44,060 nt of DNA. It comes from a virus. The notes under the pieces are model-generated. The model did no database searches. It had not been told where the DNA came from and was given only the letters and a program-made list of their open reading frames with translations. Location of the stretch: the IMG/VR virus record IMGVR_UViG_3300045988_092570; one strand, written 5' to 3'. Below are positions 1-44,060 of this stretch, piece by piece. Both the position numbers and the translations under genes were made by a program. How positions within the stretch are numbered: position 1 is the first letter of the stretch; every line of letters begins with the position of its first letter.

Positions 1-141
1 GCGCTACGGCGACGTGAAGGTCGTGAAGATCCTCGTCGAGAAGCCGCGCGAGCACGAGCAGTTACATCTTTAATCACGCCTGCGGGCGAAAAAGAAAGGA
101 AACAGAACCATGAAACAGTACATCGGAACAAAACTTATCGA
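1..141. repeat. Terminal direct repeat, copy A. It is an exact 141-bp match to 43920-44060 and marks a circular or terminally redundant genome.
   Basis: Bases 1-141 are identical to 43920-44060. The repeat covers the 3' end of the small CDS 43837-43992, the spacer, and the first 32 nt of the DUF2829 CDS. Confidence 0.95.
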
Positions 142-565
142 GGCAGTACCGGCTATCCGCAAGGGCGGCGAAGTTTACGAGAAGACCCAGCCCATCCCAA
201 GAAGCATGGAGCCCGAGGAAGACGGCTATAAGGTCCGCTACCCTGACGGATACGAATCTTTCAGTCCAAAGCAGGTATTTGAAGAGGCGTATCGCCCGAC
301 TGACGGTATGAGCTTCGGTCTCGCCATCGAGGCGGCGAAGAAGGGCATGAAGATCGCCCGCGCAGGCTGGAACGGCAAGAACCAGCATGTCGAACTTGCT
401 TGCTGCATCAGCTATTTGACGAAGGGAGGGTTCCACGTCAATGTGAATCACAACGCCATCGGAAACAATGCGCTGGCCTTTGTTGGTACGAGCGGCGTGC
501 AGCTCGGCTGGCTCGCCTCTCAGGCGGATATGCTGGCCGACGACTGGATGATCGTGGAGGGCTGA
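110..565 (+). CDS. DUF2829-domain protein (Tad2-like candidate Thoeris anti-defence sponge) with an N-terminal extension
   Basis: 151-aa ORF. The C-terminal half has the DUF2829 signature (FGLAIEAAKKGMKIARAGWNGKNQHV ... ADMLADDWMIVEG). The N-terminal KQYIGTKLIEAVP...GYKVRYPDGYESFSPKQVFEEAY module is commonly fused to this domain. Confidence 0.7.
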   Translation: MKQYIGTKLIEAVPAIRKGGEVYEKTQPIPRSMEPEEDGYKVRYPDGYESFSPKQVFEEAYRPTDGMSFGLAIEAAKKGMKIARAGWNGKNQHVELACCISYLTKGGFHVNVNHNAIGNNALAFVGTSGVQLGWLASQADMLADDWMIVEG

Positions 566-568
566 GCG

Positions 569-1174
569 ATGCAGAAGATCAACATTAAAAAGGTCACGAA
601 GGAGCAGATGCTCAAAATGCTCGAGGAAGCGGCGGAAAAGCAGGAAGCGGCGGAAGCCGAGGCGGCGGCACATTTTAAGGACGGCGTAAAACTGGCCGAG
701 GAAAATGAAAAGCTGCGTGGAGAGATCGGCACGCTGACGGAAAAGCTCGAGGAGAATGAAAAGGCGCTGGAAGAGGTCACCGCGAAGTATAAGAGCGCGG
801 ACCATTCGGCGGCGATGCTGCGGTCGCGTATCGACGAGGCAGAGAAGATGCGCGACCAGGCGCTCGAGGCCCACGGTGAGGATATGAAGGCGCTCGAGAA
901 GGCAAAGAACGAAAGCCGCGAGCTGGCAAAGCAGCTTGGCGAGCGCGAGATCGAGCTTGCGAAAGTAAAACAGGAATGCGAGAGTGAGCTTGCAAAGCAG
1001 CGCGCGGAGGCAGAAAAGGCCTTGATGAAGATGAACGCGATCATCAACGGCCTGCTCAAGCGGCTTGAAGCACAGAGAGACATCTCGGAGGACTACCACA
1101 AGAGCCTCAAGTGGTGCATGGCGCATCCGTGGCGCAACGTGTGGCGCTGCATGAAAGAGTATTTCCGCTTCTGA
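569..1174 (+). CDS. Coiled-coil protein, function unknown
   Basis: 201-aa ORF with GGAGGG 7 nt upstream of the ATG. Long E/K/A-rich heptad-like sequence with native high-GC3 codon usage. Confidence 0.75.
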   Translation: MQKINIKKVTKEQMLKMLEEAAEKQEAAEAEAAAHFKDGVKLAEENEKLRGEIGTLTEKLEENEKALEEVTAKYKSADHSAAMLRSRIDEAEKMRDQALEAHGEDMKALEKAKNESRELAKQLGEREIELAKVKQECESELAKQRAEAEKALMKMNAIINGLLKRLEAQRDISEDYHKSLKWCMAHPWRNVWRCMKEYFRF

Positions 1175-1207
1175 CGGACAAAGAGCGGGAGAGGAGGGGA
1201 GAGAGTG

Positions 1208-1483
1208 ATGTTCCGATACAAAAAGAGCGTGCCGGTGAGCTACGAACGGCAGGGATACATCTATTTTTCATCGCTGCTGTATCGAGAAATGCCGGAGAAG
1301 GCGCAGCGGAAGATCCTCAACCTGTGTATGGAGTGCGGCGGCGGGGACTACTGCCGGGCACTTTTCGAATTCGTGACGACGGACGCGAACGCGACGTACA
1401 TCTGCATGAAGCACAGCCTCTCCCGCTCGACGCTCGAGCGGATCGTGCGGAAGTATTACGAAGGTTTCCCACGGAGACTGTGA
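1208..1483 (+). CDS. Small HTH-like protein; possible late-gene regulator by position, function not established
   Basis: GAGGAGGGG lies 8 nt upstream of ATG 1208 (an in-frame GTG at 1205 is also possible). C-terminal HSLSRSTLERIVRKYY resembles an HTH or sigma region-4 recognition helix. Confidence 0.6.
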   Translation: MFRYKKSVPVSYERQGYIYFSSLLYREMPEKAQRKILNLCMECGGGDYCRALFEFVTTDANATYICMKHSLSRSTLERIVRKYYEGFPRRL

Positions 1484-1587
1484 CAGGGCTTCGGCCCTGT
1501 GTGCGCTGCCGCCGAAAGGGCGCGGCGGCGCACAGAAGGCCGAACAGATACTTTATTCAATATCACACGCGCGCGTGCGCGTGTGAT
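1483..1587 (+). promoter_or_regulatory. Cluster of three strong hairpins; candidate rolling-circle origin and/or terminator upstream of rep
   Basis: 1483-1500 is a 7-bp stem with a UUCG loop. 1501-1533 is a 12-bp stem with one G-U pair. 1562-1587 is a 26-nt near-perfect palindrome, ATCACACGCGCGCGTGCGCGTGTGAT. Confidence 0.55.
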
Positions 1588-1644
1588 TCGAGCTTGTAAC
1601 GTATCTTAACTTAACGAACAAATCCAGTACAGGAGGACAGGGCT

Positions 1645-2400
1645 GTGTATCGAGGCAGAACATTCAACCGGGAACGGGTGTACGTATGCGGCGAGTATCT
1701 CGACGGAGACATTTACCCTGTCTTTCAGAAGCCCGGAGAGCGGAGAAAGAGATGCCGCCCGACGAGCGAGATCCAGAAGAAGCTGAACCAGAGGAACGCA
1801 GCGAAGAGATTGACACGCATCGTGCACATGAACTTCACAAGCCGCGACCTCGCCCTGCATCTGACGTATGACCGGGAACACATGCCGGAGAGCGCAGAGG
1901 ACGCGCTGCGTATCGTGCAGAACTATCTGCGCGCCCTCAAGCGGCGGTACCGCAAGCTCGGCCTGGAACTCAAGTACATACTCTCCACCGAGTACGGCGG
2001 GAGAAGCGGCCGCGTCCACCATCACCTGATCGTGAACGCAGGATTAGACCGCGACGCGATGGAAGCGCTGTGGGGGCGCGGCTACGCCAACAGCAAGCGC
2101 CTGCAATTCAGCGACGAGGGCGTGAGCGGCCTGACGCACTACATCACCAAGGGCGACGCGAGCTACAAGCGGTGGAGCGGCAGCCGGAACCTCATCCAGC
2201 CGGAAGCGCAGCCACCGCGCGACGATCTGACGATGGAGGACGTGCGCACGCTTTTCGAGGCGGCGGAAATCCATCTGGCGAACGAATGGTTTGAATCACG
2301 CTTCCCTGGCTATGAGCTCGTGAGCTGCGAGCCGTGCCGCAACGAGACGAACAGGGGGTATTATATCCATTTCGAGATGCGGCGGAAAAAATCTACTTGA
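1645..2400 (+). CDS. HUH-superfamily rolling-circle replication initiator (Rep)
   Basis: GTG start with AGGAGGA 7 nt upstream. Three ordered Rep motifs are present: LALHLTYD (motif I), RVHHHLIVN (HUH) and GLTHYITKG (catalytic Tyr, YxxK). Confidence 0.75.
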   Translation: MYRGRTFNRERVYVCGEYLDGDIYPVFQKPGERRKRCRPTSEIQKKLNQRNAAKRLTRIVHMNFTSRDLALHLTYDREHMPESAEDALRIVQNYLRALKRRYRKLGLELKYILSTEYGGRSGRVHHHLIVNAGLDRDAMEALWGRGYANSKRLQFSDEGVSGLTHYITKGDASYKRWSGSRNLIQPEAQPPRDDLTMEDVRTLFEAAEIHLANEWFESRFPGYELVSCEPCRNETNRGYYIHFEMRRKKST

Positions 2401-2425
2401 CATGTTACATGGAACAATATATAAT
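2397..2425 (+). promoter_or_regulatory. Consensus sigma-A type promoter (TTGACA, 17-nt spacer, TATAAT)
   Basis: TTGACA at 2397-2402, a 17-nt spacer, and TATAAT at 2420-2425. It overlaps the rep stop codon and is flanked by repeated TTACATG/ACATGT palindromic elements. Confidence 0.7.
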
Positions 2426-2448
2426 TACATGTAACAGGAGGTGAGACG

Positions 2449-2622
2449 ATGGCGCAGGAAAGCCGCGCCGAGTACATGAAAGATCGCCGCGCCAACTTCA
2501 AAGCATTCCACGTTGAGGTCGAGAAAGAGCGAATGAAGCGCTTGGAAGATCGACTCGATCAGCAAGGAAAAACGAAGAAGCAATGGCTCGACGAAAAGAT
2601 CGATGAAGAACTCGGAAAATAG
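2449..2622 (+). CDS. Small basic protein (57 aa), unknown function
   Basis: ATG 2449 with AGGAGGTG upstream. Too short for the ORF track. Hand translation: MAQESRAEYMKDRRANFKAFHVEVEKERMKRLEDRLDQQGKTKKQWLDEKIDEELGK. Confidence 0.6.
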   Translation: MAQESRAEYMKDRRANFKAFHVEVEKERMKRLEDRLDQQGKTKKQWLDEKIDEELGK

Positions 2623-2747
2623 CAGAACACCCGCCCGGCCGGTCAAAGCATAGGCGAGTGTTCAACACCGAGGAGGAATCTCCAACGGTAAATTCATTCT
2701 ACCACAGGGGGTTCCTCCACACAAGAGAAAATTTTGAGGAGGAAACT

Positions 2748-2993
2748 ATGAACAACAACTGTGTTCCCGTTTATCGGGACAGCATCGAATCAGAGGCCCT
2801 GATGTGCCGGTGTATCCAGAGCACGCTGGCGCTCATCCGCGCGGCGGTGGAAAATCCGGCGTCAGACTACAGCAGAGAGGTCGGCGACGCCTGTTACTTG
2901 CTCGAGAGTGCAATGGATCAGCGAATCTATGAGCTGAGCCGCATGGCAGAAGGCAAGCTGACCGGCGACCCAAAGGTCGGAGGTGCGGCATGA
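2748..2993 (+). CDS. Hypothetical protein (81 aa)
   Basis: Internal ATG of ORF 2658-2993 with GAGGAGGAA upstream. Coupled to the next gene. Confidence 0.6.
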   Translation: MNNNCVPVYRDSIESEALMCRCIQSTLALIRAAVENPASDYSREVGDACYLLESAMDQRIYELSRMAEGKLTGDPKVGGAA

Positions 2994-3220
2994 ACATGAC
3001 ACCGATGCCACAAGAGAGCGCGGCGGAGATCGCGCGCATGAGCCGATATATCCAAAAGACCAAGGGCGCAGAAAAGACCGTGTACGACATGACGCTCAAG
3101 GAAATGGGGGCGCTGCGGGACATGACGAAGCGCGGCAAGGACTGGGACGCGGTGGAGCTGGCCTTCCTGTACGGGCGGGCCAAGGGCTACCGCGCGGCAA
3201 AAGCGGAGGTGAGCGCATGA
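2990..3220 (+). CDS. Hypothetical protein (76 aa)
   Basis: ATGA overlap with the preceding CDS. Reasonable composition. Confidence 0.6.
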   Translation: MNMTPMPQESAAEIARMSRYIQKTKGAEKTVYDMTLKEMGALRDMTKRGKDWDAVELAFLYGRAKGYRAAKAEVSA

Positions 3221-3483
3221 GATTCATACTGAGCGCAAAAGGTCTGCGAGATATAATTAACTTTGCAATGGTCGACGAGCCGGATTATATCGAGATCGAG
3301 TTGCACGAAAGCGAAAAGAGGGACAAAAGCCGCATTGAGCTTCATTTGTGGCGACAAGAAAGAACAGACACAGGATATCCAAAGTCGGGACGGTACGAGC
3401 ACAACGCGCGCATAGTGTACGTCGATAAGCACTTGGGCGAGAAACTAAAACTGCCATCAATTTGCCGGGAGGAAAGAGCATGA
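3217..3483 (+). CDS. Hypothetical protein (88 aa), paralogue of the next gene
   Basis: ATG 3217 overlaps the previous stop. Shares the motif IE(I/L)H.W...RT(D/E) with CDS 3480-3677. Confidence 0.6.
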   Translation: MRFILSAKGLRDIINFAMVDEPDYIEIELHESEKRDKSRIELHLWRQERTDTGYPKSGRYEHNARIVYVDKHLGEKLKLPSICREERA

Positions 3484-3677
3484 AGTACATTTTCAGCGTA
3501 GAAGAGCTTTACGAAGCAATCGCAGACTTGTATGACGATGGGAGGACTTCTGTTGAAGTCAGCTTAAACGAAAAGGGGAAGCTCGGAAAACCGTGCATTG
3601 AGCTTCATTCGTGGAAGCTCGGAAGAACAGAGTACGAAGAAACGGAGGTCTGCGTAGACCAATACGCAAGCAAATAA
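3480..3677 (+). CDS. Hypothetical protein (65 aa), paralogue of the previous gene
   Basis: ATG 3480 overlaps the previous stop and has GAGGAAAGAG upstream. CIELHSWKLGRTE matches RIELHLWRQERTD in the previous CDS. Confidence 0.6.
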   Translation: MKYIFSVEELYEAIADLYDDGRTSVEVSLNEKGKLGKPCIELHSWKLGRTEYEETEVCVDQYASK

Positions 3678-3683
3678 CGCGAA

Positions 3684-3719
3684 AGCACCGGAGGGAATCT
3701 TCCTTCCGGTGCTTTTTTT
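3684..3719 (+). terminator. Rho-independent terminator
   Basis: AGCACCGGA...TCCGGTGCT stem followed by T7, 7 nt after the stop at 3677. Confidence 0.8.
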
Positions 3720-3833
3720 GAAACGCAACGCGACGACGCGCGCGGGGGAGCCCGGGCGCGCTGTGCGCGTGCGCGATCGTAAAGCATTTGCCGCTCTTCG
3801 CGCGCGTGCGCGCGAGGAAACGCCGATAGCCTT

Positions 3834-3862
3834 AGAGCCGCAAGGGATTGCGGCTCTTTTTT
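3834..3862 (+). terminator. Second rho-independent terminator-like hairpin upstream of terS
   Basis: 10-bp stem AGAGCCGCAA/TTGCGGCTCT with a GGGA loop, followed by a T-run. Confidence 0.65.
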
Positions 3863-3948
3863 CATGCCCGAAAGTTGACGGTTCGAGACCTGTTGCATTT
3901 GCTACACTTTTTGAAAACAAGGCAAGCGCGCCGAGGGGAGGGGTGCGG

Positions 3949-4497
3949 ATGGCGCGGCAGAAGAAGTACACGGCGGCAACGCTGGGCAAGGCCTGCGAGC
4001 GCTATTTCGCAGCGATCACGCGGCGCGTGAAGGTCACGGAAATGGTGGACAGCGGCAAGCGAGACGACAAGGGCCATGTGATCCTCATCCCCGTGCCGGT
4101 GAAAAACACGCTGGGCGAAGAGGTCGAGGTGACGGAGTACATCATCCCGCCGAGCATGCACGAGCTGTGCGCCTTTCTTCGCATCGACCGGGCGACGTGG
4201 AGCCGGTACATGGGCGAGAGCGAGGAATTCGCGGCCGTCGGCGAGCGGGTGCGCGAGCGCATGAAGGCCTGGAACGAGCACGAGATGCTGACGCGGCCGG
4301 GCAAGGACCTGAAAGGAATCCTTTTCAACCTGACGAACAACTACGGCTACAGCGAGAAGAAAGAGGTCGAGCTCGGCGAGCGGGCGACAAAGACCGTGAC
4401 GGCGGCGAGCATCCCGCTCGAGGAGCGGCAAGCGATGCTGCGCGAGCTGATGCAGGAGTTTGAGCACGATGGCGGCGACGAAGACGCGGACCTATGA
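3949..4497 (+). CDS. terS: Terminase small subunit
   Basis: Internal ATG 3949 with GAGGGGAGGGG upstream. The upstream part of ORF 3709-4497 spans two terminators and is unlikely to be coding. Lies immediately upstream of and overlapping terL. The sequence MARQKKYTAATLGKACERYF...LFNLTNNYGYSEK is typical of gp3-type small terminases. Confidence 0.7.
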   Translation: MARQKKYTAATLGKACERYFAAITRRVKVTEMVDSGKRDDKGHVILIPVPVKNTLGEEVEVTEYIIPPSMHELCAFLRIDRATWSRYMGESEEFAAVGERVRERMKAWNEHEMLTRPGKDLKGILFNLTNNYGYSEKKEVELGERATKTVTAASIPLEERQAMLRELMQEFEHDGGDEDADL

Positions 4498-5998
4498 GCG
4501 AGAGCTTGAGGTAGCGCTATGGTGGCGGGACTTCCGCGCGACGAACAACGCGCACTTCCTGCCGCTGCTGTTCGATCAGCACCGCTACCTCGTCCTGAAA
4601 GGCGGCGGCGGCAGCGGCAAGTCGATCTTCGCGGGGCGCAAGGTGCTCGAGCGCGTGACAAGCGAGCCGGGGCACCGCTGGCTGGTGTGCCGCAAGGTGG
4701 CGCGGACGCTGCGCGAGAGCTGCTTTGAGCAGCTGCGCGGGCAGATATCCGACTTCTACCCCGACAGCGGCGCGAAGGTCAACAAGAGCGACATGAGCAT
4801 CACGTTTGCAAACGGCAGCAAGATCCTCTTCGCCGGACTCGACGACCCGGAAAAGCTCAAGTCGATCTACGACATCACGGGGATATGGATCGAGGAAGCA
4901 AGCGAGCTGGAAAAGAAGGACTTCGACCAGCTGGACATTCGACTGAGAACAAACTTCCCCTACTACCTGCAAATGATCCTGACCTTTAACCCGATCAGCA
5001 TCACACATTGGCTGAAAAAGCGGTTTTTTGACCGCAAGGACCCGCGCGCGACGGTGCACGAGAGCACGTATCTCGACAACCGCTTTCTGACGGCGGAGGC
5101 CATCACGACGCTTGAGGCCTTCAAAGAGACGGACGAGTACTACTACCAGGTCTATTGCCTCGGCCAGTGGGGCGTGACGGGCAAGACGGTGTTCGACGCG
5201 AAAAAGGTGAGCGAGCGGCTGCTCATCGTCGAGCGAGCGAAGAAGCCGAGGCGCGGCTACTTCGAAAACGTCGTCAAGGAAGACGGCGTACACCTCGAGC
5301 GCTGGGCGTGGGTGGACGATCCGGACGGCGCGGTGACGATCTACGAGGATGTCGTCCCCGGCCGGCCGTATGTCATCGGCGGCGACACGGCGGGCGACGG
5401 CAGCGATTATTTCGTCGGGCAGGTGCTCGACAACATCACGGGCAAGCAGGTCTGCACGCTGCGCCACCAGTACGACGAGGACACGTATGCGCGGCAGATG
5501 TACTGCCTCGGCAAGTACTACAACGACGCGCTGCTCGCCATCGAGACGAACTTCTCGACGTACCCGACGAAGCTGCTTGACCTGATGGGCTACCGCAACC
5601 TGTACGTGCGCGAGGTGGAGGACGACTTCACAGGCAAGATCAAGCACGCCTTCGGCTTCCAGACAAACCGGCTGACGCGGCCGGTGATCCTGTCTGAGCT
5701 CATCCGCATTCTGCGCGAGAGCATGAGCACGGTGAACGACCGCGACACGCTGCTCGAGATGCTGACATTCGTGCGGCGGGAGAAAGACCTGCAGGGCGAG
5801 GCCGAGCCGGGCGCGCACGACGACTGCGTGATGGCGCTGGCGATCGCGCACTACGCACGGCCGCAGCAGACGATGGGGATCAAGACCGGCGGCAGCACGA
5901 AGAAAACGCGCTGGACGGCGGACATGTGGGAGGACTACAACAGCGCGAGCGAGAGCGAGCGGGCAGAAATGCTGGCGCTCTGGGGCGAGCCGCGATGA
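4469..5998 (+). CDS. terL: Terminase large subunit (PBSX/Terminase_3-like)
   Basis: Walker A motif LKGGGGSGKS, a Walker B-like motif WIEEA, and a C-terminal nuclease region with GGDTAGDGSD and GAHDD. ATG 4469 is preferred over TTG 4460 because of SD spacing. Confidence 0.9.
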   Translation: MAATKTRTYERELEVALWWRDFRATNNAHFLPLLFDQHRYLVLKGGGGSGKSIFAGRKVLERVTSEPGHRWLVCRKVARTLRESCFEQLRGQISDFYPDSGAKVNKSDMSITFANGSKILFAGLDDPEKLKSIYDITGIWIEEASELEKKDFDQLDIRLRTNFPYYLQMILTFNPISITHWLKKRFFDRKDPRATVHESTYLDNRFLTAEAITTLEAFKETDEYYYQVYCLGQWGVTGKTVFDAKKVSERLLIVERAKKPRRGYFENVVKEDGVHLERWAWVDDPDGAVTIYEDVVPGRPYVIGGDTAGDGSDYFVGQVLDNITGKQVCTLRHQYDEDTYARQMYCLGKYYNDALLAIETNFSTYPTKLLDLMGYRNLYVREVEDDFTGKIKHAFGFQTNRLTRPVILSELIRILRESMSTVNDRDTLLEMLTFVRREKDLQGEAEPGAHDDCVMALAIAHYARPQQTMGIKTGGSTKKTRWTADMWEDYNSASESERAEMLALWGEPR

Positions 5999-6012
5999 GA
6001 GGGAGAAAAGAC

Positions 6013-8001
6013 ATGGAAGAAAAAGCAAAGACAAGCACGATCAGCGAGGAGCTGCGCGAGTGGCAGGCGAGGCTGGGTGAGAGCGACGCCAAGTGGTCGA
6101 AAGAAGTCGAAAAAATGAACGAGCGCGAGGCGGTCTACAACGGGGACCGCACGATGCAGCCGCTCGTCCCCGGCGACACGCACCGCGACGGCACGCTGAA
6201 AAAGACGAGCCACGTGCGCAACATCACGTTTGAGAACATCGAAAGCCAGGTATCGAGCAGCATTCCGCAGCCGAAGGTGACGCCGCGGCGCAAGAAGGAC
6301 GAGCACCTGGCCGACGTGATCGAGCACTTTCTGCGCAACGAGCTCGACCGGCTCCCGTTTGAGGCACTGAACGATCTGGCCGAGCGGACGGTGCCCATTC
6401 AGGGCGGCGTGGGCTTTTTGGTCGAGTGGGACAACACGAAGCGCACGAGCACGACCGTCGGCGAGGTGAACGTGACGCTCATCCACCCGCAGCAGTTCGC
6501 GCCGCAGCCGAACGTCTACACGGGCATTGCCGACATGGATTACTTCATCGTCAAGGTGCCGACGACGAAGGGCTACGTCGAGCGCCGCTACGGTGTGCTG
6601 CTTGAAAACGAGGGTGAGAGCGAGCCGGATGTCCGCGGCGGCGACGGCTCCACGAGCGACCGAAACCTGACGCTTTACATCGGCTACAAGCTCAACGAGC
6701 GCGGCGGCATCGACCGCTACACGTGGGTGAACGACACAGAGCTCGAAAACCTCAAGGACTATCAGGCACGCAGGCAGCCGGTGTGCAAGAGCTGCGGCAA
6801 GGTAAAGCCGCTGCCGGGGCAGGAGGTAAACGGCGCGGCCTACTCGGGCGGTGCGTGCCCGTGGTGTGGCGGCAGGGACTGGGAGAGCAAGACGCAGGAC
6901 TTCGAAGAGCTCTATGCGCCGGTACAGCGCAGCGACGGCACGTTTGTCGGCGGGATGCAGGAGACGGCGGGCGAAAACGGCCTGCCGGTACAGGCGCCGG
7001 TGCGCATCCCGTATTACCGGCCGGACCGCTACCCGATCATCTTGCAGCGCAGCGTGAGCGTCTTCGGCCAGCTGCTCGGAAACAGCGACGTTGACATGAT
7101 CCGCGACCAGCAGAACACGAGCAACCGCATTGAGCAGAAGATCATCGACCGACTGATGAAGGCAGGCACGCGCATCACGCTCCCCGACCGGGCGGACCTG
7201 CGCACCGATCCCGAGGACGGCGAGCGCTGGTACATCGGAAAGCCGAGCGACAAAAGCCTCATCGACGTCTACGATTTTTCGGGCAATTTGCAGTACGAGC
7301 TCACGTATCTCGCGCAGGTGTACGAAGAGGCGCGGCAGATCATCGGCATCACGGACAGCTTTCAGGGCAGGCAGGACACGACCGCAACGAGCGGCAAGGC
7401 CAAAGAGTTTTCCGCTGCGCAGGCGGCGGGACGTCTCGAGAGCAAGCGCGTGATGAAAAACGCCGCCTACGCCGAGCTCTTCGAAACGATGTTCAAGTTC
7501 TGGCTGGCGTACTCGGACGAGCCGCGGCCGGTGACGTATAAGGACAGCACGGGCGAGACGATGTACGAGGAGTTCAACCGCTATGACTTCCTCGAAGAAG
7601 GCGAAGACGGCGAGCTGCACTGGAACGATCAGTTCCTCTTCTCGTGCGACACGAGCGCGCCGCTGGCGAGCAACCGCGAGGCGATGTGGCAGGAGACGCG
7701 GCAGAACCTTGAGGGCAGGGCCTTCGGCGACCCGACGGACCTTGAAACGCTCATTCTGTTTTGGGCGAAGATGGAGGAGCTGCACTACCCCGGCGCGGCG
7801 CAGACGAAAAAGCACCTCGAAGAAAAGGCGCAGCGGCAGGAAGAAATGGCCGCGCAGCAGGCGGCCATGCAGGGCGATATGCCGGGCGGCGGCGCGGCGG
7901 TGCCGGATGAGCTGGCCGCGGCGATCGACGCGCAGGCACAGCAGGACGCCATGAACGCCGCGAGCGGCGGGCAAGTGGAAGAACTTTACATTCCGCAGTA
8001 A
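6013..8001 (+). CDS. Portal protein with an inserted CxxC...CxxC zinc-ribbon
   Basis: About 660-aa ORF directly after terL, with an acidic/Q-rich C-terminal tail. ATG 6013 has GAGAGGGAGAAAAG upstream; ATG 5995 is an alternative. Confidence 0.75.
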   Translation: MEEKAKTSTISEELREWQARLGESDAKWSKEVEKMNEREAVYNGDRTMQPLVPGDTHRDGTLKKTSHVRNITFENIESQVSSSIPQPKVTPRRKKDEHLADVIEHFLRNELDRLPFEALNDLAERTVPIQGGVGFLVEWDNTKRTSTTVGEVNVTLIHPQQFAPQPNVYTGIADMDYFIVKVPTTKGYVERRYGVLLENEGESEPDVRGGDGSTSDRNLTLYIGYKLNERGGIDRYTWVNDTELENLKDYQARRQPVCKSCGKVKPLPGQEVNGAAYSGGACPWCGGRDWESKTQDFEELYAPVQRSDGTFVGGMQETAGENGLPVQAPVRIPYYRPDRYPIILQRSVSVFGQLLGNSDVDMIRDQQNTSNRIEQKIIDRLMKAGTRITLPDRADLRTDPEDGERWYIGKPSDKSLIDVYDFSGNLQYELTYLAQVYEEARQIIGITDSFQGRQDTTATSGKAKEFSAAQAAGRLESKRVMKNAAYAELFETMFKFWLAYSDEPRPVTYKDSTGETMYEEFNRYDFLEEGEDGELHWNDQFLFSCDTSAPLASNREAMWQETRQNLEGRAFGDPTDLETLILFWAKMEELHYPGAAQTKKHLEEKAQRQEEMAAQQAAMQGDMPGGGAAVPDELAAAIDAQAQQDAMNAASGGQVEELYIPQ

Positions 8002-8063
8002 GAAAGGCTAAAGGCGCGAAAGAGAAACGCGCAGAGCATAGAAGCCCCCGCAAAGAGGGACAT

Positions 8064-8177
8064 CCCTCGCAAGGGGGACACCGCATCCGTAAGGCAGCAG
8101 AGCCGCCAACGGCTGCGCAGCCCTCGCAAGGGGGACGCCGCATCCGTAAGGCAGCGGAGCTGCCAACGGCTGCGCAG
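8064..8177 (+). repeat. Tandem 57-bp direct repeat (2 copies, 54/57 identical) with GNRA-loop hairpins
   Basis: Unit 1 is 8064-8120 and unit 2 is 8121-8177. Each unit starts with CCCTC-GCAA-GGGGG and contains AGC(C/T)G-CCAA-CGGCT. Confidence 0.9.
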
Positions 8178-8229
8178 CGCATGGCAACAGCGGGAAAATG
8201 CCGAATCCAAAGGAAAGGAGGACGCGGGC

Positions 8230-8364
8230 ATGAGCGATAAGAGCGGTTACGTCGGCAGAATCAAGAACGGCGGCACGCAGGTCGTGAAAGCGCCGAACCA
8301 GCAGACCGACGCGAAGAAGGGCGTTATTCATACCGGCTCCGATTTGAGAACCGGCAAGAAATAA
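8230..8364 (+). CDS. Small protein (44 aa), unknown function
   Basis: ATG 8230 with AAAGGAAAGGAGGAC upstream. Hand translation: MSDKSGYVGRIKNGGTQVVKAPNQQTDAKKGVIHTGSDLRTGKK. Too short for the ORF track. Confidence 0.5.
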   Translation: MSDKSGYVGRIKNGGTQVVKAPNQQTDAKKGVIHTGSDLRTGKK

Positions 8365-8391
8365 GGCAAGCGGAAGCGCTTTACATGATTA

Positions 8392-8447
8392 CCCCCGCAA
8401 GGGGGGCACCGCACGCGCAAGGCGGTGGCTATTCGCAGGGCGATAGC
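8392..8447 (+). promoter_or_regulatory. Structured leader of three consecutive hairpins upstream of the scaffold gene
   Basis: 8392-8405 is CCCCC-GCAA-GGGGG. 8407-8427 is a CACCGC/GCGGTG stem. 8428-8447 is a GCTAT/ATAGC stem. The first hairpin is a third copy of the motif that starts each 57-bp repeat unit. Confidence 0.5.
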
Positions 8448-8473
8448 GGGAACATGCCAGAGAGGAAGAGAAC

Positions 8474-9457
8474 ATGGGATTCACGGAAAAAGACGTCTTT
8501 GAAGCGATGGGCCTGACGGTGCCGCCTGACGAGGCAGGCACGCAGCAGGAGCCCACAGGCGCAAACGAGCCGGGCGCCGCTGCCCCGGCCGCAGAAGAGA
8601 CCAACGGCGCACCGGAGGGCGGCGATACCGGCACGACAGGCGGCGAGGGCGCAGAGGGCGCCGTAACCGCTCCCGAGGGCCAGGACGGCGCGGAAGGCGC
8701 AGAAGACAACAACGATGCGGAGGGCGCGAAGAAGGAGCAGACCCCCGACGAGCGCAGAGCTCATGCGGCGTCGCGCCGCAGAGCCGAGCAGCAGGCCGCG
8801 GTGGACGCGGCGCTCAAGGCGCAGAGCGAGAAGATGGCCGCGGAGTGGAAGGCTTTTTTTGAAAGTGCGGGGCTCAAGAACACGATCACGGGCGAGCCCA
8901 TCGCGACGAAGGAGCAGTTTGACGAATGGTCGAAGTCCTTCAAGCAGCAGAAGCTCGAAAGCGACCTCAAGGCCGGGAAGCTGACGCAGGAATCTCTCAA
9001 TGAGGCGATCAGCGAGAATCCTGTCGTCAAGCGGGCAGCGGAGATCGTGGCGGCGCATGAGCGCGAGCAGGCCGCGGCGGAGCAGGAGAAAATGCAGCGC
9101 GCCATCGACGAGCAGATCAAGAAGATCCACGCGCTCGAGCCCGAGGTGAACGGCGTGGAGGATCTTTTGAAGCTGCCGGAGAGCGAGGAATTCTACACGC
9201 GCGTGAAGAGCGGCATGTCGTTTTACGACGCCTACCTCATCTCGACGCACGAGCGGCGCGAGAAGGCGCTGGCCGAGGCGGCGAGAGCGCAGGCCTTGAC
9301 GGGTCAGAGGGGCAAGGACCACCTGACCGGCGCGGCGGCATCCCGCGGCGCGGGCGGCAAGGTCGTGACGAGCGAGGAGCTGGCGAGCTTCCGCATCTTC
9401 AATCCCACGGCGACGGACGAGGAGATCCGCACGTGGATCGAGAAGAACAGAAATTAA
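8474..9457 (+). CDS. Putative scaffolding protein
   Basis: 327 aa, located between portal and capsid. It has an acidic low-complexity N-terminus and a long coiled-coil-like E/K/A-rich body. Confidence 0.6.
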   Translation: MGFTEKDVFEAMGLTVPPDEAGTQQEPTGANEPGAAAPAAEETNGAPEGGDTGTTGGEGAEGAVTAPEGQDGAEGAEDNNDAEGAKKEQTPDERRAHAASRRRAEQQAAVDAALKAQSEKMAAEWKAFFESAGLKNTITGEPIATKEQFDEWSKSFKQQKLESDLKAGKLTQESLNEAISENPVVKRAAEIVAAHEREQAAAEQEKMQRAIDEQIKKIHALEPEVNGVEDLLKLPESEEFYTRVKSGMSFYDAYLISTHERREKALAEAARAQALTGQRGKDHLTGAAASRGAGGKVVTSEELASFRIFNPTATDEEIRTWIEKNRN

Positions 9458-9476
9458 CGAGACAAGGAGGAACGCA

Positions 9477-9887
9477 ATGTTTATTCCCATCAAATCGACG
9501 GACGGGGCAATGACCCCGTTTGAGTACATCGAAGCGGCGGCGGGCACGTATCAGGTCGGCCAGCTGCTCAACGTGACGGACGGCAAGCTGGCAGCGATCG
9601 CTGCCGACCAGGCGACCACGCCGCCCTATGTGTGCATGCAGAGCGGCACGGTGGCCGCGGGCGAGCTGCTGGCGGTGACGCGCGTGCAGGGCAAGTACAC
9701 CTTTGAAACCGAGCTCGCGGCGGCCGCAGCGGCCGTGAAGGTCGGCACCAAGATCCAGGTGGCGAGCGGCGGTCTCAAGGCAAAGTACGTCACGGGCGCA
9801 TCGGATGCGGCGGCGCCCGGCACGTTCGAGGTCGTGAGCCTTGAGGGTACGGCAGCGGGCAGCATGATCCGCGGCCGCTTTGTCTAA
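9477..9887 (+). CDS. Small head protein, possibly decoration or DUF2190-like
   Basis: 136-aa Ala/Gly/Val-rich ORF immediately upstream of the capsid gene, with GGAGGAAC upstream. Confidence 0.45.
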   Translation: MFIPIKSTDGAMTPFEYIEAAAGTYQVGQLLNVTDGKLAAIAADQATTPPYVCMQSGTVAAGELLAVTRVQGKYTFETELAAAAAAVKVGTKIQVASGGLKAKYVTGASDAAAPGTFEVVSLEGTAAGSMIRGRFV

Positions 9888-9918
9888 GGAAAACGGAAGA
9901 GAGGAGAGAAAGTAAGCA

Positions 9919-10917
9919 ATGAAAATCATTTTTTCGGAATCGAGCAACCTGAACAACAGCGTTTACGGCAACTGCCAGGCGCCGATCAAGATGTTCCTTG
10001 AAAAGCGCGGCGAGGAATTTGAGCAGAACAGCGTGCTGAAGAACCTGTTCCTGACGGGTTCTTCCAAGAACTACGGCGACGTGATGACCACGCTGACGGC
10101 CATGAGCGGCTTCGAGCCCGTGGGCGAGAACGGCGCTTATCCGCTGGACGGCATGCAGGAAGGCTACCAGAAGTTCCTCAAGTACCAGACGTGGAAGGAT
10201 TCTTTCAGCGTGTCAAAGGAGATGATCGAGGACGGCAAGCTGCTCGACATGCGCAAGCAACCTGCGGCCTTTATGACCTCTTACAAGCGCACGCGCGAGC
10301 TCTTCGGCGCGGCGCTGTACGGCGCGGCCATGATGGGCAACGGCAGCGTGACCTTCAAGGGCGTCAAGTTCGACCTGACGGGCGCGGACGGCAGCAACCT
10401 GTTCGCCAAGGAGCACGTGCCCAAGGTGAGCGGCGACAAGCAGTGCAACTGCTTCAAGGATGCGTTCAGCGTGGACACGCTGGGCAAGCTCGAGACCAAG
10501 ATGCACCTGTTCCGCGGCGACAACAACGAGATCCTTGACGTGGCCCCTGACACGATCCTCATCCCCGAGAACGCCGACCTCAAAAAGGCGGTATTCGCGG
10601 CCATCGGCGCGGACAAGGACCCCGTGAGCGCGAACAACGCCTTCAACTATCAGTACGGCCGTTGGAACGTCATCGTGTGGCCGTATCTGAATCACTACAT
10701 CACAAACGGCGTTTCCCCGTGGGTGCTGTTGGACAGCAAGTACAACGAGACCTACGGCGGCGCGGTGTGGAACGATCGCGTTCAGCTCGAGGTGCGCTCC
10801 ACCATCGACGAGAACACCGACGCGAACGTCTGGCGCGGCCGCAGCCGCTTCAACGCGTGCTTCAACGACTGGCGCTTTGCCGCCATCGGCGGTATCGCGG
10901 CGGGCAACTCGCTCTAA
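9919..10917 (+). CDS. Major capsid protein
   Basis: 332-aa ORF in the canonical position after scaffold and decoration genes, followed by a strong hairpin. Native codon usage. Confidence 0.7.
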   Translation: MKIIFSESSNLNNSVYGNCQAPIKMFLEKRGEEFEQNSVLKNLFLTGSSKNYGDVMTTLTAMSGFEPVGENGAYPLDGMQEGYQKFLKYQTWKDSFSVSKEMIEDGKLLDMRKQPAAFMTSYKRTRELFGAALYGAAMMGNGSVTFKGVKFDLTGADGSNLFAKEHVPKVSGDKQCNCFKDAFSVDTLGKLETKMHLFRGDNNEILDVAPDTILIPENADLKKAVFAAIGADKDPVSANNAFNYQYGRWNVIVWPYLNHYITNGVSPWVLLDSKYNETYGGAVWNDRVQLEVRSTIDENTDANVWRGRSRFNACFNDWRFAAIGGIAAGNSL

Positions 10918-10929
10918 GGCAATAACCCC

Positions 10930-10963
10930 AAGGCGGGCGTGGGACAAGACCCGCGCCCGCCTT
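10930..10963 (+). terminator. Hairpin or partial terminator after the capsid gene
   Basis: 10-bp stem AAGGCGGGCG/CGCCCGCCTT followed only by a short TTTA. Confidence 0.45.
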
Positions 10964-10992
10964 TATCCATCATTGAGAGAGGAGAGAAGAAC

Positions 10993-11370
10993 ATGACGCC
11001 GAGAAAAGCGATGCAGCATGCCGACACGGTGAAGCCGAACGCCTTCCCCGAAGAGGAAAAATTCGAATGGCTCAAGGCGCTTGAGGGCAGGATCGCAGCG
11101 GACGTGCTGCTGGCGACGCCGGAAGAGCTCGAGCAGATCATGGCGACCGGCTACCCGGACGGCATGGACGAGGAGCTGCTGGTGAAGGCCCCGCACGATG
11201 AGCTTTACGTGCTGTACCTCAAGGCGAAGATCGATGCGGAGAACGGTGAGTACAGCCGCTATGCCGATTCGAGCCAGCTCTATAACGAGGCCTACGGCAA
11301 CTTTGCCCGCTACTGGGGCAGGACGCATGAACCGGCGCAGGGCTACGAGAGGGGGTACGAGATCGTATGA
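10993..11370 (+). CDS. Putative head-tail connector or head completion protein
   Basis: 125 aa. Internal ATG with GAGAGGAGAGAAG upstream. Lies after the capsid gene and is coupled to the fibre gene. Confidence 0.5.
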   Translation: MTPRKAMQHADTVKPNAFPEEEKFEWLKALEGRIAADVLLATPEELEQIMATGYPDGMDEELLVKAPHDELYVLYLKAKIDAENGEYSRYADSSQLYNEAYGNFARYWGRTHEPAQGYERGYEIV

Positions 11371-13088
11371 GAGAGATCGAAGTGCGCGAGCTGCCGTATC
11401 TGCCGCTGGGCCATCAGGGAGAGAACGAGGCGCAGAGGATCGTCTGGCGCGGCCTTGCGGACAGTTGGGCGCGGCTGTACGGCGAGGGCGTCTTCGCGCT
11501 GACGGTGCTGCGTGAGGGTGACAGCGCGCCGTATCCCGCGAGCCTTAAGAGCGAGAACGGTGACGTGATCTGGACGCTGAGCAACGCCGACACTGCAAAG
11601 GCGGGCGAGGGCATGGCCGAGCTCACCTACACCGTGGGCGGCATGATCGCCAAGAGCCGGACGTGGCGCACGGTGGTCGAGCCGTCGCTGAGCGCAAACG
11701 GCACGACCAAGCCGCCTCCGGCCTATCAAAGCTGGGTAGATGAGGTTTTGCGGGCGGCGGCGGATGCGGAGACGGCGGTTTCCAAGATGCCATACGTCGA
11801 CGAGACCACGGGCAACTGGTTCAAGTGGGACGCCACGGCGGGCGCCTTTGCCGACACGGGCGTTGCCGCGACCGGACCGACCGGCCCCAAGGGGGAGACC
11901 GGCAGCGGCTTCAAGGTGCTGGGCTATTACGGCACGAAGGCTGCGCTCGACGCCGCGCAGAAAGCGACCGCAGCGGCAGGCGATGCCTACGGCGTGGGCA
12001 CGGCAGAGCCCTATGACATCTACATTTTCGACGGTATTACCGGCGAGTTCATCAACAACGGCCCCTTGCAGGGCGCAGACGGTGCCGCCGGTAAGGACGG
12101 CGTGACGTTCACGCCGAGTATGAGCGACGACGGCGACTTGTCGTGGACGAACGACGGCGGCAAGGCGAATCCGCAGACCGTGAACCTCAAGGGCCCGAAG
12201 GGCGACACAGGCGGCGGTCTTGGCGCATATCAGTTTTCCGTCAACGACGATGGCGACCTGATCCTGACATACGAGGGAGACCAACCGCCGCAGTACGCCA
12301 TCAACAATGACGGCGATCTGATTTTGACCACGGCGGACGGGGACACGATCAATCTCGGGCACGTCAAAGGTGGAAAGGGTGATACCGGCCCGCAAGGAAA
12401 ACAGGGCAAGGAGGGGCCTCAAGGCATCCAAGGTCCGCAAGGCATCCAGGGTAAGGACGGTCCGCAAGGGAAAAAGGGTGACACCGGTCCGCAAGGCATC
12501 CCCGGTCCGAAAGGAGAAAAGGGTGACCCTGGCATTGACGTAACCGGCGCACAGGTCGGGCAAATCGCCAAAATCACGGCGGTGGACACTGACGGCAAGC
12601 CGACAAAGTGGGAACCAGTGGATATGCCGACGGGCGGCGAATTGAGCTGGCACTTAGTAGCCGATTTAACAGTAGCCGAAGCGGTTACCGATGTGGTAAT
12701 CACTAAGGACGCAGAAGGAAATACCATTCTGCAATATAAACCCATTGCGGTTGGTATATGGGTTTACATACCGGCTGATGATACGCAAAGCAGTACTAAC
12801 GGTGGCCTCTGGTTTTGGCTAAATGGGCAGAACAGCACACCGTATAGATCAATTGTAGCCTTCAATAACTGGAAGACCAAAGAATGGCGTCGCGGCGTTT
12901 TTACATTCGGAACTGAGAAAGCTGCATTCACGGCATTCTCCGGAAGCTCCCCAGATATGATGCCGCTATGGCCTAATGAGTATGGCAGCATGTTCGACAA
13001 AATTACGTTGCATGTGCATCCAACCGGCGATCATATCCCGGCCGGATCAAAGATACGCGTGCTGGTTTTGGGCAAAAAACCAACTTAA
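11367..13088 (+). CDS. Tail fibre or receptor-binding protein with collagen-like repeats
   Basis: 573 aa with several G-X-Y runs, including 55 consecutive residues ([22 protein letters not shown]...). A BppU-like N-terminal region. The C-terminal about 150 aa lie in the lower-GC island. Confidence 0.8.
12369..12533 (+). repeat. Collagen-like G-X-Y triplet repeat within the fibre gene
   Basis: 55 uninterrupted Gly-X-Y triplets read from the translation. Confidence 0.9.
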
Positions 13089-13178
13089 AGGGAGTGAACA
13101 CATGGCATTAAAAACAGTATACAAGGACGGCCTGCTCGTCGTGTTGAATGGGCGGACGCTGATGATGGAGGAGACGGC

Positions 13179-13364
13179 ATGAGAATTTGTGAAAACGGCA
13201 TCTACCGCGACATGACCGCTGAAGAGATCGCGGAGCTGGAAAAGCTGGCGGCAGAAGCGCCCACGCCCGAACCATCGCCAGAAGACCGCATTGCGGCGCT
13301 TGAGAAAGACAACGCTGAGCTACGCGACGCGCTGGATGCGCTGTTAAGCGGGGTGACGGCATGA
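13179..13364 (+). CDS. Small fibre-associated protein (61 aa)
   Basis: ORF coupled to its neighbours. Its acidic coiled-coil C-terminus (DRIAALEKDNAELRDALDALL) is typical of small ORFs that follow fibre genes. Confidence 0.6.
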   Translation: MRICENGIYRDMTAEEIAELEKLAAEAPTPEPSPEDRIAALEKDNAELRDALDALLSGVTA

Positions 13365-13525
13365 GTGAGCTGAGAGATCGCGTCGTCGCTTATAACAAGG
13401 AGGTCAAGGATGCACTACAGGCAGTTTACTCCGACCTTAATCAAGGGCAGAGAAAGAAACTGCTGCGTAACCCTGCCATCCGTGCAATGTTTGAGCGGTA
13501 TGGCGTAGAGATTGGAGGGAACTAA
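13361..13525 (+). CDS. Small protein (54 aa)
   Basis: ATGA overlap with the previous CDS, and its TAA stop directly abuts the next ATG. Hand translation: MSELRDRVVAYNKEVKDALQAVYSDLNQGQRKKLLRNPAIRAMFERYGVEIGGN. Confidence 0.55.
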   Translation: MSELRDRVVAYNKEVKDALQAVYSDLNQGQRKKLLRNPAIRAMFERYGVEIGGN

Positions 13526-14182
13526 ATGCCACAAATCAATCTTGGCAAAGTGCGGATGACCGATGCAGATTATGCGGTCAACGATCCGAACCATCTTGGG
13601 TACATTGCTAACCGCCCTTGTTTCTTTACGGGGAAAACCATCGAAGAAATTTTGATGGATGCGGTGTCTGTGGAAATTGGTGCCGAAAAAAACTACAGCG
13701 GAAAACCGATGAAAGCCGGAGAAACATACCGGTTGACCATTAAAGGTACTACTGTGGAACTCACTGCATTTACGGAGACAGTAGATGGTGTCACCGCTAC
13801 GATAATTGGCGACAGTTATGTGGATTTCGCAGCCTCTGAATCTGGCACCGGATCATTTGTGCCGAAATATGGGTATCTGCTCGGTGTAATGTCCGAAGGC
13901 GGCGAATCGCATCTTGGTCTGATCCCCACCGACGGCACCGGGGAAATGCTAAAAGCAGCCTTTGGGCTGACAGCGGAGGAACTGGCGGCAAAGAATGTCT
14001 CCGTGACGCTGACCCACCCTGTTCCAGAGGTGGTGAAGCTGGACAAGCGCCTGCTGCCAGATGATATTGGCGCATCTCCTATCAAAATCATTGATATTGG
14101 CAGTGGCTCGTTTGACCCAAATGGAATTGATTTCACGCAATACTCCCCTGGGGACGTCATCTTAGTTGTCGGAAATATGTGA
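13526..14182 (+). CDS. Hypothetical structural-module protein (218 aa)
   Basis: ORF in the lower-GC island, contiguous with the fibre genes. Confidence 0.65.
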   Translation: MPQINLGKVRMTDADYAVNDPNHLGYIANRPCFFTGKTIEEILMDAVSVEIGAEKNYSGKPMKAGETYRLTIKGTTVELTAFTETVDGVTATIIGDSYVDFAASESGTGSFVPKYGYLLGVMSEGGESHLGLIPTDGTGEMLKAAFGLTAEELAAKNVSVTLTHPVPEVVKLDKRLLPDDIGASPIKIIDIGSGSFDPNGIDFTQYSPGDVILVVGNM

Positions 14183-14191
14183 GGTGATCGT

Positions 14192-15499
14192 ATGATTACA
14201 AGAGGGTCGTTGCTGCTGGACGGTGTTTCTGTTGGCGAAGTGTTTGGCTATAAGGACGAACAAGGTAATCTCCGTTCCAGACAAGGCTTGGTGACTATCG
14301 CAGAGGACAAGACAGCGAAGTCAACAATGCTTGTTGCCGCAATCACAAGTACGCCTACTGGCTATGTTTTTGATAACACTAAGGTTACTGCCGGAGACCA
14401 ACACATTACCGGCACTGTAATTCCCGTATCTGTAACAGTTCATCTATCGGCGGTTCCCGGTGAGTTGACGGCAAATGCGTTACTGAGCGGAGAAATTGGT
14501 CATACGCAGGCGGACGACACAGGCATTTGGGGCTGCGATATACATTTAGATGCCGACAGCATTATATATGCGTGGGCGACGCTGCCTTTGGAATTCGGCT
14601 CGACCAACGCCAAAATGTCCATCGACAAAAAACCGGACAAGCCTGATCCGGGTCCAGACCCAAAACCTGATCCCGACCCAAAACCGGAGCCTGAGCCGGA
14701 TACACCGAGGGCGTATACAATAACCGTGGATTTTGAAGCCGAAGCAGAGGTAACTGGCAGCGGCGCGGTTAGTTATATGAACGTGCAATTATCCGGCCCG
14801 CCTGACTTGGCAAACGTAGAACTATATGTATATGACGGCGGCACATACCGTCAGCCATCCGACCCTATCAGCGTCAGCTCAGATGGCGTATTGCACGCAA
14901 GTGGCATCTATCCGGCGACGCAATTCCGCATTAAAGCAGGTACGGACGTCGCAAATAGTTCGCTGAGTGTAAATGTTTTAGAGTACAAAGCTGAGTGCTT
15001 GTCCGGTGATACTTTAATCACCCTTGCGGATAGGACGGAGAGGCGGTTGGACGAGCTGACCGGCACCGAAATGGTACTTGGCGGCGATATGTGCCCTGCC
15101 CGCATCCTGCGACTGGCGAGAGGAATATGGTCGCCAAGCCACACGCTGTATCATTTTGATGACGAGACTACCATCGACGAAATCCATGAGCACCGCTTTT
15201 ACAATGTCGATCAGGGCTTTTGGCAAAAGCTGAAAAACTGGCACATTGGAGATCATGCCAAGCGACTGGACGGCGGCACACCGGTGCTGGTGTCCGTGGA
15301 ACCGGTGGCAGAGCGAGCAGAGATGTTTGGTATCTGGGTGGAGCGCGGCTCCTATTGGGCGAACGGTCTGCTATCCGGTGATGCATCCGCAAACCGCCCC
15401 TTGCTGGCTGATGCCACTGTCGAGCAGGCGATCGATATGGCCGAGTCTCTGGTAGAAAAAGATTTGATGCGGATCTTGGTAGGAGGTGTACCGCTGTGA
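14192..15499 (+). CDS. Hint/BIL (intein-like) domain protein with a Pro/Asp/Lys linker
   Basis: 435 aa. Contains a PDKPDPGPDPKPDPDPKPEPEPD linker. The C-terminal domain starts with CLSGDTLITLADRTERRLDEL (intein block-A-like) and ends with SYWANGLLSGD. Confidence 0.7.
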   Translation: MITRGSLLLDGVSVGEVFGYKDEQGNLRSRQGLVTIAEDKTAKSTMLVAAITSTPTGYVFDNTKVTAGDQHITGTVIPVSVTVHLSAVPGELTANALLSGEIGHTQADDTGIWGCDIHLDADSIIYAWATLPLEFGSTNAKMSIDKKPDKPDPGPDPKPDPDPKPEPEPDTPRAYTITVDFEAEAEVTGSGAVSYMNVQLSGPPDLANVELYVYDGGTYRQPSDPISVSSDGVLHASGIYPATQFRIKAGTDVANSSLSVNVLEYKAECLSGDTLITLADRTERRLDELTGTEMVLGGDMCPARILRLARGIWSPSHTLYHFDDETTIDEIHEHRFYNVDQGFWQKLKNWHIGDHAKRLDGGTPVLVSVEPVAERAEMFGIWVERGSYWANGLLSGDASANRPLLADATVEQAIDMAESLVEKDLMRILVGGVPL

Positions 15500-16647
15500 A
15501 AAAGCTGATGCTGGTGAGTGATGAAAGCATTTTGGGCGGATGTGCCCGCAGTGGCGTCGCGGAGGTGGTGGATAGTCTGGGCAATGCCTTGACCGAGGAC
15601 TATGCCGTATCCGTTGTATGCCCGGACGGGAACGGTGTATGGGCGCGGATGGCTGCAAATCTAAGGCAGTTTTCCGATGGCGTGCGGGTTTGCCGTCTGT
15701 TCGGTGTGGACTACTATCTTTTACGCCACTGGCCGGATGGACTGGTCACGGTGACGGAAGCAGTTGCACCGGACGTGCTCCACAATTTCGCCGCGCCGGA
15801 ACTGTTAACGGCATTGCCAAAGCGCCCTCCCCGGTGCGTGTATACCATCGATCAGGCGAACTTTGCGCGAGGGCACGAGGACGCGCTTAGAAATTACGAT
15901 GCGGTGACAACGGTATCCAAGGCGTATGCTAAAGAGCTGCTGGAGGGTGATGATAAGCTGGCGCAGACGCTTGATAATATCAACTTCCGCGGTATTACAA
16001 ATGGGATTCTGGCTCCCGTCTTTGCACCGGAAAAAGGGTTGATGATCCCGGCAAAATACAGCGCCGAGGATTTTACCGGCAAAGCTATTTGCAAGGAGCG
16101 GCTATGCCGTACCTATGGAATTCCATCCGACAAGTGCATCTATCTGATGATGTGCCGTTTGGTACGGGACAAGGGCATTGATGGCGTGTTGGACGCGGTG
16201 CATACCATCCGAGACAGCGGTGGGCTTTTACTGCTTGTCGGCAAAGGCGAAAAGCAGTACGAGGCACAACTTGCGAAGCTGACGCGCGAGGATGGCGTGC
16301 TATGGGTGGATCGCTGGCCGTCTGCGGTGCAGGCGGTGCCGCTGCTGGCCGGGGCGGATTATTACCTATCTCCATCCGTTGCAGAACCGTGCGGACTCAT
16401 GCCGATAACCGCTTGCCGCTATGGTTGTATTCCAATCACAACGCTCAACGGTGGCTTGGCGGACAACATGGACGAGGAGATTGCCGTGCTGGTGCGCGAT
16501 AGTGTAGTGAGAGCGGTGTCGGAGGCTACGGCTTTGTATGCAAACCCAGATGCACTTGTAGCCAAGCGAGCGGCTTGTATGCAAAAAGACTTTAGTTGGG
16601 CAACACGCAAGGCAGAATATTTGGAGGTGTACCGTGGAGCAGTATAG
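15496..16647 (+). CDS. GT-B glycosyltransferase, glycogen/starch-synthase-like (GT5/GT4-like)
   Basis: GTG start in a GTGA overlap with the Hint gene, with AGGAGG 9 nt upstream. The C-terminal PSVAEPCGLMPITACRYGCIPITTLNGGLADN parallels GlgA PSRFEPCGL...YG..P.V..TGGLADTV. The N-terminal KTGGL box is degenerate (LGGCARSGVAEVV). Confidence 0.7.
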   Translation: MKKLMLVSDESILGGCARSGVAEVVDSLGNALTEDYAVSVVCPDGNGVWARMAANLRQFSDGVRVCRLFGVDYYLLRHWPDGLVTVTEAVAPDVLHNFAAPELLTALPKRPPRCVYTIDQANFARGHEDALRNYDAVTTVSKAYAKELLEGDDKLAQTLDNINFRGITNGILAPVFAPEKGLMIPAKYSAEDFTGKAICKERLCRTYGIPSDKCIYLMMCRLVRDKGIDGVLDAVHTIRDSGGLLLLVGKGEKQYEAQLAKLTREDGVLWVDRWPSAVQAVPLLAGADYYLSPSVAEPCGLMPITACRYGCIPITTLNGGLADNMDEEIAVLVRDSVVRAVSEATALYANPDALVAKRAACMQKDFSWATRKAEYLEVYRGAV

Positions 16648-17404
16648 AGACATGATCGAGGTTGCGCTGAAGAACTGGTGTGAAAATGCGCCGGAACATC
16701 TGCGCAAGCCGTTGGAGCTGGCCTTACTGAGCGGCGGACACCGCATCCGTCCTATCCTTACTTTGGCTTGGTGCGAGGCATCTGGAGGACGCGCGGAGGA
16801 TGCCCTGCCTATGGCGGTAGCCGTGGAGCTGGTACATACCATGTCCCTGATCCACGATGATCTCCCGTGCATGGATGGGGCGGTGGAGCGTAGAGGATTG
16901 CCTGCGTTGCACACTGCCTATGGTGAAGCCGTTGCGGTACTTACCGGAGACATCCTGCTGTCGGCGGCGTTTGGTGTAATCGCCGGGTCCGATCTTCCAC
17001 CGGAGCAAAAATCTCGTGCAGTCACCTATTTGTCCAATGCAGCAACAGCTATGGCAGAGGCGCAAGCATGGGAAGTGATTGGATACTCAGCAGAGCTGGA
17101 CGCTTTACTTCATATCCATGCTGGTAAGGCCGGGGCGCTGATGGAAGCTGCCTGTGTCCTTGGAGTCATAGCCGCTGGTGCCTCCGATAGCCAAGAAGAT
17201 GCGGCTGCGCGGTATGGCATGGGGCTTGGCGTGGCCTATCAGATCATGGATGATCTGCGGGACGGCGATGGAGTCTGCACTCTGCTGGAAGCGTGCGCCG
17301 CACGTGACTTAGCACGGGCGTATCTGGCAGACTGCACGGTGTCCGGTGACGATCATGCCCAGAGGATGCTTCGTAGCATTACGGAGGGGGTGGCGGCACT
17401 GTGA
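16634..17404 (+). CDS. Short-chain trans-polyprenyl diphosphate synthase (FPP/GGPP synthase-like)
   Basis: GGHRIRP motif, first Asp-rich motif HDDLPCMDGAVERRG, and second Asp-rich motif YQIMDDLRD. 14-nt overlap with the glycosyltransferase gene. Confidence 0.85.
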   Translation: MEQYRDMIEVALKNWCENAPEHLRKPLELALLSGGHRIRPILTLAWCEASGGRAEDALPMAVAVELVHTMSLIHDDLPCMDGAVERRGLPALHTAYGEAVAVLTGDILLSAAFGVIAGSDLPPEQKSRAVTYLSNAATAMAEAQAWEVIGYSAELDALLHIHAGKAGALMEAACVLGVIAAGASDSQEDAAARYGMGLGVAYQIMDDLRDGDGVCTLLEACAARDLARAYLADCTVSGDDHAQRMLRSITEGVAAL

Positions 17405-18048
17405 GGCATCTCGCCATCATTGCCGACGGAAATCGACGTTGGGCGGCATCACAGAATCTCCCTAAAGAAGCTGGACACGCGCAGGGGTTGAATGTTATCG
17501 AGCGCTGCTGCGAGTGGGCAATTTCGCGTGATGTGAAAATGCTGACGGTCTACTGTTTTTCCACTGAAAACTGGGGACGCGAGAGCGGCGAAGTAGATCA
17601 CATCATGGATCTTGCTCGATGGTATTTTCGGGAGCGCCGTGAATGGTTTGTAACCCGTGGTATCCGCGTGCGTTTTGCGGGTCGGCGGGATCGTCTGGCG
17701 AAAGATCTCGTAGAGGACATGGAGACGATGGAAGAGGAAACCAAGCAAGGTGACGCCCTGACGCTGACAATCTGCGCAGATTATGGCGGGAGAGACGCCA
17801 TCACCCGCGCTGTACAGCACGGGGCGAGAACAGAGCAAGAATTAGATGTGGCGCTGACAGGCGAAGTCCCGACACCGGACGCCATCCTCCGAACGGGTGG
17901 AGAAATGCGGCTCTCTAACTTCCTGTTGTGGCAGGCCGCCTATGCGGAATTATTCTTCTCGAGAACCTTTTTCCCAGCACTGGAAGATGCGGAGTTGGAT
18001 GAGGTGCTGAATGAGCATGGGGAGAGAAAACGAAATTATGGGACATGA
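17401..18048 (+). CDS. uppS: Cis-prenyltransferase, undecaprenyl diphosphate synthase homologue
   Basis: IIADGNRRWA, FSTENWGR and RTGGEMRLSNFLLWQAAYAELFF match UppS hallmark motifs. GTGA overlap with the previous gene. Confidence 0.85.
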   Translation: MRHLAIIADGNRRWAASQNLPKEAGHAQGLNVIERCCEWAISRDVKMLTVYCFSTENWGRESGEVDHIMDLARWYFRERREWFVTRGIRVRFAGRRDRLAKDLVEDMETMEEETKQGDALTLTICADYGGRDAITRAVQHGARTEQELDVALTGEVPTPDAILRTGGEMRLSNFLLWQAAYAELFFSRTFFPALEDAELDEVLNEHGERKRNYGT

Positions 18049-18068
18049 CAGGATAACGGAGGGGGAAC

Positions 18069-18371
18069 ATGGACAACGGTAAGCATTATGACGATGCGGC
18101 AATCGCGCTGATCGAATCTCGGTGCAAGAGCAACACGCACAGGATCAACGAGCTGACCGAGCATCAGGTGGCGCTTGATAGGCTCGTGACCTCGGTCGAG
18201 GTCTTGGCCACGAAACAAGAGACAGTCGAAGGCGACGTCAAGGAGATCAAGGAGGACGTGAAGACCATGACAGGCAAGGCGGGGAAACGATGGGACAGCA
18301 TCGTGGACAAGCTGCTCGCCGTGCTCGCGGGGGCGTTCCTCGCGTGGCTAATTTCGGGAGGCATGGCATGA
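18069..18371 (+). CDS. XhlA-like lysis-associated membrane protein
   Basis: 100 aa with an N-terminal coiled coil and a single C-terminal TM segment (LLAVLAGAFLAWLISGG). First gene of the lysis cassette. Confidence 0.55.
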   Translation: MDNGKHYDDAAIALIESRCKSNTHRINELTEHQVALDRLVTSVEVLATKQETVEGDVKEIKEDVKTMTGKAGKRWDSIVDKLLAVLAGAFLAWLISGGMA

Positions 18372-18484
18372 TGGATGATTTTGCAGAGGTGGCAGTTGCC
18401 ATCATTGTGGGCGCGGCCCTGCTGCTTGGCGCGGCGGTGTCCATTAAGGGCATCCGCGCACTCTGGATGTGGTGCATGGCATGA
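18368..18484 (+). CDS. Small single-TM protein (38 aa), holin-like or accessory
   Basis: ATG overlaps the previous stop. VAVAIIVGAALLLGAAVSI forms a hydrophobic core. Confidence 0.5.
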   Translation: MMDDFAEVAVAIIVGAALLLGAAVSIKGIRALWMWCMA

Positions 18485-18705
18485 AGAAGCTGAAAGAGCA
18501 CTGGGGCAGGATGAAGAAGCGGGACAAGTACATATCCATCGCCATTCTCAGCTTGACGTGGTACACCGTCGCCTCGCTCGCCATGACGGCGCTCGGCGTG
18601 CCGCCGCCGGACGTACTGACGGAACGCTGGTTCAAGGCATGGACGACGGAGCTTGTCGTTGTGGCGGGCATCAAGATTTTTAGGAAGGACGATACAGTTT
18701 TATGA
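18481..18705 (+). CDS. Two-TM holin-like protein (74 aa)
   Basis: ATG overlaps the previous stop. Two hydrophobic segments (ISIAILSLTWYTVASLAMTAL and TTELVVVAGIKIF). Confidence 0.55.
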   Translation: MKKLKEHWGRMKKRDKYISIAILSLTWYTVASLAMTALGVPPPDVLTERWFKAWTTELVVVAGIKIFRKDDTVL

Positions 18706-18896
18706 ATGAATTACTGAACAAAAGAATTGCGAACCTTCTCAGCGTGAAGAGCCTCGTGACGATTGCGCTGACGGCGACCTTCTGCGCGCTGACGGTACAG
18801 TCAAAAGTGACGCAGGAATTTAACACCGTGTACCTCATGGTCATCGCCTTTTACTTCGGCACGCAGAACGCGGCGGGCAGCGCGAAGGGAGAGTGA
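18702..18896 (+). CDS. Two-TM holin-like protein (64 aa)
   Basis: Coupled to its neighbours and lies immediately upstream of the amidase. TM segments LVTIALTATFCALTV and VYLMVIAFYFG. Confidence 0.6.
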   Translation: MNELLNKRIANLLSVKSLVTIALTATFCALTVQSKVTQEFNTVYLMVIAFYFGTQNAAGSAKGE

Positions 18897-19546
18897 GCGG
18901 TGTGAATATCCGCAAATATCCGGCCAACGCCGGGAACGTCGGCGGCACGCGCGCGGCGAGCGGCATCCGCTACATCGTCATCCACTACACGGGCAACGAC
19001 GGCGACACGGCGATGAACAACGCCAAGTATTACGCGGGCAACGTCGTGAAGACCAGCGCGCACTACTTCGTCGATGCAAATGAGATCGTGCAGAGCGCGG
19101 ACGACCTGCGCATCGCGTGGGCGGTCGGCGGGAAGAAGTACCCGTCCTGTTCTCAGACGGGCGGCGGGACGATGTACGGCAAGTGTAAGAACGCCAACAG
19201 CATCAGCATTGAGCTGTGCGACGCGAAGAAGGACGGCGTTTACGCGCCGGACGCGCGTGCCGTGGAGCGGGCGCTTGCGCTGACGAAAGCTCTGATGAAG
19301 AAGTACAACATCCCCGCGAGCAACGTCATCCGCCACTTCGACGTGACGGGCAAGCTGTGCCCCGCGTACTGGTCCGGCAAGGAGAACGCGGGCAAGTGGG
19401 AAAAGGAATTCCATGGCAAGCTGACGGCGCCCGATTACCGCGCGCAGCTTCAGAAGCGCGCGGGGTTGACGGACGGCACGATGGATTACCTCTCGGCGTA
19501 TCAGTACGGCGACGACCTCGTCCGGAAGCTCGCGACGATGAAGTAA
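18893..19546 (+). CDS. N-acetylmuramoyl-L-alanine amidase (Amidase_2/PGRP-type endolysin)
   Basis: IRYIVIHYTGN, SAHYFVD and SISIELCD match amidase_2 zinc-site and substrate motifs. Confidence 0.85.
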   Translation: MSGVNIRKYPANAGNVGGTRAASGIRYIVIHYTGNDGDTAMNNAKYYAGNVVKTSAHYFVDANEIVQSADDLRIAWAVGGKKYPSCSQTGGGTMYGKCKNANSISIELCDAKKDGVYAPDARAVERALALTKALMKKYNIPASNVIRHFDVTGKLCPAYWSGKENAGKWEKEFHGKLTAPDYRAQLQKRAGLTDGTMDYLSAYQYGDDLVRKLATMK

Positions 19547-19606
19547 AGCACGGGGCGGGAGGGCGCGAACGCTCTCCCGCCCGGGAAGAAAGGAGGGAAG
19601 GAGGGA

Positions 19607-20767
19607 ATGCCTTCCAACTGGCTATACATCGACACGAATTTCCCGTCGTTCACACAGAAAGAGAGCGACGGTGAGAAGATCGAGACGATGCAGGACTATC
19701 TCTTCATGCTCGTTGAGCAGCTGCGCTACACGCTGAGGAACCTCGACCTGAAGAACATGAACAAGGCGGCGATGAACGGCTTTTTGCAGAATATTCGCGA
19801 ACCGATCTATGCCAAGATCGAGGACACGAACAAGAACGTGAATGAGCTGAGCATCACGGCGCAAGGGCTGAGCGAGCGCATCAGCAGCGCCGAGGGGAAC
19901 ATCACGCAGCTGGGCGCGAGAGCAGACGGGCTCGCGGCCGAGATCCGCAACGTCAAGGGAGATATTACATCACTCGGCGCACGGGCGGACGGCCTTGCGG
20001 CAGAGATCAAAAACGCCAAGGGCGACATTACCCAACTCGGCGCGAGAGCAGACGGTCTCGCCACAGAGATCAAAAACGCCAAGGGCGACATTACCCAACT
20101 CGGCGCGAGAGCAGACGGCCTCGCCGCGCGCATCGGCGACGCCGAGGGGAACATCACGCAGCTGCAAGCGACGGCGACGGGGTTGCAGGCGAGCATTTCG
20201 AACCTGAACGGCAGCGTGACAAACCTGACGGCGGACGTGAACGGCATCCGCGCGACGGTGAGCACCAAGATCGACGCGACGCAAGCGCAGAGCATCTTTG
20301 ACCAGAGCGCGACCGGCTTCACGCTGGGCGCGACGAGCGGCGAGAACGGCACGATCTTCAAGCTCAACTACAACGGCGTGCAGGTGGCGAGCACGGGGAC
20401 CGTCGATCTGCACGTCAAGGCAGTCGACATCGACGGCACGCTGACGGCGGGGGCGCTGCGCGGCGGGAGCGTAAGTCTACTGGCAGGGGAGACCCCTGTC
20501 GGCAGCATGGATCTTGCCTACACGGGCACGGGGCAGGTCGGCGTCGGTCTGACGGCGACCTATGGTGGCATGAAGATGCACGCAGCGGGAAATATCTTTC
20601 TTGAATCCGAGCTGGGGCCGTTTGCATTGATCGGAAAAGACGATGCCAGCGACTACCCTGTCGTCTCGCTCGGCGGCGGCTATCTGGTACTGAGCGGCAA
20701 CTACATGTTCGGCGCTTCGCCGCCAAGCGCCGCGCCGTATGGTACGGTGTTTTTCCTTGAGGAGTGA
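19607..20767 (+). CDS. Tail fibre or appendage protein with 21-aa tandem repeats
   Basis: 386 aa with repeated KGDITQLGARADGLAAEIKNA units and a structural-protein-like N-terminus (LVEQLRYTLRNLD). Confidence 0.7.
   Translation: MPSNWLYIDTNFPSFTQKESDGEKIETMQDYLFMLVEQLRYTLRNLDLKNMNKAAMNGFLQNIREPIYAKIEDTNKNVNELSITAQGLSERISSAEGNITQLGARADGLAAEIRNVKGDITSLGARADGLAAEIKNAKGDITQLGARADGLATEIKNAKGDITQLGARADGLAARIGDAEGNITQLQATATGLQASISNLNGSVTNLTADVNGIRATVSTKIDATQAQSIFDQSATGFTLGATSGENGTIFKLNYNGVQVASTGTVDLHVKAVDIDGTLTAGALRGGSVSLLAGETPVGSMDLAYTGTGQVGVGLTATYGGMKMHAAGNIFLESELGPFALIGKDDASDYPVVSLGGGYLVLSGNYMFGASPPSAAPYGTVFFLEE
19892..20206 (+). repeat. 63-bp (21-aa) in-frame tandem repeat, about 5 units
   Basis: Units begin at 19892, 19955, 20018, 20081 and 20144. 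Units 3 and 4 share their first 38 nt exactly. Confidence 0.85.
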
Positions 20768-20770
20768 GAG

Positions 20771-21250
20771 ATGGCGAGCTTTTATTGTACGCTGTCACCG
20801 GTCGACGGAGACGGGACACAGCTCAGCGTCTACGCACGGTTTACTGGCGGCGCGTCGGATTACACGTATAAGCGCTCAATCGACATCCGCATCACGGGCA
20901 TCGGGACGTTCTCGTTCGATTCGAGCGAGGCCGGCGGTGGGACGAGCACCTTTGCCGGCACGATAACAGGGCTATCGCCGGGGACGACATACGAATGGAT
21001 ATGCAACATGTACTACTGGGGCGGATCGTGGATCGTCTCAGATTACAGCGATTCCGGCACGGCAACGACGTACAGCGGCGGCGGCAGCGGAGGCAGCGCG
21101 AAGGCGGTCATCAACGTCGGGACGTATTATAACCCAAACTGGAAGAGATACCGTGCGATCGTCAACATTGGGACGTATTACAACACAAATTGGCTATCGG
21201 TTCGACCGGTCAACAATTACGGGAGCTATTCGCAACCCAATTGGAGGTAA
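20771..21250 (+). CDS. Structural-module protein with a C-terminal triple 16-aa repeat
   Basis: 159 aa. The C-terminus carries VINVGTYYNPNW / VNIGTYYNTNW / VNNYGSYSQPNW. Confidence 0.65.
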   Translation: MASFYCTLSPVDGDGTQLSVYARFTGGASDYTYKRSIDIRITGIGTFSFDSSEAGGGTSTFAGTITGLSPGTTYEWICNMYYWGGSWIVSDYSDSGTATTYSGGGSGGSAKAVINVGTYYNPNWKRYRAIVNIGTYYNTNWLSVRPVNNYGSYSQPNWR

Positions 21251-21255
21251 AGAGC

Positions 21256-21465
21256 ATGAATGAAAAGATCAAGCAGGAAGCGGCGCACGCGATGCGCCTG
21301 ATCGGCATTTTGAACGTTAACGGCGACGCCGTCGATGTGGTGGCGGCGGTGCGCCAGTCGCTTCGCAATATCGTGACGATCTGCGATGCGGCAGAAGAGC
21401 CGACGCAGGGCGACACGCAGGACAAGCAGGCGGCGGAGCCGGAAAAGGCCGGTGAAGCCAAATGA
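21256..21465 (+). CDS. Hypothetical protein (69 aa)
   Basis: Internal ATG with GGAGGTAAAGAGC upstream. Coupled to the next gene. Confidence 0.55.
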   Translation: MNEKIKQEAAHAMRLIGILNVNGDAVDVVAAVRQSLRNIVTICDAAEEPTQGDTQDKQAAEPEKAGEAK

Positions 21466-23114
21466 AGCTGCCTGAGGTCCCGTATGCCGACGGCATCGGC
21501 AAGCGCGGGCAGCTGCAATTCTACGGCCTTGACCACAATCTGGGCGCCGGAGACGGCGGGCTGTGGGACATGCAAAACCTGACGAGCGACTACTATCCTG
21601 TGCTTTCGACGCGCGCAAAGCGCAAAATTTACAAGAATCTTGTCAGTCCGGGCGGGCTTTTCGCGTGGGACGCGCTGGCATGGGTGGAGGGCACGGCCTT
21701 CTACTACGACGGCGTGAAAAAAGGCAACGTGACGGCGGGCGAGAAGCGCTTCGCCGCCATCGGGGCCTATATCATCATCCTGCCGGACAAGAAGTACTAC
21801 AACACGGTATCGGGCGAGTTCGGTAGCCTTGAGAGCACGTGGAGCGGCGCCAGCTTAACGTTTACGAACGGCAAGCTCTATGAAGAGGCCGCGGAGGCGA
21901 ACACCATTCAGGCAAGCGGCATCGCATGGAGCGACTACTTCAAGGCGGGCGACGCGGTGACGATCTCTGGCTGCACGAAGCACACGGAGAACAACAAAAC
22001 GCCAGCGATCCGCGAGATCGACGGCGACAAGATGTATTTCTATGAAAACGTCTTCAAGCTGGACGGTGACAACGGCACGACAGAGTACACGGAGACGGGA
22101 AACTTGACGGTTCGGCGCACGGTGCCGGACTTAGAATACCTGTGTGAGAACGAAAACCGGCTGTGGGGCTGCGACGGCCGGACGATCTACGCAAGCAAGC
22201 TCGGCGATCCCTTCAACTGGAACGTGTTCGAGGGCCTTGAGACCGACAGCTACGCCGTGGACACGGGCAGCGCGGGCGACTTTACGGGGTGCGTGAGTTT
22301 CCTCGGCTATCCGGTGTTCTTTAAGGAGGACCACATCTACAAGGTGTACGGCAGCATTCCGTCCAACTTTGAGGTGATGGGCTCGGCCACGCTGGGCGTT
22401 GCCAAGGGCTGCGGCGGGAGCCTCGCCATCGCGGGCGAGCGGCTGCTGTACCTCTCCAATTCCGGCGTGATGATCTACTCGGGCGGCATCCCGCAGAGCC
22501 TGCACGACGCCTTTGGCATGACGAGGCTGCGGAACGGACGCGCGGGGAGCGATGGTCTCAAGTACTACCTGAGCGCGCAGGACGAGAATGGGGAGTGGAA
22601 GCTCTACGTCTACGACACGCGCAAGGGCATGTGGCACATCGAGGACAAGACGCACGCGACGCACTTCTGCCGCTATCAGGGGAACAACTATTTCCTGACG
22701 GCGGAGGGCAAGATCGCGCTGACGGGCAACATCCTCGACGCGCCGGAGGGCTGCACGGACGAGGAAGACTTCACGTGGTTCGCCGAGACGGGCGACTTCA
22801 CGGGAAAGGGATCGAGCCAAAGTACGAGCTACGACGGCGTGAAGAAGAGCATCGCCAAGCTGTGGGTGCGCATCGAGGTCGCGGCGGGGGCCGAAGCAAA
22901 GGTGCTGATGCAGTTCGATTCCGACGGGAAGTGGGTGCAGGCCGGGCAAACGCTGAAACCGGAGCGAAAGCGCAGCTATTACCTGCCCATCGTGCCGCGG
23001 CGCGCAGACCATTACCGCATCCGCATCGAGGGCAAGGGCGAGTGCCGCGTCTATTCGATGAACCGCGAGTATTACGCGGGCAGCGAGCTCAAGAGCACGC
23101 GCGGACCACAGTAA
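21462..23114 (+). CDS. Virion structural protein (putative tail or adaptor component)
   Basis: 550-aa ORF with native codon usage in the structural block. No specific motif recognised. Confidence 0.65.
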   Translation: MKLPEVPYADGIGKRGQLQFYGLDHNLGAGDGGLWDMQNLTSDYYPVLSTRAKRKIYKNLVSPGGLFAWDALAWVEGTAFYYDGVKKGNVTAGEKRFAAIGAYIIILPDKKYYNTVSGEFGSLESTWSGASLTFTNGKLYEEAAEANTIQASGIAWSDYFKAGDAVTISGCTKHTENNKTPAIREIDGDKMYFYENVFKLDGDNGTTEYTETGNLTVRRTVPDLEYLCENENRLWGCDGRTIYASKLGDPFNWNVFEGLETDSYAVDTGSAGDFTGCVSFLGYPVFFKEDHIYKVYGSIPSNFEVMGSATLGVAKGCGGSLAIAGERLLYLSNSGVMIYSGGIPQSLHDAFGMTRLRNGRAGSDGLKYYLSAQDENGEWKLYVYDTRKGMWHIEDKTHATHFCRYQGNNYFLTAEGKIALTGNILDAPEGCTDEEDFTWFAETGDFTGKGSSQSTSYDGVKKSIAKLWVRIEVAAGAEAKVLMQFDSDGKWVQAGQTLKPERKRSYYLPIVPRRADHYRIRIEGKGECRVYSMNREYYAGSELKSTRGPQ

Positions 23115-23139
23115 AAATTCAAGCAGAGAGGAGAAGAAA

Positions 23140-24576
23140 ATGGCGTATACATACGATGACTTTCAAAAGGCGGCGAGCGGCAGCAATGTGAATTTTTCGC
23201 AGTACGATCTCGACCTTGCGAAAAAGTACCCTGAGTTCGGCATGAGCGTGCTCGACCTCAAGAAGCAGTACGCGGGCGCGACGACGGCGGAGCAGCGCGC
23301 GCTCATCAACGCCAAGGCAAACCAGCTGCGCAGCAGCTACGGCAATTACACTGCCGGCGCGGATGGCAGCCAGTACGTGAGCGACGGCAAGTACGCGCCG
23401 AAGATCGACGAGACGCTCGACAAGATCGGCTCGTTCAAGCCGTTTACATACGGCAGCGCGCCGAGCTACGAAAACCGCTTCCAGCAGAAGCAGCAGGAGC
23501 TTTTGGACGCGGCGCTCAATCGCGATCCGTTCTCGTGGAGCAAGGAGACGGATCCGCAGTACGGCAGCTACAAAAAGACGTATCTGCGCGAGGGCGAGCG
23601 GGCGACGGCGGACGCACTGGCGAAAGCAAGTGCCGCGAGCGGCGGCCGGCCGAGCTCGTTCGCCGTGAACGCGGCGACGCAGGCGGGTGACTACTACGCG
23701 ACGAAGCTCTCCGACGTGATCCCAACGCTCTACCAGCAGGCCTATGAGCGATACCTCAAGGACTACCAGATGAAGCTGAGCGACCTGAACGCGGTGAACC
23801 AGCAGGAGCAGCTGGACTACGCAAAGTATCTCGACCGGCTGAACCAGTTCAACACCGACAGGAACTTCGACTACAACAACTACCTCGGCGAGTATGGCCG
23901 CTTGCAGGACTACCTCGGCAATTTGCAGGGGCAGGACAACACGGAGTACAACCGCTATCTCGGTGTGCTGGATGCGATCAAGGAAAAGCAGCAGCAGGAC
24001 CAGGAGCTCAGCCGGTCGCAGGTCGACGCGATGCTGCAAGCGGGCGCGTCGCCGAGCGCGGGGCTTGTCGGCAAGAGCGGGTACGAGAGCGAGTACGTCA
24101 AGGCGCTCGAGAATTACTACAAGCAGCAGGCGGCGCAGGCCGCGGCGAAGACGAGCGGCAGAAGCGGCAGGACCACGAGGCGGTCCGGCGGGACGAGCGG
24201 CGGAAATACGACCGACGGCAACGAAAGCGGGCTCGACTATCAGGGCCTTTTCGAGGCGGCGAAAAAGAGCGGCAATCCCAAGAGCTGGCTCGCGCAGAAG
24301 GCAAACTATCAGAAATTCGGCTTCACCTCGTCGAGCGGGCTGTATTCGGACTATGAGACGTGGCTGGAAAACGGCGGCGTGTCGAACAGCAGTAAGACGA
24401 TGGCACAGGGGCCGTTCATTGCGCTGCTGTCTGGCTTCAACACGTCGCTCAAGAACGGCGAGGGCGAGCGAATCCTTTCGACGCTCGACAAGACCTGGCC
24501 GATGATGACGAGCGAGCAGAAAGCAGAAATGCAGAAATTGCTCAAGCAGTATGGTTATTCCTACGAGGAGGGCTAA
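23140..24576 (+). CDS. Virion structural or internal protein
   Basis: 478-aa ORF with a Q/Y/N-rich middle and a basic Gly/Ser/Arg/Thr-rich segment. Its stop abuts the start of the giant ORF. Confidence 0.65.
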   Translation: MAYTYDDFQKAASGSNVNFSQYDLDLAKKYPEFGMSVLDLKKQYAGATTAEQRALINAKANQLRSSYGNYTAGADGSQYVSDGKYAPKIDETLDKIGSFKPFTYGSAPSYENRFQQKQQELLDAALNRDPFSWSKETDPQYGSYKKTYLREGERATADALAKASAASGGRPSSFAVNAATQAGDYYATKLSDVIPTLYQQAYERYLKDYQMKLSDLNAVNQQEQLDYAKYLDRLNQFNTDRNFDYNNYLGEYGRLQDYLGNLQGQDNTEYNRYLGVLDAIKEKQQQDQELSRSQVDAMLQAGASPSAGLVGKSGYESEYVKALENYYKQQAAQAAAKTSGRSGRTTRRSGGTSGGNTTDGNESGLDYQGLFEAAKKSGNPKSWLAQKANYQKFGFTSSSGLYSDYETWLENGGVSNSSKTMAQGPFIALLSGFNTSLKNGEGERILSTLDKTWPMMTSEQKAEMQKLLKQYGYSYEEG

Positions 24577-27500
24577 ATGGGACGACTTGTTAAGACAACG
24601 CCTGCGGCACAGGAGCAGCAGGAAGAAAAGCGCACGGTGGTCGGCACCGGCGCGCACGGTCGGCTTGTAAAAACAGGGGATGTGCAGCGCACATCCCCTG
24701 CGGCGAATACGGCGAAGACGCCGACAGCGCAGAGCGTTTATCAAAAAGCACTGGACGAAGCGATGATGAAACGCGCGGCGGCGGATCAGAAAAACAAAGA
24801 GCGCGGCCGCAAGAGCTACAATCGCACACACGCGCAGGAGGTGCGCGAGATCACCGGTGACAAGACAAAAAAGAGCATTACGCCGATCATCAAGAGCGCG
24901 GCGGCGGGCTATGCGGCGGATATGGTCGGCGCGGCGGACACGCTGCTGCGTGCGCCGAGTGGCCTGAACTACGCAGCGAGCCAGGAACGCGGAGAGATCG
25001 AAGCCTCAAAAAAGAACATCGCCGCCTATACCGAAAAGCTCAAGGCGGCGAAGACCGAGGAGGAGCGCCAGCAGTGGCAGACACTTATCGACCGCAACAA
25101 GCGCCTCATCGAGATCAACAGCAAGACCGCGGGCGAGCGGGTGAAAAACTATCAGGACGCGACGAAGGGTGCACAGGAGACGTTGCAAGGCACCTATCAG
25201 AAGTTGCGCAAGACCGCATCCGACAACATGGAAAAGGCGAACGAAGGGCTCACGCCGGTCGGCAAGTACCTCAATAACGTCGGCGTGGCAGGCGCGCAGA
25301 TGGTCGCCGACGCGGCGCTCGGCGGCGGCAGCGCGCTCGGCCCGATGTTCCTGCGCGTATTCGGCGGAAACTCGCAGGAGGCGGCGGAGGCGGCGGACAA
25401 GCCCGGTATGAGCGCGGCGGAACAGCTGGACGCACAGAACCGGGCGCTGCTGTACGGCACGGCGAGCGGCGCGGTGAGTATTGCGACGGAAAAGATCAGC
25501 AACGTCGCAGCGCCGTTCAAGAAAGCGTTCGGCGGCGGTTTCCTCGACAAGGCAATCGACGGTGCAATCGCCAAGATGAACGGGAACGCGGCGGGACGGC
25601 TCGCCCTGTCGTTCCTATCCGAGGGCGGCGAGGAAGTTATTGAGGACATCGTGCAGCCAGCCTTGCAGACGATCTACACCAAGAAGCGGCACGAAAACCT
25701 CGGAGAATACCTCAGCGAGCTTGACGCGGCGGAGATCCTGAACGACTTCCTCGTCGGCGGTGCGCTCGGCCTGCTGGGCAGCGGCGTAGAAGGCGTTCAG
25801 AAAATGGACGCACGCCTCGCAGCCGAGCGAGCTGCGGCGGAGACGCAGGAACCGACGGCATCGGTGGAGACGACGACACCGGAAGCAACTGCGCCGGCGG
25901 CGCAGCGGCAGGCCGAGCCGACAGTCGAGCAGCGGCCGGTGCAGCGGCAGAACACCGAACCGGTACCCACGCCAACCGTCGGGCAGCAGAACACCATGCC
26001 CGCGCAGCCTGCGCCGACGCCTGAGAGCGCGCAGGACATGGGCGAGGGTAATTTGACGCCCACACAGCTGAACGCCGCACAGGGCGCAGCAGAGGGCAAA
26101 GCGGACGCCCTGGACGCGGGCAAGCGCGTTAATCTTCTTGAGTACAGCAACGAGCAGAACGCGCAGAAGGTTGAAGACGGACTGAAAGACGGCACGCTGG
26201 CCGTGGACGCGAAAGAGAATATCTATCGCGTAGACGAGGACCAGCACATCGACCGGCGCGACAGCGCGAGCGTGGGCGAGCGAAACGTGAACGCCTTCCA
26301 GTTCGATCACCCCGAGCTGCACAGCTATTACGCGGACGCGGCGGCGGTCTTGCAGGAAGAAATGAGCTTCTCCCAGAAGGGCGGCGAGCTCATCCGCCGG
26401 ACGAGCCGCGAGGCGGGCGATGACGAATACATCCGCGCCAAGCGCGGCGTGAGCGAGCGCATCGCACGGCTGCTGGATGACGAGGGCGTACGCTACGATG
26501 ACATCGACCGCTCGCTGAGTGCGATCATCCACAACCACGGGCAGGAAAACTTCGCGGCGGCGAAGCGCGTAGAGCTGCTGCTGGACGACATGCTGACAAA
26601 CGGCTATACGGATATCCACGGGCAGCACATTGCACCGAACGAAGAATACATTGCAGCAAAGAAAGCCATCCCCGGCGCAGACATGAGCGAGCGGACGCAC
26701 GAAGAACTCCCGATCTATGATATGCCGGAGGGGCGGAACGGAGGAATTGACAATGCAGGACAAGAAGCACGGAACGATGCCGCGGGGGCTGAGCTTGCCG
26801 ACGCTGCCGAAAGAGGCGCATCAGGCGAGGACAACGCAGCGCGTGCACTATCTGATGGAGCTGCCGAACGGGGAGAGCGCCGGGGTAACGGAAGAGAATC
26901 TGAGCGCATTCCTCGAGAAGTACGGAACGTCGGCGGAGAAGACGGAAACGCGCTGACGGTACAACAGCGGCTTGCGGCATCCGGTATCTCACAATTCATC
27001 AGCCCGCGGGAGGCCAACGTGCCGAACGGCGCAAGCGGCGATAACACCGTCACCATCTTCGACGAGGCGGACTGGGACCAGGAGCTTATCGGCGCGGCGG
27101 ACTGGGCAAAGTCCAAGGGCGTGAAAAAGGTGACGGCGCTGCTGGGCGTCATCAAGGTTGAAAAGGACGGGAAAACCGGCAGAATTTTCGGCGCGTTCAA
27201 CGCCGACACGGGCGAAATTTTCGTCAATGCCGGTTCAGTGCAGCGCAGCGTGAGCGAGACGATCGAGCATGAAACAGCACATTATCTGGCCGAAGTGGCG
27301 AGGCGCGAGAACGTCAGGACGTTTATGCGCGACGTTCAGAGCCGGTACAGCAGCGAAGAGTGGGGCAAGGTGTACGATGCCTACTTTGACCGCTATGCAG
27401 CGCTGACGGGCGACTACGCGGGAATGAGCGAGAGCGATATCGAGCTCTATGTGTGGGAAGAGATCATGGGCGATGCCTATGCCGAGATCGACCAGTATGA

Positions 27501-30500
27501 CGAAAAGGCGAGCCGATTCAGCCGAGAGGCCGAAAGCGCGCTGTCGCAGAGCGGAGAGGAAGGCGAAAACGCCCTACAGGTCGAGAGCTCACAGAACGCG
27601 GCGGAACAGGGCCGCGAGACTGCGGCGGCGACGGAACGCAGGACAGGGCCGCCGGAGAAGTTCAGCGTGCTCGAAGAGGTCGAAGGGGAAAACGGTACAT
27701 ACGGCAAGGGCGTCATGCTCGACACGAATCTCTTTGACGGAATCCGCCCGAGAGACTGGGGCAAGACGCTCGGCCGATACGTCTATAACAATATGGCAGG
27801 AATGGAGCTGACGGCATACGATGCAGCCGGAAAGCCAGAAACGATCTATCTTGCCCGCACAAACGACCGCGTGCAGAAAGACGGCGCGAAAAACAGCCAC
27901 AAGGTCATCGACAAGCTGGCGAGAAGCACGGGCGACAATATCCGCAGCCTTGCGGTCGTCCACCTTGACGAAGCGCTCACGACGTCCAGATATGAAAATT
28001 CCACCGATGAACACAATCATCAGTGGATGGATGAAAACGGATGGGAACACAGAAAGACATATCTGCAAGACCGATCCGGCAATATTTACGAGGCAACGCT
28101 GAACATTGCGGATGGACGGGATCGCAAGATCCTGTACGACATCAACAACATTCGGCTGGTGGACAAAGCAAAAAGCCCCGACAAGCACACTGCTGCCGAG
28201 GCAAAAGCCGGAGAAATTACCGGCGGCGCCGTGCCCTCAGCCGTTACCGGAGGGGCTCGCTCAACATCACGTAATTTCTCCGAAAAGAGAATAGCAGACC
28301 GCGGCGGAAATGTCAAGTCACCGACGCCGGGCGATGAGACCCGGCAGCAGATCATGGGCGAAGAAAACAAGGACACGGCGCCACTCCGCAATGTCGGCAT
28401 TGAAACTGCCGAGCCGGTGGCACGCGCCGATGACCTTGCGAACGCAAGCGTATCACAGAACAAAGGAGATGTCAAGCCGACAGGTCGATTTTCGGTAAGC
28501 GGCAGCGCGGCGGAACAGCTGAACCGGGGCCGCAGGGACATCGCCGACGCAGAGCTTGCGGACGCGGAGATTGCCGGGCAGGAGTGGTCCTATGAAAAGG
28601 CGGAGCAGGACGGCAAGCGTGGGGACTACGCGTCGATCCCTGCGGAGTGGAAAACGAAGCTCGAGCGCGCACGGACGGCGGCAACGAACAACATCAAGCC
28701 ATCCGGCTTCGACAGCTACGATGCCTATCTCGATGCGCTGGACAAGCAGCGCGCGGCAGATCGGGCTGAGCGGCTGCGCGTCAAGAGCCGGGACGAATTC
28801 AAGGGCACAAAAGCGCTCGACGAGTTGGGCGTGAAGATTGCGAACAGCGCAGGCATTTACCACAATGCAGAACAGCTTATCGCCAATGACAAGGCGGCAA
28901 AGAGCATCCAGAACGCAACGAAGCGCGCCGAGCAGCGCTTGGGCGCGACGCGGCGGGAAAAGACCATCGCACGAGACATCGCAAACGGTGAGCGCTCGAT
29001 GTCCGATATCCCTCGCAGCGTGAAAAAGTCGCGCGTGCTTGAGCTCGTGGACTATTACACGGCACAAAAGGCGACGAAGACGGGGCTTTTGCAGCAGCAG
29101 CGCATCGAGATCAATGACGCGCTGCGCGAGCAGGCGCGCGAGCTCATCGGAACAGAAGCGCCGGAGATCAACCGAAAGGGTCTGAACAAGCTCTTCGACC
29201 CGAGTAAAGGCATTGTGCTTTACCATCGCACGCCGCAGCGCATTATGCGCGCGCTCTTTGGCTGGAAGCAGGGCCAGCAGATCAACGAGGCTGTCTTTGA
29301 GCCAGTCTACGAGAACGAGCAGGAGCGCAAGCGCTTTATCAACCGCATGTTTGACGAGGTTCGAACCTTTGAAGGCGCGGACGGCAAGAAAAGCGCACTG
29401 AACAAGGACGAGAGCGCCTTTGCGCAAAGGCTGAAAGAGGGACGAACCGTCGAGGAGCTGGTTGAAAAGTCCGGCGCGGCGGAAAGCATCAGAGCGGCGG
29501 CGGAAAACCTGAAAAATGGCGCAGAGATGAAAGACGCCGCGCGGGAATTCAGTCTCGACAAAGGCTCGCGCGATCTGGCTCGGCAGTATGCCGACTGGCT
29601 GCAAACGCAGGATGACTACGCGGCGGCAAAGAACGTCGACCGCGTGAAGGTTGAGAACGCGATCGAGAAATACACCGAACTCTATGACAAGCTCTACGCC
29701 GCGATCAACGACTTCCTTGTAGCGCACGGGTACGAGCCCATCGGCTTTATCAAAGGCTACGCGCCGCACTTCCAGACGAGCGAGGCAAACGGAAAGCTCG
29801 AGAGCGCACTCAAGGCGATCGGCGTCGACCTCGGCTCCGGCGTGGGCAAACTGCCGACGAGCATCGCAGGTCTGACGAAATCCTTCAAGCCGAACAAGCG
29901 GTACAATCCGTTCTTCCAGCACCGCAGAGGCAATGAGACGGACTACGATATCGTCAAGGGCTTCGAGACATACGTGGATTATGCGAGCGACGTGCTCTAC
30001 CACACGGACGACATCATGCGCGTGCGTCAGATGGCAAACTACCTGAGATCGACATTTGCACCGGAAGAAATGAAGGTGGACATCGACCAAATGGAGGCCA
30101 TGCGCTACGCTCCGGCGGATGTGAAGGAAGAATACTTGCGCGATAAAAAGAAGATCACGGGTGATACCTTCCTGAGCTATGAGGATCTGACAAACCTGAT
30201 GGAACAGTATACAGACGAGAAGTACCGCAGCATCGAGGACGCGACCGAATTCAGCGACCTTGTTTCGTGGATGGATGACTACGCGAACAAGCTCGCGGGC
30301 AAGCAACTCTTCGAGGACCGCGCAATGGAGCGCGAAGTCGGGCGCGAAGCGCTGAACGGCGCGAAGAAGCTCAACCGCATGTTCGCCCGCGCGAATGTGG
30401 CAGGGAACCTCTCGTCGGCGCTGAACCAGACGGCGCAGCTGCCGATGATCGCAACCGAACTCGGACAGAAGTACACATGGCGCGCCGTGGGCGATATCCT

Positions 30501-32070
30501 GAACGGGAAGACGACCGGCATGAGCGCGTTTCGCGGGGAGAGCGACTTCCTGACGGAGAAGAGCGGCATTGACTATATCCAGAGCACCAAGGGTGAAAAA
30601 GCGATAGAAAAGCTATTCAGCCCGCTGGAAAAGGTCGATACTCTCGTCAGCACAATCGCTGTGCGCGGCAAATACCGCATGGAGTTAGACGCCGGCAAGA
30701 ACCCGAAAGAGGCGATGAAAGCGGCGGACCGCTGGGCGCGTGATATCATGGGCACGCGCTCGAAAGGCTCGGCGCCGCTGACGTTCCAGTCGAAAAACCT
30801 TATCGCACAAATGCTGAACATGTTCCAGGTCGAGGCAGCGAACACCATCGAGCACATCACGCAGGACCGGCTCGGCCCCGGCTTCAAGGAAATGGCCGCG
30901 AAAATCGGCAAGGATAAGGCCATTAAAAAGCTCGCAAGCGACGCCATTGCCTATATGCTGCTCGCATTCCTGCTCAACCGGTTGGACGAGGATGCCTACG
31001 GCGGAACGCCTGCGCCATTTGACGTCATCGGCATGGGGCTGAACGCCGCCGCGTCCGGCAACGGATTGACTTCGAGCGACATGCTCAAGATGATCACCGA
31101 CGATGTGACCGAAAACATCTTCGGCGAGCGCCTTTTCGACACCGATCCAAACGACATGAACGACGAGTTTGACGGCTGGTCGGCGGCGGAAGATACGCTA
31201 TACAACATCAGCAACGATGTACCGTATGTGCGCAACGTGGCGGGCCTGATGGGATGGGGCGACCAGACGTTGCCGATGCCCGACATCGTTGGCGCAGCAG
31301 GGAAGACGAAAGACGCACTCAAGAACGCAGATAGTGCGGGCGAATTTTGGGCAGAGGTCGCGAAGCAGCTCGTGGGCCTCGCGGGCGACACGCTTCCGGG
31401 CGGCCGCCAAGCCGAAAAGATGCTGCAAGGCGGCGATGCTGTGATTCGCGGCGGGTCGTATCAGGGCTTTGGCGACAGCAAGAGGCTGCAATATCCGGTG
31501 GAGCCGCTGCTGGAAGATCCGTTCGAGGCGCTGCGCGCTGGGCTCTTCGGAAAGAATTCGCTGAACGAATCGCGTGCATATTGGGCAGCGGGCGGAAATG
31601 CGCTGAGTGTATCGCAGACGACGCTCTACCAGGAGCTCGTCGACATGGGCGCGGACCGCGAGGTCATCTACGACGCGATCCAGAAGTGGCGCAAGATCGA
31701 CAAGGACGACAGCCTGACCGACGGCGAGCGTGAGGCAGCGCAGTTCGAGCTCGTCCGCAAGCTCAAGCTGACGAACGAGCAGAAAGAGCGGCTGCACGAT
31801 GACCTGTCCCGCTCGTCGAGAAGCTATGCGGCAGCGCAGGAGGCGCAGAAGCAGGGCATCAGCGCCGAGACCTATGCCGAGTACAAGGACGCGACGGCCG
31901 ATCTGACCGCCGATAAGGATGAGAACGGTAAGACCATCAACGGCAGTAAAAAGGCCAAGGTGATGGACGCGATCAACAAAATGCAGCTGAACAAGAAGCA
32001 AAAGGACTGGCTGTATCTCGACGCGGGGTACAGCGAGAAGGACATCGGAAAGGCACCGTGGAATAGCTGA
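24577..32070 (+). CDS. Giant 2497-aa multidomain (polyvalent-type) virion or ejection protein as sequenced; possibly a frameshift fusion of two genes
   Basis: Uninterrupted ORF. Gly-zipper/TM-like N-terminal region, an HExxH zincin motif (HETAH, 27268-27282), and a long alpha-helical tape-measure-like C-terminal part. Codon bias collapses in 26752-26955. Confidence 0.7.
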   Translation: MGRLVKTTPAAQEQQEEKRTVVGTGAHGRLVKTGDVQRTSPAANTAKTPTAQSVYQKALDEAMMKRAAADQKNKERGRKSYNRTHAQEVREITGDKTKKSITPIIKSAAAGYAADMVGAADTLLRAPSGLNYAASQERGEIEASKKNIAAYTEKLKAAKTEEERQQWQTLIDRNKRLIEINSKTAGERVKNYQDATKGAQETLQGTYQKLRKTASDNMEKANEGLTPVGKYLNNVGVAGAQMVADAALGGGSALGPMFLRVFGGNSQEAAEAADKPGMSAAEQLDAQNRALLYGTASGAVSIATEKISNVAAPFKKAFGGGFLDKAIDGAIAKMNGNAAGRLALSFLSEGGEEVIEDIVQPALQTIYTKKRHENLGEYLSELDAAEILNDFLVGGALGLLGSGVEGVQKMDARLAAERAAAETQEPTASVETTTPEATAPAAQRQAEPTVEQRPVQRQNTEPVPTPTVGQQNTMPAQPAPTPESAQDMGEGNLTPTQLNAAQGAAEGKADALDAGKRVNLLEYSNEQNAQKVEDGLKDGTLAVDAKENIYRVDEDQHIDRRDSASVGERNVNAFQFDHPELHSYYADAAAVLQEEMSFSQKGGELIRRTSREAGDDEYIRAKRGVSERIARLLDDEGVRYDDIDRSLSAIIHNHGQENFAAAKRVELLLDDMLTNGYTDIHGQHIAPNEEYIAAKKAIPGADMSERTHEELPIYDMPEGRNGGIDNAGQEARNDAAGAELADAAERGASGEDNAARALSDGAAERGERRGNGRESERIPREVRNVGGEDGNALTVQQRLAASGISQFISPREANVPNGASGDNTVTIFDEADWDQELIGAADWAKSKGVKKVTALLGVIKVEKDGKTGRIFGAFNADTGEIFVNAGSVQRSVSETIEHETAHYLAEVARRENVRTFMRDVQSRYSSEEWGKVYDAYFDRYAALTGDYAGMSESDIELYVWEEIMGDAYAEIDQYDEKASRFSREAESALSQSGEEGENALQVESSQNAAEQGRETAAATERRTGPPEKFSVLEEVEGENGTYGKGVMLDTNLFDGIRPRDWGKTLGRYVYNNMAGMELTAYDAAGKPETIYLARTNDRVQKDGAKNSHKVIDKLARSTGDNIRSLAVVHLDEALTTSRYENSTDEHNHQWMDENGWEHRKTYLQDRSGNIYEATLNIADGRDRKILYDINNIRLVDKAKSPDKHTAAEAKAGEITGGAVPSAVTGGARSTSRNFSEKRIADRGGNVKSPTPGDETRQQIMGEENKDTAPLRNVGIETAEPVARADDLANASVSQNKGDVKPTGRFSVSGSAAEQLNRGRRDIADAELADAEIAGQEWSYEKAEQDGKRGDYASIPAEWKTKLERARTAATNNIKPSGFDSYDAYLDALDKQRAADRAERLRVKSRDEFKGTKALDELGVKIANSAGIYHNAEQLIANDKAAKSIQNATKRAEQRLGATRREKTIARDIANGERSMSDIPRSVKKSRVLELVDYYTAQKATKTGLLQQQRIEINDALREQARELIGTEAPEINRKGLNKLFDPSKGIVLYHRTPQRIMRALFGWKQGQQINEAVFEPVYENEQERKRFINRMFDEVRTFEGADGKKSALNKDESAFAQRLKEGRTVEELVEKSGAAESIRAAAENLKNGAEMKDAAREFSLDKGSRDLARQYADWLQTQDDYAAAKNVDRVKVENAIEKYTELYDKLYAAINDFLVAHGYEPIGFIKGYAPHFQTSEANGKLESALKAIGVDLGSGVGKLPTSIAGLTKSFKPNKRYNPFFQHRRGNETDYDIVKGFETYVDYASDVLYHTDDIMRVRQMANYLRSTFAPEEMKVDIDQMEAMRYAPADVKEEYLRDKKKITGDTFLSYEDLTNLMEQYTDEKYRSIEDATEFSDLVSWMDDYANKLAGKQLFEDRAMEREVGREALNGAKKLNRMFARANVAGNLSSALNQTAQLPMIATELGQKYTWRAVGDILNGKTTGMSAFRGESDFLTEKSGIDYIQSTKGEKAIEKLFSPLEKVDTLVSTIAVRGKYRMELDAGKNPKEAMKAADRWARDIMGTRSKGSAPLTFQSKNLIAQMLNMFQVEAANTIEHITQDRLGPGFKEMAAKIGKDKAIKKLASDAIAYMLLAFLLNRLDEDAYGGTPAPFDVIGMGLNAAASGNGLTSSDMLKMITDDVTENIFGERLFDTDPNDMNDEFDGWSAAEDTLYNISNDVPYVRNVAGLMGWGDQTLPMPDIVGAAGKTKDALKNADSAGEFWAEVAKQLVGLAGDTLPGGRQAEKMLQGGDAVIRGGSYQGFGDSKRLQYPVEPLLEDPFEALRAGLFGKNSLNESRAYWAAGGNALSVSQTTLYQELVDMGADREVIYDAIQKWRKIDKDDSLTDGEREAAQFELVRKLKLTNEQKERLHDDLSRSSRSYAAAQEAQKQGISAETYAEYKDATADLTADKDENGKTINGSKKAKVMDAINKMQLNKKQKDWLYLDAGYSEKDIGKAPWNS
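26753..26956 (+). CDS. Embedded out-of-frame 67-aa ORF with native codon usage
   Basis: GGAGGA lies 7 nt upstream of ATG 26753. Hand-counted third-position GC is 56/67 here, against 31/68 for the giant ORF frame over the same bases. Confidence 0.5.
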   Translation: MQDKKHGTMPRGLSLPTLPKEAHQARTTQRVHYLMELPNGESAGVTEENLSAFLEKYGTSAEKTETR

Positions 32071-32075
32071 GAATA

Positions 32076-32113
32076 AGAGAACACCCCGAGCCTCCCGGCT
32101 CGGGGTGTTCTCT
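32076..32113. terminator. Bidirectional terminator between convergent genes
   Basis: 17-bp perfect stem AGAGAACACCCCGAGCC/GGCTCGGGGTGTTCTCT with a TCCC loop and T-rich flanks on both strands. Confidence 0.8.
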
Positions 32114-32121
32114 TATGCGTG

Positions 32122-32556
32122 TCAGATGTAGCGGTTTTCAATGTCTGCGATCGGGTCGATATCGCGCTCATCGTCCTCGAGCGGAAAGTCGAAGCTCATA
32201 CGGTTCATAGCCCTGTTGACCTCGGAGAGCACTGTTTCGTGTGGATCGGAATTAGCAAGAATGGAACGAACATCTTTTTCGACGGCGGCATAGCGGCGGC
32301 GCAGCTCGCGGATATCGGCCTCGTGAAGTTTAGAAATACGTCTGCGATGCAGATTCTCAATCAGGCCGAGCAGCAGCGTCACAATGATGCCGAGGAAGTA
32401 GAAGAGGTACATCACCCAGCAGAGCACGGTGCGCAGGCAAGGGTGAGCATCTGCGTCCTCGCACTTGAGGACAACATAGTGCAAAAGGCGGGCGATCATG
32501 TACGAGAGAACGGAGACCCCAAAAGCGAAGATATACTCAAAAAGCGTATGATGCAC
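32122..32556 (-). CDS. Two-TM membrane protein with a cytoplasmic coiled-coil tail (moron; function unknown)
   Basis: A GTG start at 32556 with AAGAGGG 6 nt upstream fits the promoter at 32600-32628. The longer ORF to 32697 would span the int terminator. TM segments IFAFGVSVLSYMIARLL and VLCWVMYLFYFLGIIVTLLLGLI. Lower GC. Confidence 0.6.
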   Translation of the reverse strand: MHHTLFEYIFAFGVSVLSYMIARLLHYVVLKCEDADAHPCLRTVLCWVMYLFYFLGIIVTLLLGLIENLHRRRISKLHEADIRELRRRYAAVEKDVRSILANSDPHETVLSEVNRAMNRMSFDFPLEDDERDIDPIADIENRYI

Positions 32557-32599
32557 AAAGATCCCTCTTTCGTTTTTATTTCGGCGGGAGTATAGGGAC

Positions 32600-32628
32600 A
32601 CCATATAGGAATTTTTGCAGTTTGTCAA
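32600..32628 (-). promoter_or_regulatory. Promoter for the membrane moron (TTGACA, 17-nt spacer, TATGGT)
   Basis: Read on the - strand: TTGACAaactgcaaaaattcctaTATGGT. Confidence 0.55.
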
Positions 32629-32637
32629 ATTTGGCAT

Positions 32638-32670
32638 AAAGAAAGCGCCTCGTAACAAGGCGCTTTCTTT
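32638..32670 (-). terminator. Terminator downstream of the integrase
   Basis: 12-bp stem AAAGAAAGCGCC/GGCGCTTTCTTT with a 9-nt loop. Confidence 0.6.
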
Positions 32671-32671
32671 A

Positions 32672-32704
32672 TTGATAAATGGGATATCGGCCTCCATATA
32701 TCAA
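32672..32704. other. Candidate attP core (imperfect dyad next to the integrase 3' end)
   Basis: TTGATAAATGG, an 11-nt spacer, then CCATATATCAA. The arms match 10/11. The site is AT-rich and lies 22 nt from the int stop codon. Confidence 0.3.
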
Positions 32705-32725
32705 TTAACCATAAAATGAGCATGA

Positions 32726-34222
32726 CTAAAGGACGAGGCGGTAGTGGATGGTGAGGGTGTTGGCGGCTTTGTTCCAGGTGATATTGTCGGCGACGCTGCG
32801 GACGGCGGCGTTCTTTTCGGCAACGGTGGTGTCGGGGGATTCCAGCGTTTTGACGACGGCACGGAGAGCGGAGCGCAGCAGCTTCGGATCGACGGCGGCC
32901 TGGTCCTCTTTCTGCATGGCGGCGATCTGCGCGTCGAGATCGGCGATGCGCTTCTGCACGGCGGCCTTGCTGGCCTTGTACTCTTCGACCGTATCGGCGC
33001 CGGTGAGATAGGCGTCGCGCAGGCGGTCGAGCATGCGAACGGCGGAATCGCGCGCGGCCTCGACGGCGGATAGGGAAGATGCGGAGCCGTCGCTGGAACG
33101 GACCACATCGAAGGTCAGAGACGAACCGCGGGCGGCGTCCTCCTGCAGGCGGGAGATCAGTGCAGCCTCCAGCGCGTCGCGGCGCACCGTCTGCCGGACG
33201 CGGCAGGAGCCGCGCACGTAATTGTTGCAAGCCATATAATCCGGCGTATTCACGATGAGGCCACCGCCGCAGGCGGCACAGCGGACAAGGCCGGAGATCC
33301 AATGCTTCTGCGTTCCGGACGCGCGGGCATAGCGCGGGTACAAAAGCTTCTGCTCGTCGATGCGGTGCTGAACGGCATTGAAAGTCTCTTCGTCGATCAG
33401 CGGCTCGTGCTTGCCGTCGACGAGGACGACATTCTCGTTCGAAAAGTCGCGGCGGGTGCGGCCGGCCGGATTCCAGCGCAGTTTGCCGATATAGACGGGG
33501 TTGCGCAGGATATATTCGATGGTCCGGTTTTCGAATCTGCCGCCGCGGTGCGTGCGCTGGCCGCATTCGTTCATCCAGCGCGCGAGCGGAAAGCAGCCTT
33601 CGCCAGCGAGGTAGCGACGGAACAGCTCTTTCACAAAGCCATCCTCGGGCGGCTTCGGCACGAAAACGTGATCCTTGATGCCGTAGCCATACGGCGGATT
33701 GCTCTGCACCTCGCCGCGGCGGTGCTTTTCCTCCATGCCGCGCTTGACCTCCTGGGCAAGGTTGATGCTGTAGTATTCGTCCATCGCCTCGATGAGCGCT
33801 TCGGTAATGAGGCCCATGCCGCCCTCGGCCACGGGCTCGGAAATGGAGATGACATCAATGCCGAGCTGCTTGCGCAGGATAGACTTGTACATGACCGCAT
33901 CATCGCGGTTGCGGGCAAAGCGCGAAAACTTCCAGAGCAGAATCGCGTCGAAGGGCTTCGGCTTCGTCTTGGCGACGCCGATCATGCGGCGGAATTCGTC
34001 GCGCTTTTTCACGCCGCGGCCGGAAATGCCCTCGTCCATGAAGACGAATTCATCCGGCACGATATAGCCGTTGCGCGCGGCCCATTTGCGGACCTCGACG
34101 AGCTGCGAGGCGGGGGAGAGCTCCACCTGGTCATCGGTGGAGACGCGGATATAGGCCGCGGCGATGCGAAGATCAGGCAGCGGCGCGGGGACGGAAGAAG
34201 TAAAGCCTTTCGGCGGGGTCAT
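32726..34222 (-). CDS. int: Large serine recombinase (integrase)
   Basis: N-terminal resolvase catalytic motif AAYIRVSTDDQ, a recombinase domain, and a Cys-rich zinc-ribbon (CAACGGGLIV...CNNYVRGSC) followed by a coiled-coil. AAAGGAG upstream. Confidence 0.9.
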   Translation of the reverse strand: MTPPKGFTSSVPAPLPDLRIAAAYIRVSTDDQVELSPASQLVEVRKWAARNGYIVPDEFVFMDEGISGRGVKKRDEFRRMIGVAKTKPKPFDAILLWKFSRFARNRDDAVMYKSILRKQLGIDVISISEPVAEGGMGLITEALIEAMDEYYSINLAQEVKRGMEEKHRRGEVQSNPPYGYGIKDHVFVPKPPEDGFVKELFRRYLAGEGCFPLARWMNECGQRTHRGGRFENRTIEYILRNPVYIGKLRWNPAGRTRRDFSNENVVLVDGKHEPLIDEETFNAVQHRIDEQKLLYPRYARASGTQKHWISGLVRCAACGGGLIVNTPDYMACNNYVRGSCRVRQTVRRDALEAALISRLQEDAARGSSLTFDVVRSSDGSASSLSAVEAARDSAVRMLDRLRDAYLTGADTVEEYKASKAAVQKRIADLDAQIAAMQKEDQAAVDPKLLRSALRAVVKTLESPDTTVAEKNAAVRSVADNITWNKAANTLTIHYRLVL

Positions 34223-34413
34223 AAGAGGTCACTCCTTTGCGGGGGGGGATTTTTACCGGTGGCGGGGCGGGACAGAATGGTATATACTGATGCGCGGCGC
34301 CAAAATATTATCATCGGAAGATTCTGAGAGGAAAGAGAGGCAAACCATGCCAAACCGACTCGATCAAGAGATCCTTGAAAAGTTCCGTAGACTGAACCCT
34401 GAGAATCAGGAAG

Positions 34414-34755
34414 CTATTCTTGTTTACTTAGCAACAGCTCTATCTGAGCCAGAAGCATCTTCTTCTGATCGTCGGTAAGCCGGCGAACCAATTCCATCAA
34501 GCGCGCTTCCAATGGGGAAAGACCGTCGACCTTCAGGTCGGCGGTTTTTTCTATCTCATCACACCCAAGCAGATATGCAGGGGTAGTGTGCAGCGCGACG
34601 GCAAGCTTTGCAATTTTATCTCTGCGCATATTAGCAATATCGCCGGTTTCCCATTTGCGGACAGTGCTTTTGCCGACGCCGACAATGTTGCCAACTTCCT
34701 CTAAGGTCAGCCCGAGCTCTTCACGCAGCTGCCTGATCTTATCCTTCATTTCCAT
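34414..34755 (-). CDS. XRE-family HTH repressor (CI-like)
   Basis: IRQLREELGLTLEEVGNIVGVGKSTVRKWETG is a classic HTH_3 motif. The gene is divergent from a Cro-like gene. Confidence 0.85.
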   Translation of the reverse strand: MEMKDKIRQLREELGLTLEEVGNIVGVGKSTVRKWETGDIANMRRDKIAKLAVALHTTPAYLLGCDEIEKTADLKVDGLSPLEARLMELVRRLTDDQKKMLLAQIELLLSKQE

Positions 34756-34779
34756 AGGGAATCACCTCACTGTGCGTTG

Positions 34780-34808
34780 ATAATATCACATAAGTGTCAT
34801 TTATGCAA
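34780..34808 (-). promoter_or_regulatory. Repressor-gene promoter (TTGCAT, 17-nt spacer, TATTAT)
   Basis: Read on the - strand: TTGCATaaatgacacttatgtgaTATTAT, followed by GTGAGGTGA and the ATG. Confidence 0.55.
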
Positions 34809-34839
34809 CATTGAAGTTTCGTAAAAGACATAATTGTGC

Positions 34840-34867
34840 TTGACAATAGAAAATGATATGTTAAGAT
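34840..34867 (+). promoter_or_regulatory. Early rightward promoter (TTGACA, 16-nt spacer, TAAGAT)
   Basis: TTGACA at 34840-34845 and TAAGAT at 34862-34867, directly followed by the operator palindrome. Confidence 0.6.
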
Positions 34868-34885
34868 AGTGTCGTAAAGGACACT
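34868..34885. promoter_or_regulatory. Operator palindrome AGTGTC-N6-GACACT
   Basis: Perfect 6-bp inverted arms overlapping the predicted transcription start. Degenerate copies at 34815-34832 and 34793-34810. Confidence 0.6.
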
Positions 34886-34904
34886 TACAAAGGAGGTGAA
34901 AACG

Positions 34905-35111
34905 ATGAACGCAAAAGCATTGTACGACGCCATGAAAGCAAAAGGTATCCAGATCGGGGAGATGTGCGAGCTGCTGAACATGAGCAGAAGCGCATTTTAT
35001 CGAAAGACAAGAGGTAAGTCCGAGTTTACGTTGAGCGAGATCAATAAGATCTGCGAGGTACTTGGCGTGTCTTCGCCGATCGGAATTTTTTTTGCTCAAG
35101 TAGTGTCCTAA
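34905..35111 (+). CDS. Cro-like small HTH regulator
   Basis: ATG 34905 with AGGAGG 8 nt upstream. EMCELLNMSRSAFYRKTRGKSEFTLSEINKICEVLG is HTH-like. Confidence 0.7.
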   Translation: MNAKALYDAMKAKGIQIGEMCELLNMSRSAFYRKTRGKSEFTLSEINKICEVLGVSSPIGIFFAQVVS

Positions 35112-35119
35112 AAGACACT
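35102..35119. promoter_or_regulatory. Distal copy of the operator palindrome AGTGTC-N6-GACACT
   Basis: Arms identical to the site at 34868-34885. It overlaps the stop codon of the Cro-like gene. Confidence 0.5.
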
Positions 35120-35164
35120 TCCAGATGAAAGAAAGCTGCGGAGAAGAGAACGGAAGCGGATTTT

Positions 35165-35561
35165 TTGAAGTGCCGCCATTAGGGCGGAAAAAGCAAAACA
35201 GCCGGTGCGTCATCACCGACTGTTCTGCCGCAAATTTCTTTACCATAGCCAGACGCACCATAAATGGGCAGCACATGACGATGCCACTTCTATGACTGGC
35301 TGCGCGACTTAGGCAGTATGCGATCTGCCGATTCCCTGACGGGCCGCCCCGTCGCTCGCGCAACGACATGACAGATTCGTTTCGCACTCACGGTTTTTTG
35401 CGCTCACCAGCGTAGACCGCCTATGGTTGGGCGGAATAGCCTCTATGGTGAAGAGGCTTTAGAGCGCGGAGCAAATCGAATCAAACGTTATGGCACAGGG
35501 GCGGATGCAAAAACTGTCCCAAAAAGAACAGCCCCTTTCCGCCCTAATAGGGGCACTTCAA
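35165..35561. repeat. Non-coding element of about 400 bp bounded by 26-nt inverted repeats (24/26); possibly an ncRNA, a MITE, or an origin or iteron region
   Basis: Left arm 35165-35190 is TTGAAGTGCCGCCATTAGGGCGGAAA. The right arm 35536-35561 is its reverse complement with 2 mismatches. The interior has many hairpins, extra GGGCGGA(A/T) copies, and no convincing ORF. Confidence 0.7.
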
Positions 35562-35669
35562 GAATAGCACAAATTTGTCTTTTCTGCAACACATATTCGA
35601 CGAGCCGAAAGGCTGGGGCAAGGGGACGAGCGGGGCGGCATAGATTCTGAGAGAAAGGAGCGTGCGGGC

Positions 35670-35849
35670 ATGGGGAAGCGAAAACAGGAGCCGATCATCG
35701 TGAAGGCCTACGTCAAGACGGCGGACGGCGGCGAGGTGGACGTGGACACGCTCAGCGACGAGCAGCGCGAGAAGCTGGGCACATGGCTGCGCGTGACCTA
35801 CCTGAACGAGCTGTGCCGAGGGAAAGCAAAATTCCATGTGAAACAATAA
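35670..35849 (+). CDS. Small protein (59 aa)
   Basis: ATG 35670 with GAGAAAGGAG 9 nt upstream. Hand translation: MGKRKQEPIIVKAYVKTADGGEVDVDTLSDEQREKLGTWLRVTYLNELCRGKAKFHVKQ. Confidence 0.6.
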   Translation: MGKRKQEPIIVKAYVKTADGGEVDVDTLSDEQREKLGTWLRVTYLNELCRGKAKFHVKQ

Positions 35850-35888
35850 GAGGCAAGGGAAAATCCTTTGCAGAAAGAGAGGGACAAA

Positions 35889-36161
35889 ATGCAAAAGAAG
35901 GATCGACGCACGAGAGAAGAGCGGGCGCTGCGGCACGCGCAGACGCTGCTGCGGCTGGCGGTACTGCTGTGGATCGCGGTGCTGCTGCTGTGCCTGTTGG
36001 AGCCGGGATGCCTGGCGATGGACGCGGCGGCCGCGGCGGCGGAGACCGACCCGGCGGTCACGTGGCTGGCGGCGGTGGGCGCCGGATGGCTGACGTGGCG
36101 CGGAATGGTGCTTGTCCTGAAGCTGGACGAGCCGAGGAGAAAGAGGGGGGTGCGCAGATGA
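35889..36161 (+). CDS. Small two-TM membrane protein
   Basis: ATG 35889 (TTG 35868 is an alternative). Hydrophobic segments LLRLAVLLWIAVLLLCLL and VTWLAAVGAGWLTW. Confidence 0.55.
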   Translation: MQKKDRRTREERALRHAQTLLRLAVLLWIAVLLLCLLEPGCLAMDAAAAAAETDPAVTWLAAVGAGWLTWRGMVLVLKLDEPRRKRGVRR

Positions 36162-36490
36162 GCTATTTATCCTCGGGCGCGCAGCTGCTCGGCAACCTTG
36201 AGCACACGGCGGCGGAGCTGCTGGAAACGACGATGCAGGAGCGTGGGCGCGGCTTTGCGAGCGACAACGAGAGCTGGGCGGAGATCAAAGCTCATCTTGA
36301 GCGCGCGAAGAAGGCGACGGGCGACCTTGAAAAGGTCCACAAGGAGATGTGGGACGCCATCAAAGACCAGAACGAGGACGCCTACGGGGCGCTGGCGAAT
36401 GAGCTGACGCGCGCGGGCGCTGCGCTGGCGGCGGAATGGATGGTCGTCTCGGTGCTCGGCAAGATCGCCGTGGAGATGACGGGAGAGTGA
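36158..36490 (+). CDS. Hypothetical protein (110 aa)
   Basis: Internal ATG of ORF 35783-36490, in an ATGA overlap with the previous CDS. The upstream part of that ORF is Gly/Arg/Ala-rich and not protein-like. Confidence 0.6.
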   Translation: MSYLSSGAQLLGNLEHTAAELLETTMQERGRGFASDNESWAEIKAHLERAKKATGDLEKVHKEMWDAIKDQNEDAYGALANELTRAGAALAAEWMVVSVLGKIAVEMTGE

Positions 36491-36497
36491 AGCGCGC

Positions 36498-36806
36498 ATG
36501 GACGACAAGCGATTTATCGCGCCGCAGACGCGGCCGACGCTCTGCTGGTCATGCCGGCGGGCGTGCGGCGGCTGCTCGTGGACGGAGCGAGATCCCGTGA
36601 CGCACGCGATCCGCTTCGAGCCCGTGAAGGGCTGGGAGGCGGAGAAAACGACGATCAACGGCTCGAAAAGCGAGCACGGCGAGAAGTGCTACCGCTACAC
36701 GACCGACAGCTACCGCGTCGTGCGCTGCCCGCTGTACGTGCCGGACCGGCGGACGAGAGCCAAAAGCGCCATGCCGGTATGGGCCATGCAGGCCGCGAAC
36801 GCATGA
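36498..36806 (+). CDS. Cys-rich (zinc-finger-like) protein
   Basis: 102 aa containing CWSCRRACGGCSW and additional Cys residues. Confidence 0.6.
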   Translation: MDDKRFIAPQTRPTLCWSCRRACGGCSWTERDPVTHAIRFEPVKGWEAEKTTINGSKSEHGEKCYRYTTDSYRVVRCPLYVPDRRTRAKSAMPVWAMQAANA

Positions 36807-36917
36807 AAAAGGCGGCTGACCGATGGCACCGGTCAACCGCCACGAAGAAAAACACACATGAAAGGAGATTTTCTTCCCCGCCATTATAGCATGCGGCGGG
36901 GAAGAAGTGCAAGGGAA

Positions 36918-37265
36918 ATGAGCGTGATTCAAGACGCCATTGCCGCCATTGAGGGCCAGCAGCCGAAAGAGCGCTCGGCGGTGTGGATGGTGGGTGAGCA
37001 GCTGAAAGATATGGTCCGCGGCAATGAGGCCGCGGCGGCACTGCTACTGACAGACCTGACGCAGAACAAGGAGATGACGCTCGCGGCGGCGGAGAAGAAG
37101 ATCGCCGAGCGAGCCAAAAAGAATAAGGTCGGCAACTGCGGGTGCGTGACGCCCGCGGAGGCCGAGGACATCCTGCGTGAGTTTTTCGGCCTGCCGGAGC
37201 GCGGCACAGACGTAGCACCGCAGACGGAGAGGCGCAAGGTCGTGGACCTTGCGGACTTTTTATGA
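36918..37265 (+). CDS. PcfK-like protein (the family reported to include the anti-CRISPR AcrIIA9)
   Basis: GNCGCVTPAEAEDILREFFGL matches the typical PcfK-like C-terminal motif. It lies directly upstream of a PcfJ-like gene, which is the usual pairing. ATG 36918 was chosen because it follows two hairpins. Confidence 0.55.
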   Translation: MSVIQDAIAAIEGQQPKERSAVWMVGEQLKDMVRGNEAAAALLLTDLTQNKEMTLAAAEKKIAERAKKNKVGNCGCVTPAEAEDILREFFGLPERGTDVAPQTERRKVVDLADFL

Positions 37266-39115
37266 GCCGCCGCACAGACGCCGGATGGGAGAATCTGGCG
37301 GACAAGCTGCCGTTCCAGCCATGCGGAGACCTGCAAAACGACGTGCTGGAAGATATCTATGACAACGACATGCTCGGGACAGGGATAATGCTTTACAACC
37401 GCGAGAGCGTGGAGACCGCAAATCCTATTGCGCAGATCATGGACGCGGAAGACTGGGCTCGCTGGGAGAAGTCTCGGAAGCGCCGCTGGGGCGCGCGCTG
37501 CACCTGCTCAGCCTGCGGAGAAGAGTTTTTTGCGGGCTATGTCAGCGACAGCGGTACGAGCGGCATTGTCTTGAGGCAGGGCGAGGACGGACAGATTTAT
37601 GACGGCTACGTCGACAAAGGCGACGACGATGCGCAAATCTTCTTTGACGACGAGACGATCGTTTGCCCGCGCTGCTACCAGAGCGTGGTCGTGACGCGGC
37701 GGAGCGAGCTGCGGCAGGGGCGCACGCTTCAAGCATTGCAGGCCGAAACGCTGAACATTGACGGATATCTCGCGGTGCTCTATTGGATGGTGGCGCGGTA
37801 TCAGGACAACACGGGAACAGACGTCGCGACGTTCTCGCCGCACGCGGCACTGATCGTGGACCGCTGCGGCGTGCTGCGACGCTTCCGCGCGGTGCGCCAC
37901 AGTAACGAGGCGCGTGACGTAACGTGGACACCCTGCAAGCAGAGCTGTGACCCGATGCAGCAGCCCTATTACTGCCACGGCGCCGTGAACGGACGGCAGG
38001 TCGGTGGCTGGGTGTGCGCCTACGGCCCAGAGCTCGGCGGAACGACGGGCGAGAAGACGGCACTGGACAAATACATCGGCGCGGGCGGAGCCTGGCCGGG
38101 GGCGTATCTGCACGTCTGGCGCAAGCACCCGCAGGTGGAAAATCTGATGCGGCAGGGGTTCGGCGATGCGGTGACGCAGACCATTGACAACTATCTGAAC
38201 ATGTGCGGCAACTATTCCATGCTGCGCGACGCACCAAATATCCCGTGGGTCGATTGGAGCGAGACGAAGCCGCACCGAATGCTCGGCATGAGCAAGGAAG
38301 CCTTCCGCGAGGTGCGCGGGAAGCATTGGAGCGAAGGCACCGCGCGGTGCTGGGCGAGCTACCGAATGCTTGTAAAGAACGCGGACGCGCTGCAATTCGT
38401 GCAGGAGGTCGGCAAGCTCGGCCTGAACGGCATGGAAAAACTGCTGGGCGCCTATCGGGCCGTCGAGACCGATCTGCACCCGACGCATGTGGTGAAATAC
38501 CTTGAAAAGCAAAAGCGGCTGAAAGGCGGCGTGCAACTGCTGCTCGATTACCGGCGCGTGCTGCGGGCGCTGTGGCTGGCGGACCAGAACGAAACGCTGT
38601 GGCCGCGCGACCTGCAAGCGGCGCACGACCGTGTAATGGAGATGTACGCGGCGCACGAGGGCGTGAAGTACTACTCGGCGGATTTTACGCCGGTCTATAT
38701 CCGGCTCAAGGCGCTGGAATGGACAGACGGCGAACTCTGCATCCGCATCCCACAGGAGGAGCGGGAGCTGATCGATGAGGGAAAAACCCTGCGCCACTGC
38801 GTGGGCACCTACGGCAGGACACATTGCAGCGGCAAGCCGATCTTCTTTGTGCGGCACTACCGCAGGCCAGAGCGCAGCTATTACACGCTGAACATCGACC
38901 TGACGCGGGCGATGCCGAAGGAGATCCAGCTGCACGGCTACGGCAACGAACGCCACGGCGAGCGCAAGCAGTATGAGCACGGCATCCCGAAAAAGGTGCG
39001 CGACTTCTGCGACAGATGGGAGCGCGAGGTGCTGACGCCGTGGTTTATGGAGGAACAACGCAAAAAGTTCGCTGAAACGAACAAAGTGGACAAGAAAGCG
39101 AGGAAAGGCGCATGA
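37262..39115 (+). CDS. PcfJ-like protein
   Basis: 617 aa. The C-terminal motif TLRHCVGTYGRTHCSGKPIFFVRHY is characteristic of PcfJ-like domains. Cys-rich N-terminal region. Confidence 0.7.
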   Translation: MSRRTDAGWENLADKLPFQPCGDLQNDVLEDIYDNDMLGTGIMLYNRESVETANPIAQIMDAEDWARWEKSRKRRWGARCTCSACGEEFFAGYVSDSGTSGIVLRQGEDGQIYDGYVDKGDDDAQIFFDDETIVCPRCYQSVVVTRRSELRQGRTLQALQAETLNIDGYLAVLYWMVARYQDNTGTDVATFSPHAALIVDRCGVLRRFRAVRHSNEARDVTWTPCKQSCDPMQQPYYCHGAVNGRQVGGWVCAYGPELGGTTGEKTALDKYIGAGGAWPGAYLHVWRKHPQVENLMRQGFGDAVTQTIDNYLNMCGNYSMLRDAPNIPWVDWSETKPHRMLGMSKEAFREVRGKHWSEGTARCWASYRMLVKNADALQFVQEVGKLGLNGMEKLLGAYRAVETDLHPTHVVKYLEKQKRLKGGVQLLLDYRRVLRALWLADQNETLWPRDLQAAHDRVMEMYAAHEGVKYYSADFTPVYIRLKALEWTDGELCIRIPQEERELIDEGKTLRHCVGTYGRTHCSGKPIFFVRHYRRPERSYYTLNIDLTRAMPKEIQLHGYGNERHGERKQYEHGIPKKVRDFCDRWEREVLTPWFMEEQRKKFAETNKVDKKARKGA

Positions 39116-40143
39116 GCGAAACAATGGAAATGGCCGTGGCCGGCGAGGTGCGCAGCATCACCGCCATCACGGACGAGATCATTTTTTACAAAAATGTCGG
39201 CGGACAGGCCGTCATCGAGATTGGCAAGCGGCTGATCGAGGCAAAAGCACAGCTCAAACACGGGGAATGGCTGCCGTGGCTGAGCGAAAAAGTGGAGTTT
39301 TCGGAGACGAGCGCGCAGCGATTTATGCAACTTGCAAGGGAGTACGGAAATACCTCACTGGTGGGGGATTTGGGAACCTCGAAAGCCTTGGTATTACTGG
39401 CTTTGCCGGCATCTGAGCGAGAGAATTTTGCGAGCGAAAAACACGTTGTCAACGGGGAAGAAAAAAGCGTCGCCGAGATGAGCAAACGCGAGCTCGAAGA
39501 GGCCATCCGGCAGCGCAAGATCGCTGAGCTGGAACGCGACAAGGCGCGGCGCGAATTGGACGAACAGCGCAAGGCCAACGAGGAGGCCGCGGCGGAAGCA
39601 CAGAAGGCGCAGGAGGCGGCGGAGGCCGCCCGCGCCGAGGTGGAGAACGCGCAGGGCACGGCGCTGGCCGCGCAGGAGCGCGCGGCGGAACTGGAACGCG
39701 AAATGAAGGAGCTGCGCGAGAAACCTGTAGACGTCGCCGTACAGACGGTGGACGCGAGCGAGGAACAGATCGCCGCGGCGGTGAAGGAGGCGGAGCTTTC
39801 CGCCAAGGAGAAGATCGGCAAGAAGGCCGAGGAGCTGAAAAAGGCCAGAGAGGACCTGGCACAAGCAAAAGCGGACGTGCAGGCCGCGGCAGAAAAGGCC
39901 GAAAAGGCAGAGGACGAGGCGGCAGCGCTGCGCGCTGAGCTGGACAAGGCCAGAAAAAGCGCCGCGGCGATGGACAACAAGGCGCTCGCGGAGTTTGCCG
40001 TCCTGTTCCGGCAGGCGCAGGAGACGGTGAACCGCATGACGGAGATCGTAGACGAGCTGGATGATGAGAGCCGCCCGAAGATCTACCGCGCGCTGGGCGC
40101 GCTGCGGGACATGATCGCTGAAAAGGCGGGTGAGGGCGCGTGA
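39112..40143 (+). CDS. DUF3102-domain protein with a long coiled-coil
   Basis: N-terminal IEIGKRLIEAKAQLKHGEWLPWLSEKVEFSETSAQRFMQLAREY matches the DUF3102 signature. The remainder is E/A/K-rich coiled coil. Confidence 0.7.
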   Translation: MSETMEMAVAGEVRSITAITDEIIFYKNVGGQAVIEIGKRLIEAKAQLKHGEWLPWLSEKVEFSETSAQRFMQLAREYGNTSLVGDLGTSKALVLLALPASERENFASEKHVVNGEEKSVAEMSKRELEEAIRQRKIAELERDKARRELDEQRKANEEAAAEAQKAQEAAEAARAEVENAQGTALAAQERAAELEREMKELREKPVDVAVQTVDASEEQIAAAVKEAELSAKEKIGKKAEELKKAREDLAQAKADVQAAAEKAEKAEDEAAALRAELDKARKSAAAMDNKALAEFAVLFRQAQETVNRMTEIVDELDDESRPKIYRALGALRDMIAEKAGEGA

Positions 40144-40361
40144 AGCGCAGCGACTATCTGAAACTCTGCGTGAGCGCGGCGATGCTCAGCTACCGCAAGC
40201 CGAAGGTGCTGTACGCTGGGATCGAATATTACCCCGAGGGCTATGAGCTGCGATTCGACAAGAGCGGCAAGGCGGTACATAGAGCGATCCTGCGGGATGC
40301 GAGCAAGCACAACTGCCTTTTCTACTGCCCGCTGGCGAAGGTGCAGGAGGTGCGCGCATGA
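40140..40361 (+). CDS. Hypothetical protein (73 aa)
   Basis: GTG start overlapping the previous stop. Coupled on both sides. Confidence 0.55.
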   Translation: MKRSDYLKLCVSAAMLSYRKPKVLYAGIEYYPEGYELRFDKSGKAVHRAILRDASKHNCLFYCPLAKVQEVRA

Positions 40362-40945
40362 ATAGAATTCAGGCGAGCCAGATCATGGGCGGGAACGGGG
40401 CAAAGGCGCGCAAGGCGGCCGACCTGTACCCGACGCCGCCGGAGGTAACGGTGGCGCTGATGCGCTTTCTCAAGCTGCCAGCGGGGACGGATATATGGGA
40501 ACCGGCCCGTGGGCAAGGGGATATGGTGCGAGCGCTGGCGGACTGCGGGATGGCTGTCTACGGCACGGATATCCGCGACGGGATAGACTTCCTGACCACT
40601 CGACAGCCGGGAAACGCGCCTGCGGCTGGTTGGATTATCACGAATCCGCCGTTTTCGCTGGCGGACGAGTTTATCCGCCACGCGGCGGAGATCGGCAAGC
40701 CGTTTGCGATGCTGCTCAAGGCGCAGTATTGGCACGCGGCGAAGCGGGCGCAGCTCTTCCGCGAGATCCCGCCGAGCTACGTGCTGCCGCTGACATGGCG
40801 GCCGGACTTCCTCTTCAAGGAGCGAGACGGTAAAAAGGGCGCGAGCCCGCTCATGGATGTCATGTGGTGCGTGTGGCTGACGCCGCAGATGCAGGGCGTG
40901 CAGACAGTATTCAAGCCGCTGATGCGGCCGGAAAAGGAGAAATGA
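40358..40945 (+). CDS. Putative N6-adenine DNA methyltransferase (orphan)
   Basis: SAM-binding-like WEPARGQGDM followed by the catalytic motif IITNPPFS (NPPF). No adjacent restriction enzyme gene. Confidence 0.65.
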   Translation: MNRIQASQIMGGNGAKARKAADLYPTPPEVTVALMRFLKLPAGTDIWEPARGQGDMVRALADCGMAVYGTDIRDGIDFLTTRQPGNAPAAGWIITNPPFSLADEFIRHAAEIGKPFAMLLKAQYWHAAKRAQLFREIPPSYVLPLTWRPDFLFKERDGKKGASPLMDVMWCVWLTPQMQGVQTVFKPLMRPEKEK

Positions 40946-40947
40946 GC

Positions 40948-41133
40948 ATGTTTGTCGGAGAAACGTATAGCTGGGTGCCGACGAGCTGGGAGGGCGCGAA
41001 CGGGATCGTCTCAGCGCTCGGCAAGAAAGGCGGGGTACACGGGAGAATCGCGTACATCAACGAAAACCATCGGTATTTTACGGCGGAGGCGAACGTCGGC
41101 GGCGTGGTCATCCGCGAGAGCTTCAAATTTTAA
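40948..41133 (+). CDS. Hypothetical protein (61 aa)
   Basis: ATG 40948 with AAAAGGAGA 7 nt upstream (ATG 40942 is an alternative). Confidence 0.55.
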   Translation: MFVGETYSWVPTSWEGANGIVSALGKKGGVHGRIAYINENHRYFTAEANVGGVVIRESFKF

Positions 41134-41146
41134 GGAGGGTGCAGAC

Positions 41147-41416
41147 ATGTTGAGCTATAAGAACGAAAACGGAAACGTGAAGGAACTGGCGGCCGAAGGG
41201 TCGATGGGAGACCTGCTCGCCGAATCGGCCTACCTGCTCACGGCGATCTACAGTATGCTTGCGCGCAGAGACAAAGCGGCGGCGGAGATCTTCAAGGTAA
41301 GCATGATGATGGCCGTGGGAGACCCGAAATCGCCGGTATGGCAGGACCTGAAGCCGGACTGCCTCAGCATCGCACAGCGCGCCAAGCCGAAGGAGGGCAA
41401 GAGCGATGACAAGTGA
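41147..41416 (+). CDS. Hypothetical protein (89 aa)
   Basis: Internal ATG with AAGGAGGG upstream. Confidence 0.6.
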   Translation: MLSYKNENGNVKELAAEGSMGDLLAESAYLLTAIYSMLARRDKAAAEIFKVSMMMAVGDPKSPVWQDLKPDCLSIAQRAKPKEGKSDDK

Positions 41417-41801
41417 CGAGGTTTTGACGGCGCTGCGATGCTGCGCAAGCGACAACTGCAACGGATGCCCGAGTCACAACAGAGGCCTGATTGGCACGAG
41501 CTGCATCAGCAGAACGATGCGGGAAGCGGCTGATTTGATCGAATTCCAGCAGCAGGGCCTTGAGGCGCTGACGAAGATGGACGAGGGGCTGAAAAAGCGG
41601 GGCGGCACGCTGAAAGAGTTCCTGCGACGCGGCGATGAAGTCGTGCAGGGGCACAGAGACCCTGCCGGACCGCCGGGCGATCCGGGTTTTGCGGGCGATA
41701 TCTTCATCTGCCCGACGTGCAACTCGCCGCGCGTCTTCTATAACGCGGAGAAAGACGCCTACATATGCCCGAGCTGCGGGTGGCAGGACAAGGAGGGCTG
41801 A
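41406..41801 (+). CDS. Cys-rich protein (131 aa) with a C-terminal zinc-ribbon
   Basis: Contains CCASDNCNGC and CPTC...CPSC motifs. Confidence 0.6.
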   Translation: MTSDEVLTALRCCASDNCNGCPSHNRGLIGTSCISRTMREAADLIEFQQQGLEALTKMDEGLKKRGGTLKEFLRRGDEVVQGHRDPAGPPGDPGFAGDIFICPTCNSPRVFYNAEKDAYICPSCGWQDKEG

Positions 41802-41804
41802 CGG

Positions 41805-41948
41805 ATGGTGGACTATCCCTATTTTTCACTGCGCGATCTGCGTAAGATGGATCGCCTGCTGGCGGTGTCGGACGCGACGCTCGGGAGATATTGCAAACGA
41901 ACACAGAAGAAGCGGCGCAGGGATGCGCGGCGGAACAGGAGGAAATGA
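41805..41948 (+). CDS. Small basic HTH-like protein (47 aa); possible DNA-binding or excision-directionality factor
   Basis: ATG 41805 with AAGGAGGG upstream. Hand translation: MVDYPYFSLRDLRKMDRLLAVSDATLGRYCKRTQKKRRRDARRNRRK. Confidence 0.4.
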   Translation: MVDYPYFSLRDLRKMDRLLAVSDATLGRYCKRTQKKRRRDARRNRRK

Positions 41949-42436
41949 TGGTTTCGGACGAGGCATTGAAAAAGCTGCAAGAGCAGATCGCGGCGTGGCC
42001 GATGGAACGGCGATTCGTGGTGCAGCAGCTCATTCGGGATTATTTGAGGGACCGGGAAGACCTGCGCGCCTATGAGGCGACAGGGCTGATGCCGCGCGGG
42101 GTCGAAATCCTCAAGGAAGAAAAGCTCAGCAGCGACGGTATGATCCTGATCGGGCGGCTGATGAGCAAGAAGCTACACGAGATCGGCTGCGAACGCCTGC
42201 GCGAGCTGGTCGAGGCCGGCGCGGACGGGCGCGCGATCACGCTGCCGTGCAAGCTCGGCGGCGAAGTGTGGGCGCCCGGCTGCGGCAGAACGGTGAAACT
42301 GCGCGTCGTCGAGGCGGCGCTGCTTCTGCAAGGCGAGGACGGCGAGGGCTATGAGAAGCTGAGCGACTTCGGCAAGACATTTTTCGCGACGAAAGAAGGA
42401 GCGGAGGAGGCAAAGCGAAATGAATGGTTTACTTGA
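41945..42436 (+). CDS. Hypothetical protein (163 aa)
   Basis: ATG 41945 with AGGAGGA upstream, overlapping the previous stop. Confidence 0.6.
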   Translation: MMVSDEALKKLQEQIAAWPMERRFVVQQLIRDYLRDREDLRAYEATGLMPRGVEILKEEKLSSDGMILIGRLMSKKLHEIGCERLRELVEAGADGRAITLPCKLGGEVWAPGCGRTVKLRVVEAALLLQGEDGEGYEKLSDFGKTFFATKEGAEEAKRNEWFT

Positions 42437-42761
42437 AAAGCTGCGGCGGGGCGCGATCAGGGCGCTCGGCGGGTACGTTGAGCAGGTTCCACCGCCGAAA
42501 CCGCAGGACAGGGTACTCATCAAATCGGAGAGCCGGAGGATCGAGAAGATCACGGCAAAGAGCCGCATCTGCTACAAAGGGCTCGATGGAGACCGCGCCA
42601 GACAATGGGCGATGCGGCACACAAAAGAGGATCTTGTTAAATTCTTGATGCGGAAGATGCTGGAAAGCGGTGCGGTCGTCTTTGAAGAGAACTGCATCGA
42701 GAGCCGGTACGATGACGTCGAACTGCGCGCAACGGTGTACGTCGCAATGCCGGAGGCATGA
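42420..42761 (+). CDS. Hypothetical protein (113 aa)
   Basis: ORF overlapping the previous gene by 17 nt. Native codon usage. Confidence 0.6.
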   Translation: MNGLLEKLRRGAIRALGGYVEQVPPPKPQDRVLIKSESRRIEKITAKSRICYKGLDGDRARQWAMRHTKEDLVKFLMRKMLESGAVVFEENCIESRYDDVELRATVYVAMPEA

Positions 42762-42775
42762 GGAGGAAATGAAGC

Positions 42776-43285
42776 ATGAAACGACTGACGAGCGAAGAGG
42801 TCAGAGTGGACGAGAGCGTAGACCGGTATCTTGGCCCGCTCGCCGACCTTGAAGGCATGAAGCCGAAGCTGCTGGACCTGATTCTGAACGGTCCGGTGCT
42901 GAACAGTGTATCGAAGGACGTGCTGCGGCAGATCATTCGGCAGTTATACAGCGCGCTCGCCGCCTACGAGGACACGGGCATAACGGCGGAAGATATCATG
43001 GCGACGGTATCGATCCCGATGTTCGTCAAGGCGGCCTCGGCGGTGCTGGGCACTACGCCCGAGCGCTTGCGCGAGCTGGCCGAGGCCGACAAAGAAGGAC
43101 GCACGGTGACGGCGCCGTACTGCAAGAACTGCGAGTACGGGGAGGCTTACGACCGGACGGACGGCAAAAAGGGAATATATTGCCACTGCCCGCGCTCGAT
43201 TCTCCGCTACGGAAACGGCAGCATTTTCACGCCAGTGCGGGAAAACCTCGATTTTTGCAGTTACGGCAAGCCGAAGGAGGGCTGA
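42776..43285 (+). CDS. Hypothetical Cys-containing protein (169 aa)
   Basis: AGGAGGA lies 8 nt upstream. C-terminal CKNCEYG...CHCP motif. Confidence 0.6.
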   Translation: MKRLTSEEVRVDESVDRYLGPLADLEGMKPKLLDLILNGPVLNSVSKDVLRQIIRQLYSALAAYEDTGITAEDIMATVSIPMFVKAASAVLGTTPERLRELAEADKEGRTVTAPYCKNCEYGEAYDRTDGKKGIYCHCPRSILRYGNGSIFTPVRENLDFCSYGKPKEG

Positions 43286-43288
43286 CGG

Positions 43289-43840
43289 ATGGTGCGGGTA
43301 TTTTGTGACCGGTGCGGGCGGGTCATTACGGGGATGAGCGCGCACGAGCGTGTGAGCGTGACGGCGAGTGGCGCGGGCGGCGGGGAGATCGCGAAGCTCG
43401 ACTTCTGCACATACTGCGCGGACTGGGCCATCAACACGCTGATGCGGCGGACGATGGTCGGCGCGGGCGAGAAAAAGGGCGCGAAGGCGGACAAGCCCGC
43501 GCCCATCGCGCCGCCGAAGAGCGAAAAGGACGGCCTTGCGTGGACGGCGGGACAGGACAAGCGGCCGGCCGCGGAAGCGCCGCCACCCGAACCGCTCCCG
43601 ACGCTGAGCGTCAAGGGCTACGGCGCGGCGGAGAAGCGGAAAATCTTCGACGCGCTGGTGCGCTACAAGGTGCGGACCGGCCCGGGGTGGACGGAGCGTG
43701 TGAGCAAGGCCTGCGGCGGGGACGTGAGCCGCGAGACGCTGCGCGCGATCGTCGTGGACGGGCTGATGGTCGACATCCACGTGTGGCGCGTCATTGAGCG
43801 GGGGCTCAACGACCTGGGCGCAATGGAGAAAAAGGCATGA
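43289..43840 (+). CDS. Hypothetical protein with an N-terminal zinc-ribbon (183 aa)
   Basis: CDRCG...CTYC motif, a Pro/Ala/Lys-rich linker, then a C-terminal globular part. Confidence 0.6.
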   Translation: MVRVFCDRCGRVITGMSAHERVSVTASGAGGGEIAKLDFCTYCADWAINTLMRRTMVGAGEKKGAKADKPAPIAPPKSEKDGLAWTAGQDKRPAAEAPPPEPLPTLSVKGYGAAEKRKIFDALVRYKVRTGPGWTERVSKACGGDVSRETLRAIVVDGLMVDIHVWRVIERGLNDLGAMEKKA

Positions 43841-43992
43841 AGGTGACGTTTATTTTGCAGGCCGACGTGCCGGAGAGCGCTATCCAGGGCATCAAGGAGC
43901 GCGCGGCGATGGACCTTGAGCGCTACGGCGACGTGAAGGTCGTGAAGATCCTCGTCGAGAAGCCGCGCGAGCACGAGCAGTTACATCTTTAA
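43837..43992 (+). CDS. Small protein (51 aa)
   Basis: ATGA overlap with the previous CDS. Hand translation: MKVTFILQADVPESAIQGIKERAAMDLERYGDVKVVKILVEKPREHEQLHL. Its 3' end is duplicated at 1-73. Confidence 0.55.
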   Translation: MKVTFILQADVPESAIQGIKERAAMDLERYGDVKVVKILVEKPREHEQLHL

Positions 43993-44060
43993 TCACGCCT
44001 GCGGGCGAAAAAGAAAGGAAACAGAACCATGAAACAGTACATCGGAACAAAACTTATCGA
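43920..44060. repeat. Terminal direct repeat, copy B (identical to 1-141)
   Basis: Exact 141-bp identity with the start of the window. Confidence 0.95.

Follow-up and report, generated by a model that had tools for sequence, protein, structure and literature searches.

Results

Organization of the locus

The stretch of viral DNA analyzed here, hereafter called the window (44,060 nucleotides; IMG/VR record IMGVR_UViG_3300045988_092570), belongs to a temperate gut phage whose late tail/lysis operon carries the cassette described below. Its features are as follows.

13179–14182, + strand: three small genes encoding 61, 54, and 218 aa, which move with the cassette into another phage backbone (L007/L008)
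14192–15499, + strand: tail protein of 435 aa ending in a Hint domain; core partner in the cassette, preceding GT
Residues 1–268 of the tail protein: N-fragment, variable, tail-fibre-like by position
14627–14707, + strand: Pro/Asp/Lys-rich linker KKPDKPDPGPDPKPDPDPKPEPEPDTP, between the N-terminal region and the beta-rich domain
About residues 172–268 of the tail protein: beta-rich domain (AF2 strands begin at residue 175)
14996–15379, + strand: Hint (Hedgehog/intein) domain, residues 269–396
15380–15496, + strand: acidic three-helix C-terminal extension, residues 397–435 (AN..LL..AT.EQA.DMA.S..E...L)
15496–16647, + strand: GT, a mini GlgA-like GT-B glycosyltransferase (383 aa, GTG start)
16634–17404, + strand: transPT, a short-chain trans-prenyl diphosphate synthase (256 aa, GTG start)
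17401–18048, + strand: cisPT, a compact UPPS-type cis-prenyltransferase (215 aa, GTG start)
18069–19546, + strand: lysis cassette with an XhlA-like gene (phrog_937), two small hydrophobic ORFs, and an Amidase_2 endolysin
32726–34222, − strand: large serine recombinase (Resolvase, Recombinase, and Zn_ribbon_recom domains)

A previous sequence-only reading had placed three translationally coupled genes at 15496–18048, and its coordinates are exact. The junctions read in the sequence are GTGA overlaps at 15496 (Hint gene/GT) and 17401 (transPT/cisPT) and a 14-nt overlap at 16634 (GT/transPT), and a GGAGG-type ribosome-binding site precedes each start. Every hallmark motif quoted in that reading was likewise located (16835–16876, 16886–16897, 17246–17263, 17425–17445, 17557–17580, 17890–17958, 16384–16398, and 16447–16467). 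The operon is also continuous as proposed, with no separating promoter or terminator; candidate sites between 10 and 22 kb occur at chance level (5 promoter-like sites versus 5.0 expected, and 13 terminator-like sites versus 10.7 expected). The XhlA-like gene starts at 18069, 20 nt past the cisPT stop, which is where a lysis cassette had been predicted; this cassette is confirmed, and the hydrophobic ORFs (78 and 64 aa) are read as holin-like. Among the cassette genes, we found no flippase, GT-C, or phosphoglycosyl transferase of the initiating type.

The phage is temperate, as shown by its large serine recombinase. The same phage type is integrated within a 248-kb contig, where the cassette genes are internal to the prophage, and the same cassette order is also present in circular-size 42-kb viral contigs. 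Expression late in the lytic cycle, which had been preferred over that of a lysogenic-conversion moron, agrees with the operon structure. However, the phage is temperate, and the timing is read from the operon only.

We also considered an artefact, namely a host flank carrying uppS, ispA, or a glgA-like gene, or a chimeric assembly. The GC content over 12–19 kb is lower (0.51–0.57) than that of the rest of the window, and many 'phage' database matches to UppS or IspA represent host contamination. Nevertheless, more than 20 independent assemblies show one and the same gene order across the 12.6-kb and 18.1-kb junctions, where the earlier reading had located possible chimeric joins, and the cassette is bordered on either side by genes for phage structure and lysis. 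An artefact therefore has negligible probability and is refuted in practice by the replicated synteny.

The Hint domain of the tail protein

The Hint domain begins with Cys269 (CLSGDTLITL), carries the block-B residue His334 within a (T/I)HxHRF motif, and ends with ANGLLSG, the terminal His-Asn being absent. Both Cys269 and His334 show little or no variation in Hint alignments. Inteins, BIL domains, and Hedgehog proteins use Cys1 and the block-B His to turn the peptide bond ahead of the domain into a thioester. Because the phage domain is without the terminal Asn required for splicing, only release or transfer of the N-fragment would be possible.

An AF2 model of the tail protein has pLDDT values of 80–97 over residues 172–430. 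By using Foldseek, we determined that the Hint part most closely matches Tetrahymena BUBL BIL2 (6y75; E 2.4e-7, TMt 0.75), with further matches to mini-inteins, the C. thermocellum BIL 2lwy, and Hedgehog (1at0/6tyy; E about 3e-5). Relatives exceed the Pfam Hom_end_hint cut-off, and the dN/dS of the domain is 0.07–0.19. The extension is modeled as helices at residues 398–405, 410–418, and 422–430 and has a pI of 4.1.

The glycosyltransferase and the prenyl enzymes

The three enzyme families named previously were assigned by profile matches to PF00534, PF00348, and PF01255. GT matches PF00534 at 1.1e-12, and its best NCBIfam model is glgA TIGR02095 (5.6e-46), which aligns with residues 130–381 only and scores far under the cut-off (157 versus 328 bits). 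Its AF2 model (pLDDT 94.3) is closest in fold to E. coli glycogen synthase (3cop/2qzs; E about 3e-25, TMq 0.83). The conserved residues are His96-Asn97, Arg221/Lys226, Glu297-PCGL, and GGLADN, and the KTGGL box is degenerate, as the sequence-only reading had noted in calling the protein GlgA-like. GT shares the E-PCGL, GGLAD, R..QKG, and HDW-like HNF elements with GlgA (CAZy GT5) but is about 95 residues shorter, has a reduced N-domain, and always lies downstream of a Hint tail gene rather than in a glg operon. It is probably a retaining transferase with an NDP-sugar donor, and this donor may differ from ADP-glucose because one lineage pairs GT with a UDP-GlcNAc dehydratase. The N-domain is acidic (median pI 5.0, n = 49), and the dN/dS of the gene is 0.09–0.20.

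The transPT protein matches PF00348 (1.1e-41) as well as FPPsyn NF045485 (1.5e-52) and CrtE (3.2e-50), the latter two under cut-off, and in the PDB it matches GGPP and FPP synthases best. Its hallmark motifs had been described as intact, and indeed both Asp-rich motifs are present (FARM HTMSLIHDDLPCMD and SARM MDDLRD), together with RRG. However, the residues for diphosphate binding are atypical: the GGKRxR motif is GG(H/R)RIRP, reading GGHRIRP with Lys replaced by His in the window's enzyme, and Lys residues are lost after the SARM, the second Asp-rich motif. The C-terminus is also short by about 30–40 residues. Position −5 before the first Asp-rich motif is Met, like in type II GGPP synthases, and therefore FPP and GGPP are equally likely products. 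The dN/dS is 0.07–0.16.

The cisPT protein matches PF01255 over the whole profile (2.5e-64) and TIGR00055 uppS at 199.7 bits (cut-off 109.55), and it aligns almost without gaps to C. jejuni UPPS (3ugs). Its motifs are intact as claimed, with all of the catalytic residues checked against E. coli UPPS being kept and the chain-length positions L137 and A143 being identical to those of E. coli UPPS. It nevertheless forms a distinct clade: among 1.8 billion representative proteins, its own-clade cluster is 70% identical and the best outside match is ≤47% identical, which further argues against a host origin. Its dN/dS is 0.05–0.23, and purifying selection acts on all three genes (0.05–0.2 overall). 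Among isolated phages, Streptomyces phage Gilgamesh encodes a homologue (gp102) and Flavobacterium phage 6H a fragment of one; both are uncharacterized and lie in contexts unlike the cassette. A 45%-identical cisPT is present in a second, unrelated cassette (type-2), which pairs it with a fibre-like repeat protein, is without Hint or GT, and is carried by phages that share these lysis genes.

Given the retained cisPT residues, we consider reasonable the earlier proposal that the trans and cis enzymes, starting from IPP/DMAPP, could together produce a long-chain polyprenyl diphosphate. The pair resembles the cellular UppS plus IspA/CrtE carrier pathway in families, pathway order, cisPT residues, and transPT Asp-rich motifs. 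The phage enzymes differ in being encoded in a late operon, in the divergence of the cisPT clade, and in the truncation and Lys changes of transPT.

Conservation across phage lineages

A Hint domain with its extension is encoded directly upstream of the GT gene in 15 of 15 independent phage lineages. These span podo-like and sipho-like phages and 40–60% GC, and comprise podo-like 42-kb phages, 120-kb siphophages, Lachnospiraceae prophages, and two TAG-recoded phages at 40% GC. Identity across them drops to 31% (GT) and 35% (Hint). No GT family member away from a Hint gene, or in a glg operon, was seen in the 15 lineages. The Hint stop and GT start overlap in all 15 representative loci (−4 nt in 11, −1 in 2, and −68 in 2), where the baseline for −4 or −1 overlaps among adjacent genes of the window is 6/28. 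In the 120-kb siphophages, the cassette sits between tail genes, inside the tail module and far from the lysis genes.

Every GT-linked Hint protein has the helical extension of about 40 residues. The GT-less relatives P0017, P0189, and P0178, which are also encoded in tail-fibre regions, lack it. Among close relatives, the N-fragment is 46–100% identical versus 86–100% for Hint and 81–100% for GT, and Hint and GT co-vary in pairwise identity (r = 0.71). The N-fragment is thus swapped freely, whereas Hint, extension, and GT remain a unit; GT therefore does not follow the part presumed to bind the receptor. In L007, the genes corresponding to 13179–14182 are 79–82% identical, but the fibre, lysis, and integrase genes differ.

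The prenyl enzymes are less constant. cisPT is found in 10 of the 15 lineages and transPT only in that of the window, being absent from the other 14, whereas single lineages carry an added UDP-GlcNAc 4,6-dehydratase or GT2; all of these accessory genes encode enzymes for sugar or lipid building blocks. The conserved core is the Hint tail protein plus GT, and cisPT is an optional add-on. The three-gene module of the sequence-only reading is therefore not the unit that is conserved.

Possible function of the cassette

We infer everything concerning the function of the cassette from gene neighborhood and homology. The cassette is best read as something other than a free-standing metabolic module. 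Our preferred reading, to which we assign a probability of roughly 45%, is that it is a mobile, late-expressed modifier of a tail protein that would act via the Hint thioester and a glycosyl or polyprenyl product. Cys269 and His334 would activate the bond preceding the Hint domain as a thioester, and fragment 1–268 would be released or transferred. GT would act on or with the Hint protein, for which the extension is likely a docking or adduct-recognition element. Either the tail fragment would be glycosylated directly, or its thioester C-terminus would be passed to a glycosyl- or polyprenyl-linked nucleophile supplied by GT and the prenyl synthases. The latter, and elsewhere the dehydratase or GT2, would have joined the Hint-GT core step by step, in an accessory role as sources of building blocks. 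In the window's lineage, transPT would convert IPP/DMAPP to FPP or GGPP, from which cisPT would make a long-chain cis-polyprenyl diphosphate.

This tail-protein modification is favored by the strict adjacency and stop/start overlap of Hint and GT, by the restriction of the extension to GT-linked Hint proteins, and by the co-variation of Hint and GT while the N-fragment swaps. Thioester chemistry appears available (Cys1, block-B His, no C-terminal Asn, and a BIL2/intein/Hedgehog fold), and the enzymes look active and are under selection. The placement in late structural operons without a promoter or terminator of its own, the lack of flippase, GT-C, and phosphoglycosyl transferase genes, and the building-block character of the accessory genes also agree with it. 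Several observations point the other way. Hint proteins without GT are common in phage tail regions, and Hint function therefore needs no GT; the type-2 cassette indicates that cisPT may have value apart from a Hint-GT pathway; and 4-nt overlaps are ordinary in phage operons. Lipid-acceptor GT-B enzymes have basic, membrane-binding N-domains, and the acidic N-domain of GT argues against a polyprenyl-phosphate acceptor. A C55-lipidated protein would be awkward in cytoplasmic virion assembly, and the first 140 residues of the tail protein yielded neither a model nor an assignment.

The main rival, although a somewhat unlikely one, is remodeling of the envelope or receptor, wherein GT would decorate a host wall glycopolymer or an Und-PP-linked precursor at the cytoplasmic face, thereby blocking superinfection or stopping re-adsorption of progeny to debris. 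The prenyl synthases would refill the undecaprenyl carrier tied up by modified intermediates, and Hint adjacency would reflect linkage of a fibre gene to its receptor-modifying gene. TarP, a prophage-encoded wall teichoic acid (WTA) glycosyltransferase, acts in this way in S. aureus. The phage studied here is temperate, and its cassette adjoins fibre genes, much as the P22 seroconversion genes adjoin the tailspike. A UPPS-type enzyme makes the universal glycan carrier, UDP-GlcNAc 4,6-dehydratase and GT2 are typical for surface glycans, and the type-2 cassette shows cisPT without Hint or GT. However, expression in a lysogen is unlikely because the cassette has no promoter or terminator of its own and lies within late tail operons, in siphophages even among the tail genes themselves. 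Moreover, GT co-varies with Hint rather than with the variable, presumed receptor-binding N-fragment, the GT-specific extension is left unexplained, and flippase, GT-C, and initiating phosphoglycosyl transferase genes are lacking.

It is distinctly improbable that these are auxiliary metabolic genes that raise the Und-P/Und-PP or FPP/GGPP pool to sustain wall synthesis and cell integrity up to lysis or to tune lysis timing, with GT redirecting ADP- or UDP-glucose and Hint adjacency being an accident of a fibre/lysis cargo hot spot. The cassettes of the window's lineage, L012, and L013 and the type-2 cassette all lie just upstream of lysis genes, cisPT homologues occur in unrelated isolated phages, and both prenyl enzymes are under purifying selection. 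In contrast, the large siphophages keep the cassette away from lysis genes, and Hint-GT adjacency persists over deep divergence, unlike freely moving cargo. Lipid supply is not the core function, since cisPT is missing in 5 of 15 lineages and transPT in 14. Indeed, the roles suggested by the sequence-only reading (the Und-P pool, receptor remodeling, and lysis timing) leave the strict Hint-GT coupling unexplained. Still less probable is that the released Hint domain and extension form a regulatory or scaffolding subunit of GT, the complex acting on a third substrate that is neither tail nor wall. Self-cleavage would then give one GT partner per tail protein, and translational coupling, co-variation, and the subfamily-specific extension fit such an arrangement; but it gives the thioester chemistry no role and leaves the substrate unspecified, and we know of no precedent.

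Relationship to known systems

The earlier statement that no characterized phage precedent is known agrees with our search of the literature, in which no description of such a Hint-GT cassette was found. The recurrence of the Hint-GT pair in many unrelated phages suggests an undescribed chemical modification of a phage tail protein.

Phage glycosyltransferases tied to host recognition or the virion surface include those of gtrABC seroconversion, prophage TarP, and mycobacteriophage glycosylation. The cassette differs from gtrABC in having no GtrA, GtrB, or GtrC and in lying outside a lysogeny module, and from TarP in GT fold class; none of these systems has a Hint domain or prenyl diphosphate synthases. 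In mycobacteriophages, late-expressed phage glycosyltransferases are documented to glycosylate virions (cited in PMC11256854).

The tail protein shares with Tetrahymena BUBL BIL2 and bacterial BILs a Hint domain without classical splicing. However, BIL2 keeps a C-terminal Asn and passes its ubiquitin-like domain on to lysines, bacterial BILs are parts of toxins or of secreted proteins, and none of these domains is tied to a glycosyltransferase or prenyl synthases. Such domains either cleave the upstream polypeptide or join it to external nucleophiles, and BIL2 is a documented 'dispensing platform' that does the latter with its upstream domain (PMC8616854).

Hedgehog/Hog proteins likewise have diverse N-terminal domains, a C-terminal Hint domain starting with Cys and carrying the block-B His, and a helical tail. 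In Hedgehog, the thioester at the C-terminus of the N-fragment is resolved by an external lipid nucleophile. It is passed to cholesterol, whereas that of Tetrahymena BIL2 is passed to lysine. The phage extension is acidic, spans about 40 residues, and has no sequence similarity to the sterol-recognition region; in this phage setting, the products of neighboring phage genes would make the candidate adduct, a glycosyl or polyprenyl compound.

Genomic setting of the cassette

The window represents a temperate tailed phage, whose relatives are Lachnospiraceae prophages and whose lysis genes point to a Gram-positive host. Its main features are as follows.

4460, terminase
5926, portal
9919, major capsid
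11367, collagen-like fibre
14192-15499, plus strand, Hint tail protein (435 aa)
15496-16647, plus strand, GlgA-like GT-B glycosyltransferase (GT; 383 aa)
16634-17404, plus strand, trans-prenyl diphosphate synthase (transPT; 256 aa)
17401-18048, plus strand, cis-prenyltransferase (cisPT; 215 aa)
18069-19546, lysis genes
21462, internal virion protein
24577-32070, ORF of 2497 aa without Pfam or PHROG match
32726-34222, minus strand, large serine recombinase

The three enzyme ORFs described in the sequence-only reading are present at exactly the positions it had named, as are the GTGA overlaps at 15496 and 17401 and the 14-nt overlap at 16634. GGAGG ribosome-binding sites, read from the sequence, accompany all three. 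Searches of Pfam and NCBIfam profiles assigned the families that had been proposed (PF00348 for transPT, 1.1e-41; PF01255 for cisPT, 2.5e-64; Glycos_transf_1 for GT), and PHROGs yielded no match for any of these proteins or for the Hint protein. The dN/dS values of GT, transPT, cisPT, and the Hint domain range from 0.05 to 0.23, indicating purifying selection.

The cassette lies within late structural operons and comes without membrane machinery for glycan export. None of its four proteins matches a membrane-protein profile, and only the trans enzyme contains a hydrophobic stretch over the usual threshold. Promoter- and terminator-like sites between 10 and 22 kb do not exceed those in shuffled sequence, which agrees with the claim that no such signal separates the cassette from its neighbors. 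Unlike gtrABC seroconversion clusters, the window cassette has no GtrA flippase, GtrB GT2, GtrC GT-C, or promoter and terminator of its own. A gtr-like seroconversion function was ruled out because a flippase, a GT-C enzyme, and a GT2 with transmembrane segments are all lacking, and the suggestion that the genes are not a lysogenic-conversion moron holds, given the missing gtr-type genes and the chance level of promoter- and terminator-like sites.

From fibre to internal virion protein, the genes follow one and the same order in IMG/VR contigs of about 42 kb and in over 20 metagenome assemblies from the human gut. In a 248-kb contig, this order sits inside a prophage. Replicated synteny excludes the chimeric assembly junction that had been raised as a concern and, together with the prophage-internal position, rules out host contamination, so that the chance of an artefact or host DNA is negligible.

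Several other properties of the window were recorded. GC content is 0.51 to 0.57 across 12000-19000 and 0.59 to 0.65 elsewhere; the low-GC block takes in the mosaic C-terminus of the fibre, the Hint gene, the cassette, and the first part of the lysis genes, as would fit a horizontal exchange of this region. The segment 13179-18048 is shared with the related contigs L007 and L008, in which the fibre differs, the lysin belongs to M15, and the integrase is a tyrosine enzyme of the Tn916 type. The counterpart of the 2497-aa ORF in the related prophage L032 (2696 aa) exhibits faint MuF_C and ART-PolyVal matches, and therefore the product of this ORF is probably a polyvalent ejected protein. Regions 1645-2400 and 37262-40143 encode a REP_ORF2-G2P-like replication protein, a PcfJ-like protein (617 aa), and a DUF3102 protein, whose genes are commoner on plasmids and conjugative elements than in phages.

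The Hint domain and GT form a conserved pair

Fifteen lineages were compared: the window type, the large siphophages L010, L011, L026, and L061 (cassette between tail genes, with tape measure, Dit, and Tal genes upstream of it in L010), the prophages L012 and L024 from Lachnospiraceae MAGs, the podo-like phages L013 and L028 with giant MuF-type proteins, the TAG-recoded phages L063 and L036 (40% GC), and L021, L025, L030, and L060. Throughout these lineages, a Hint domain directly precedes every member of the GT family, and the Hint stop codon overlaps the GT start in each of the 15 representative loci measured. As a baseline, 6 of the 28 adjacent gene pairs of the window overlap by 4 or 1 nt. 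Identities fall to 31% for GT and 35% for the Hint domain, and the pairwise values for the two co-vary (r = 0.71). The GT and Hint families run to roughly 190 and 210 clusters, respectively.

The three-gene module of the sequence-only reading recurs with the same synteny in the window's lineage, but the more widely conserved unit is the Hint domain plus GT. The gene for cisPT is found downstream of the pair in 10 of the 15 lineages, and the trans enzyme is restricted to the window's lineage among those examined. Between GT and cisPT, L030 carries a CapE/FnlA/PseB-like UDP-GlcNAc 4,6-dehydratase (2e-84 to 3vvb) and L060 carries a GT2. The accessory genes adjoining the pair are all suppliers of sugar or lipid building blocks.

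Among members of the window's lineage, the N-fragment of the Hint tail protein (residues 1-268) is 46 to 100% identical, versus 86 to 100% for the Hint domain and 81 to 100% for GT, so the N-fragment appears to be swapped freely while the Hint domain and GT remain paired. The pair persists over deep divergence while its surroundings change, a pattern classically taken to mark a functional link, and we consider such a link between the two likely.

The recoded phages were noted for their stop codons. Locus 5504-7799 of L063 carries the Hint-GT pair and cisPT, and all eight in-frame stops are TAG. Locus 5084-6756 of L036 carries the pair, with three in-frame stops in GT, all TAG, and a terminal TAA. 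One in-frame TAG falls at the nearly invariant Gln341 position, and the pattern points to TAG-to-Gln recoding in both phages. Since the L036 GT is interrupted by TAG codons only, L036 is a recoded phage and no exception to the linkage.

The Hint domain is predicted to form a thioester

The Hint domain starts at Cys269 (CLSGDTLITL) and has its block-B histidine at His334, and both residues are conserved in alignments A2, A3, and A5. The domain ends with ANGLLSG; a tail of 39 residues separates it from the stop codon, and there is no terminal Asn and no extein. It therefore shares the first-residue Cys and block-B His of the Hint superfamily (inteins, BIL, and Hedgehog domains), whereas it has neither the C-terminal His-Asn nor the +1 Cys/Ser/Thr of a C-extein that inteins need. 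Judged from these residues, the domain could form a thioester but could not splice.

The AF2 model of the tail protein is confident for residues 172-430. Its N-terminal 140 residues have pLDDT values below 50 and receive no assignment. Foldseek returned 43 matches at E ≤1e-3, essentially all Hint domains, with Tetrahymena BIL2 ranked best, followed by mini-inteins, a Clostridium BIL domain, and Hedgehog. The window protein has no Pfam match at E ≤0.01, and its homologues in L010 (34.6) and L021 (33.8) score above the Hom_end_hint cut-off of 32.1.

Behind the Hint domain lies a conserved, acidic extension of three helices and ~40 residues. Hedgehog proteins provide a partial parallel, but this helical extension has no similarity to their sterol-recognition region. 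A profile search showed that phage Hint proteins without the extension make up a much larger family; P0017, P0189, and P0178 are such proteins, located in tail-fibre regions with no GT. An apparent case of the extension without GT (P0164, from L036) was rejected when tblastn recovered GT over its full length, with TAG codons as the sole interruptions. Therefore, the extension and GT go together in our sample.

The region preceding the Hint domain varies among relatives. DnaJ-type CXXCXGXG zinc-finger repeats occupy this position in L010 (7469-8839), L021 (5926-8001), L024 (8266-10068), and L028 (5316-7004), and the window protein has none. In the Lachnospiraceae MAG prophage L012/L023 (8931-10735), a frame change parts the Hint ORF from a 352-aa zinc-finger ORF upstream; the Hint protein of L024, from a related MAG, is one 600-aa ORF. 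The split represents a frameshift, a sequencing error, or a pseudogene.

GT resembles GlgA but is not classed with it

The best named relative of GT is glgA (TIGR02095), although its score of 157.2 bits is below the cut-off of 328.45, and the match is limited to GT residues 130-381 (profile positions 205-476), corresponding to the C-terminal two thirds. The structure model (pLDDT 94) best matches E. coli glycogen synthase (3cop/2qzs; TMq 0.83, E about 3e-25) and starch synthases. Residues H96, R221, K226, and E297 are invariant or nearly so and are the equivalents of H161, R300, K305, and E377 of E. coli GlgA. The fold and catalytic equivalents of GlgA are thus present without its KTGGL loop, a box already suspected to be degenerate; the loop reads ESILGGCARSGVAE, and only E10, S11, G15, G20, and E23 in this region are invariant across the GT family. 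On the basis of its GT-B fold and C-domain catalytic residues, GT is a predicted GlgA-type retaining glycosyltransferase, not classed as GlgA. Its N-domain is acidic (median pI 5.0, n = 49), which argues against a membrane-lipid acceptor. BFVD holds no close viral structural relative of GT, and the INPHARED phage collection holds no close relative of GT, transPT, or the portal (all <43% identity).

The prenyl synthases

The cis enzyme passes PF01255 (217.2 bits, profile positions 1-219 of 219) and TIGR00055 uppS (199.7 bits versus a cut-off of 109.55), and its alignment to the C. jejuni UPPS (225 residues) is nearly gapless. Its catalytic residues, as had been anticipated, are kept wherever they were checked. 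Relative to an E. coli UPPS reference sequence, supported in its C-terminal half by HMMER alignments to PDB UPPSs, these include D26, N28, R30, H43, S71, N74, W75, R77, E81, R194, R200, S202, and E213. The R242 of the RxG motif is Asn in cisPT and Thr in the C. jejuni enzyme. Among chain-length positions, cisPT shares L137 and A143 with this reference and has Cys in place of A69, a pattern that is at most suggestive of a C55 undecaprenyl diphosphate product.

An exhaustive search of 1.8 billion representative proteins brought up one cluster at 70% identity, the phage clade, outside of which the best identity is ≤47%. The enzyme thus belongs to a compact clade that is old and associated with phages. 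This distance rules out a recently captured host uppS, and the nearest named matches are unrelated UPPSs. Homologues in isolated phages are limited to two uncharacterized proteins in other gene contexts: Streptomyces phage Gilgamesh gp102 (L038; full length, 33% identical, beside two membrane-protein genes) and a 135-aa fragment in Flavobacterium phage 6H (L039), annotated decaprenylcistransferase.

The trans enzyme passes PF00348 (143.1 bits versus a cut-off of 27, profile positions 2-191 of 251). Its motifs DDLPCMD (aa 75-81), ERRG (85-88), and DDLRD (206-210) are identical in seven relatives. The assertion that its hallmarks are intact is correct for both Asp-rich motifs and RRG, but diphosphate-binding Lys residues are lost and the C-terminus is short. 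Specifically, GGKRxR reads GG(H/R)RIRP, the conserved lysines (GK..GxD...K) beyond the second Asp-rich motif are gone ('lleacaardlaray' aligned versus 'elgktagkdlaakk'), and the protein ends ~30-40 residues early with an incomplete C-terminal helix. Scores are below the curated NCBIfam cut-offs (FPPsyn, 178.5 versus 275; CrtE, 170.8 versus 460). The HTMSLIHDDLPCMD context is of the kind found in type II GGPP synthases, and the Met at -5 before the first Asp-rich motif likewise resembles these enzymes. The product would be C15 or C20. With a dN/dS of about 0.1, enzymatic activity is plausible.

Possible functions of the cassette

The linked Hint-GT pair, its sugar- and lipid-supplying neighbors, the late operons, and the lack of membrane machinery for glycan export make modification of the tail protein the best supported reading, to which we assign a probability of roughly 0.45 with two variants combined. 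By one variant, GT would glycosylate the Hint-bearing protein after docking via the extension. By the other, the bond ahead of Cys269 would be turned into a thioester by the Hint domain, the helical extension would recruit GT or its product, and the activated C-terminus would be passed to a glycosyl or polyprenyl nucleophile, freeing a tail fragment whose C-terminus bears an ester-linked glycosyl or polyprenyl (glycolipid) group. The makers of the adduct would be phage enzymes, namely GT with the cis and trans prenyl synthases and, elsewhere, the UDP-GlcNAc dehydratase or GT2. BIL2 is known to hand its upstream domain to external nucleophiles (PMC8616854). A Hedgehog-like reaction in a bacteriophage that leaves such a C-terminal adduct, analogous to the cholesteroylation of Hedgehog, is conceivable, albeit rather unlikely. 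Counter-evidence to the modification reading comes from phage Hint proteins that lack a GT, from a second cassette (described below) that has a cisPT but neither Hint nor GT, and from the acidic N-domain of GT.

Remodelling of the envelope or receptor with carrier replenishment would fit both a temperate phage and accessory enzymes of the surface-glycan type. It leaves unexplained the placement in late operons, the Hint-specific extension, and the failure of GT to co-vary with the variable fibre part, and we judge it a somewhat improbable account. A purely metabolic boost seems distinctly improbable, and a role of the Hint fragment as a subunit of GT is very doubtful. Sequestration of Und-P as a lysis trigger was dismissed because cisPT would counteract it.

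Every cassette protein belongs to or resembles a known family, and the combination is found in no known system; the closest known kinds are phage glycan-modification modules and Hint autoprocessing. The cassette may be a categorically new kind. The claimed lack of a characterized precedent is borne out by literature searches, in which neither the cassette, nor a phage UPPS function, nor Hint-domain tail proteins linked to glycosyltransferases came up. We know of no phage that produces a polyprenyl lipid by itself and of no Hint domain linked to a glycosyltransferase.

If the tail protein is modified via the Hint thioester, the cassette would be the first case of Hedgehog- or BIL-type conjugation in a bacterial virus and a new class of virion post-translational modification, with a bearing on how abundant phages of the human gut recognize their hosts. 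A tail protein tipped with lipid or glycan could serve membrane penetration, the task of myristoylated, autocleaved proteins in non-enveloped animal viruses, or host attachment, and the cassette might offer a self-contained tool for C-terminal glyco- or lipo-conjugation of proteins. If the envelope is remodelled instead, the cassette would still be the first phage module to provide a lipid carrier itself, through trans and cis prenyl synthases, and would broaden known phage auxiliary metabolism. Either reading is open to direct test, as the cassette genes are small, soluble, and easily expressed.

A second cisPT cassette

An unrelated cassette with a cisPT gene is present in phages L075-L088 (e.g., L076, 2996-7078), which have XhlA, holin-like, and Amidase_2 lysis genes in common with the window. 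A tail-fibre gene flanks it on one side and the lysis genes on the other, and it includes no Hint domain and no GlgA-like GT. Its 217-aa cisPT (PF01255, 1e-71) is 45 to 46% identical to that of the window and overlaps by 4 nt a fibre-like 364-aa protein made of two beta-rich repeats of ~90 residues each; uncharacterized ORFs of 291 and 188 aa come next. The 364-aa and 291-aa proteins gave no match to Hint or GT profiles or in PDB sequence searches. Because this cisPT occurs without Hint or GT, the enzyme can be useful alone.

Follow-up and report, generated by a model that had tools for sequence, protein, structure and literature searches.

The window, a 44,060-nucleotide stretch of viral DNA (IMG/VR record IMGVR_UViG_3300045988_092570), contains a giant ORF whose reading frame is called the main, or host, frame in the following (Table 1). 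It lies downstream of a gene for a phrog_511 internal virion protein (21462-23114), and the window also holds tail-fibre-like genes and a serine integrase. Comparison of the window's giant protein with Pfam gave nothing above threshold, and Pfam and PHROG scans were without usable match. A protein search returned 2337 homologues, one of which (P0001) is identical. PBECR5 (E = 3e-54) or ART-PolyVal (E = 4e-24) is present in homologues with approximately 90% identity in the half that they share with it, while LPD23, LPD3, MuF_C or ddrB-ParB were found on more distant ones. By the domains of its homologues, the ORF is a giant multidomain protein of the polyvalent type, and the phrog_511 gene places it in a (pro)phage virion/packaging gene neighbourhood. 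The protein is probably packaged in the virion. Its relatives come from IMG/VR viral contigs and from Oscillospiraceae/Clostridiales MAGs. Neither DNA nor protein searches matched anything among INPHARED phages or PLSDB plasmids, and thus there is no annotated relative in those two collections.

Table 1. Positions of the giant ORF, the small ORF within it and associated sequence elements in the window.
Feature	Position	Strand	Remarks
Giant ORF, host ("main") frame	24577..32070	+	2497 aa, polyvalent-protein type
G4 run, proposed slippage/fusion site	26730..26733	+	no role supported
Main-frame linker, aa 721-793	26737..26955	+	low-complexity; NGGIDNAGQEARNDAAGAELADAAERGASGEDNAARALSDGAAERGERRGNGRESERIPREVRNVGGEDGNAL
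Main-frame linker sequence (read-through)			NGGIDNAGQEAR...GEDGNALTVQQR
Shine-Dalgarno GGAGGA of small ORF	26740..26745	+	7 nt before ATG
Candidate embedded small gene, 67 aa	26753..26956	+	+1 frame relative to giant ORF; ATG 26753, stop TGA 26954-26956; MQDKKHGTMPRGLSLPTLPKEAHQARTTQRVHYLMELPNGESAGVTEENLSAFLEKYGTSAEKTETR
GLSLP motif of small protein	26786..26800	+	N-terminal region, predicted unstructured
Conserved core of small protein	26846..26923	+	predicted beta-hairpin, then helix; HYLMELPNGESAGVTEENLSAFLEKY
Peptide of small protein			VHYLMELPNGESAGVTEENLSAFLEK
In-frame GTG, proposed third-gene start	27019..27021	+	not conserved as start
HExxH module, LPD23 type, presumed zincin-like	27049..27552	+	directly downstream of linker; aa 825-992
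HETAH of HExxH module	27268-27282	+

A segment of the giant ORF between its N-terminal module and its HExxH (LPD23-type) module differs in composition from the rest of the gene. In the main frame it encodes a linker that was described as low-complexity in a preliminary description of this DNA, as is borne out by its content of 89% G/A/E/R/D/N/S/Q; presumably the linker is disordered. The same description had counted G or C at only 31 of 68 third codon positions of the giant frame over 26752-26955, versus 56 of 67 in the small ORF that overlaps it, and our recount gave the same numbers. Other 68-codon windows of the giant ORF have a mean of 52.1 (sd 4.7, minimum 39). In the linker, GC1/2/3 was 0.82/0.58/0.44; in the small ORF it was approximately 0.6/0.43/0.82, matching the genome's normal 0.62/0.42/0.75. 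The difference between GC1 and GC3 was +25 over the overlap and at most +5 elsewhere in the giant ORF, and nowhere else in the 7.5-kb ORF is the composition as extreme as in the overlap. This signal exceeds chance. No other alternative-frame ORF with the native codon signature was found inside the giant gene.

The small ORF is preceded by a Shine-Dalgarno (SD) sequence, GGAGGA, which was confirmed at the distance from the ATG originally noted and which also codes for a conserved Gly-Gly of the main frame. This is the only instance of GGAGG-N4-9-ATG inside the giant ORF. RNA around the start was less structured than shuffled sequences (z = +1.8). At related loci, an SD-preceded start was present in 116 of 116 embedded copies and combined a perfect GGAGG with ATG in 107; in an earlier set of loci, GGAGG was separated from the ATG by 8 nt in 31 loci and by 5 nt in 19.

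The product of the small ORF would be a small protein with a GLSLP motif and a core formed by a beta-hairpin plus a helix. An AlphaFold2 model placed strands at residues 32-36 and 42-46 and a helix at 47-57, with core pLDDT values of about 77-84, and predicted a compact fold; the region of the GLSLP motif had a pLDDT below that of the core and was without secondary structure. The motif is nearly invariant in alignments A1 and A2 and is present in 43 of the 68 distinct family members. Residues Y33, E36 and G40 are invariant in A1, and E36 and G40 are still so among the 62 sequences of A2. The small protein had no usable match in Pfam or PHROG, a PDB sequence-profile search returned chance-level matches only, and Foldseek searches of its model against PDB and BFVD gave nothing significant. 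A profile search with the domain recovered 229 cluster representatives. In some proteins, the domain is read in-frame at the C- or N-terminus of otherwise unrelated polypeptides of 200-590 aa (E of 1e-8 to 1e-13); L081 is one example that is without an overlapping frame. Because of this occurrence in unrelated proteins, the small-ORF frame looks older. The Mrr_cat neighbour gene found at some loci was checked for a second copy of the domain, and none was present there or in the window. Gene callers reported the small protein only where a contig end cut the big ORF or a mutation broke it.

Directly downstream, 17 of 18 diverse lineages of the module have the HExxH motif, and in alignment A4 both histidines are invariant and the glutamate nearly so. 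Five of the 18 module members matched Pfam LPD23 (best E = 1e-19), while the window's own copy did not. A structure prediction from a shallow 6-sequence alignment gave an AlphaFold2 model with a pTM of 0.73, in which HExxH lies on a predicted helix (105-120). The top Foldseek matches of this model were zinc metallopeptidases, at non-significant values (E >= 0.05), and no match to the LPD23 module emerged from a PDB profile search.

We compared the layout at about 195 related loci, 117 of which were collected via the junction segment or the small protein and 79 via the downstream HExxH module. Alignment A2 was too diverse to seed the locus search, and a long-form subset, A3, served as the seed. 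In the first group, 116 of the 117 domain-carrying loci had a +1-frame copy inside an ORF of at least 300 aa. The embedded homologues, which occur in all clades, are +1-frame ORFs of 37-114 aa, situated in the linker just upstream of the LPD23-type module. In the converse survey, 70 of 79 loci gave an HMM match to the small domain; of the nine without a match, all five that were inspected carry a diverged embedded homologue, and the other four are near-duplicates in layout. Comparison showed the embedded layout to accompany every LPD23-type module sampled. The main frame was one continuous frame at every related locus examined, in independent assemblies and down to approximately 40% protein identity. 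The SD, the ATG and the small ORF are found throughout, even between lineages with only about 20-30% identity in their small proteins, and the SD and start are retained even where the N-module has been swapped for an unrelated one. Among the roughly 195 loci there was no lineage that has the linker with a small ORF that lacks a start or has gained stops. Natural variants carry a nonsense codon or a frameshift upstream of the small ORF, namely TAA in L047, TGA in L050 and an additional T (+1) in L056 and L057; the intact fusion is thus not always kept.

To compare the constraint on the two frames, we counted substitutions by codon position. Over nine independent pairs, 67/59/119 substitutions fell at positions 1/2/3 of the small-ORF codons (p = 8e-6), and in the adjacent single-coding region the main-frame positions 1/2/3 had 123/108/344. 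For pairs at 70-93% protein identity, pN/pS was 0.25-0.47 in the small ORF; in the linker frame it was 0.74-2.1. Within clade 1, polymorphic sites at main-frame positions 1/2/3 numbered 56/58/166 in the flanks as against 17/14/12 in the overlap, a shift away from third positions (Fisher p = 4e-4). Diversity in this clade is generally low across a block that includes the latter half of the overlap, and part of the within-clade conservation may therefore reflect a recent sweep or recombination. Amino-acid identity between distant clades failed to separate the frames (0.31 vs 0.30), because low complexity in the linker raises identity; the frames are told apart by alignment scores and by substitution phase. 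By comparison among lineages, amino-acid constraint is shown to sit in the small-ORF frame, as judged from these substitution patterns.

The linker sequence is weakly conserved between clades, yet it is open in every lineage. When synonymous codons of the small protein were resampled, the chance that the main frame would be open ranged from 0.01 to 0.43 per lineage; multiplied over 8 lineages, this amounts to 3e-8. In the opposite direction, the +1 frame would be open by chance, given the linker protein, with a probability of 0.19-0.94 per lineage, and its openness alone is weak evidence because T is infrequent at the second codon position of a hydrophilic linker. The comparison shows that both frames are maintained by selection and that the linker frame is constrained solely to remain open.

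Taken together, a nested +1 ORF, its own initiation signals, purifying selection on its product and maintenance of the host frame characterize the small ORF as an embedded gene. We consider it likely that the segment is dual-coding, serving as the linker of the giant ORF and as an independent 67-codon gene in the +1 frame. The giant ORF would be read through the segment as a low-complexity linker that joins the N-terminal and HExxH modules, and ribosomes would initiate the small gene at its own GGAGGA-N7-ATG (26740-26755) and terminate at TGA 26956. Of the readings offered in the preliminary description, that of a genuinely overprinted gene is strongly supported by the conserved +1 layout, the SD-preceded starts and the phase of substitutions.

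Among other explanations, the least improbable, though still unlikely, is that separate N-terminal, small and C-terminal proteins are made by unrecognised termination-reinitiation or processing, so that the linker is not part of one polypeptide. The stop and frameshift variants upstream of the small ORF are in its favour and suggest that the C-terminal part is sometimes expressed separately, and processing by peptidases of their own has been proposed for polyvalent proteins (PMC5512222). Against it, no lineage has a main-frame stop across the small ORF, as would be expected by chance at only about 3e-8, and no start codon recurs at a conserved main-frame position downstream of the small ORF from which translation could restart. 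Post-translational cleavage within the linker is compatible with dual coding and is not a rival to it.

It is very unlikely that the small domain is instead made by programmed +1 frameshifting, in which ribosomes leaving the N-module would slip to yield a fusion of the N-module and the small domain alongside the full-length protein. Both frames do overlap on one mRNA, the +1 frame of the window is open for 22 codons before the ATG, and one 1.3-kb contig encodes a fusion of the main to the alternative frame (P0151). However, P0151 is a single short contig and fits an indel or error; in several lineages a +1-frame stop codon lies 1 to 6 codons upstream of the ATG; and the SD and start are kept when an unrelated module replaces the N-module. 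Programmed slippage at the GGGG run, which had been raised at the outset, also fails for want of a conserved slippery site: among homologues the run reads GGGG in 33, GGGA in 2 and GAGG in 2, and it is absent where other N-modules are present.

We give still less credence to two explanations in which the small ORF is not a working gene. A linker rich in G/A/E/R could by itself yield G-rich first positions and a +1 frame free of stops, and both the chance openness of that frame and the composition of the linker agree with such an artefact. It would leave unexplained, however, the lowered G+C at third positions of the main frame, the SD-preceded start in all embedded copies, the switch in substitution phase with a +1 pN/pS below 0.5, and the homology of the +1 product to domains that are read in-frame elsewhere. 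Equally doubtful is a fossil, that is, a small gene that was real before the fusion and is now dead, with its ORF and codon bias as decaying relics. The native codon usage and the occurrence of the domain outside the overlap do make the small-ORF frame look like the older one, but purifying selection acts in recent divergences (the pairs at 70-93% identity) and the ORF, ATG and SD persist in highly diverged small proteins.

Least credible of all is the explanation first put forward, in which a 1-nt change in the GGGG run, as an assembly error or a recent mutation, joined genes of approximately 724, 67 and 1683 aa: the run, a third-frame TGA at 26748-26750 at which an extra G would end the upstream part 2 nt before the ATG, and a downstream GTG with GGGAGG 5 nt before it are all present, and gene callers report three genes on some contigs, but the main frame is continuous in all related loci across many independent assemblies and clades, the run varies and is never G5, the TGA is not conserved, the GTG is GTC, GTT or ATC in other lineages, and the three-gene calls stem from truncation of the big ORF, by the end of the contig or by a nonsense mutation or frameshift farther upstream, with the main frame still open across the small ORF there. 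Alignment of homologues, which had been suggested as a way to find separate genes here, gave an identical frame relationship in all loci.

The related proposal of an ancestral separate small gene fared partly better. It agrees with the in-frame presence of the domain in other proteins, and it is plausible from these sequences that the small gene was once free-standing and was later read across by the big ORF; an extant unfused three-gene locus was looked for and not found, the apparent cases being truncated big ORFs. Under dual coding, we infer that the small-gene frame would be the older and that the linker arose when the reading of the big ORF came to run through that gene out of frame. Embedding would then keep the small gene and the HExxH module linked while other modules shuffle. 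The position next to the LPD23 module leads us to infer a partner of that module, for example a regulator, inhibitor or chaperone of a processing peptidase. This functional link rests on adjacency, and inheritance could by itself account for that. The full proposal, that the buried older gene encodes a dedicated partner of the LPD23 peptidase (inhibitor, chaperone or activator) and that embedding is a linkage device amid recombination, is offered tentatively, as a possibility that we think less probable than its converse.

The embedded gene is apparently undescribed, and literature searches found no description of it. If it is a gene, the polyvalent-protein systems of gut Clostridia phages gain an unannotated, conserved component, whose tie to the LPD23 HExxH module makes it a testable candidate for a regulatory partner of a putative processing peptidase. 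The locus may also serve as a model of how a multidomain fusion can arise with another gene in between, and of how overlapping frames can force genetic linkage where genes are highly mosaic.

For tiny viruses there is good documentation of genes embedded on the same strand; for dsDNA phages it is only sporadic, and annotation pipelines discard such genes. The comparative support in the present case is unusually strong, comprising about 195 loci, a switch in codon phase and an independent family of in-frame domains. In the lambda spanin genes Rz/Rz1 and in similar embedded phage genes, the larger gene contains, in its +1 frame and on the same strand, a small gene that has its own ribosome-binding site, and one mRNA gives both products. 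The locus described here is similar in that a complete small gene with its own start signals appears to be nested in the +1 frame of the same strand. In contrast to Rz/Rz1, the host gene here codes for a polyvalent protein of 2497 aa, the overlap does not extend beyond a low-complexity linker between domains, and the embedded gene is apparently the older and structured one while the host frame is unconstrained; there is no sequence or functional relation to the spanins. Phage tail assembly chaperones of the G/GT type likewise use two frames within one structural-region transcript, by programmed frameshifting. The present locus differs from them in having no conserved slippery site, an independent SD and ATG, and +1 stops just upstream in several lineages.

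The giant ORF resembles the polyvalent proteins of Iyer et al. 2017 (PMC5512222) in its size, its multidomain structure and its location near virion genes, and its homologues share with them the domains LPD23/LPD3, PBECR5, ART-PolyVal, MuF_C and ddrB-ParB and the cassette-like swapping of modules. The words "overlap", "frameshift" and "linker" are absent from the text of that study, and thus no embedded gene is described there. Overprinted genes of small viruses, such as phiX174 A/B and D/E and those of RNA viruses, are the subject of reviews (PMC8227390, PMC3494269). As in those cases, two proteins would be encoded by one stretch, one frame is odd and disordered, and substitution phase reveals which frame is constrained. 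The present element is a temperate dsDNA phage of roughly 44 kb, for which genome compression is no obvious driver. In classical overprinting the short embedded ORF is the newcomer, whereas here the newer-looking, disordered frame is that of the long host ORF. The usual polarity of overprinting thus appears to be reversed, because the embedded protein is predicted to be structured and apparently older, and the off-frame reading by the host ORF is a disordered linker.

With a G+C content of 59%, the window looks like an element of temperate-phage type; its relevant features are listed in the table below.

Features of the window and of the giant ORF with its embedded small ORF
Feature	Coordinates	Remarks
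Tail-fibre-like genes		carried in the window
Internal virion protein gene	21462-23114	phrog_511
Giant ORF (main frame)	24577-32070	2497 aa
GGGG run	26730-26733	
Low-complexity linker	26737-26955	main frame
TGA	26748	third frame
Small ORF	26753 (ATG) to 26956 (TGA)	67 aa, +1 frame
GLSLP conserved motif	26786-26800	small-ORF frame
GGGAGG-N5-GTG	27019	
LPD23-type (HExxH) module	27049-27552	main frame
Serine integrase	32726-34222	minus strand

Our recount agreed with the preliminary description that, over 26752-26955, the giant frame has G or C at 31/68 third codon positions and the overlapping small ORF at 56/67. The GGAGGA located 7 nt before the small-ORF ATG, the GGGG run, the third-frame TGA and the GGGAGG-N5-GTG were likewise present as stated there. 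The remaining 68-codon windows of the giant ORF have 52.1±4.7 such positions (minimum 39), making this stretch the extreme, and GC1 minus GC3 is +25 in the overlap versus at most +5 in the rest of the giant ORF. The small-ORF start is the sole GGAGG-N4-9-ATG inside the giant ORF, and among the alternative-frame ORFs within it only the small ORF has the native codon signature. The whole window contains 26 matches to this pattern, every one on the + strand, where chance would give 9.4 over the two strands together; several are starts of long + strand ORFs (e.g. 569, 13526, 24577, 40358, 42776 and 43289), so the pattern looks useful for recognising genuine starts in this genome.

A +1 ORF was found at the equivalent place and frame in every locus examined. 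Its products fall into the window type (...GLSLP...VHYLMELPNGESAGVTEENLSAFLEKYG), a second GLSLP type (...GLSLP...IYTVETEDGDLLSLGPEELANYA) and a long form (...YLMETDDGELVRVPESKLEAWEAA...PLNKAEQRLKDRIMQEIYGS), which are recognisably homologous to one another. In 116 of the 117 domain-bearing loci fetched via the junction segment or the small protein, the domain lies inside an ORF of 300 aa or more, in its +1 frame; in the sole exception (L081) it is ordinary and in-frame within a 525-aa protein. All 116 embedded copies have a start preceded by a Shine-Dalgarno (SD) sequence, with a perfect GGAGG and ATG in 107. A profile search also returned 69 gene-called small proteins, nearly all from short or truncated contigs.

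Substitution patterns were compared between the two frames. When the polymorphic sites of 16 close relatives were sorted by their place in main-frame codons, the counts for positions 1/2/3 were 56/58/166 in the flanks and 17/14/12 in the overlap (Fisher p = 4e-4). Nine phylogenetically independent pairs together gave 67/59/119 differences at the first, second and third codon positions of the small ORF (position 3 vs 2, p = 8e-6), and the next 450 nt of single-frame coding gave 123/108/344 in main-frame phase. The pN/pS ratio was 0.25-0.47 for the small ORF versus 0.74-2.1 for the linker frame, and the small protein was better conserved than the linker peptide in 7/7 within-type pairs. Gly, Ala, Glu, Arg, Asp, Asn, Ser and Gln make up 89% of the linker, and the only conserved main-frame feature at its 5' end is a Gly-Gly that spells the SD sequence. 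When codons were resampled synonymously given the small protein, the probability that the linker frame stayed stop-free was 0.01-0.43 per lineage, with a product of 3e-8 over eight lineages. The reverse test (+1 frame open given the linker) gave 0.19-0.94 and is weak, because a hydrophilic linker seldom has T at codon position 2; openness of the ORF alone was therefore not counted as evidence.

As judged from these comparisons, both frames of the small-ORF region are coding: purifying selection acts at the protein level on the small ORF, whose initiation signals are conserved, and the host frame is held open. The overprinted gene that the preliminary description offered as its alternative is strongly supported by the conserved +1 ORF, its SD-preceded starts and codon-phase selection. 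In several lineages stops lie just ahead of the ATG, so the small ORF would be initiated independently rather than reached by frameshifting.

The reading originally preferred, in which a 1-nt change in the GGGG run (an assembly error, a mutation or slippage) fused three genes, is unsupported because the main frame is continuous, the G-run varies, and neither the third-frame TGA nor the GTG at 27019, sought across related loci, is conserved. The giant protein has 2337 database homologues, and the junction segment was used to fetch 46 viral-contig loci; all loci that cover the segment keep the same uninterrupted main frame, from 98% to about 38% identity, with linker length differences in multiples of three. 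At the G-run, 33 loci have GGGG, two have GGGA and two have GAGG, and none has G5. Contigs gene-called as "three genes" were rejected as examples, since their big ORF is cut by the contig end or truncated by an upstream lesion; the main frame is open over the small ORF in every one.

Several such lesions were located. In a near-identical pair of contigs from separate samples, the main frame is broken by different single-base nonsense mutations, AAA to TAA in one (L047:4270-4282) and CGA to TGA in the other (L050, about 100-115 nt upstream of its small-ORF start at 1321), some 32 and 38 codons ahead of the small-ORF ATG (window equivalent ~26640-26660). Both retain an intact small ORF and downstream part, and could be naturally split variants or prophages in decay. 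In two independent assemblies (L056:7670-7690 and L057; window equivalent ~25990-26010), a 1-nt T insertion, GGT-T-AAT-TTG, splits the giant ORF at another low-complexity stretch after a 447-aa N-part, and the remainder with the embedded small ORF is open. A 118-aa protein from a 1.3-kb Logan contig (P0151) runs from the main frame (N-module end and linker start) into the small-ORF frame (…AEGTG|SVPMPWQRKTIYTVETEDG…), which implies a 1-nt indel, either an error or a rare natural fusion.

The dual-coding segment lies within a modular protein. Close homologues of the giant protein share about 90% identity over half their length and differ by large internal PBECR5 nuclease/ART-PolyVal cassettes (P0017, P0018 and related proteins), and distant ones carry LPD3, MuF_C or ddrB-ParB. 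These features are hallmarks of polyvalent proteins, in the description of which overlaps, frameshifts and linkers go unmentioned (PMC5512222). The module that directly follows the linker carries HExxH in 17/18 diverse lineages and matches Pfam LPD23 in 5/18; its AlphaFold2 model (pTM 0.73) first retrieved zinc metallopeptidases, with non-significant scores. In a converse survey of 79 loci fetched via this module, 70 gave an HMM match to the small ORF, embedded in the +1 frame. Five of the nine HMM-negative loci were inspected, and all five contain a more diverged homologue (MDRVLITGKKAGLLMSVPADKL...RRIYGK) that shares the codon signature; the remaining four have a similar layout. The N-module is swapped in L016, L030, L032 and L039, with the recombination junction just upstream of the small-ORF SD. 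In L023, L025, L029 and L031 the small ORF itself (6674-6895) is recombinant: its first 20 residues match the window type exactly and are followed by the long-form core and then a different LPD23 subtype, so that the breakpoint falls within the embedded gene itself, after the GLSLP motif and before the hairpin core. Family variation is cassette-like mosaicism, and with junctions at these two places the core always travels with the LPD23 module. In the loci sampled, the small ORF always accompanies the LPD23-type module, and the small protein may act together with it. The arrangement is ancient in this family of phages and prophages, which belong to uncultured Oscillospiraceae/Clostridiales.

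The small-protein profile also matches in-frame terminal domains of unrelated proteins of 200-590 aa (E 1e-8 to 1e-13), mostly of no assigned function (P0193, P0196, P0203, P0209, P0213, P0225, P0233 and P0283). Zinc-ribbon and membrane proteins have the domain C-terminally, elsewhere it follows an Mrr_cat restriction-endonuclease domain, and some carriers hold tandem short-form and long-form copies. Because of these matches and the phase and pN/pS evidence, we consider the +1 product to be a real protein domain and its frame probably the older of the two; the linker would then have been born from out-of-frame reading of an older gene. The domain seems to be mobile and uncharacterised, with no Pfam entry, and neither sequence nor fold searches found a known relative. 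Two further proteins, P0190 (6660 aa) and P0205 (1124 aa, apparently repeat-rich in eukaryotic style), match the hairpin part of the profile repeatedly (21 and 10 times), probably spuriously. In the AlphaFold2 model (62 sequences), the GLSLP-bearing N-terminal part is unstructured and the predicted core is a beta-hairpin (32-36, 42-46) followed by a helix (47-57; pLDDT about 77-84). The conserved (Q/E)GLSLP motif bears an apparent, loose resemblance to bacterial sliding-clamp-binding peptides, e.g. QLSLPL or QL[SD]LF. The RNA surrounding the small-ORF start is predicted to carry less structure than shuffled sequences do (z = +1.8), as would fit a start site that ribosomes can reach.

No description of the embedded small gene was found in the literature searched, and none of the annotated phage and plasmid records searched contains it. 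The closest known kinds are same-strand phage genes embedded in another, of which lambda Rz1 in Rz is an example, and, more broadly, viral overprinting. Unlike in those cases, the host gene here encodes a giant polyvalent protein, the overlap is limited to an interdomain linker, and the embedded partner is predicted to be structured and is apparently the older one.
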